32,000 nucleotides of DNA from Planctomycetales bacterium. Lineage in GTDB: Bacteria; 4484-113; JAFGCY01. Below are positions 1 to 32,000 of this stretch, one piece after another. The position numbers and the translations under genes were made by a program. Under the pieces are notes generated by a model, which saw only the letters and a list, made by a program, of their open reading frames with translations, did not search any database and was not told the DNA's origin. The stretch lies in contig CP060262.1 in NCBI GenBank assembly GCA_022646745.1, positions 540,001 to 572,000 of the forward strand. Reading direction: 5' to 3'. The first letter of the stretch is position 1. Each line of letters opens with the position of its first letter.

Positions 1-2218
1 CCGTCAGTCCAAGCCCGAGGAAGTCCGTGCCCTCAATCAGGGCCAGTTCCTGCTGCCCGAGCTGGTCACCAAGACGTGAGACGTGCATGCTGTATGCAGT
101 GCGGTCCATGATGATGGTCTGGCCGTCACCGGGAAGGCGCAGGGCACTGACCTCATAGCCGCCGTCGGTCCAGCCGACCTCCTGGCCGGCGGTCCAGCCG
201 TTGCCGGTGTCGTAGTAGATCCGCGATTTGTTGCCAGGTGCCCCGGCGAAGATGTAGCTTCCTTCCGCATCGATCACAAGGTCAACGGCAGTGGTCAGCT
301 GTCCGTTCGGGCCGGTCTGGTTGAAACCGCTCCAGACCAGTGACAGTGCATCACGGTTCGCGTGGAATATGCCGAGGATGTAGCCGATCGCGAGTTCCAT
401 GCGCTGTGTGTACTCGTTGTACTCAAGATCCAGGGACTCCACGTCCGCGGTGAGGATGTCAACCTTTGTTGATGCACCACCGTCCGGATCCACAACCGCC
501 CACATGAGCTGGCCATTGTGCGTGTAGACAAGCTCGTACATGCCGCTTTGCGGATTGTATTCAGCATCAAGCAGTCCGGGGTTGATGACAGCTTCATGGA
601 TCGTGGAGTAATTGAAGCCACCGGCCTGGTAGCCGATGATGTCGTTTCCAAATCCCTGCTGCTGGAATGACCAGAGGTTCCCGTTGCCATCGGTGGCGAG
701 GTCGGACTGCACATCCCCATTGCTGCCGCTGGAGAAGTAGGTGGCCATCCGGAAACCGTTCGCATCCAGCTCGAGTCCGGTCCGCTGGTTGCCCCAGCGG
801 GCCTGCAGCAGCAGCTTGCCGTTGAATTCCACCGGCTCACTGATGAAGCGGTACTCACTCGTATCGTTGACAACGGTCTGCCCGTAGAACGGCCAGCTGC
901 CGAATTCATCCAGGCCCTGCTCCGTCACGTGGCTCGCGATCAGCGCACTGCGCATGCCGTCAAAGTAGAGGGCCACGGGCTCACCCGTCTGCGGGTCGCT
1001 TGCCAGTCGCGGCGTGAAGGCCCGGCGACGCAGGTGGTTGCTCTCAAGGAGCACCCGTGACTCTTCCTCCCAGGTCGGCAGGATCGTCATCGGGAACCAG
1101 CTGTAGGAAGTCTTGTTGTTGCTTACACGGACATCAACCCGGTAGCCGCCGGTCGGCAGCTCGATGCTGAATCGCGGGTCATCCTGGCTGATCTTGATGT
1201 AGTTGGTGCCAACGCTGACCTCATACTGCTCGATCGGGTCTCCGTCGGGGTCATAGGAGCCTGACAGGTCAATCTGCACCGTCGCGGGAAAGGTCAGCGG
1301 GCCGGGGGTATGGCTGACCACGACCACGGGGGGGTTGTCAGCATTCGGGTTCGTGTAGTCCACCACGACGGAACCGGGAGTCTGGCGTCCGGCCGTGTCA
1401 CAGGCGTACACGATGTAGCGGTAGAACTGTCCATCCTCGGCGGTGTCGTCTACGTACTGATTCTCGAGGAATGGCTCACTGTTGAGGAACACGTAGTTGT
1501 CACCGATGTAGTCGGAACGGGCAACGCGGTAGCCTGCGAAGTCCAGGTCCGCATAGCTCGGGCTCTGCCACCAGCTGAGGAAGATGTCCTTGCCGCTGTA
1601 GTCCGGCGACATCGTGACCGGAAAGGGAGCGTCACCGTCATCTCCGGCAATCCTGAATGAACAGGCCTCCACCGTCAGGCTGCCCTCCGGCAGGATCACG
1701 GCGAAGTAGTGCTTGCCAGCCGCGGAAACCCCGGCAAGGGACTCGGGGTAGATGACCTCCTGGCCACCGATGAAGGGACCGAATGTGGTCCAGCGGCCGC
1801 TGCCGAAGTCACTGGCAGCGATGTAGTATTCAGTTGCATCATCCTGCATGTCGAGCTGCACTGCGTCAACGTAGAGGCCAGCCTTGATCTCACTGACGCC
1901 CCAGGCGAACCAGGCGGGACCGTCAGCGGCCTCCAGCAGCAGGCCATCGTTGCCGGGCGTGGCGGAGCTGGAAATGTCCACCAGTCCCATGCCGGTGACC
2001 GGCAGCTCATGCCAGCCGCCCCCGGCGCGTGAGATGCCACGCTCAAGGCCCTCGAGGGCATTGAAGTCCGGCAGTGCTACGATCTCGGCGACTGCCTCAC
2101 CGATCACCCCGGTGGGGGCGGCAAGGCTGTCATCCAGTCCGCCGCCATTCCCACCGCAGGATGCAATTGTCAGCACCAGCACGCTCAGCGCCAGTGCAGC
2201 GCAGTAAATCCTCTGCAT
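1..2218 (-). CDS. Secreted lipoprotein with FN3-like and PKD-like domains plus a C-terminal propeller-like region. The 3' end runs off the window. Paralog of 2429..5569.
   Basis: This ORF is missing from the ORF track because no stop codon lies inside the window. ATG at 2218..2216; the frame stays open to position 2 and I checked codons by hand around 1620-1663. Hand translation starts MQRIYCAALALSVLVLTIASCGGNGG (lipobox IASC). It continues with an FN3-like segment (LDFAGYRVARS...FYRYIVYACDTAG) and a PKD-like segment (VQIDLSGSYDPDGDPI), the same order as in the downstream paralog. Confidence 0.8.
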   Translation of the reverse strand, partial: MQRIYCAALALSVLVLTIASCGGNGGGLDDSLAAPTGVIGEAVAEIVALPDFNALEGLERGISRAGGGWHELPVTGMGLVDISSSATPGNDGLLLEAADGPAWFAWGVSEIKAGLYVDAVQLDMQDDATEYYIAASDFGSGRWTTFGPFIGGQEVIYPESLAGVSAAGKHYFAVILPEGSLTVEACSFRIAGDDGDAPFPVTMSPDYSGKDIFLSWWQSPSYADLDFAGYRVARSDYIGDNYVFLNSEPFLENQYVDDTAEDGQFYRYIVYACDTAGRQTPGSVVVDYTNPNADNPPVVVVSHTPGPLTFPATVQIDLSGSYDPDGDPIEQYEVSVGTNYIKISQDDPRFSIELPTGGYRVDVRVSNNKTSYSWFPMTILPTWEEESRVLLESNHLRRRAFTPRLASDPQTGEPVALYFDGMRSALIASHVTEQGLDEFGSWPFYGQTVVNDTSEYRFISEPVEFNGKLLLQARWGNQRTGLELDANGFRMATYFSSGSNGDVQSDLATDGNGNLWSFQQQGFGNDIIGYQAGGFNYSTIHEAVINPGLLDAEYNPQSGMYELVYTHNGQLMWAVVDPDGGASTKVDILTADVESLDLEYNEYTQRMELAIGYILGIFHANRDALSLVWSGFNQTGPNGQLTTAVDLVIDAEGSYIFAGAPGNKSRIYYDTGNGWTAGQEVGWTDGGYEVSALRLPGDGQTIIMDRTAYSMHVSRLGDQLGQQELALIEGTDFLGLGLT

Positions 2219-2352
2219 TTCATTCACCCGTAGAGCTTGAATTTGCCAATTGGCAACGGACTTCCGTTGCCGACGCGGATAGAATACCCGCTATCCCAGA
2301 TCAGTAAAGGCCAAAACAGCCGTTCTGTCCCATCATGTCCCCACAATGTCCC
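2219..2352 (-). promoter_or_regulatory. Conserved promoter/leader module, copy 1: three phased GGGACA repeats, -35 TTTACT, 16-nt spacer, -10 TATTCT, a hairpin near the 5' end of the leader, and a conserved RBS block.
   Basis: Read on the minus strand. GGGACA lies at plus-strand tgtccc 2347-2352, 2336-2341 and 2326-2331 (spacing 11 and 10 nt). -35 is at 2308-2303 and -10 at 2286-2281. Hairpin GGCAACGG/CCGTTGCC is at 2252-2271. Block AGCTCTACGGGTGA sits just before the ATG. The same blocks with the same spacings occur at 5570-5719. Confidence 0.65.
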
Positions 2353-2380
2353 GTACCGCAAATGCGCAGAAAACGGGCAC

Positions 2381-2402
2381 GGGCAGGCATTGCTGCCTGC
2401 CC
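2381..2402 (-). terminator. Putative intrinsic terminator hairpin downstream of the 2429..5569 gene.
   Basis: Perfect 9-bp inverted repeat gggcaggca / tgcctgccc with a 4-nt loop, 26 nt after the stop codon at 2429-2431. On the transcript a UUUU run follows, but only about 8 nt after the stem, so it is not a textbook terminator. Confidence 0.45.
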
Positions 2403-2428
2403 GCTCAACACTTCAGGATTATCAGTTG

Positions 2429-5400
2429 CTAGACCGTGCTCCAGATGCGGATCACATCCTCGGCCTGGTCGTGGTACACAAGGTGCCAGCGCCCGTCGCT
2501 GTCCACCACAATCACGTGCATGTTGCTCCAGCCTGTGTCGGGCACGGAGAGCTTCTCGAAGTGGCCGAAACCATCCCACTCGAGGCGCACGTCATCCCCC
2601 TGGTTGTCAGCGACCACGCTCAGGCAGGTATCACCGAAGGCCTCCACGGTGCTGACAGTACGGCGCGGGTCCGGCGCGTCCAGGATGAGGTCCTCGAGCC
2701 GGGGTACACCGTCCTCAACCATGATCCGCTGTGCATTCCCGGACGGGCCGTCCACTGCGTAGTACACGTTGCGCTGCTGTGTCAGGTTGTCACGGAAGCT
2801 TCCGGCGCTGAAGCGCCTGCCATCCATGTGATCGAAGCGAAGCAGCAGCGGTGTCGGGCTGTACAGGTTGCTGTTCAGTCCAGTGCCACGGTCGACGATG
2901 GAAACTGCTTCCGCTTCCTCGAATGTCGCACCGCCGCTCAGGAAGATCCCGTTCCAGTCGGCCAGCCCAACAATCGAGCCGCGCCAGATGTTCTCCAGCA
3001 GCGAATCTGTCTGGTAAGGAACGTCGAATCCGTCCGCACCGACAAGCAGGTTGTCAGCATCCGTGGAGTCGCTCAACATGAGGCTGCGGGGACCTACTGA
3101 TCCAATTGGCTGGGTCCAGTTGCTAAACTGCGTCGCGTTCAGGACGCTGGTCCGGCCTGCATTGCTGAACCTGTAGAATTCGACATCGAGTTGTTCAGCC
3201 TTTGCAAGTAATGCGATTTCACCGTTGGAGCTCAGGCGGAAAGATCCGTGGTAACCGACCTGTTGCGGGTCGGAGAAATTCTCTGTATCCGAGGATGCGA
3301 CATAATAGGAATAACTGTCGCGGTAGTACCCGATGTACAAGTAGTCACCGGCACAGACAGCCTGAAGCTGCTTGCCATAATTGGCCGTATTCAGGATCGG
3401 ATCCAGGTCCACCATGCCTGCCTCGGCATCAATCCGCCTCACCAGCACTCTCTCCCCAAAGAAGCTGTAGCTGTCATACATGCGGATGTGCCCGGGGACG
3501 GGACTGTAGCTGAACTGGAACATGTCATCCAGGATCTCGTCGTACAGCTCTCCAACCTGCACCAGCTCGTCATTGGCAATCTCATACAGGTAGATGCCCA
3601 GCCCGTTGTCCTTCACGGGAAGCAGTATGTGGCCCTCCACGAAGAACAACTGCGGCCTGAAGTATGAGGATGGGAAGATGTCCAGCACATCCGGTTCAGT
3701 CCAGTCCGACTCGCCACTGTGAAGTACTCTCAGCTCATTGAAATTTGCGAACATGTACAGGTCACCGTTCTGCGGATCCGCCGCAAGGGTGCCCTTGAAC
3801 AGGTTCAGGGCCGGGAAGTCCGCCGTGTCGAGCACCGCTAGTTCCAGGCTGAGCCGTTGCCAGGTCACCCCGTTTATATGGCTGTAGGCGAAGTCGATGC
3901 AGTCCAGTGCCTCATTCGCGGTGACGAGGAAATCAGAATAGGTATCCGCTGCCAGCAATATCTGCTGGCCGGTCAGGATATCCCTGGCAATAATGTCAAA
4001 GGAATCACTGCTGATCATGTACAGCTTGCCATCTATGCCGATGAGCGTATCCCCTGTGCTGAGCGAGACTTGCTCAAGCGGATCCACATCCAGCAGGCTG
4101 AGTGATTCTCCTGACCAGTATGCAAAACGCGTCCTGTAATCCACGCTGACAATCGGGAACACGAGACCAACTCCATACGGAGCCGGGCGGCCAAGTTCAA
4201 ACACGTTCTCAAGTTCATCACGGAGGATGTGTTCCTGCAATCCACCTGTTGCATCTTCACGCCGCAGCACGAGATTGTCAGTGGCGACATCAAATACAAG
4301 GCTGCACAGCGTTCCGTCTGCGGGATTGATGCCTGCAGCCATGTGGCTGAACCGGCGGGCCCCAAGCTTTTTGCCAACTACTTCAGTCGGCAGTGCCTGC
4401 CATTGCGGATAGACCTTCAGCTGCCGGATCGAGTATCCGGTTGTGCTGCCGTCACTTGCTGCGCAGATCACGTTGTAGCACCCGGGCTGCAGCGTGTAGC
4501 TGAACAACGGGCTGTCCTGGGTGACAGGCCCGATGCCGCTGCCGAGATCGACGGAGTAGCTGACGATCCCGTCTCCATCCGGATCGAAGCTGCCGGAAAG
4601 GTCGATTTCCACTACGGCAGGAGCGGCCAGCGGACCAGCAGGCATGTCAACCAGGACCACCGGCTGGCCGTTGCCCATTTCATCCGGTCCGGCGGACAGC
4701 GGGCTGGTTGTGGCCGTGTTCCCGGTCAGGTCATGCACGCGGAGCCTGTAGCGGAAGAAGTCGCCTGGCTGCAGACCGCCGTCAATGTAGGACATGCCAT
4801 GCAGCAGGCCTTCGTGGAGTGGCTGGAAGTCATCGCCAACAAGCGGTGAACGCTCGACGGAGTAACCGGCGAAGTCCAGCGCATCCTGGTCCGCACTCGG
4901 GTTCCAGTTGACCTGGACATAGTCCGGGCCGGCAACGAGGTACATCTGGTTCACTGCCGGAGCGCTGCCGTCACCAGTCAGGCCGATTGCAGCTCCTTCC
5001 AGCAGGAAGGAGGAACCAGGGCCGGCCAGCAGCGCAACGTAATGTGTATCATTTCCGCTGACAATGTTGCTCAGGGGGGGATTGCCAAGCGAGTCATCAT
5101 GCTCAAGCTCGACGGATTCCGAATAGGGTCCACTGAAGCTCCAGCGTCCCAGCTGGAAATCAGCAACACCGACATAGTATTCACCCTGCACGGCAGAGAC
5201 CTGCGCACTGAAACCGGCTGGCTTCTGCGCATCACTGAAGCCGTTCACTGCCCAGAGCTGCCAGGCCGGGGCGTCTCCGGATTTAAAACGGAGCCCACCC
5301 TGCTCGAGGCTTACACCACTTGAGCGGTCAATCTGCGCGGTCTGAGCCAGGTTGAGGTCGAACCAGCCAGCCTCCGCGATGCTGACTCCGCGAGAAGCGC

Positions 5401-5569
5401 CATACAGTTCACTGAGTGCCGGCAGGCCTTCCATGGCTTGTGCCGGAACTTCCGTACCGGAGGCACCAATGCCCTCCGGCTGCAGGGGCATCCCTGCACC
5501 GTTGCCTCCGCAGGAGGCCATCACCGTAACTGCCAGCAGGGCCAGCAGCGTGAGGCAACAAGTCTTCAT
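2429..5569 (-). CDS. Large secreted lipoprotein: N-terminal beta-rich domain, FN3, PKD, and a long C-terminal propeller-like region.
   Basis: 1049-aa ORF. I prefer the ATG at 5569 (MKTCCLTLLALLAVTVMASCGG, lipobox MASC) over the GTG at 5578, because the upstream block aligns with the paralog start. FN3-like: VQVNWNPSADQDALDFAGYSVERS...FFRYRLRVHDLTGN. PKD-like: VEIDLSGSFDPDGDGIVSYSVDLG. Confidence 0.9.
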   Translation of the reverse strand: MKTCCLTLLALLAVTVMASCGGNGAGMPLQPEGIGASGTEVPAQAMEGLPALSELYGASRGVSIAEAGWFDLNLAQTAQIDRSSGVSLEQGGLRFKSGDAPAWQLWAVNGFSDAQKPAGFSAQVSAVQGEYYVGVADFQLGRWSFSGPYSESVELEHDDSLGNPPLSNIVSGNDTHYVALLAGPGSSFLLEGAAIGLTGDGSAPAVNQMYLVAGPDYVQVNWNPSADQDALDFAGYSVERSPLVGDDFQPLHEGLLHGMSYIDGGLQPGDFFRYRLRVHDLTGNTATTSPLSAGPDEMGNGQPVVLVDMPAGPLAAPAVVEIDLSGSFDPDGDGIVSYSVDLGSGIGPVTQDSPLFSYTLQPGCYNVICAASDGSTTGYSIRQLKVYPQWQALPTEVVGKKLGARRFSHMAAGINPADGTLCSLVFDVATDNLVLRREDATGGLQEHILRDELENVFELGRPAPYGVGLVFPIVSVDYRTRFAYWSGESLSLLDVDPLEQVSLSTGDTLIGIDGKLYMISSDSFDIIARDILTGQQILLAADTYSDFLVTANEALDCIDFAYSHINGVTWQRLSLELAVLDTADFPALNLFKGTLAADPQNGDLYMFANFNELRVLHSGESDWTEPDVLDIFPSSYFRPQLFFVEGHILLPVKDNGLGIYLYEIANDELVQVGELYDEILDDMFQFSYSPVPGHIRMYDSYSFFGERVLVRRIDAEAGMVDLDPILNTANYGKQLQAVCAGDYLYIGYYRDSYSYYVASSDTENFSDPQQVGYHGSFRLSSNGEIALLAKAEQLDVEFYRFSNAGRTSVLNATQFSNWTQPIGSVGPRSLMLSDSTDADNLLVGADGFDVPYQTDSLLENIWRGSIVGLADWNGIFLSGGATFEEAEAVSIVDRGTGLNSNLYSPTPLLLRFDHMDGRRFSAGSFRDNLTQQRNVYYAVDGPSGNAQRIMVEDGVPRLEDLILDAPDPRRTVSTVEAFGDTCLSVVADNQGDDVRLEWDGFGHFEKLSVPDTGWSNMHVIVVDSDGRWHLVYHDQAEDVIRIWSTV

Positions 5570-5719
5570 ATCAATCACCCGTAGAGCTTTGCTTGTTGCC
5601 GAATCGATTCAGCTTTTGCGGGGCACCCCCGCTTTGTCGACGCGGATAGAATACCCGGCATTTCAGAACAGTAAAGGCCAAAACCCGGGTTCTGTCCCCT
5701 CATGTCCCAGAGATGTCCC
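5570..5719 (-). promoter_or_regulatory. Conserved promoter/leader module, copy 2.
   Basis: GGGACA repeats lie at plus-strand tgtccc 5714-5719, 5703-5708 and 5693-5698 (spacing 11 and 10 nt). -35 TTTACT is at 5675-5670, followed by a 16-nt spacer and -10 TATTCT at 5653-5648. GC hairpin GCGGGG/CCCCGC is at 5618-5632 and palindrome gaatcgattc at 5601-5610. The conserved AGCTCTACGGGTGA block precedes the ATG. Confidence 0.65.
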
Positions 5720-5789
5720 ATTTATTGCAGCGCGCGGATGCAAGGCACTGCAAGGCAGAAATCCAGCCTGGATGCGGTCCGGAGGCGCT

Positions 5790-8186
5790 TTACTGGCCCC
5801 CGTCCAGTTCCTCAAGTCGCGCCGTGGCCTGTTGCACCTCGCGCATCAGGCCCAGCGCCGGTCCACGGGTGACAAGCTCATTGAGGGCTGTGCGCTCCTC
5901 AGTGGCATGGCCCTGTTCGCGATGGATGCGCGCCAGCAGCCAATAGGTCTTGACTGCCGTAGCTTCGTCGTCGCTCTCCAGCAGCTGCCATGCCATCTTC
6001 TCCGCTTCCTCGACCTGCCCGCTGCGCAGGGTCAGGTCAGCCACCATGTAGTGGTCCTTCGGCTCGCTGCGGTACTCCAGCGCGCGTCTGGCGCAATACA
6101 GCGCACCTTCGTAGTCACCCATCCCCATCTTGCGGTAGGTAGGGTTGAGCCAGTCCAGCAGGCGGGCATAGTTGTCCCGGTCCGGTGTGCGCACCATCTC
6201 GCGGTAAGTCTCATCGTCAGAGTCCACGGAATCGTAGACGCCCTTCATCACGTAATTGTCAAACAGTGTTTCCGCCTCGGCATTGCCATCTGCCAGCATT
6301 GTGCCGAGTTGCGCATCGTCACCAATCGCATGGCCGAAGGCGTGCTCGCTGTACATCTTCTTCAGCACTGGATCCAGCCCGCCGGGCAGGCGGTCGTCCA
6401 GCGTCAGCAGGAAGCCGGCGCTGTTGTGGTAGATCGCCGCACTGTCATCCAGTTCATCACGGCGCGGCAGAGGCAGCGGCAGCTCATGCGCCAGCCCGAA
6501 GTTGATCAGGTAGCGGCGGTAGCTGAGTGGATCCTCACCGTACTGTTCGCCGTAGTTCTCGAGGAACTTGGCAGCGGCGTAGTTGGCCATGCCTTCCTGG
6601 AACCAGCGCGGTCCGCTGAAGCCCTGGCCCCACCAGATGTGCGCCACTTCATGCGTGACCAGCGGAATCCCGCTGCGGCTGCCGAGGATGAACACGAAGC
6701 CGGCATCCTCGAAGGCCTGCACACCTTCCTCATCCGGCAGCAGGAACACGCGCAGCTGGTGCTGGCCGTTGTCATCCGCCGGACCGAGAGGCCCCCACAG
6801 TTCGCTGAAGTAGCCGATCATGTCACCCAGGCAGGCGACGTAGCCCAGTTCCGCAACACCGTCTATCAGGCTGTCCGGTGCGAACACCTCGACACTGCCC
6901 CAGTCCGTCGCCAGCGAGCGGCTCGGGAATGCAGTCGCCACCACCATCTGGCTGCGGGTGCTGCCTTCCCAGGAATACAAACTTCCATCACCCGCCGGCA
7001 GCTTGGCATGCCCATCGCTGGCAGCCACCACCTTAACCGCCGGATCGGCGGTCTGCACACTGATCGTGATGTTGGTCGCACTGTCCTCACCGGGCCACAG
7101 GGAGGCCGTGTCGAAGCGATAGGCTCCGCCGTAGCCGATGCCGCTGAAGCTCTCAGGCACGTCACAGTCGGCGAACATCAGCAGCTGGTATTCCTGCCCG
7201 GCGCGGAAGTCGCCTTCGACGGCAAGCTGCCAGTCCGACAGTCCTGCACCGCCGCGGTGGAACTTGTATTCATGCCCGTTGCCATCCTTGACGGAACTGA
7301 ACTCCAGCCAGGGGTAGCTGACGAGATTCAGCTTCCTTGCATCAGCCTTGACCGTCAGCCGGGCATCCACTGCGGCCTGCACGCGACCGGGCTGTTCACC
7401 GCTGCCCTCGCTGAAGAAGTAGGTGTAGCCGATCTTGCTGAAGGAGACGTTGTCATCCAGTTCCGCTTCCTCCGGCGCCCAGGGCGCACGGTAGAAGTCG
7501 ATCCCGCGCGTGAAGTCCGTGATCGTGGTCTCGGTGCCGCTGGCATCCACGCGGTAGTCCCAGCGAGTGCCGTCGTCATCCCACATCGCGAGGTAGAATT
7601 CGCGCGCCTTCGGGAAGCGCATCGTCAGGCCGGCCCCACCGCCGCCGCCGGCGAAGTGTCCCATTCCGCCGCCGATGCCTGCATTGTCAACCCAGGCATC
7701 ACTCATGCTCTGCAGGTAGATTTCGCGGAACTGCTCCTGCTCCTTGTCATCGAGGTCCTGCCATGTGCGGATTTGCGTCGTCAATCCGGAGGGAATGATG
7801 CGTGCGTCCGCCGCCAGCGAGGATGAGAGGTAGGCCTTCTCGACCTGGATCCGCCTTACGCGGCGGTCCGGCTCCATTTCATTGAACAGGTTGAGGGATG
7901 CCGGGCCCTTGTCGAGATCGGTCAGCTCAATCCGGGCATCGCCGATGAACAGGCCGGCCATCCGGCGCGGCAGGTTCGGGAAGATGCCGACCACTCCCTG
8001 CTCGATGTGCAGGTCGCCCTGTGGCACCTCAGCCTGCACGTCCTGCACGGAGATGTAGCTGGCCTGGGTCAGGTTGACTGCGGGGTCCTCCCCGGCAACA
8101 GTTGCTGGCTGGTTCTGGGCCAGCGCAATGCCGGCGAGCAGGGCCGCAATCACTGCGGCAAGGCTGATGATGACTGCCTTACTCAC
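5790..8186 (-). CDS. Secreted or membrane-anchored M1-like (gluzincin) zinc metallopeptidase with C-terminal TPR repeats.
   Basis: HEVAH zinc motif followed by WFQEGMANY (compare M1 HExxH...WLNEGFA). A degenerate GAMEN-like AFEDAG lies upstream. The C-terminus has TPR-like helices (YEGALYCARRALEY..., TYWLLARIHREQGH). Start moved to the GTG at 8186 because GGAGGA lies 6 nt upstream. This gives MSKAVIISLAAVIAALLAGIALAQ, a signal or anchor sequence. Confidence 0.88.
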   Translation of the reverse strand: MSKAVIISLAAVIAALLAGIALAQNQPATVAGEDPAVNLTQASYISVQDVQAEVPQGDLHIEQGVVGIFPNLPRRMAGLFIGDARIELTDLDKGPASLNLFNEMEPDRRVRRIQVEKAYLSSSLAADARIIPSGLTTQIRTWQDLDDKEQEQFREIYLQSMSDAWVDNAGIGGGMGHFAGGGGGAGLTMRFPKAREFYLAMWDDDGTRWDYRVDASGTETTITDFTRGIDFYRAPWAPEEAELDDNVSFSKIGYTYFFSEGSGEQPGRVQAAVDARLTVKADARKLNLVSYPWLEFSSVKDGNGHEYKFHRGGAGLSDWQLAVEGDFRAGQEYQLLMFADCDVPESFSGIGYGGAYRFDTASLWPGEDSATNITISVQTADPAVKVVAASDGHAKLPAGDGSLYSWEGSTRSQMVVATAFPSRSLATDWGSVEVFAPDSLIDGVAELGYVACLGDMIGYFSELWGPLGPADDNGQHQLRVFLLPDEEGVQAFEDAGFVFILGSRSGIPLVTHEVAHIWWGQGFSGPRWFQEGMANYAAAKFLENYGEQYGEDPLSYRRYLINFGLAHELPLPLPRRDELDDSAAIYHNSAGFLLTLDDRLPGGLDPVLKKMYSEHAFGHAIGDDAQLGTMLADGNAEAETLFDNYVMKGVYDSVDSDDETYREMVRTPDRDNYARLLDWLNPTYRKMGMGDYEGALYCARRALEYRSEPKDHYMVADLTLRSGQVEEAEKMAWQLLESDDEATAVKTYWLLARIHREQGHATEERTALNELVTRGPALGLMREVQQATARLEELDGGQ

Positions 8187-8246
8187 GTGGAATCCTCCAA
8201 GGGGATATGTCTGATCCAGCATAGCCTATGCGGCCAGGGGATCAGC

Positions 8247-8966
8247 TCAGGCGCTCGGACGGCTGGCCTGGCCGAAGCGTTCGCTTCGCAGCTCGCGCAT
8301 CTTCGCGCGCCAGGACATCTTCTGGTGTTCCCTGCGGCTGACCTCAAACGGGCTGCTGCCTGATCCAGCCCGGCTGCGCGTAGCTGCGGCATCCTTTGGC
8401 ATGAAGTTGTGGTTGATCACCGCTATCTCGAGCGGCTCACCACGGCTGGCGCGGGCCTTTGTCTCGCGCAGCAGGTCGCCCTTCTCGCCCGCAATCGTGG
8501 CAGTGAATGGCTTGTGCTCCGGGTCCGGGCGGGTTGATCCAATCGTACGGGGACCCTTCATCAGGTCCGGCCGGGTGTTCGTGTTCACGCCGCCGCCAGC
8601 CTGGCGGTAGATCGTGTAGCGCAGCTGCTGCTTCATCGGGGTGCCGACCGGGCTGAAGCGCACAAGCTTGTTGCCCCCGATGAACTTGCGGTAACCCTGG
8701 TCACAGAGGTCGGTCACAATGGTGTGCAGCACCAGCAGCAGGCGCACCAGGGCATAGAGCGGGATGCCAATGAATGGGACGAAGACCACCATCGAAACCC
8801 AGAAGGCTTCATTGCCGATGTTGTCTTCCGCGTCATCCCAGATTGCGACGTTCGAGAATGCCCAGAAGGTGAGTCCGCCAAAGATCAGCATGAAGATGGC
8901 CAGACCGGTGCCCAGCGGCCCGCTGAGCCATTCGAATGCCCCTGTAAATATCTGGTCCAGTTGCAT
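8247..8966 (-). CDS. Membrane protein with a PLD_N-like (cardiolipin synthase N-terminal type) two-helix domain and a basic C-terminal tail of unknown function.
   Basis: 239-aa ORF. It has hydrophobic helices GLAIFMLIFGGLTFWAF and FWVSMVVFVPFIGIPLYALVRLLL (W...P.IG..Y signature). It lies 60 nt upstream of the peptidase gene on the same strand, so the two probably form an operon. Confidence 0.65.
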   Translation of the reverse strand: MQLDQIFTGAFEWLSGPLGTGLAIFMLIFGGLTFWAFSNVAIWDDAEDNIGNEAFWVSMVVFVPFIGIPLYALVRLLLVLHTIVTDLCDQGYRKFIGGNKLVRFSPVGTPMKQQLRYTIYRQAGGGVNTNTRPDLMKGPRTIGSTRPDPEHKPFTATIAGEKGDLLRETKARASRGEPLEIAVINHNFMPKDAAATRSRAGSGSSPFEVSRREHQKMSWRAKMRELRSERFGQASRPSA

Positions 8967-9174
8967 TATCGTCCCGGCCTGTCCTGCACGGCCTCCCTTG
9001 GAGTTTTCGGTCGCGGCAGATATTCCTGTCGCGATTTCTGCTCGCAGATTCCCTTTCAGTAAATAATGACGCAGCTGCAGCTAAATCGGTGACTATTTTT
9101 CCGGGGGAGAGACACACTTATAAAATATGTATGGCGGAATCACAGGCGAATTTCGCCGGGCAAACAGAGGAATC

Positions 9175-10512
9175 ATGGGACTACTTGATAAATTCAGGCC
9201 GAAATGGCAGCACAGCGACTGGCAGGTCAGGCTTGAGTCACTGGAGGAATTGACGGACCAGCCCACGCTGGCGCGGCTTGCCGCGAAGGATCCGGAGCAG
9301 CGGGTCAGGCTGGCCTGCCTCGACCGGATCAGTGACGAATCCATGCTTGCCCAGGTCGCGGGTAGTGCGCAGGACCCGCTGGTACGCAGCCGGGCAGTGG
9401 TACGCCTGATGGACCAGGCTGCGATTGCCGGTTTCGTGAAGACCGACCCGGAACGGATGGTGCGCCAGGCGGCGCTGGATGTCTGTAATGACCAACCCCT
9501 GCTGTTCAGCATTGCGACCTCAGACCCTGACTTGCCGCTGCGCAAGGCGGCTGCCGGTCGCCTGGTGGAGCAGAAGCTGCTGGCGAAACTGTTCGAGCAA
9601 AGCAGCGACTGGGAGGTCCGCCAGGAGGCGGTTGGTAACCTGCAGGATGCGGAACTGCTGATAGACATCGCCAAGACCGAGAAGACCGCCACCACCCGCC
9701 AGCGTGCCACTGCGCGGCTTGATGACCAGTTCATCCTCGGAGATATCGCCCGCAACGACCGTGACATCTCCGTCCGGGTGACCGCGATCGGCCGGCTGCA
9801 GGACGAAGCGATCCTCGAGGAGCTGCTGCGCGATGACCCCAACCGTGACATCAGGCTGGCGGCCGTGCGCCGGGTCAGTTCGCTGGATGCGATCGGCAAT
9901 GCGGCCCGCGGTGACAAGAGTGACGAGGTGCGCATCGCCGCAGTGGAGCGCATCGAGGACCAGGCGGTGCTGGGCAGCATCGCGCGCACCGACCGGATCA
10001 GCGATGTACGCATGGCGGCCGTGATGAAGCTGCGTGACCAGGATGTGCTGGCGAAGGTGGCCGTGGAGGACAGCCGAGAAATTGTGCGTGAGGCGGCCGT
10101 CTGGCTGCTGGATGATGATGCGCTGCTGAAGCGGATCTGCATGACGGATGTGCACGCGGAGGTGCGGATGGCAGCCTGCGAATGCATCCGCGACCCGCAG
10201 CTGCTGGCGGAAATCGCTCGCGACTGCCTCGACCCGGCAGTCCAGCTGCAGGCCGTCAAGGAACTGGCGGACGGGCACCAGCTGCTGGCCGTGGCGCTGT
10301 CATCAACCGACAGCGACGTGCAGCGCGCAGCGGCAATGCGCATTACAGACGATGTACTGCTTGGTGAGCTGGCCTGCCAGAGCACCCAGGCTGAGCTGGG
10401 GAGCTATGCCACGCGTCGTATTTCAGACCGCACGGTGCTGGAGCATGTGAAGGGCAACGGTGGAACCTACGAGGCCCGCAAGGAAGCCGGCACGAAGCTG
10501 AAGGGCGAGTGA
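9175..10512 (+). CDS. Alpha-solenoid repeat protein (HEAT / PBS-lyase / LRV-like), about 16 tandem repeats of about 26 aa.
   Basis: The repeat unit D(P)..VR.AAv.rL.D...L..IA recurs through the whole ORF. The ATG at 9175 is preferred (AGAGGA a few nt upstream) over the ATG at 9127. The 430-aa antisense ORF is Ser/Ala/Arg-rich shadow. Confidence 0.85.
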   Translation: MGLLDKFRPKWQHSDWQVRLESLEELTDQPTLARLAAKDPEQRVRLACLDRISDESMLAQVAGSAQDPLVRSRAVVRLMDQAAIAGFVKTDPERMVRQAALDVCNDQPLLFSIATSDPDLPLRKAAAGRLVEQKLLAKLFEQSSDWEVRQEAVGNLQDAELLIDIAKTEKTATTRQRATARLDDQFILGDIARNDRDISVRVTAIGRLQDEAILEELLRDDPNRDIRLAAVRRVSSLDAIGNAARGDKSDEVRIAAVERIEDQAVLGSIARTDRISDVRMAAVMKLRDQDVLAKVAVEDSREIVREAAVWLLDDDALLKRICMTDVHAEVRMAACECIRDPQLLAEIARDCLDPAVQLQAVKELADGHQLLAVALSSTDSDVQRAAAMRITDDVLLGELACQSTQAELGSYATRRISDRTVLEHVKGNGGTYEARKEAGTKLKGE

Positions 10513-10527
10513 GAACAGTTCTCGATA

Positions 10528-10557
10528 TTGAACTATTAGCAGTTCCCGCAGGATAAT
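10528..10557 (+). promoter_or_regulatory. Sigma70-type promoter placing the transcription start at or within 1-2 nt of the ATG of the deacetylase gene (leaderless mRNA).
   Basis: TTGAAC (10528-10533), an 18-nt spacer, then GATAAT (10552-10557). The ATG at 10566 is 8 nt after the -10 element, and there is no Shine-Dalgarno sequence between them. Confidence 0.5.
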
Positions 10558-10565
10558 ACCGTTCC

Positions 10566-11315
10566 ATGTCTGACCTGATCTACGGAGACTCCTCCGCCCC
10601 GAAGCTTGATGTGCTGGTATTCGGCCCACATCCCGACGACGCGGAAATCGGTGCCGGCGGCCTGCTCCTGAAGCTGGCTGCCCAGGGCCGCAAGACCGGC
10701 ATCGTGGACCTGACCCGCGGTGAGATGGGCAGCGGCGGGAATGTGGCGATCCGTGAACAGGAGAGTATCGAGGCCGCGAAGATCCTCAAGGTCAGCATCC
10801 GCGAGAACATGAACCTGCCTGACTGCGGTGTGGAAGACACGATGGAAAACCGCCGCGCGGTGGCCCGGCTGATTGCCAAGTACCGCCCGGAGGTGGTGCT
10901 CGGCACTTACTACGAGCTGCCGCCGGGACGCGGGCTCGGGCACAATGACCACATCAAGGGCGGGCTGATAGTGGCGCATGGCGCGAACTATGCGCACCTG
11001 AAGAAGATGGACCTGGGCTATGACACCTGGCATGCCCGTGCCACATACTTCTACTTCCTGCCGCCGACGCTGATGCCGAGCTTCGTCGTCGACGTCACAC
11101 CCTGGCATGAGGAATGGCTGGCCAGCATCTACGCCCATGAAAGCCAGTTCGGCCGTGCGGACCAGAACCCGGGCATCCGTGACTTCTTCGGTGCCAACGC
11201 TATGCGCTGGGGCCGCCAGGCGCGCGGCAAGTACGCCCAGGCATTCTACTCACCCTGGCCAATCGCACTGGACTCGGTGATGACGGCCGCCGGGATGGAT
11301 GGCCTGCAGGCCTAG
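10566..11315 (+). CDS. PIG-L / LmbE family N-acetylglucosaminyl deacetylase (BshB1-like).
   Basis: N-terminal family signature VLVFGPHPDDAEIGAGG, then DLTRGE and HNDH motifs. The length (249 aa) is typical for the family. Confidence 0.85.
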   Translation: MSDLIYGDSSAPKLDVLVFGPHPDDAEIGAGGLLLKLAAQGRKTGIVDLTRGEMGSGGNVAIREQESIEAAKILKVSIRENMNLPDCGVEDTMENRRAVARLIAKYRPEVVLGTYYELPPGRGLGHNDHIKGGLIVAHGANYAHLKKMDLGYDTWHARATYFYFLPPTLMPSFVVDVTPWHEEWLASIYAHESQFGRADQNPGIRDFFGANAMRWGRQARGKYAQAFYSPWPIALDSVMTAAGMDGLQA

Positions 11316-11318
11316 GGA

Positions 11319-14300
11319 TCATTCGAGGGTGCCGATGGAAAACAATGTTCCGTTCGTACCGCTTGCATAAATCGAACCGTCAGCGCCAGTTGCCAACGTG
11401 GAGGGAATCTGGCCCAGGCTCTCCGGCAGTTCCGTCCTCCACAGCTCATTGCCAGCCATGTCCGCCTTGATAATTATCGGGACCTTGCCATACCTGCTGG
11501 CCAGGCACAAGGTACCCGCTGAATCAAGGGATACTCCTGAATACTGGGTGCCAACCAGGCTGTACAGCCGGATGCCTGCGGCATCACAGGCCCTGAATTC
11601 AGCTCCATTCAGGTAGCTTGTCTGGTCCACATCAAGGCCTGACACAAGCGACTCAATGCCGTTGATGTTAGCCAACCACTTCACGTTCCCTGAACTGTCC
11701 AGCGTGAACACCTTGCCATCGGAAGTCAGGTTCTTCAGCGTACAAAAGACCACCTCCCCGGAGTCTGCCACTGCAGGTGCCGACCTGATGGCTCCACCTG
11801 CGTAGTAACTCCAGCACTTGGTGCCGTTTTCATCAAGGGCATACATCGTGTAATCATCTGATCCAAAGTAGATCTTTCCATCACTTCCCATGCTGGCGGA
11901 GGAATGTATCTCCCCGAATGTCTGGAAAGTCCAGCTGAGCTCGCCTTCCGGGGAAAATGCATACATGTACCGGTCCAGGCTTCCGATGTACACCGTTCCA
12001 TCCTGGCTGACCAGCGGGGATGCCCGGACCGCGGCCCCTGTCTGGTAGTACCACTTTGTCCCGCCGTCAGGATTGATGGCGTATATCCTGCCGTCATCAC
12101 TACCCACGTATATAGTTCCATCAGGGCCGATTGCAGGCGAGGCAAGTATCCTGTCGTTGGTTGGATAAGTCCACCTGACTGTTCCATTTGAATTGACAGC
12201 GTACAACTTATGGTCCTGGCAACCCACGTAGATCGTCCCGTCAGCACCAATCACGGGTGAATCGAAAAAGCAGCTTCCACCGAGCTTGAGTGTCCAGCGC
12301 ACGACCGCGGATTGTGGGTGAGTGAATTCGCTGCGGCAGTTCCGCCTTGCATTTCCGCCAAGCATTGGCCATGGACTGGTTGTGGCCACTGAAACGCTGG
12401 CAGTATCAGTCCCGCCACTGTTGTCCGCTGCCCTGACCCGTACCAGGTAGCTGCCGGGTTCGTCGTAGTCACCGACGACCTGCGGCCCTGCTGCAAGCAA
12501 TTCAAAGTAACCGTCACCGTCCAGGTCCCAGTCATAGCCAACAATGAATCCATCCGGGTCAGAACTGCAAGAGGCATCAAACCTGATGGAAAGCGGATCC
12601 ATGCTGAGCAGTTCCTGGGAATATACGTCAGCCACAGGCTGCATGTTTCCGCTGAAGGTCCCAATGGCAACCAGGCGGCCATCATTGCAGCCAACATATA
12701 TGTTGCCATCATGTCCGATGGAAACCTCGCAGTCCAGCTCTCCGCCATACTCCTTTCCGATCCTGCGACTGGAGAGAGGGGATCCATCGGCAGCCCTGAC
12801 AATCAAGTCTCCTTTCCTGTTGCCAAGGTATATTCTGCCAGCACCATCAACGGTCAGCCCGCTATGAGTTGAGCTCCCCACACCGTCGCTTGACAACTGA
12901 AGTCCGCCGCCAGCATACTTCAGCAGAGTCCCGTTCGCCTGAAGCATACAGACATGGCCGTCGTCCAGAGGTACAGGCGATGCACGGAATCCATATTGCT
13001 GATCCGCCTCCCAGACCAATGTCCCGTCAGCCTCCAGGCAGCCATGCCTCCCCTTCAGCAAGGCCACATAGATCCGGCCATCAGTCCCAACAGCCGGGGC
13101 AGGCACCGGACCCTCAAAGACGGAAGGATCACCGTTGAATCCATGGGACCAGCGTGGTGAGCCATTTGCCGTCAGGGCATGAAGTTCATCCGTGCCGGCT
13201 ATGAAGTAAAGGTTGCCGATCTTGTCCTCGGCAACCGACGACTGGATCGGATACCCTGCGTTGAACTGCCATTGCAGCGTGCCGTTACCGTCCAGGCAGT
13301 ACAGGTTCCCATCCCGGCTGCCGATGACCACCCTGCCGTTGGCATCCACCAGCGGTGAACTGACGATCTCACCGCCTGTGCTGAACTGCCAGAGCAGGTT
13401 GCCCATGAAATCCAGTGCACTGACAACACCGTCCGTGCTGCCGACGAACACCTTTCCGTTTGGATCGACAGCGGCACTGGAGAGGATCTCGCCACCTGCC
13501 TGGTATGTCCAGCGCAGGGTACCTTCAGGGTTGATGCAATGGAAGCGCCCGCTCGCGCTGCCTGAATAAAGACGTCCTTGCGGATCCTCCACCGTGCCGG
13601 CTGTCACCTCGCTGCCCAGGTCAAGTTCCCATAGAATCGGCATGCCGTACCTTCCGAGGACTGGTGACATGCCACTACGGCGATTGTCATGCATGCCGGT
13701 GTACCAGTCACCGTCGGCTGGCAACTGTCGGGATGTGACACCGCCGAGCATCCAGGCCTTTTCACCTGTCAGTACGACGGCAATCAGCACATCCGTCTCC
13801 CCAAGCATGGAGGCTGGAATGTCAAACTGCTGGAAACCTGTTGGATCCCCATGCTGCCAGATCCAGCGCTTTCTGCCGGAATCGCCAAAGCCGATGGACA
13901 ACCTGTCGTAGTCCAGCACCGGCCCACTCCAGCTGAATTCCAGCAGCAGGCTTTCCTGTCCCGCCGGAATCCCCAGCCTGTAGATGCAATGGCTGGTTAC
14001 ATCAGATTCGTCTATCGGGCTTTCCCAGTGAGGGAAGAAGATCGCCGATCCATCCCCTGTCTTCGTCACCTTACTTGAGGGCAAGGTCGCCTCGAACTGG
14101 TCTGCCTTGAGGGAGAAGGGTGCCGCGCTTGCATTTCTTCCAGAGTCCTGCGGATAGGGTATCGACAGCCCTGACATCGGGACTTGCTGGTCATTCTGCA
14201 TCCCGGTGTCAGGCAAAGGCAATGCCGTACCGGCACTGTCACCGGACGCACAGGCAGTACACAACAGAAGCAAGCCCGTGAGAATTCCCACGCGGGCATG

Positions 14301-14330
14301 AAACGCAAAGCCACGCTTCGAAGCTGACAT
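11319..14330 (-). CDS. Lipoprotein with two PQQ-like (BamB-type) beta-propeller arrays separated by a PKD domain.
   Basis: Many repeats of the type G.l.W.y..gg.i.sSPav..dGtvyvGs.dg.lyAl. The PKD-like segment is IRFDASCSSDPDGFIVGYDWDLDGDG. Signal peptide: MSASKRGFAFHARVGILTGLLLLCTACASG. The start is uncertain: ATG at 14330 or 14342, while the ORF opens at a TTG at 14390. Confidence 0.88.
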   Translation of the reverse strand: MSASKRGFAFHARVGILTGLLLLCTACASGDSAGTALPLPDTGMQNDQQVPMSGLSIPYPQDSGRNASAAPFSLKADQFEATLPSSKVTKTGDGSAIFFPHWESPIDESDVTSHCIYRLGIPAGQESLLLEFSWSGPVLDYDRLSIGFGDSGRKRWIWQHGDPTGFQQFDIPASMLGETDVLIAVVLTGEKAWMLGGVTSRQLPADGDWYTGMHDNRRSGMSPVLGRYGMPILWELDLGSEVTAGTVEDPQGRLYSGSASGRFHCINPEGTLRWTYQAGGEILSSAAVDPNGKVFVGSTDGVVSALDFMGNLLWQFSTGGEIVSSPLVDANGRVVIGSRDGNLYCLDGNGTLQWQFNAGYPIQSSVAEDKIGNLYFIAGTDELHALTANGSPRWSHGFNGDPSVFEGPVPAPAVGTDGRIYVALLKGRHGCLEADGTLVWEADQQYGFRASPVPLDDGHVCMLQANGTLLKYAGGGLQLSSDGVGSSTHSGLTVDGAGRIYLGNRKGDLIVRAADGSPLSSRRIGKEYGGELDCEVSIGHDGNIYVGCNDGRLVAIGTFSGNMQPVADVYSQELLSMDPLSIRFDASCSSDPDGFIVGYDWDLDGDGYFELLAAGPQVVGDYDEPGSYLVRVRAADNSGGTDTASVSVATTSPWPMLGGNARRNCRSEFTHPQSAVVRWTLKLGGSCFFDSPVIGADGTIYVGCQDHKLYAVNSNGTVRWTYPTNDRILASPAIGPDGTIYVGSDDGRIYAINPDGGTKWYYQTGAAVRASPLVSQDGTVYIGSLDRYMYAFSPEGELSWTFQTFGEIHSSASMGSDGKIYFGSDDYTMYALDENGTKCWSYYAGGAIRSAPAVADSGEVVFCTLKNLTSDGKVFTLDSSGNVKWLANINGIESLVSGLDVDQTSYLNGAEFRACDAAGIRLYSLVGTQYSGVSLDSAGTLCLASRYGKVPIIIKADMAGNELWRTELPESLGQIPSTLATGADGSIYASGTNGTLFSIGTLE

Positions 14331-14497
14331 CTTGTCCACCATTTCCCAGTTTCCTACAGCGTTCTCCCGGTCCCACCGGAAGCTGATCAATCCTCTGCAC
14401 TGAAATCGACGAATCAGATGGACATGGGTTACATGTCTTTCCCGTCCGGCTCCGACATGGTTTCCTCAAGGGCCGGGCAATGTATCTCGTTCAAAGC

Positions 14498-14506
14498 TGT
14501 TAGAAT
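14498..14506 (+). promoter_or_regulatory. Possible extended -10 promoter (TGtTAGAAT) for the small gene at 14538.
   Basis: TG at 14498-14499 and TAGAAT at 14501-14506. No convincing -35 element. A GGAG Shine-Dalgarno sequence lies at 14527-14530. Confidence 0.3.
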
Positions 14507-14537
14507 CAGTCTCATTCGTATCCTGAGGAGACCGGGA

Positions 14538-14819
14538 ATGGCAACTGCAATCATCGAACACTGGCTTGAGGACTACGACCGCTGGCTGAAGGTCTACACT
14601 GAGCATGGCCCCGCCCGCGTGGCAGCCGGGATGGCCGGTGCCACTGTCAACCAGGATGTCAACGACCCCAACCATGCCTATGTAATCAAGAAGGACGCGG
14701 ACCTCGCGGCCTTCAAGGCCTTCATGGACAACCCGGAACTGAAGGAACTGATGCAGGCTGCCGGTGTGAAGGACATCCGCGTGCACATCATCGGGGAAGG
14801 CAGCGTCCACGACGGCTGA
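14538..14819 (+). CDS. Small (93 aa) cytoplasmic protein of unknown function.
   Basis: The ATG at 14538 is preceded by GAGGAG. The product is MATAIIEHWLEDYDRWLKVYTEHG...; codon usage is high GC3, like the neighbouring genes. The upstream part of the 133-aa ORF looks non-coding. Confidence 0.6.
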   Translation: MATAIIEHWLEDYDRWLKVYTEHGPARVAAGMAGATVNQDVNDPNHAYVIKKDADLAAFKAFMDNPELKELMQAAGVKDIRVHIIGEGSVHDG

Positions 14820-14865
14820 GCAGCCCGGTTCCCGGGTTCGCGGAAAACGGTGCTAAGCTGCTGCG

Positions 14866-16221
14866 ATGGGGAAGGACGGCAGCAGACATGGCAACCGTGC
14901 AAGGCGGATCCTGGCCTGGATCGGATTAAGCCTGCTTGGATTGCTGCTCGCAGCCATCACACTGGTCATTTACATCACGAAACCCGTCACCGGACACTAC
15001 CCGTTGCTGGTGCGCGACTGGGAAACTGAGTGGTTTGACGGCAATCTGCGCAACCGGATGTATGTCACTGATGGCGGTATGATCGTGATCCACAGTGGAA
15101 ATCGCTTCATCGCATTTGACTCAAGCGGCAGGCAAGTCTGGGAGCGGGAGCTGGACGACCTGCCGGAGCGTGCCAAGGTCTTCTACGGCAGGGTAATCGG
15201 TCTTGCCCTGTTTGACAATGGACACCAGCTCCAGGTGCTTGACATGCAGGACGGCAGCACACGCTGGAGCGTGGAGCTTTCCGGCGGGCAGCAGGCTTCC
15301 CATAAGGTCTCACGGGTATCCACCAGCCCGGACGGCAGTTTACTTGCGTTGAGCAATGCCGGTCACCTGTTCGTGCTCGATGCAGCTGGCAAGCTGCTGG
15401 CGGATGCCGACACTAGTGTGCTCAGTGGTGAGCCGCAGCGGATCAACCTGGAGGACAGCGGCCAGCTCACGCTGTGCCTGAAGGTCGGGCATGGCTTTGA
15501 CTACCAGCGACTGTCAGATGGCACATTCAGCCGCGTATTCCCGGGCATGACTGGCGGATTCAACTATGCCCAGCTCACTGAGAATGGCAACTTCATGTTC
15601 TCACGCACTGACTTCAACGCTGGGATCTGCACGATGGACCTGCTGGCACCGGACGGCACTCTCCTGCATTCGGAGCCGACACCGGAAGGCAGTATCAAGT
15701 CAGCCACTAATGCAGGCTACCTGACCTGGATCAATGGCGGACACGCCAGTGCCAACAGCAGCATCAGCCGGCTCAGGCTGTCTGACTATTCCTGCGAGCT
15801 CATCAATACCGGCAGCTTCTGCCCGGACATGCCGATCGCGATTGATGCTGCCGGCAACCTGCTTGTAAAGGGATCGCCGGGCAAGAACACGGTTGGATAC
15901 GAATACCTGCGCAACAAGCTGTCAGAGGCAAACTGGAAGGCCTATGAGCATGCTCCCTCTGTCGCCGGACTGATTCCGGACCTGCCCCTGGCTGATGGAA
16001 ACTTCGTGATGCTGGTTGACACCGAAGGCAACCAGACTGTCTTCCGTACAGATGACTCCCTGTACATCTTTGATTCCTTCCAGCACAGTGTCAGTGAATC
16101 GGAACTGTCAGTTGTGTATGCCACCGAGGAAGAGGAACTGTCTCCTGGCCAGCGGGACGAAGCTAACGGACGCGTGCGTTTTGTACAACTCAGCCTGCCT
16201 GTAACGGCTCCGGCTGAATGA
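14866..16221 (+). CDS. Membrane-anchored protein with a propeller-like (PQQ/WD-like) ectodomain.
   Basis: N-terminal anchor RRILAWIGLSLLGLLLAAITLVIYI. Repeats include IAFDSSGRQVWEREL, LQVLDMQDGSTRWSVEL and LFVLDAAGKLL. Confidence 0.72.
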   Translation: MGKDGSRHGNRARRILAWIGLSLLGLLLAAITLVIYITKPVTGHYPLLVRDWETEWFDGNLRNRMYVTDGGMIVIHSGNRFIAFDSSGRQVWERELDDLPERAKVFYGRVIGLALFDNGHQLQVLDMQDGSTRWSVELSGGQQASHKVSRVSTSPDGSLLALSNAGHLFVLDAAGKLLADADTSVLSGEPQRINLEDSGQLTLCLKVGHGFDYQRLSDGTFSRVFPGMTGGFNYAQLTENGNFMFSRTDFNAGICTMDLLAPDGTLLHSEPTPEGSIKSATNAGYLTWINGGHASANSSISRLRLSDYSCELINTGSFCPDMPIAIDAAGNLLVKGSPGKNTVGYEYLRNKLSEANWKAYEHAPSVAGLIPDLPLADGNFVMLVDTEGNQTVFRTDDSLYIFDSFQHSVSESELSVVYATEEEELSPGQRDEANGRVRFVQLSLPVTAPAE

Positions 16222-16413
16222 GATCTACCGGCTTCCCTGCAACGGCGTGACATATCCAGCCCTGCTCAGATGTTGAAACATGCCAAAGGGCTTAAGTTAA
16301 AATCCGGTTAAATACCTTCCTTGCCCTAGCTCGGTGGTCTATGTTTGGATTCCTGCGCACTGCGCGCATGCCCAGCCACAAGTGCGGGCAGCTTCTGTTT
16401 TTTGGAGTCGGAC

Positions 16414-19035
16414 ATGGCAATGCGTACTTGCGGCAGCCCTTATCCAACGGGCAATTGCTGGCGAAGCAAGCTCCTTGGCGGAGCTTCACTCAGGCCGGGA
16501 TTGTTCCTGAGTTCAGTCTTCATCCTGCTTCTCATGGTCTCATGTGGCAAGGGCAAGGCTCAGATCGACACCGAGATACTTGTCCCGTCCCAGGCTGTGG
16601 CCGTTCCCAGCCAGATGGATGCCCTGCCCGCAGCGACGGGCGAGGAACTGGCAATCGCCCGCAGGGAGCTAGCGTCACTGGACATTCCGGACGGTGTTGG
16701 CAGTGATGCCTGGCAGCAACTCTGCGATGCGCTGCTGGATTCCATGCAGAACCGCAGCACAAGCAAGCTGCCCAACGAGTCCCGCAATGTGATCGATGAC
16801 CTGCAGTGGATCGACAACGGCGGCGGGGACTTCAGCCTGGAGTGGACCTTCCGCAATGCCGGAGACTATGACAACAACGGCGAGGTAAACGTCTCCGACC
16901 TGAGCGCGATCGGAGTGCACTTCGGCAAGAACGAGTCCAGCAGCAGCTGGGCAAGCGCGCAGACGGCGGACGGTGATGGCAACGGCGAGATCAACATCGC
17001 GGATGTCAGCCCGATCGGCGTGAACTTCGGCTCCCAGGTGCTGGGATACAACGTCTATGCCTCAGACTACGAGGACGGCCCCTGGCTGCTGCAGGGCAGC
17101 ATCCCGCTGGAAGATGCAACTTCCGGATTCCCGCGAAAGTTCAGTTATGCATATGGCGCACAGGCGCACGCCTTCGTGTCAGTAGCACCGTTTGACAACA
17201 GTGGGAACGATACAGTTGCAGCCAGTGGAGGAACGGCAGCGAAGTACATTCCCGGCGAGGTCACCATGGGCGACAGTGCAGTGGTTGACCTGGAAAATGG
17301 AGCGGTGCTTGAGGGAGATGCAGGCACACCACTTGAAGGAGTATCTGTTCTAATTCCTGAAGGTGCAATGCCAACAGCGACATCCATTGCGATTGGATAC
17401 AACGATGGCATAGTCATACCGGTTGCCGGGAACTGGAGCGGCACCATTATTGAAATTGGCGATGAACCACTCGTATTCGACGTTCCTGTGGAAATCACCG
17501 TGCCTTACTCCGGCAATCCGGACGAGGTTCCAGTTCCATACTACATCAATGACGACAGCAAGCTTGAAGCTTGCATGGTGCAGGAGGTCAACGGATCCGA
17601 GGGTACGATGACCTTCATCACGCTGCATGCTTCTCGCTTTACGTGGATCATAAGTGTTGGTCTGCCTGAGAAGGTTAATACTGAATTCAAGCCCAGCAAG
17701 GATGGATTTCAAATTGCCAACTGGGGATCCCTTTACGAACGCAACGGGGAATGCCTGGGCATGGCCACCTTTGCCTCCTGGTACTACGCAAAGAAAAGAG
17801 CGGGAGAAACTTCCAGCGACCTGTATCCAAGCTTCATGTACGCCTTAGGCAGTGATTATCTGACAGCTCCAAGCGGTGAAGTGATAAACGTGAACATTAC
17901 TGGCCAGGATGCCATTGCCACGCGTGCCCACAGCGCTTTGAACTCACTGTGGTACAGATACGGAGCTGTCTATGCTCGAAACCCGGGCAATGAGCTTCAT
18001 ATACTCCACCAGATCTGCAATTCTATGGCGAATACGAATACTCCAACGCCTCTTTACCTGGCATATTCAGGGATTAACCCCGCCCTCTATTTCAACGGAG
18101 ACCATTGCGTCCTAGCTTATGCATATGATGACGGAGTAATCTCGGTGTACAACCCAAACCTTCCTCCGTTCGAGGAAGAGATCACATACAACGGCCTGGA
18201 TTTTGATATGTATGAAGACAAGTACAATGTTGTCTACAATCTGGGCATGGGTTCGTACATGAAGGAGAGCTTTGGCAATATTCTTGACGACGCACAGAAC
18301 ATGTTCTCTGGCACCTTGATTGCCGAAGTTGCAGAAGTGAATTACCAGAACGGAGCTGTCGTGGATGTCCCGGAAATCGTGCTCCAGGGCGAAGTGCAAA
18401 GCAGTCAGTTGCTTGTGGAAAGAATCAAGTTCGATACGGGCCTGTTCGTAGTGGAGAAAGCTGTCAATGTTGATACCGGAAAGTGGTCGGCCAGGATCCC
18501 CTTGCAAAGTGGCGATAACTTCATAAAGATCATCACTGAGGCACGTAACCAGGATGGAAACTGGTTTGTTATCCCTAACAACTTTGATCTGACCCATGGA
18601 CTGCACTTAATATGCGAGGCTCCTTCCGCGAAGATGCGTATTACCCTGACCTGGGATCAGGAAAATCGCTTCGGGCTCGAGGTGACGGATCCGACGGGCG
18701 ATGTAGCAAGCTCCGCCAGCTCACACGGCAACGCCGGGATCACAACAGACGATGGTGGAAGGATCGATGGAAGCTACTTCAACGGAGGGCCTTTAAGTTT
18801 CATTATCGGTGAGAATGACACCATAAGGAATGGAGAGGAATACAGAATCAGGGTGCTGAACAATTCCTCCTCGGCCACCTATGATCAGATCCCAACCAAA
18901 TGGACACTTGCAGTCTCCGCCAATGATGGTCCGCCTGTCTACTACTCAGGAATACTTACCAAAGGGACCAACCAGTATGTTGACCCGGATGACTTCGGGG
19001 CCTACTGGAGCAAGTACATAGATATCACTCCATGA
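16414..19035 (+). CDS. Mosaic lipoprotein: dockerin module, FN3-like and beta-sandwich domains, a predicted papain-like (clan CA) cysteine peptidase core, an Ig-like domain, and a conserved C-terminal beta domain.
   Basis: GGAG lies 6 nt before the ATG at 16414. Lipobox LMVSC. Dockerin Ca loops are DYDNNGEVNVSD and DGDGNGEINIAD. GECLGM carries the Cys codon at 17752-17754, HCVLAYAY the His codon at 18103-18105, and YNPN lies just downstream. The C-terminal block is RITLTWDQENRFGLEVTDPTGD. Confidence 0.85.
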   Translation: MAMRTCGSPYPTGNCWRSKLLGGASLRPGLFLSSVFILLLMVSCGKGKAQIDTEILVPSQAVAVPSQMDALPAATGEELAIARRELASLDIPDGVGSDAWQQLCDALLDSMQNRSTSKLPNESRNVIDDLQWIDNGGGDFSLEWTFRNAGDYDNNGEVNVSDLSAIGVHFGKNESSSSWASAQTADGDGNGEINIADVSPIGVNFGSQVLGYNVYASDYEDGPWLLQGSIPLEDATSGFPRKFSYAYGAQAHAFVSVAPFDNSGNDTVAASGGTAAKYIPGEVTMGDSAVVDLENGAVLEGDAGTPLEGVSVLIPEGAMPTATSIAIGYNDGIVIPVAGNWSGTIIEIGDEPLVFDVPVEITVPYSGNPDEVPVPYYINDDSKLEACMVQEVNGSEGTMTFITLHASRFTWIISVGLPEKVNTEFKPSKDGFQIANWGSLYERNGECLGMATFASWYYAKKRAGETSSDLYPSFMYALGSDYLTAPSGEVINVNITGQDAIATRAHSALNSLWYRYGAVYARNPGNELHILHQICNSMANTNTPTPLYLAYSGINPALYFNGDHCVLAYAYDDGVISVYNPNLPPFEEEITYNGLDFDMYEDKYNVVYNLGMGSYMKESFGNILDDAQNMFSGTLIAEVAEVNYQNGAVVDVPEIVLQGEVQSSQLLVERIKFDTGLFVVEKAVNVDTGKWSARIPLQSGDNFIKIITEARNQDGNWFVIPNNFDLTHGLHLICEAPSAKMRITLTWDQENRFGLEVTDPTGDVASSASSHGNAGITTDDGGRIDGSYFNGGPLSFIIGENDTIRNGEEYRIRVLNNSSSATYDQIPTKWTLAVSANDGPPVYYSGILTKGTNQYVDPDDFGAYWSKYIDITP
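16541..17255 (+). repeat. Direct repeat, copy 1 (about 715 bp, no indels, roughly 90% identical to 19207-19921).
   Basis: Hand alignment at a constant offset of 2666 nt. Two perfectly identical blocks: 16541-16672 (132 bp) and 17188-17249 (62 bp). The repeat starts exactly at the lipobox Cys codon. Confidence 0.9.
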
Positions 19036-19076
19036 TCTGAAATAGGCAATGTCCAATAATCACCAGGGAGCCTCAT

Positions 19077-21665
19077 GTGACATCACTGGAAACACGACTG
19101 AGCCGGATCGAAAGATTCTCCGAATCTCGTGAAGAATCAGCTCTGACCATTGCCATGAGACCAGGATTCATCCTGGCTACATTCATCATCCTGCTGATCA
19201 CCGGAGCATGTGGCAAGGGCAAGGCTCAGATCGACACCGAGATACTTGTCCCGTCCCAGGCTGTGGCCGTTCCCAGCCAGATGGATGCCCTGCCCGCAGC
19301 GACGGGCGAGGAACTGGCAATCGCCCGCAGGGAGCTAGAGTCACTGGACATTCCGGACGGTCTTGGCAGCGATACCTGGCAACAAATCTGCGGTGCACTC
19401 ATCGAGAGTCTTCAAGCGCGTGGCATAAGCAAGCTGCCAAACGAATCGCGCAATGTGATCGACGACCTGCAGTGGATCGACAACGGCGGCGGGGACTTCA
19501 ACCTGGAATGGACCCTGCGCAATGCCGGCGACTATGACAACAACGGCGAGGTGAATGTCTCCGACCTGAGCGCGATCGGAGTGCACTTCGGCAAGAATGA
19601 GTCCAGCAGCAGCTGGGCCACCGCTCGGACCGCTGACGGAGATGGCAACGGCGAGATCAACATCGCCGACGTCAGCCCGATCGGCGTGAACTTCGGCTCG
19701 CAGGTGCTGGGCTACAACGTGTATGCCTCGGACTACGAGGACGGCCCCTGGCTTCTGCAGGGCAGCATTGAGCTGGCGGATGCGACGACCGGCTTCCCGC
19801 TCAGGTTCAGCTATGCCTATGGGGCACAGGAGCATGCCTTCGTCACGGTGGCTCCGTTTGACAACAGTGGGAACGATACAGTTGCAGCCAGTGGAGGAAC
19901 GGCAGCGAAGTACATACCGGGTACGACGACGGAGCAGTCCAGCCAGGCAATTGATGAGGCAGGTGGTCAGCTTGTCGGAAGCGGCAATCTGGATGGAGTG
20001 ATCGTTGATATTCCAGCCGGAGCGCTTGACAGGCCGGAGACCATTTCGCTGGGAAGCAATGACGGCATGATCCTGCCGGTGGTCGGTACATGGGGAGGGT
20101 TGATCATCGACATCTCCGGAGAGGACCATATCCTGTTTGATGAGCCACTTGTCATCACAGCTCCCTTCACCGGCGATCCCGACCAGGTGCCCATTCCTTA
20201 CTACATCAGGGAAGATGGACAGCTGGAAGCCTGCATGCTGATGGATCTTGATCGTGGCAACGGCACTTTCAGCTTTGCGACTGAGCATGCAACTAAGTTC
20301 GCCTGGATAACATCCGAGCCATCGGATTATAAGGGCAGTTACGTGGTTGAAAGCTTCAGTCCGCTGAAATACGGGTTCCAGATCGGCAACTGGGGATCCC
20401 AGTACAGTCTCTCCGGTGAATGCCTCGGCATGATCAGCTTCAGTCAATGGTATTTCCGGTTCGCGTCACCAAAGCCGGACTTCTACCCCTTATTCATGGA
20501 AGTCCTTGATTACGACCACCTGGACTTCCCCCTGTACGGCCAGAACATCATTGCCACCAGGGCTTTCAATTCCATGGCTGATGCACAGCTGAGATGGCTC
20601 AGGTACAGGCCGGATATTGTTGAATTCAGTGAGCAGCTGGTGTTGATCAAGAATGAACTCATCACGACCGGCGAGCCAGTGCATGTCGGCCTTAGTGAGG
20701 ATAATTATGTCAAGAACCATGCTGTACTTGCATATGGGTACACTGAGGATCAGCTACTGATATACGACCCGAATTTCCCCGGTGACCTGCCATTCATTAA
20801 TATCAGCGAGGATGGTTTCTTCTATGCCGGGGGACCGGATTGGACACAGATGTACCACATTGGCATTGGCACGGTAGTGAGGGAGAACTTCTCAAACATC
20901 CTCCAGGATGCCCAGGGTGGTTTCACCGGCAGCCAGGATGCACTTATCGACAGTCTCAATTACTCAAACGGCGACATTGTCACCACGGATGAAATCACGC
21001 TGACCGGCAAGGTTTCAAGCAGCGAGTTACTGATTGAACGGCTGAAGATCTACACGGGATACTCTGAACATGAGGCCAAGGTGTCCAGCCTGAACGGCGG
21101 ATTCACCATCAAGTTGCCAATCAAGGACGGAGACAATTACTTCTTCTTTCGCACTGAAGGGCGTGATGGAGTTAACAACTGGATAGAGGCAAACAACAAC
21201 TTCGCCTTCAATCGTGGATTGTATATCGTCGGCGAGTACAAACCTGAAAAGCTTCGCATAACCCTCACATGGGACCAGAACAACAGCTTTGGCATGAATG
21301 TGAAGGATCCCTCAGGCGAAACACTGTTCGGGAACAGGATGGCAAATCCCGGCATGGATCTCGTGTCTGCTGCCGGAGGCTACTTCGAAGGAACGTACGA
21401 GTCCGGCGGTCCGCTCCATTTCGTCATTCCCGCAGATGGCACGCTGCTTCCCGGCTCATTCCAGTTCGTGGTAAGGAATACCTCCACCTTAGAAGAATAT
21501 GGTGTAGTGGAAGCCAATTGGCAAGTGTTGATTTCATTCAATGAAGGTGAGCCCCTGGTTCGCAAGTCACGAATTGAAAAAGGGAACGTGGAGCTGGACC
21601 CTGAATGGGGGCCTTACTTCAGCGCATGGCAACATATCTTCTTCGATGGAGAAACTGCCAAGTGA
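19077..21665 (+). CDS. Paralogous mosaic lipoprotein: the same dockerin N-module with a divergent papain-like cysteine peptidase body.
   Basis: The GTG at 19077 has GGGAG 6 nt upstream; the alternative start is the ATG at 19155 (MRPGFILATFIILLITGAC). The dockerin loops are identical in type to those of the upstream gene. GECLGM carries the Cys codon at 20421-20423 and HAVLAYGY the His codon at 20718-20720, followed by YDPN. The C-terminal block is RITLTWDQNNSFGMNVKDPSGE. Confidence 0.85.
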   Translation: MTSLETRLSRIERFSESREESALTIAMRPGFILATFIILLITGACGKGKAQIDTEILVPSQAVAVPSQMDALPAATGEELAIARRELESLDIPDGLGSDTWQQICGALIESLQARGISKLPNESRNVIDDLQWIDNGGGDFNLEWTLRNAGDYDNNGEVNVSDLSAIGVHFGKNESSSSWATARTADGDGNGEINIADVSPIGVNFGSQVLGYNVYASDYEDGPWLLQGSIELADATTGFPLRFSYAYGAQEHAFVTVAPFDNSGNDTVAASGGTAAKYIPGTTTEQSSQAIDEAGGQLVGSGNLDGVIVDIPAGALDRPETISLGSNDGMILPVVGTWGGLIIDISGEDHILFDEPLVITAPFTGDPDQVPIPYYIREDGQLEACMLMDLDRGNGTFSFATEHATKFAWITSEPSDYKGSYVVESFSPLKYGFQIGNWGSQYSLSGECLGMISFSQWYFRFASPKPDFYPLFMEVLDYDHLDFPLYGQNIIATRAFNSMADAQLRWLRYRPDIVEFSEQLVLIKNELITTGEPVHVGLSEDNYVKNHAVLAYGYTEDQLLIYDPNFPGDLPFINISEDGFFYAGGPDWTQMYHIGIGTVVRENFSNILQDAQGGFTGSQDALIDSLNYSNGDIVTTDEITLTGKVSSSELLIERLKIYTGYSEHEAKVSSLNGGFTIKLPIKDGDNYFFFRTEGRDGVNNWIEANNNFAFNRGLYIVGEYKPEKLRITLTWDQNNSFGMNVKDPSGETLFGNRMANPGMDLVSAAGGYFEGTYESGGPLHFVIPADGTLLPGSFQFVVRNTSTLEEYGVVEANWQVLISFNEGEPLVRKSRIEKGNVELDPEWGPYFSAWQHIFFDGETAK
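19207..19921 (+). repeat. Direct repeat, copy 2 (partner of 16541-17255).
   Basis: Same hand alignment as for copy 1. Similarity ends abruptly after ...GGTAAKYIPG. Confidence 0.9.
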
Positions 21666-21743
21666 TCATACAGGCAGCAAATCAGCGAACCGGTCGCTAA
21701 GTTCATGCATTCAAGGAGATCGCCACTGATGCAGGCAGGGTCT

Positions 21744-21759
21744 CCGCTTGGATAAGCGG
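21744..21759 (+). terminator. Weak terminator-like hairpin downstream of the second mosaic gene.
   Basis: ccgctt ggat aagcgg (6-bp stem, 4-nt loop) followed by tttcg. The stem is short and the T tract is short. Confidence 0.25.
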
Positions 21760-21824
21760 TTTCGTGAGCAGGAGCTGTGAGCAGGATGGGACTGAGGAGT
21801 CAATCTGAACAAATCAGGCAGTGA

Positions 21825-21983
21825 TCAGTCCGCCAGCTGCACGTAGAGGTCGGCGGTGATCTCGTCAGTTTTTCGGTTCATGCAGCTCGGCACGTAGTCC
21901 TCCAGGCAGATCGGCCCGCCTGACAGTTCGAGGCCGGCTGCTGGCAGCATCTCATTGAAGACTGGCGAGACGGCCTTGTCCAT
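21825..21983 (-). CDS. Possible 52-aa small protein, below the cutoff of the ORF track.
   Basis: Hand translation: MDKAVSPVFNEMLPAAGLELSGGPICLEDYVPSCMNRKTDEITADLYVQLAD. Codon third positions are GC-rich like real genes here. An in-frame TAA lies 7 codons upstream. There is no clear Shine-Dalgarno sequence. Confidence 0.25.
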   Translation of the reverse strand: MDKAVSPVFNEMLPAAGLELSGGPICLEDYVPSCMNRKTDEITADLYVQLAD

Positions 21984-22155
21984 CCCTGTTGCCAAGTGGT
22001 GTTACAGCGCGCGAATGGAGCTTATCCCTGGCACATGCATGCGCGGCAGGGACTTTGCCGCATGAAATCCGCAGGCTGGAAAGGGCCACTGACGGATCTT
22101 GCGGAAACTCTTAGTTCGCACTGAGATTCCGGACCCGACAATTCAGGGAAAATAC

Positions 22156-22185
22156 TTGACATCTCCAGTCAAAGACTGTTATACT
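22156..22185 (+). promoter_or_regulatory. Near-consensus sigma70 promoter giving a leaderless comM/yifB transcript.
   Basis: TTGACA (22156-22161), an 18-nt spacer, then TATACT (22180-22185). The A of the ATG at 22192 is the 7th nt after the -10 element, and there is no Shine-Dalgarno sequence. Confidence 0.6.
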
Positions 22186-22191
22186 ACACGC

Positions 22192-24000
22192 ATGTTAGCA
22201 ATTGTCAGGGGCGTAAGTATCGTCGGGCTGGATGCCTTCGTAGTGGATGTGGAGGCGGACATGCGCTCCGCGCTGCCGAAACTGGTGATCGTCGGCCTGC
22301 CGGATGCCTCGCTCAAGGAAAGCCAGGAGCGGGTTGAGAGTGCGGTGCGAAACAGCGACCTCGAATGGCCAATGGCCAAGATCGTGATCAATCTCGCGCC
22401 GGCGGACCTTAGAAAGGAGGGGACAGGCTTCGACCTGCCGATCGCTCTGTCGGTGATCTGCTGCAATGGCCAGTGCGACACCAAACGCCTGAAGGACTAC
22501 CTGATAATCGGTGAACTGTCGCTGGACGGCGCACTCAGGCCGGTCTCAGGGGTGCTGCCAATGGCACTCAAGGCCCGCGCACTGGGGATGAAGGGCGTGA
22601 TCGTGCCGCAGGAGAATGCAGCGGAAGCCGCGGTGGTGGACGGAGTGGAAGTGATCGGGGCGCAACACCTGTCGCAACTCGTCAGCTGGGCCCGCGGCTT
22701 CACGGAGATCGAGCCGGAACCCTTGCGCAATATCTCTGAGCTGCTTGTCAACGAAGGCCACCTGGCTGACTTCGCCGAGGTGCGCGGCCAGGAGCATGCC
22801 AAGCGGGCGCTGGAAGTGGCGGCGGCCGGCGGGCACAACCTGCTGATGCTCGGTCCTCCCGGCAGCGGCAAGACCATGATTGCCAAGCGCGTGCCGGGCA
22901 TCCTGCCGGACTTGTCCGAGGAGGAAGCGCTTGAAGTGACGCGCATCTACTCTGTGGCGGGTCTCCTGGACCAGTCGCTTGGACTGGTGACAACGCGTCC
23001 CTTCCGCGCCCCGCACCATACTGCAAGCATCCCGGGAGTGATCGGCGGCGGCAGCATCCCGCGTCCAGGTGAGATCAGCCTGGCCCATAATGGCGTGCTG
23101 TTCCTCGACGAAATGCCGGAGATGTCACGCACCCTGCTGGAAACACTGCGCCAGCCGCTGGAGGACGGACAGGTCACGATCAGCCGGGCCAACCTCGCAC
23201 TGACATTCCCCAGCCGCTTCATGCTGGTGGCAGCGATGAACCCCTGCCCCTGCGGCTTCTATGGCGACAGCGTGCATAAGTGCTCCTGCAACATGGGAGA
23301 GATCCTGCGCTACCGGCAGCGCATCTCCGGGCCGCTCTTGGACCGGATCGACATGACAATCGAGGTGGCGCGCCTTCCGGTGGAGAAGCTGACCCGTGAC
23401 GATGATGAGGTGCGTGGGGAGCCAAGTGCCGAGGTGAAGCTGCGTGTGATGTCGGCCCGGCGCATCCAGCAGCAGCGCAACCTGCTGCCGGTGGAGCCGG
23501 AGAGCGCAGCCGGCAGTCCCGTTGACACCATGGAGCTGCAGCGCCGCGCCCAGCAGCAGGCGGAGGATGAGGGCAGCCCGGGCAGTGCCGGCGAGGAGGA
23601 CCTTGCGGAAATGACAACAGCTGAACTGGCGCTCAGGTTGAGTGGGGCCGGGATGGCTCCGGCGACGGCCCCACGCACTTCCGCTGCCACTCTTGAGCGT
23701 ACAGCCCGCCAGGCCCTGAAGGGTGGCAACGCTCGCGGGCTGAGCGGGCAGCATGCCCGCAGCTGTACCAACGCCGCATTGTCAAGCCGGATGATGAAGG
23801 AATATTGCCGCCTTGACGAGGCCGGACGCTCACTGCTGACCCGTGCCGTGGAACGCCTCGGCCTGAGTGCGCGGGCCTATGACCGCATCCGCCGCGTTGC
23901 CAGGACGATCGCCGACCTCGATGGCTGCGAGAGCATCGAGGTCCCGCACCTCGCCGAGGCGATCCAGTACCGCAGCGGTGAGGAACGGCTGAGGAGTTGA
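22192..24000 (+). CDS. comM: YifB/ComM family Mg-chelatase-like AAA+ ATPase with an extra low-complexity insertion.
   Basis: The protein starts MLAIVRGVSIVGLDAFVVDVE (Lon-protease-like ChlI N-domain). Walker A is GPPGSGKTM and Walker B GVLFLDEM. A zinc-ribbon-like motif CPCGFYGDSVHKCSC is present. The C-terminus is LSARAYDRIRRVARTIADL...AEAIQYR. Confidence 0.95.
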   Translation: MLAIVRGVSIVGLDAFVVDVEADMRSALPKLVIVGLPDASLKESQERVESAVRNSDLEWPMAKIVINLAPADLRKEGTGFDLPIALSVICCNGQCDTKRLKDYLIIGELSLDGALRPVSGVLPMALKARALGMKGVIVPQENAAEAAVVDGVEVIGAQHLSQLVSWARGFTEIEPEPLRNISELLVNEGHLADFAEVRGQEHAKRALEVAAAGGHNLLMLGPPGSGKTMIAKRVPGILPDLSEEEALEVTRIYSVAGLLDQSLGLVTTRPFRAPHHTASIPGVIGGGSIPRPGEISLAHNGVLFLDEMPEMSRTLLETLRQPLEDGQVTISRANLALTFPSRFMLVAAMNPCPCGFYGDSVHKCSCNMGEILRYRQRISGPLLDRIDMTIEVARLPVEKLTRDDDEVRGEPSAEVKLRVMSARRIQQQRNLLPVEPESAAGSPVDTMELQRRAQQQAEDEGSPGSAGEEDLAEMTTAELALRLSGAGMAPATAPRTSAATLERTARQALKGGNARGLSGQHARSCTNAALSSRMMKEYCRLDEAGRSLLTRAVERLGLSARAYDRIRRVARTIADLDGCESIEVPHLAEAIQYRSGEERLRS

Positions 24001-24068
24001 TCGACAGGTTTCCGGTTCGGGTTTCCGGATTTGAGTGCCGATCCCCGAGGCCGGATCTCTGATACCTG

Positions 24069-24632
24069 TTAGTCCGCGTACTCCACCTTGCCCGTGAACC
24101 ACTTCGTGATATTGGCAACTGCCCAGGGTGTGTAGATGCCGAAGGTGATGCTGACGAGGATGCCCTGCACCAGGTAGAGCACGAGCACGTCAACACCGGT
24201 GCCGGTGAAGCGCAGCCTGCGTCCCGCCAGCGTGCAGTTGCCAACGACCCAGTCCATCATCTTGGCTGCTCCCCAGAAGGAGTAGATGCCGAATGTGACG
24301 AAGCTCAGCAGCATGATCAGCAGGAAGGGCCCGAGGAAGTCCTTCGCATCGCCGTTGAACTCGAGCCCGGTCAGCCTGGCAACACGGTTCTCCTGCGCCT
24401 TCTCACGTTCGACGGCCTCAGCCTGCTGGCGCTGCTCTTCCTCGAGCCTGGCCTTCTGCGCAGCGACCAGTTCCGCTTCCTTCCTTGCATTCAGCTCCGC
24501 GATGCCGGTCGCCCGGTCACGGCTGCAGCGCATGCAGTTCTCGTCAATCCCTTCATTGACATAACCGCAGACGCATTCCCAGTCTTGGAAGTCAAGCTGT
24601 GTGTCCATGCCGTCAATTGTCACCTGTGTCAT
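24069..24632 (-). CDS. Membrane protein with an N-terminal RanBP2-like zinc ribbon, a coiled coil and a DUF898/YjgN-like two-helix C-terminal module.
   Basis: The zinc-ribbon motif is WECVCGYVNEGIDENCMRC. A Glu/Gln/Arg-rich helix follows, then GPFLLIMLLSFVTFGIYSFWG and LVLYLVQGILVSITFGIYTPWA. GGAGGA lies 5 nt before the ATG. Confidence 0.75.
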   Translation of the reverse strand: MTQVTIDGMDTQLDFQDWECVCGYVNEGIDENCMRCSRDRATGIAELNARKEAELVAAQKARLEEEQRQQAEAVEREKAQENRVARLTGLEFNGDAKDFLGPFLLIMLLSFVTFGIYSFWGAAKMMDWVVGNCTLAGRRLRFTGTGVDVLVLYLVQGILVSITFGIYTPWAVANITKWFTGKVEYAD

Positions 24633-24902
24633 CGGTTTCCTCCGAAATTTTCAAACCGGAAGGTATACACAGCTATGCATCCTTCTAAACAGCCCGCACG
24701 CGGATCAACAGGCAAATCAACGCCGTGAATAAGCCCGATATGCGCGGAATGGGCTTCCAGATTGGCCTGCCGTGGCCTATACTGCTTGAAGTGGCAGTTT
24801 ATCCCCGCCGTGCATAAGCCGGGACACCAAATCTTCACATTTGTTTAGATATCTCATCGCCCTCTCATTCACCCAAAACGCCAACTATCTACAAACGTAA
24901 AG

Positions 24903-24931
24903 TAGAAAAAGCTCCCCGAAGGATTTAGAAT
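24903..24931 (+). promoter_or_regulatory. Candidate nrd promoter inside an AT-rich 400-bp intergenic region.
   Basis: TAGAAA (24903-24908), a 17-nt spacer, then TAGAAT (24926-24931). This would give a leader of about 100 nt before nrdB. Confidence 0.3.
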
Positions 24932-25040
24932 GTTGATAACTCAGCCCTTCCTATACGGATGTTGAGCAAAGGCACGCATGCCCCATCTTTCCCGGATGCC
25001 GGACTGCGCGCCAATCCGGAGATTGCGACAGGGAGTTTCG

Positions 25041-26135
25041 ATGGCGGCAGATATGGAGATCAGGATCGGTGACAGGCGCTTCCAGCTGGACGGCGCCAAG
25101 GCCGATGAGGCGATACACGGCAAGGCGATCATCAACGGCCGCCAGACCCCGCATTTCAACATCCTCCCGCTGAAGTACCCCTGGGCCTATGAGCTGTACC
25201 GCAACATGAAGGCCAACCACTGGGAGCCCGAGGACATCCCGATGGGCCGCGACATCGAGCAGTGGCGTTCCTCCGACGGCAGCATCACGGACATCGACCG
25301 CTGGATCATCCGCATGGGTGTCGGCTACTTCTCAGCCGCGGAAGGCATTGTCGGTGACAACATCCTGCATGTGATCCGCGAGAAGGTGACGGCATCCGAG
25401 CTGAAGCTCGTGCTCGGCCGTCATGCGCATGAGGAGAACATCCACGCCGACAGCCTGCTGTACATGGTCTCCAGCCTCGGCATTAATCCGCATGAGTGCG
25501 AGGCGATGTTCGAGGACATCGCCACCATCAGGCGCAAGAACGAGTTCGTGGAGCGTGTCACCCAGGGCATGCGCCGCGACATCGACCTGACGGAGACCCC
25601 GAGCAAGCAGAAGTTCGCCAAGAACATGTTCGTGTTCGGCCAGTGCATGGAAGGCACGCAGTTCTACGGCCTGTTCGGCATGGTGCTGTCGCTCTACCGC
25701 CAGAACAAGTTCCCCGGCATCGGGCAGATGTTCCGCTACACCCTGCGCGATGAAAGCAACCACATCGAGCTGCTGCGCCAGCTGTTCAACACGCTGGTGC
25801 AGGAGAACCCGGATGTCTGGACCGAGCAGTTCCGCGAGGAATGCCGCCAGCTGATGGCGACCGCCGTTGAGCTGGAGAAGGAGTTCATCTCCGACTGCCT
25901 GCCGGTCAGCGCGCTGGGCCTCTCGAAGGAGGACTTCCACCTCTACATCGAGTACATCGCCAACCGCCGGCTGGAGGGTGTCAACCTGGCGCCGCTGACG
26001 GTGGATGCACCGAACCCCTTCCCCTGGCTGGCGGAGATGATGGACATCAAGAAGGAACAGAATTTCTTCGAGGGCCGGGTGACTGAATACCAGAAGGCCT
26101 CCTCGCTGCGCAGCGTGGAGGATGACGAACTGTAG
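25041..26135 (+). CDS. nrdB: Ribonucleotide reductase small subunit, class Ic-like R2 with Leu at the radical-Tyr position.
   Basis: AGGGAG lies 5 nt before the ATG at 25041. Metal-ligand motifs are SAAEG (Glu codon 25341-25343), EENIH, CMEGTQFY and RDESNH. The residue four after the first His is Leu (CTG at 25455-25457). The C-terminal tail is acidic. Confidence 0.95.
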   Translation: MAADMEIRIGDRRFQLDGAKADEAIHGKAIINGRQTPHFNILPLKYPWAYELYRNMKANHWEPEDIPMGRDIEQWRSSDGSITDIDRWIIRMGVGYFSAAEGIVGDNILHVIREKVTASELKLVLGRHAHEENIHADSLLYMVSSLGINPHECEAMFEDIATIRRKNEFVERVTQGMRRDIDLTETPSKQKFAKNMFVFGQCMEGTQFYGLFGMVLSLYRQNKFPGIGQMFRYTLRDESNHIELLRQLFNTLVQENPDVWTEQFREECRQLMATAVELEKEFISDCLPVSALGLSKEDFHLYIEYIANRRLEGVNLAPLTVDAPNPFPWLAEMMDIKKEQNFFEGRVTEYQKASSLRSVEDDEL

Positions 26136-26217
26136 GACCGAAAACCGCGGGGGACGCGGGGATTGACGACTGACTGCTGATTCTGACAATGCCGCCATGG
26201 TGGCAGGAGAGAACGAG

Positions 26218-29200
26218 ATGGCCTTTACTGAAGTACTGCAGCGCGACCAGGCGATCAAGGAGATCGTCAACCGCTCCCGCACGGAGAGCCAGGCGCAGCC
26301 CTGGGGGCAGCTCTACGAGGGGCAGGACAGCCCGCACGTCACGCTGGAGAGCGGCCTGATGGTCCGTCCGGCGGATGTTGCCAGGCTGGTCGGACTGGCC
26401 TATGAGGACTACCGCCTGGCCGATGGCCACCTGCTGTTCTTCGAGGATGAGGACCAGCAGATGGTGCGCCGCATCGTGGACCATGTGCTGGACAAGTTCC
26501 GCAGCCTGCCGGACCGTCCGATCTCCGACCAGCGCCTGCTGTCAATCGTCGAGAAGACCCTGCTTTACCTGAAGGAGTACGAGATTGCCAAGATCCTCGT
26601 GATCCAGCGCAGCCTCGAGAAGATCCAGCTCGATGAGAAGGTGCGCCTGATCCGACGCAACGGCCAGATCGTGCCCTGGAACACCTCGAAGATCGAGGTC
26701 GCCGTACGCAAGGCCTTCCTGCACCTCAAGCTGGACAGCACCCCCGCCGTCGAGGTGGCGCGGATGGTCGAGCAGAAGCTGGCCGACGGTTCGAAGGCCT
26801 TCGTGCACATCGAGGAAGTGCAGGACATGGTGCAGCAGACGCTGATGGAGCGCGGGCTGTACAAGGCGGCCGAGGCCTACATCCTCTACCGCGCGCGCCG
26901 CGACATGCTGCGCGAGCTGGAGGATGCCCAGGCCGAGCAGGTCGAGGAACCCTCGCTGGCAACGCTGCGCGTCGTCGAGGAGAGCGGCCGCACGATTGAG
27001 TGGGATGGCGAGGACCTGCGCCGCCGCATCGAGTTCGGCCTGCTGGACCTGCCCGAGATCAGCCTGATGAGCGAGGAGATCGAGCGCGAGCTGCGCCGCA
27101 GCCTGTTCGACGGCATCACGCGGCGCGACCTCAACCGCACGGTGATCCTCAACGCCAAGGCGATGATGGAACTGGACAGCGGCATGAACGTGTTCGCCGG
27201 CCGCATCCTGCTGAGCTACATCTACGAGGAAGTGCTGCCCTGGAGCGTGATGGACGGGCTCGGGGCCCTGCGCAATGCGCACCGTGAAGCCTTCACCGAG
27301 AGCCTGCGCCGCGGCGTTGACATCGGCCGGCTCAACCCGCGCCTGCTGGAGTACGACCTCGCCAAGCTGGCGGACGCGATCGACCCATCCAGCGACTGGG
27401 CCTTTGACTACCTCGGTGTGCAGACGCTGTACGACCGCTACCTGATCGTTGACAAGACCGGTCGCGACCACCGCCGCATCGAGACCCCGCAGCTGTTCTG
27501 GCTGCGCGTCGCGATGGGCCTGTTCATTGCCTACGAAAATCCGGAGGACCAGATCATCGAGCTGTACAACCTGTACCGCACCCGCCGCTTCTGCTCCTCC
27601 ACCCCGACCCTGTTCAACTCCGGCACGATGCACAGCCAGCTGTCATCCTGCTACCTGTACTGGGTTGACGACACCATCGAGAGCATCATGCTGCGCGGCA
27701 TCACCGAGAACGCCTTTCTTTCCAAGTGGGCCGGCGGGCTGGGTGGCAGCTGGACCAGCGTGCGGGGCACCGGTGCACACATCAGCGGCACGAACGGTGA
27801 AAGCCAGGGTGTGATCCCCTTCCTCAAGCTGCACAATGACCAGCTCGTCGCAGTCAACCAGGGTGGCAAGCGCAAGGGTGCCGGCTGTGCCTACATCGAG
27901 ACCTGGCACAACGACCTGAGCGACTTCCTTGAGCTCAGGCGCAACACCGGTGACGACCGCCGCCGCACGCACGACATGAACACCGCCAACTGGATCCCGG
28001 ACCTGTTCATGAAGCGTATGGAGGCCCGCGAGAACTGGACCTTCTTCCGCTCCAACGAGGTGAAGGACCTGCACCACCTCTACGGCAGCGAGTTTGAGAA
28101 GCGCTATGAGGAGTACGAGGCGATGGCCGCGCGCGGCGAGATCTTCGGCCGCAGCGAGCCGGCGATCGAGGTCTGGAAGCGCATGCTGCGCATGATCTTC
28201 GAGACCGGCCACCCATGGATGACCTTCAAGGACGCCTGCAACGTGCGCTCCCCGCAGGACCACTGCGGGGTGATCCACTCCAGCAACCTCTGCACCGAGA
28301 TCACGCTCAACACGGGCGTGGACGAGACCGCCGTCTGCAACCTCGGCAGCATCGTGCTTGAGCAGCACATCACCGAGGACGGCCGCATCGACCACGAGCG
28401 CCTGCGCGAGACGGTGCGTATTGCGGTGCGTGCACTTGACAACGTGATTGACATCAACTTCTACCCGACCGATCCGGCGCGCAATGCCAACATGCGCCAC
28501 CGCCCGGTGGGCCTCGGCGTGATGGGCCTGCAGAACGCGCTCTACAAGCTGGACATCCCCTTCGGCAGCGAGCAGGCGATCGACTTCAGCGACGAGATCA
28601 TGGAGGCGATCAGCTACTACGCCTATGAGGCATCCAGCGACCTGGCCGCCGAGAAGGGCCGCTACTCCAGCTACAGCGGCAGCAAGTGGGACCGTGGCAT
28701 CATGCCGCAGGACACAGTGGACCTGCTGGAGCGCGAGCGTGGCGTGGAGATTGACATCCCACGTGGCGGCAAGCTGGACTGGCAGCCGCTGCGTGACAAG
28801 ATCGCGGCGCAGGGCATGCGCAACTCTAATGTGCTGGCAATCGCCCCGACGGCCACGATTGCCAACATCATGGGCTCCAGCCCCTGCATCGAACCGACCT
28901 ACAAGAACCTCTATGTCAAGAGCAACCTGTCCGGGGACTTCATCGTGCTGAACCAATACCTGGTACGTGATCTGAAGCAGGCCGGGCTGTGGAACGCTGA
29001 GATGCGTGACAACCTGAAGTACTTCGATGGTGACCTTAACGACATCGCCGGGATTCCGCAGCACATCCGCGAGAAGTACCGCACCGCCTTCGACATCCCC
29101 TTCGAGTTCCTCGTTGACTCAGGCGCCCGTCGCCAGAAGTGGATCGACCAGAGCCAGAGCCTCAACCTGTTCCTCGGCGAGCCGGACATGAAGACCCTGT

Positions 29201-29403
29201 CGCACATGTACCGCCGTGCCTGGTCCAAGGGCCTGAAGACCACCTACTACCTGCGCACGCTCGGTGCCAGCAACATCGAGAAGGCGACGGTCAGCAAGCA
29301 GGAAAGCGCCAAAGCCGCCCCGGTTGCCAGTGCAGCCCCGGTCGAGATGTCGGCACCGAAGGTCTGCAGCATCCTTGACCCGGATTGCGAAGCCTGCCAG
29401 TAG
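26218..29403 (+). CDS. nrdA: Ribonucleotide reductase large subunit, class I, with a long N-terminal region containing multiple ATP cones.
   Basis: AGGAGAG precedes the ATG at 26218. Active-site motifs are SNLCTEI, QLSSCYL and KTTYYLRT. The C-terminal Cys cluster is CSILDPDCEACQ. ATP-cone starts are VRLIRRNGQIVPWNTSKIEVAVRKAF (from 26641) and LRVVEESGRTIEWDGEDLRRRIEF (from 26965). Confidence 0.97.
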   Translation: MAFTEVLQRDQAIKEIVNRSRTESQAQPWGQLYEGQDSPHVTLESGLMVRPADVARLVGLAYEDYRLADGHLLFFEDEDQQMVRRIVDHVLDKFRSLPDRPISDQRLLSIVEKTLLYLKEYEIAKILVIQRSLEKIQLDEKVRLIRRNGQIVPWNTSKIEVAVRKAFLHLKLDSTPAVEVARMVEQKLADGSKAFVHIEEVQDMVQQTLMERGLYKAAEAYILYRARRDMLRELEDAQAEQVEEPSLATLRVVEESGRTIEWDGEDLRRRIEFGLLDLPEISLMSEEIERELRRSLFDGITRRDLNRTVILNAKAMMELDSGMNVFAGRILLSYIYEEVLPWSVMDGLGALRNAHREAFTESLRRGVDIGRLNPRLLEYDLAKLADAIDPSSDWAFDYLGVQTLYDRYLIVDKTGRDHRRIETPQLFWLRVAMGLFIAYENPEDQIIELYNLYRTRRFCSSTPTLFNSGTMHSQLSSCYLYWVDDTIESIMLRGITENAFLSKWAGGLGGSWTSVRGTGAHISGTNGESQGVIPFLKLHNDQLVAVNQGGKRKGAGCAYIETWHNDLSDFLELRRNTGDDRRRTHDMNTANWIPDLFMKRMEARENWTFFRSNEVKDLHHLYGSEFEKRYEEYEAMAARGEIFGRSEPAIEVWKRMLRMIFETGHPWMTFKDACNVRSPQDHCGVIHSSNLCTEITLNTGVDETAVCNLGSIVLEQHITEDGRIDHERLRETVRIAVRALDNVIDINFYPTDPARNANMRHRPVGLGVMGLQNALYKLDIPFGSEQAIDFSDEIMEAISYYAYEASSDLAAEKGRYSSYSGSKWDRGIMPQDTVDLLERERGVEIDIPRGGKLDWQPLRDKIAAQGMRNSNVLAIAPTATIANIMGSSPCIEPTYKNLYVKSNLSGDFIVLNQYLVRDLKQAGLWNAEMRDNLKYFDGDLNDIAGIPQHIREKYRTAFDIPFEFLVDSGARRQKWIDQSQSLNLFLGEPDMKTLSHMYRRAWSKGLKTTYYLRTLGASNIEKATVSKQESAKAAPVASAAPVEMSAPKVCSILDPDCEACQ

Positions 29404-29591
29404 CCCGCGAGATCGCGATACCGGATGGTTTAACCTGAATTTAACCGCCAATCGGTGACGCGTCTTGCGCTGTCCGGCCAGTACTGATCAGCTCGCGGCT
29501 GTCCCCGTGACACTTTGGCACAAGAAGGCTGAAACAATTGGCAAGCCAGGCCGGCCTGGGACTGTCGCGCTTTGCTAATCTTGGAGATGCA

Positions 29592-30512
29592 TTGCTTGAC
29601 CAACTGACAAAGCGCATCCTGATCCTCGGGGGCATGGGAGCCCTCGGCCAGCCTGTCGTGCGCCGGCTGATCAGTGATGGCTTCACCGTCCGGCTGTTGT
29701 CCCGCGAACCATTCAACACGCGCATGCATTTCGGCGGCACGATCATCAGCAACGAGGGCGAGATGGCGATGGATGCCATCGAGATAATCGAGGGGGACTG
29801 CCGCCGCGCGTTCGATGTCAGCACGGCTCTGACCGGCTGCAGCGGCCTGCATGTCAGCGTGAAGGTCAGTGAGGGGGCGGACAGCCTGCAAGCCCTGGAA
29901 AGCAGGACTGCGCTCGCCGTGGCTGAGGCTGTCAAGGGACGCGGGCTGGACCTCGTCACCTACACTTCCTGCTCCTTCGTGAATGAGGAGTTCACTGACA
30001 ACTTCATAGTGAAGTGCAAGCTCGATGCCGAGCAGATCTATATTGATAATGACGCCCCCTGGATGGTGCTGCGCGTGGCCCAGCCGATGGAATACCTGCG
30101 CGAATTCAACCAGTTCGGTGTCGGCATCAAGTTCGGCGAGATGGGGCAGGCACACCACTGGATTGCCAGCTCCGACTACGCCGCCGTGGTTGCCAGGGCC
30201 CATCGCGGCGAATTCGACCCCAACCAGGTGCTGTACCCCAAGGGGCCTGAGCCCTACACCTTCGACCGGGCGATGGGCACCTACCTGCTGAACGTGCACA
30301 ACCGCGCCAACATGATCAAGCTGCCGCGCGGTGTGCTGAGCGTTGCCAAGAAGCTATTCCCGCGGCCGCACCTGCAGTACTACGAGGCCATGATGCAGCT
30401 GCTTAATGATGCGCCGGAAGGCTCGCACCGCATCAAGGGCCACGATGAGCAGGTGCGCGGCCGTACCACGCTGATGCAGTGGTGCGCCCAGCAGTCGGAA
30501 CTGCGCCAGTAG
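29592..30512 (+). CDS. NAD(P)-binding NmrA-like / atypical SDR family protein.
   Basis: The Rossmann motif ILILGGMGALGQPVVRRL lies at the N-terminus. The start is uncertain: the TTG at 29592 has GGAGA 4 nt upstream, while the ORF opens at the TTG at 29538. Confidence 0.75.
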   Translation: MLDQLTKRILILGGMGALGQPVVRRLISDGFTVRLLSREPFNTRMHFGGTIISNEGEMAMDAIEIIEGDCRRAFDVSTALTGCSGLHVSVKVSEGADSLQALESRTALAVAEAVKGRGLDLVTYTSCSFVNEEFTDNFIVKCKLDAEQIYIDNDAPWMVLRVAQPMEYLREFNQFGVGIKFGEMGQAHHWIASSDYAAVVARAHRGEFDPNQVLYPKGPEPYTFDRAMGTYLLNVHNRANMIKLPRGVLSVAKKLFPRPHLQYYEAMMQLLNDAPEGSHRIKGHDEQVRGRTTLMQWCAQQSELRQ

Positions 30513-30516
30513 CCAC

Positions 30517-30939
30517 TCAGCCCGCCTGCTTCCGTCCCCTTGCAAGCAAGGCATCAATGCTTAGCGGACCAGGTCCCGCTGCCGAGATGTACAGCCAGAC
30601 GAAGCAGAACAGCACCGCCGGCGTACCGCCGTTGCCACTCGGCCAGAACCCGCCCGGCGCGTGGAACTGGAAGTATGCAACTGCCATCATCCCCGAGAGG
30701 AGGAATGCCACGGGACGGGTACACAGGCCGAGCAGCAGCAGGCTGCCACCAAGCAGCTCCAGCACGCCACCGACCCAGGCCTGTGACATGAAACTGATCG
30801 TCACCCCGTCCGGCAGGGGCACCGGCCAGTTGAACAGCTTGCTCGCGCCACTCGGGATGAATACGAAGGCCGCAATGATCCGCATGATGCTCAGGAACAT
30901 CGGTGTCCAGGATTGCCATTTTCCCGCTAACTGCTGCAT
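30517..30939 (-). CDS. DoxX family membrane protein.
   Basis: 140 aa with four hydrophobic helices. Family-like segments are RIIAAFVFIPSGASKLF and GVLELLGGSLLLLGLCTR. GGGAGGAAG lies upstream of the ATG. Confidence 0.85.
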   Translation of the reverse strand: MQQLAGKWQSWTPMFLSIMRIIAAFVFIPSGASKLFNWPVPLPDGVTISFMSQAWVGGVLELLGGSLLLLGLCTRPVAFLLSGMMAVAYFQFHAPGGFWPSGNGGTPAVLFCFVWLYISAAGPGPLSIDALLARGRKQAG

Positions 30940-30985
30940 GTTGCTTCCTCCCGTTGCTTCTACCAGTTACCTGGCGACCTGATCA

Positions 30986-31459
30986 TCAGCCATTCCAGGC
31001 TGCCATCAGCACATTGATGTCAAGCTTGACCATCGGCATCATCGCTGCCATCCATCGCTCACGCTGCTCCTCGGTCCCGTTGGCAAACATCTCACCGAAC
31101 CCGGCCGGGGAGACCTGCCAGGATACACCGAAGCGGTCCTTCAGCCAGCCGCACTGCACCGGCTGACCTCCACCAGACAGCAGCTTATCCCAGAATTCGT
31201 CGATTTCAGCCTGGTTCGCACAGGGGCAGACCAGGGAGATTGATTCATTGAACTGGAACAACGGGCCGCCGTTGAGCAGCATTAATCGCACTCCGCGGAT
31301 TTCAATGTCGACAGTCAGCACGGTGCTGGCAGGCATCGGCATGTCCTTCGAGTAGTGCGTGACATTGAGGATGCGCGAATCCGGGAAGATCCCGGTGTAG
31401 AACTCCGCCGCTTCCAGTGCATTATTGTCAAACCACAGGCAGGGATGGATCGATTCCAT
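30986..31459 (-). CDS. VOC-superfamily protein of the PhnB / 3-demethylubiquinone-9 3-methyltransferase-like domain type.
   Basis: The product is MESIHPCLWFDNNALEAAEFY...CGWLKDRFGVSWQV. I moved the start to the second ATG (31459) because AAGGAG abuts the first ATG at 31465. Confidence 0.82.
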   Translation of the reverse strand: MESIHPCLWFDNNALEAAEFYTGIFPDSRILNVTHYSKDMPMPASTVLTVDIEIRGVRLMLLNGGPLFQFNESISLVCPCANQAEIDEFWDKLLSGGGQPVQCGWLKDRFGVSWQVSPAGFGEMFANGTEEQRERWMAAMMPMVKLDINVLMAAWNG

Positions 31460-31489
31460 TGTCATTCTCCTTGTCCTCTATTCCCGAGC

Positions 31490-31999
31490 TCAGGCCTCAC
31501 CGGCCGACTGGAGCCTGGCCAGCAGGCGATCCAGCGCTTCATGGCTCTGGCGCATTCCGCCCTCCATACCGCTGTTCAGGTGCGCATCGCGTGCCTCCTT
31601 CGAGCGGTGGCGGATTGTCAGCAGCAGGCGTGTGCCACCCTCAACCGGATGGAACTCCGCAGTTTCCAGGGACTCCGCTCCCTCCACCTGCTCATACACG
31701 AAGGTCTGCACACAGCGCACACCAGATTCCAGCTCGAGGTACTCCCCGTGGAAGCCATGTTCGCTGCCATCCGGCGCAGACAGCACGATCCGCCACTTGC
31801 CGCCGACCACCGGGTCGGCCTCGCACAGCTTGGTTGCCAGCTGTTCACAGCCACCCCACCAGTTGCGCAGGTGCTCCTGGCGGGTGCAGGCCTCAAACAG
31901 CAGGCCAGGCGGTGCCTTGAACGTGCGCATCACGAGGATCTCGGTATCGGACGGCGTTGCCATCAGGAAGCCGCCCTGCCGGTCCGCCTGCCTGGCCAT
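31490..31999 (-). CDS. SRPBCC / AHSA1 (Activator of Hsp90 ATPase homolog 1-like) START-fold protein.
   Basis: The core is EILVMRTFKAPPGLLFEACTRQEHLRNWWGG. The true start may be the internal ATG at 31963. The ORF start lies 1 nt from the window edge. Confidence 0.78.
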   Translation of the reverse strand: MARQADRQGGFLMATPSDTEILVMRTFKAPPGLLFEACTRQEHLRNWWGGCEQLATKLCEADPVVGGKWRIVLSAPDGSEHGFHGEYLELESGVRCVQTFVYEQVEGAESLETAEFHPVEGGTRLLLTIRHRSKEARDAHLNSGMEGGMRQSHEALDRLLARLQSAGEA

Positions 32000-32000
32000 T

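What the first reader, a model, noticed from the sequence alone, without database searches (positions are those of the whole stretch)
16414..21665. Tandem dockerin-bearing lipoproteins with a predicted papain-like Cys-His-Asn core: candidate undescribed surface system
Both proteins combine a lipoprotein signal, a canonical two-loop dockerin (DYDNNGEVNVSD and DGDGNGEINIAD), beta-sandwich spacers and a body I cannot assign to a named family. The two bodies share only short islands. One is F(Q)I.NWGS......GECLGM, with a Cys in a G-x-C-x-G context. About 100-115 aa later comes H(A/C)VLAY(G/A)Y......(I/V)Y(D/N)PN. The order, spacing and local context (the HAVLAYGY type of motif) fit a clan CA thiol peptidase or transglutaminase-like fold. 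Both proteins end in a conserved RITLTWDQ...(V/N)(T/K)DP(T/S)G(D/E) beta domain. A lipid anchor together with a dockerin implies two attachment modes. No obvious cohesin partner is visible in the window.
Basis: partly seen in the sequence, partly recalled or inferred. Interest (0 to 1): 0.75.

Follow-up and report, generated by a model that had tools for sequence, protein, structure and literature searches.

The report
Surface-anchored papain-like enzymes with ZU5 domain
Two neighbouring genes encode lipid-anchored surface proteins from a large, unstudied bacterial family that joins a probably self-cleaving ZU5 domain to a papain-type cysteine enzyme, so the enzyme may be held on the cell surface and then released.

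Summary
Two co-oriented paralogous genes (16414-19035, 19077-21665) each encode a lipobox signal, a two-loop dockerin-like module and a body with no Pfam or NCBIfam family.

The papain-like reading is supported:
- AlphaFold2 (pLDDT 86, pTM 0.88) puts the Cys at a helix N-terminus, the His at a strand start and the Asp/Asn 16 residues later.
- 43 of the top 50 Foldseek PDB hits are papain-fold enzymes, but all are weak (best E 1e-2, TM 0.3).
- Across 163 homologous domains, Cys is kept in 94%, His in 96% and Asp/Asn in 99%.

The family is large: 1403 clusters at 50% identity, across many phyla. It is uncharacterised and is named only "YfaP/DUF2135" after its C-terminal domain.

It carries a conserved H-A-S/T motif in the turn before its last strand. 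That is where the ZU5 domains of PIDD, NLRP1 and CARD8 and the GAIN/MAIN domains cut themselves.

Best model: an N-terminally tethered cysteine hydrolase, self-cleaved but still held, and releasable. In other phyla a free-standing secreted ZU5 paralogue lacking the motif lies directly downstream. The lipoprotein-dockerin cassette is lineage-specific and kept alike in the two genes by gene conversion. Cleavage, activity, substrate and cohesin partner are untested.

The parts
16414..19035 (+). Gene w1 (873 aa), the upstream paralogue
   Evidence: ORF. ATG with GGAG 7 nt upstream. Orthologues are P0003, P0004 and P0006.
16486..16545 (+). w1 signal-peptide hydrophobic segment and lipobox (LMVS-C44; Cys codon 16543-16545)
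   Evidence: Read directly from the translation. The Cys is kept in at least 90% of relatives.
16858..17025 (+). w1 dockerin-like module with two Ca-binding loops (DYDNNGEVNVSD, DGDGNGEINIAD)
   Evidence: Pfam Dockerin_1 at E 3.6e-4, 21.1 bits against a 22.9-bit cut-off. Weak match to the dockerin pair 8x39.
17041..17259 (+). w1 small beta-sandwich after the dockerin; end of the anchor module
   Evidence: Boundaries taken from alignment to the w2 model, strands 212-261.
17266..17658 (+). w1 ZU5 domain
   Evidence: Pfam ZU5 at E 0.021 on aa 307-368. Family profile matches ankyrin ZU5 at E 1.5e-4. Foldseek match to ankyrin ZU5 has prob 1.0 and TM 0.61-0.64.
17626..17634 (+). w1 H405-A406-S407, the predicted autoproteolysis motif (cut between A406 and S407)
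   Evidence: Motif conservation is given. The position before the last ZU5 strand is inferred from the w2 model.
17674..18318 (+). w1 papain-like domain (aa 421-635)
   Evidence: Alignments A1 and A2. Profile match at E 4e-77.
17752..17754 (+). w1 Cys447, the predicted nucleophile
18100..18102 (+). w1 His563
18148..18150 (+). w1 Asn579, the third triad residue (Asp in most of the family)
18319..18618 (+). w1 Ig-like beta-sandwich
   Evidence: Pfam Glucodextran_B at E 0.0026 on aa 679-716. 13 of 49 family members match this model.
18631..19032 (+). w1 C-terminal beta-sandwich, DUF2135/YfaP-like (RITLTWDQ...)
   Evidence: DUF2135 matches relatives. Source names are 'YfaP family'. w1 itself scores below threshold.
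19077..21665 (+). Gene w2 (862 aa from the GTG; the NCBI model starts at 19155), the downstream paralogue, 41 nt after w1
   Evidence: 100% identical to P0001, H7A35_02200.
19155..19211 (+). w2 signal-peptide hydrophobic segment and lipobox (TGA-C45; Cys codon 19209-19211)
   Evidence: helix 30-42.
19524..19691 (+). w2 dockerin-like module
   Evidence: Pfam Dockerin_1 at E 6.9e-4, 20.2 bits. Helices at 163-170, 180-186 and 196-204.
19704..19916 (+). w2 small beta-sandwich; end of the anchor module
   Evidence: Strands 212-261 in the model.
19923..20318 (+). w2 ZU5 domain (aa 283-414)
20286..20294 (+). w2 H404-A405-T406, the predicted autoproteolysis motif in the beta-turn before the last ZU5 strand
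   Evidence: Strand 397-404, turn 405-406, strand 407-413. His is kept in 116/134 and Ser/Thr in 123/133 large family members.
20334..20936 (+). w2 papain-like domain (aa 420-620)
   Evidence: AF2 model with pLDDT 86 and pTM 0.88. Foldseek results.
20421..20423 (+). w2 Cys449, the predicted nucleophile, at the N-terminus of helix 449-463
20718..20720 (+). w2 His548
20766..20768 (+). w2 Asp564
20937..21236 (+). w2 Ig-like beta-sandwich
   Evidence: Strands 622-719 in the model. Family members match Glucodextran_B.
21249..21656 (+). w2 C-terminal DUF2135/YfaP-like beta-sandwich
   Evidence: Strands 726-856 in the model. Family matches.

Best explanation
w1 and w2 are tandem paralogues of a large, widespread and uncharacterised family of exported bacterial proteins. 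The conserved core of the family has four domains in fixed order: a ZU5 domain, a papain-fold Cys-His-Asp(Asn) hydrolase domain, an Ig-like sandwich and a DUF2135/YfaP-like sandwich.

In this lineage the core is fused to a shared N-terminal display cassette. The cassette consists of a lipoprotein signal, a helical linker, a dockerin-like Ca-binding module and a small beta-sandwich.

Proposed mechanism:
1. The protein is exported and lipidated at Cys44 (w1) or Cys45 (w2). This is inferred from the lipobox.
2. The ZU5 domain cuts its own chain by an N-to-O acyl shift at H-A|S407 (w1) or H-A|T406 (w2), in the beta-turn before its last strand. This is inferred from motif conservation and position.
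3. The C-terminal fragment starts with that last strand and carries the enzyme. It stays non-covalently plugged into the membrane-tethered ZU5 and can be shed. This is inferred by analogy with FIIND, GAIN and MAIN domains.
4. The enzyme hydrolyses peptide or amide bonds with Cys447/449, His563/548 and Asn579/Asp564. The fold and the residue conservation are shown here. The chemistry and the substrate are not.
For: Fold and triad. The AF2 domain model has pLDDT 86 and pTM 0.88, with the Cys at a helix N-terminus, the His at a strand start and the Asp at the end of the next strand. 43 of the top 50 Foldseek PDB hits are papain-fold enzymes. There are sub-threshold Pfam C39_2, C39 and C70 hits. 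In 163 domains Cys is present in 145/154, His in 153/160 and Asp or Asn in 157/159, together with conserved Asn438, Gln489 and Arg495.

Family size and spread. 1403 clusters at 50% identity match at E<=1e-3 and 93 at E<=1e-30. Relatives occur in 17 GTDB genomes from at least 10 lineages.

ZU5 assignment. Foldseek matches ankyrin ZU5 with prob 1.0 and TM 0.61-0.64. The domain profile matches ankyrin-2 ZU5 at E 1.5e-4 and ZO-1 at 0.04. Pfam ZU5 hits 9 of 29 members. The ZU5 lies a median of 10 aa upstream of the enzyme in 191 of 202 members.

Cleavage motif. In the large proteins His is kept in 116/134 and Ser/Thr in 123/133. The His is the only invariant column of alignment A6. The motif sits in the turn before the last strand. 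This is the site of the HF|S and SF|S cleavage in the ZU5 domains of PIDD, NLRP1 and CARD8 (PMC3210808). It also corresponds to the HxS/T cleavage in GAIN and microbial MAIN domains (bioRxiv 10.64898/2026.05.12.724683). The motif and the triad are both intact in 160 of 191 members. Free-standing ZU5 paralogues lack the motif.

Export. 97 of 192 members have a lipobox and 84 have another hydrophobic N-terminus.
Against: - No experiment exists on any member of the family.
- Structural matches of the enzyme domain are weak (best E 1e-2, TM about 0.3), and triad distances could not be measured.
- The residue before the predicted scissile bond is Ala in 146 of 191 members. Proven sites have Phe or Leu, and a bulky buried side chain was needed in CARD8.
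- Most animal ZU5 domains (ankyrin, UNC5, ZO-1) do not self-cleave.
- The Cys is Ser in three close relatives and is lost in a fourth.
- The dockerin scores under the Pfam threshold, and no cohesin is known.
Confidence: 0.6

Rival explanations
1. The fold is the same but the chemistry differs. The domain would be a transglutaminase, an amidase or an acyl-transferase (protein cross-linking or amide-bond formation on the cell surface) rather than a peptidase.
For: The full-length model's best Foldseek hits are animal transglutaminases TG3, TG2 and factor XIIIa (E 4e-6 to 9e-5, about 740 aligned columns). These have the same domain order: beta-sandwich, Cys-His-Asp core, then two beta-domains. 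The amide-bond-forming CtaG also appears among the domain hits.
Against: Those transglutaminase matches have TM 0.08-0.10 and prob 0.4-0.6, so they reflect domain order and not a superposition. The domain alone does not retrieve transglutaminases in its top 50 hits, and its best hits are peptidases. No Transglut_core hit appears even at E<=10. The spacing of His to Asp is 16 aa and of Cys to His is 99-116 aa. From my own knowledge this resembles C39-like enzymes, not TG2 (58 and 23 aa).
Confidence: 0.2
2. The ZU5 domain is not self-cleaving. It would be an uncleaved prodomain, spacer or binding module, and the proteins would act as permanently lipid-anchored enzymes.
For: Ala, not Phe or Leu, precedes the Ser/Thr in 146 of 191 members. 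Ankyrin, UNC5 and ZO-1 ZU5 domains, the closest structural and sequence matches, are not autoproteolytic. Free-standing ZU5 paralogues show that the fold can work without the motif.
Against: The His and Ser/Thr are the best-conserved positions of a domain that averages only 38% column identity. They sit in exactly the turn used by proven autoproteolytic ZU5 and GAIN domains. They are absent precisely from the paralogues that have nothing downstream to release.
Confidence: 0.3
3. The proteins are components of a cellulosome-like complex. The dockerin would plug them, and the other cassette-bearing proteins, into a cohesin scaffold on the cell surface.
For: There is a two-loop dockerin-like module. 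The same N-terminal cassette is fused to at least 25 unrelated bodies, including PQQ propellers, PKD proteins and a subtilase. Two of these lie on the same 4.1-Mb contig.
Against: The dockerin scores below the Pfam cut-off. No cohesin was found among the 10 largest ORFs of the window. Only 3 of 49 members of the wider family (14 of 146 by motif) carry a dockerin, so it is not part of the core function. From my own knowledge, dockerin-like modules without cohesins are common outside cellulolytic bacteria. This idea is compatible with the main model rather than exclusive of it.
Confidence: 0.25
4. The proteins are non-catalytic adhesins or pseudo-enzymes, or a polymorphic-toxin and immunity pair.
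For: Some relatives have lost the Cys and His (P0009, P0013). ZU5 domains and papain-like toxins co-occur in polymorphic toxins (PMC3482391). A small gene follows the large one in 8 loci.
Against: The triad is intact in w1 and w2 and in 94-99% of the family. There are no RHS repeats and no Tox-PL Pfam hits. The enzyme is internal, not C-terminal. The small gene product is itself secreted and is a ZU5 homologue, unlike cytoplasmic immunity proteins. It is absent from this window.
Confidence: 0.05

Closest known systems
C39-like, C70 and C66 papain-fold cysteine peptidases (Pfam Peptidase_C39_2, Peptidase_C39, Peptidase_C70; IdeS/Mac-1)
   Same: The order is Cys, then His, then Asp. The Cys sits at a helix N-terminus, and the His and Asp lie on adjacent strands 16 residues apart. 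These families give the weak sequence and fold matches.
   Different: All scores are below the family cut-offs, and TM is only about 0.3. The family has its own signature: GF(Q)I.N, GEC.GM, W, GQ..IATRA, H.VLAYGY, YDPN. The core is always embedded between a ZU5 domain and two beta-sandwiches.
FIIND (ZU5-UPA) of NLRP1 and CARD8, and the ZU5 domains of PIDD
   Same: It is a ZU5 fold with an H/S-x-S motif immediately before the last strand. The effector lies C-terminal to the cut, so the released fragment would start with a strand still held by the ZU5.
   Different: This family is bacterial and extracellular. It has no UPA, death or CARD domain. Ala replaces Phe at position -1. The effector is an enzyme. 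Cleavage is not demonstrated.
Microbial GAIN-like (MAIN) domains, e.g. B. subtilis YfkN (Brogan and Rudner, bioRxiv 2026)
   Same: In both, a cell-envelope-tethered exported protein has a beta-sandwich with an HxS/T motif in a beta-turn linking the anchor to enzymatic domains. The model proposed for MAIN domains is 'cleaved but held, then released'.
   Different: The fold here matches ZU5, and no GAIN structure appears in the top 50 hits. The orientation is inverted: the anchor is N-terminal (lipid) and the enzyme C-terminal, whereas MAIN proteins run enzyme, MAIN, C-terminal wall anchor. MAIN proteins are mostly in Bacillota, while this family is mostly in Gram-negative-type and candidate phyla.
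Bacterial ZU5 autopeptidase domains of polymorphic toxins and surface proteins (Zhang et al. 2012, PMC3482391)
   Same: That work predicted ZU5 domains in large secreted bacterial proteins to be processing autopeptidases, sometimes together with papain-like domains.
   Different: Those proteins carry RHS repeats and C-terminal toxin tips and are linked to TcdB/TcaC export. None of these features is present here.
Animal transglutaminases (TG2, TG3, factor XIIIa)
   Same: The four-domain order is the same: beta-sandwich, Cys-His-Asp core, then two beta-domains.
   Different: There is no rigid-body or core-level similarity (TM 0.08-0.10) and no Pfam Transglut_core hit.
YfaP/DUF2135 proteins (the name under which PGAP and JGI file relatives)
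   Same: The C-terminal beta-sandwich is homologous.
   Different: The name describes only the last ~130 residues. It says nothing about the ZU5 or enzyme domains.

Membership tests
Papain-fold (clan CA-like) cysteine hydrolases | Nucleophilic Cys at the N-terminus of a helix, with the general-base His on a beta-strand of the second lobe and Asp/Asn on the neighbouring strand | tested here: met
   Secondary-structure positions in two AF2 models. 43 of the top 50 Foldseek hits are papain-fold enzymes.
Papain-fold (clan CA-like) cysteine hydrolases | Triad side chains within hydrogen-bonding distance | not testable with these tools
   Model coordinates are not exposed by the tools.
Papain-fold (clan CA-like) cysteine hydrolases | Conservation of the catalytic residues across homologues | tested here: met
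   Cys 145/154, His 153/160, Asp or Asn 157/159.
Pfam Peptidase_C39_2 / Peptidase_C39 / Peptidase_C70 | Score above the curated gathering threshold | tested here: not met
   w2 domain scores 13.2 bits against a cut-off of 24. The best E among 13 members is 0.0024 for C39_2 and 0.015 for C39. C70 reaches 0.0042 in 1 of 49 members.
Transglutaminase core (Pfam Transglut_core) | Profile match to the core domain | tested here: not met
   No hit at E<=10 in 13 members. Only domain-order similarity is seen.
ZU5 domain | ZU5 beta-sandwich fold and sequence-profile similarity | tested here: met
   Foldseek matches 3kbu and 3f59 with prob 1.0 and TM 0.61-0.64. Profile against ankyrin-2 gives E 1.5e-4. 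Pfam ZU5 hits 9 of 29 members, best 3.7e-5. w1 alone scores 15.5 bits against a cut-off of 21.
Autoproteolytic ZU5 / GAIN / MAIN class | H(S)-x-S/T motif in the turn immediately before the last strand | tested here: met
   Reference sites are described. Position -1 is Ala, which is atypical.
Autoproteolytic ZU5 / GAIN / MAIN class | Actual self-cleavage with the fragments remaining associated | not testable with these tools
   This needs protein expression and Edman sequencing or mass spectrometry.
MAIN-domain proteins (Brogan and Rudner) | GAIN_B-like fold placed between N-terminal ectodomains and a C-terminal wall anchor | tested here: not met
   The fold matches ZU5, not GAIN. The anchor is N-terminal.
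Dockerin type I (Pfam Dockerin_1) | Duplicated F-hand Ca-binding loops with flanking helices, and a score above threshold | tested here: inconclusive
   Both loops and three helices are present. Scores of 21.1 and 20.2 bits fall under the 22.9-bit cut-off.
Dockerin type I (Pfam Dockerin_1) | A cohesin partner in the genome | not testable with these tools
   Only 32 kb of the 4.1-Mb contig is available. No cohesin is found in the window.
Bacterial lipoproteins | Signal peptide ending in a lipobox with an invariant Cys | tested here: met
   LMVS-C44 and TGA-C45 fit the PROSITE-type pattern. The Cys is kept in at least 90% of relatives. Lipidation itself was not tested.
YfaP / DUF2135 (Pfam PF09906) | Profile match in the C-terminal domain | tested here: inconclusive
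   w1 and w2 give no hit at E<=1. Aligned relatives do match: 4 of 49 members, and P0067 at 22.7 bits against a cut-off of 22. PGAP and JGI use this name.
Polymorphic toxins with a ZU5 releasing peptidase | RHS or filamentous repeats, a C-terminal toxin tip and a cytoplasmic immunity gene | tested here: not met
   No RHS or Tox-PL hits. The enzyme is internal. The downstream gene seen in other phyla encodes a secreted ZU5.

The most novel reading that the evidence does not exclude
A widespread bacterial 'cleave-and-hold' system built on ZU5 rather than GAIN. A lipid- or dockerin-anchored ZU5 domain cuts itself at H-A|S/T and holds a papain-like enzyme by a single beta-strand until force or a ligand releases it. 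This would be a prokaryotic, extracellular counterpart of the NLRP1/CARD8 FIIND. The free-standing secreted ZU5 paralogue encoded downstream in many phyla would act as a trans partner, for example an inhibitor or a re-capture receptor for the released enzyme.
Probability: 0.25. Interest if true: 0.75.

Novelty: new variant of a known kind. Interest (0 to 1): 0.55.

Why it matters
If this is right, more than a thousand sequence clusters now labelled 'hypothetical' or 'YfaP family' become a defined family of exported cysteine hydrolases, with a testable active site and a testable self-processing site.

It would also show that the ZU5 self-cleavage mechanism, known from animal cell-death and inflammasome proteins, is used on bacterial surfaces to tether and release enzymes. 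That would complement the GAIN-like MAIN domains reported in a 2026 preprint, but with the opposite polarity and an N-terminal lipid anchor.

The shared lipoprotein-dockerin cassette points to a lineage-specific surface-display system in a poorly known candidate phylum.

Tried and rejected
- NCBIfam gave nothing for either protein.
- Sequence and profile searches of the enzyme domain against PDB gave only noise.
- The BFVD viral fold library gave no hit at E<=1e-3, only weak phage peptidase and CHAP-like hits.
It worked with the tighter alignment A5.
- The search for homologous proteins with the 49-sequence alignment A3 returned only 3 proteins, because the candidate list was swamped. That search was wasted.
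- P0001 is not on record in the contig index, so the rest of the source genome could not be searched for cohesins.
- 'UBP7' is not in the NCBI taxonomy copy.
- Literature searches for PF26997 and for YfaP/DUF2135 found nothing relevant.
- PF26997, which is precomputed on about 10 relatives, is absent from the local Pfam copy, so the domain it covers is unknown.
- Gene neighbourhoods beyond the small ZU5 gene are not conserved: molybdopterin oxidoreductase, GH97, TPR, PurL and others.
- Promoter and terminator scans were no better than shuffled sequence.
- The polymorphic-toxin, pseudo-enzyme and transglutaminase-membership ideas were considered and rejected, as set out under the rival explanations.

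Full report
**1. What is in the sequence**

Two co-oriented ORFs fill the stated interval.
- w1 runs 16414-19035 (873 aa). Its ATG has GGAG 7 nt upstream.
- w2 runs 19077-21665 (862 aa). Its GTG has AGGGAG 7 nt upstream. The NCBI model of the identical protein, H7A35_02200 from a MAG labelled 'Planctomycetales bacterium', starts at M27, coordinate 19155.
- The two genes are 41 nt apart.

Features confirmed in both proteins:
- A hydrophobic N-terminal segment ending in a lipobox-type Cys (C44 in w1, C45 in w2).
- The two loops DYDNNGEVNVSD and DGDGNGEINIAD. Pfam Dockerin_1 matches at E 3.6e-4 and 6.9e-4, just below its gathering score.
- The G-E-C-L-G-M and H(A/C)VLAY...Y(D/N)PN motifs.
- The RITLTWDQ C-terminal domain.

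The bodies do not share only short islands. The proteins align end to end at 52% identity.

**2. Paralogue history**

| Region of w1/w2 | Amino-acid identity | Nucleotide identity | Third-codon-position identity at identical residues |
|---|---|---|---|
| aa 46-210 | 88-94% | 90-91% | 80-87% |
| from aa 286 | 34-45% | 48-56% | 37-53% |

The break lies at the start of the ZU5 domain. The anchor cassette has therefore been homogenised by gene conversion or recently exchanged, whereas the bodies are old duplicates.

The tandem pair is conserved in a UBP7 MAG (L001) and on an ENA contig (L018).

**3. The enzyme domain**

Neither Pfam nor NCBIfam covers aa ~420-620. Only sub-threshold Peptidase_C39_2, C39 and C70 hits appear.

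An AlphaFold2 model of w2 aa 420-620, built with 13 homologues, is confident (pLDDT 86, pTM 0.88). Cys449 is the first residue of a 14-residue helix. His548 opens a strand. Asp564 closes the next strand. The full-length model agrees.

Foldseek against PDB finds nothing at E<=1e-3. The best hit is IdeC at E 1e-2, prob 0.98, TM 0.3. Even so, 43 of the top 50 hits are papain-fold enzymes: IdeS/Mac-1, papain relatives, CtaG, AvrRpt2, USP14, a C39-like protein, SpeB, PCAT1, GtgE and ATG4. BFVD adds only weak phage peptidase hits.

An exhaustive profile search finds 1403 clusters at 50% identity at E<=1e-3, 464 at E<=1e-10 and 93 at E<=1e-30.

Conservation in 163 aligned domains:
- Cys in 145/154.
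- His in 153/160.
- Asp in 150 and Asn in 7, out of 159.
- Also strongly conserved: Asn438, Gly447, Gly451, Trp458, Gln489, Arg495 and Asn566.

Among the closest 14 sequences, the Cys is Ser in three and both Cys and His are lost in one. Occasional inactive or Ser variants therefore exist. w1 and w2 are intact, and w1 uses Asn as papain does.

I conclude that the fold and a functional triad are well supported.

**4.

The evidence for the ZU5 assignment of aa ~283-414:
- w1 gives a weak Pfam ZU5 hit.
- The full-length model matches the ankyrin ZU5 structures 3kbu and 3f59 with prob 1.00, TM 0.61-0.64 and about 155 aligned columns.
- A 29-sequence profile of this region hits ankyrin-2 ZU5 at E 1.5e-4, ankyrin-3 at 1.2e-3 and ZO-1 ZU5 at 0.04.
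- Pfam ZU5 hits 9 of the 29 members.

The ZU5 domain lies a median of 10 residues upstream of the enzyme in 191 of 202 family members that have enough N-terminal sequence.

Its best-conserved feature is F-x-T-[FWY]-H-A-S-x-[FY]-T-W.
- The His is present in 116/134 large proteins and is the only invariant column in alignment A6.
- The Ser is present in 120 and Thr in 3, out of 133.

In the model the motif occupies the two-residue turn between strand 397-404 and the last strand 407-413.

This is the position of known self-cleavage sites:
- It corresponds to the HxS/T beta-turn cleavage of GAIN domains and of the newly described microbial MAIN domains, where the fragments stay associated (bioRxiv 10.64898/2026.05.12.724683).
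- Bacterial ZU5 autopeptidases in surface proteins were predicted earlier (PMC3482391).

The motif and the triad are both intact in 160 of 191 members.

The main doubt is that position -1 is Ala in 146 of 191 members. A bulky hydrophobic residue is typical at proven sites.

**5. A partner gene in other phyla**

In 8 of the 17 genome loci, a 165-200 aa secreted protein is encoded directly downstream of the family gene. In one locus it is on the opposite strand. It is a free-standing homologue of the ZU5 domain (E down to 1e-20 against the large proteins). It ends exactly at the last ZU5 strand and lacks the H-A-S motif, having [VKQH]-P-[LGIV] instead.

The window has no such gene. It has two full-length copies instead. 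Nothing else in the neighbourhoods is conserved.

**6. The rest of the architecture**

After the enzyme come two further domains:
- An Ig-like sandwich. Glucodextran_B matches 13 of 49 members.
- A DUF2135-like sandwich.

The DUF2135-like domain is why PGAP and JGI call relatives 'YfaP family'.

The full-length model (pLDDT 87, pTM 0.77) gives animal transglutaminases as its top Foldseek hits. TM is only 0.08-0.10, so the resemblance is one of domain order only.

**7. The anchor cassette**

The first ~270 residues comprise the signal and lipobox, two helices, the dockerin-like module and a small sandwich. At least 25 proteins with unrelated bodies share this cassette, including PQQ propellers, PKD proteins and a subtilase. 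Two of them lie on the same 4.1-Mb contig. One is adjacent to a family member in L017.

In the wider family only 3 of 49 members carry a dockerin, or 14 of 146 by motif. About half of the family are lipoproteins, and most of the rest have another hydrophobic N-terminus.

The cassette is therefore a lineage-specific display module and not part of the core. No cohesin is present in the window. The rest of the genome could not be reached.

**8. Distribution**

The closest relatives are in candidate phylum UBP7 MAGs. More distant relatives occur in Eubacteriales, Deferrimicrobium, Bryobacterales, Pyrinomonadaceae, Ktedonobacteraceae, Dehalococcoidia, Puniceicoccaceae, Opitutales, Deferribacterales, Desulfobacterales, Desulfocapsa, Solidesulfovibrio, Planctomycetales and Bifidobacteriaceae.

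**9. Most likely mechanism**

- Shown: the two genes; the domain order; the papain-like fold with a conserved triad; the ZU5 fold with a conserved H-x-S/T in the canonical turn; the export signals.
- Inferred: lipidation at the lipobox Cys; self-cleavage at A|S407 and A|T406; the enzyme fragment being held by one strand and then released; peptide- or amide-bond hydrolysis by the Cys.
- Unknown: the substrate; the role of the dockerin; the role of the small ZU5 paralogue.

**10. Comparison and novelty**

The enzyme works like a C39-like or papain-type cysteine peptidase, but it fails the score thresholds of every named family that was tested.

The tether works like FIIND, GAIN or MAIN. It differs from MAIN in fold (ZU5) and in polarity (anchor at the N-terminus).

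No paper, Pfam model (2025 copy), NCBIfam model or solved structure describes the family. A newer Pfam entry, PF26997, touches some members, but the domain it covers could not be identified.

I rate it a new variant of known kinds. It is of moderate interest and highly testable.

Noticed in passing
window 16492-17270 vs 19158-19935: The N-terminal anchor modules of the two paralogues are 90-92% identical in DNA. Third-codon-position identity at conserved residues is 80-87%, against 37-53% downstream. The switch is sharp and falls at the start of the ZU5 domain. This indicates gene conversion or a recent module exchange.
   Followed up: yes
L003 2375-2884, L004 9446-9955, L005 9379-9981, L006 9573-10115, L007 9492-10001 (-), L008 9425-9922, L015 9431-9982, L016 3425-3937: In 8 loci from other phyla, a small secreted protein (165-200 aa) is encoded next to the family gene. 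It is a free-standing ZU5 paralogue that lacks the H-A-S motif. It may be an inhibitor or partner. It is absent from this window.
   Followed up: partly
P0014-P0038; L017 3733-5166: The lipoprotein-signal, helices, dockerin-like and small-sandwich cassette is fused to at least 25 unrelated bodies, including PQQ propellers, PKD proteins and a subtilase. Two of these are on the same 4.1-Mb contig. This suggests a lineage-wide surface-display cassette whose binding partner is unknown.
   Followed up: partly
P0005, P0011, P0013, P0009 (alignment A1): In three close relatives the nucleophile Cys is replaced by Ser (SESLGM, GESLGM, ESLGR). P0009 has lost both Cys and His but keeps the ZU5 H-A-S motif. 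P0005 is the tandem partner of the Cys-bearing P0007 on L018.
   Followed up: partly
L018 234-2820: P0005 (784 aa) is followed by an overlapping 94-aa ORF. Its C-terminal domain looks cut short, so there is probably a frameshift or assembly error in that copy.
   Followed up: no
window 11319-14390 (-) and 14866-16221 (+): Two PQQ/BamB-like beta-propeller proteins lie directly upstream. The larger one also has a PKD domain and a lipobox-like N-terminus. Homologues of the larger one are also near family members in L010 and L017.
   Followed up: partly
window 2429-5578 (-), 5790-8222 (-), 8247-8966 (-): Three long ORFs (1049, 810 and 239 aa) have no Pfam hit at E<=1e-3. 5790-8222 overlaps an 824-aa ORF on the other strand, so the gene calls here are uncertain.
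   Followed up: no
window 22099-29403; L001, L010: The downstream genes are a ComM/YifB-type Mg-chelatase-like ATPase and class I ribonucleotide reductase small and large subunits. They are syntenic with the UBP7 MAG loci. This supports placing the window organism near UBP7 rather than in Planctomycetales.
   Followed up: partly
P0187, P0194, P0196, P0224, P0227, P0228, P0232, P0233, P0249, P0088: A precomputed Pfam accession, PF26997.1, marks about 10 relatives but is absent from the local Pfam copy and from the searchable literature. P0249 is a 404-aa N-terminal fragment, so the entry covers either the ZU5 domain or the enzyme domain.
   Followed up: partly
window 16414-16485 and 19077-19154: In both genes the Shine-Dalgarno-supported start lies about 25 codons upstream of the signal-peptide core. 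The pre-proteins therefore have an unusually long, non-conserved N-region (pLDDT below 50). The public model of w2 uses the later ATG.
   Followed up: partly
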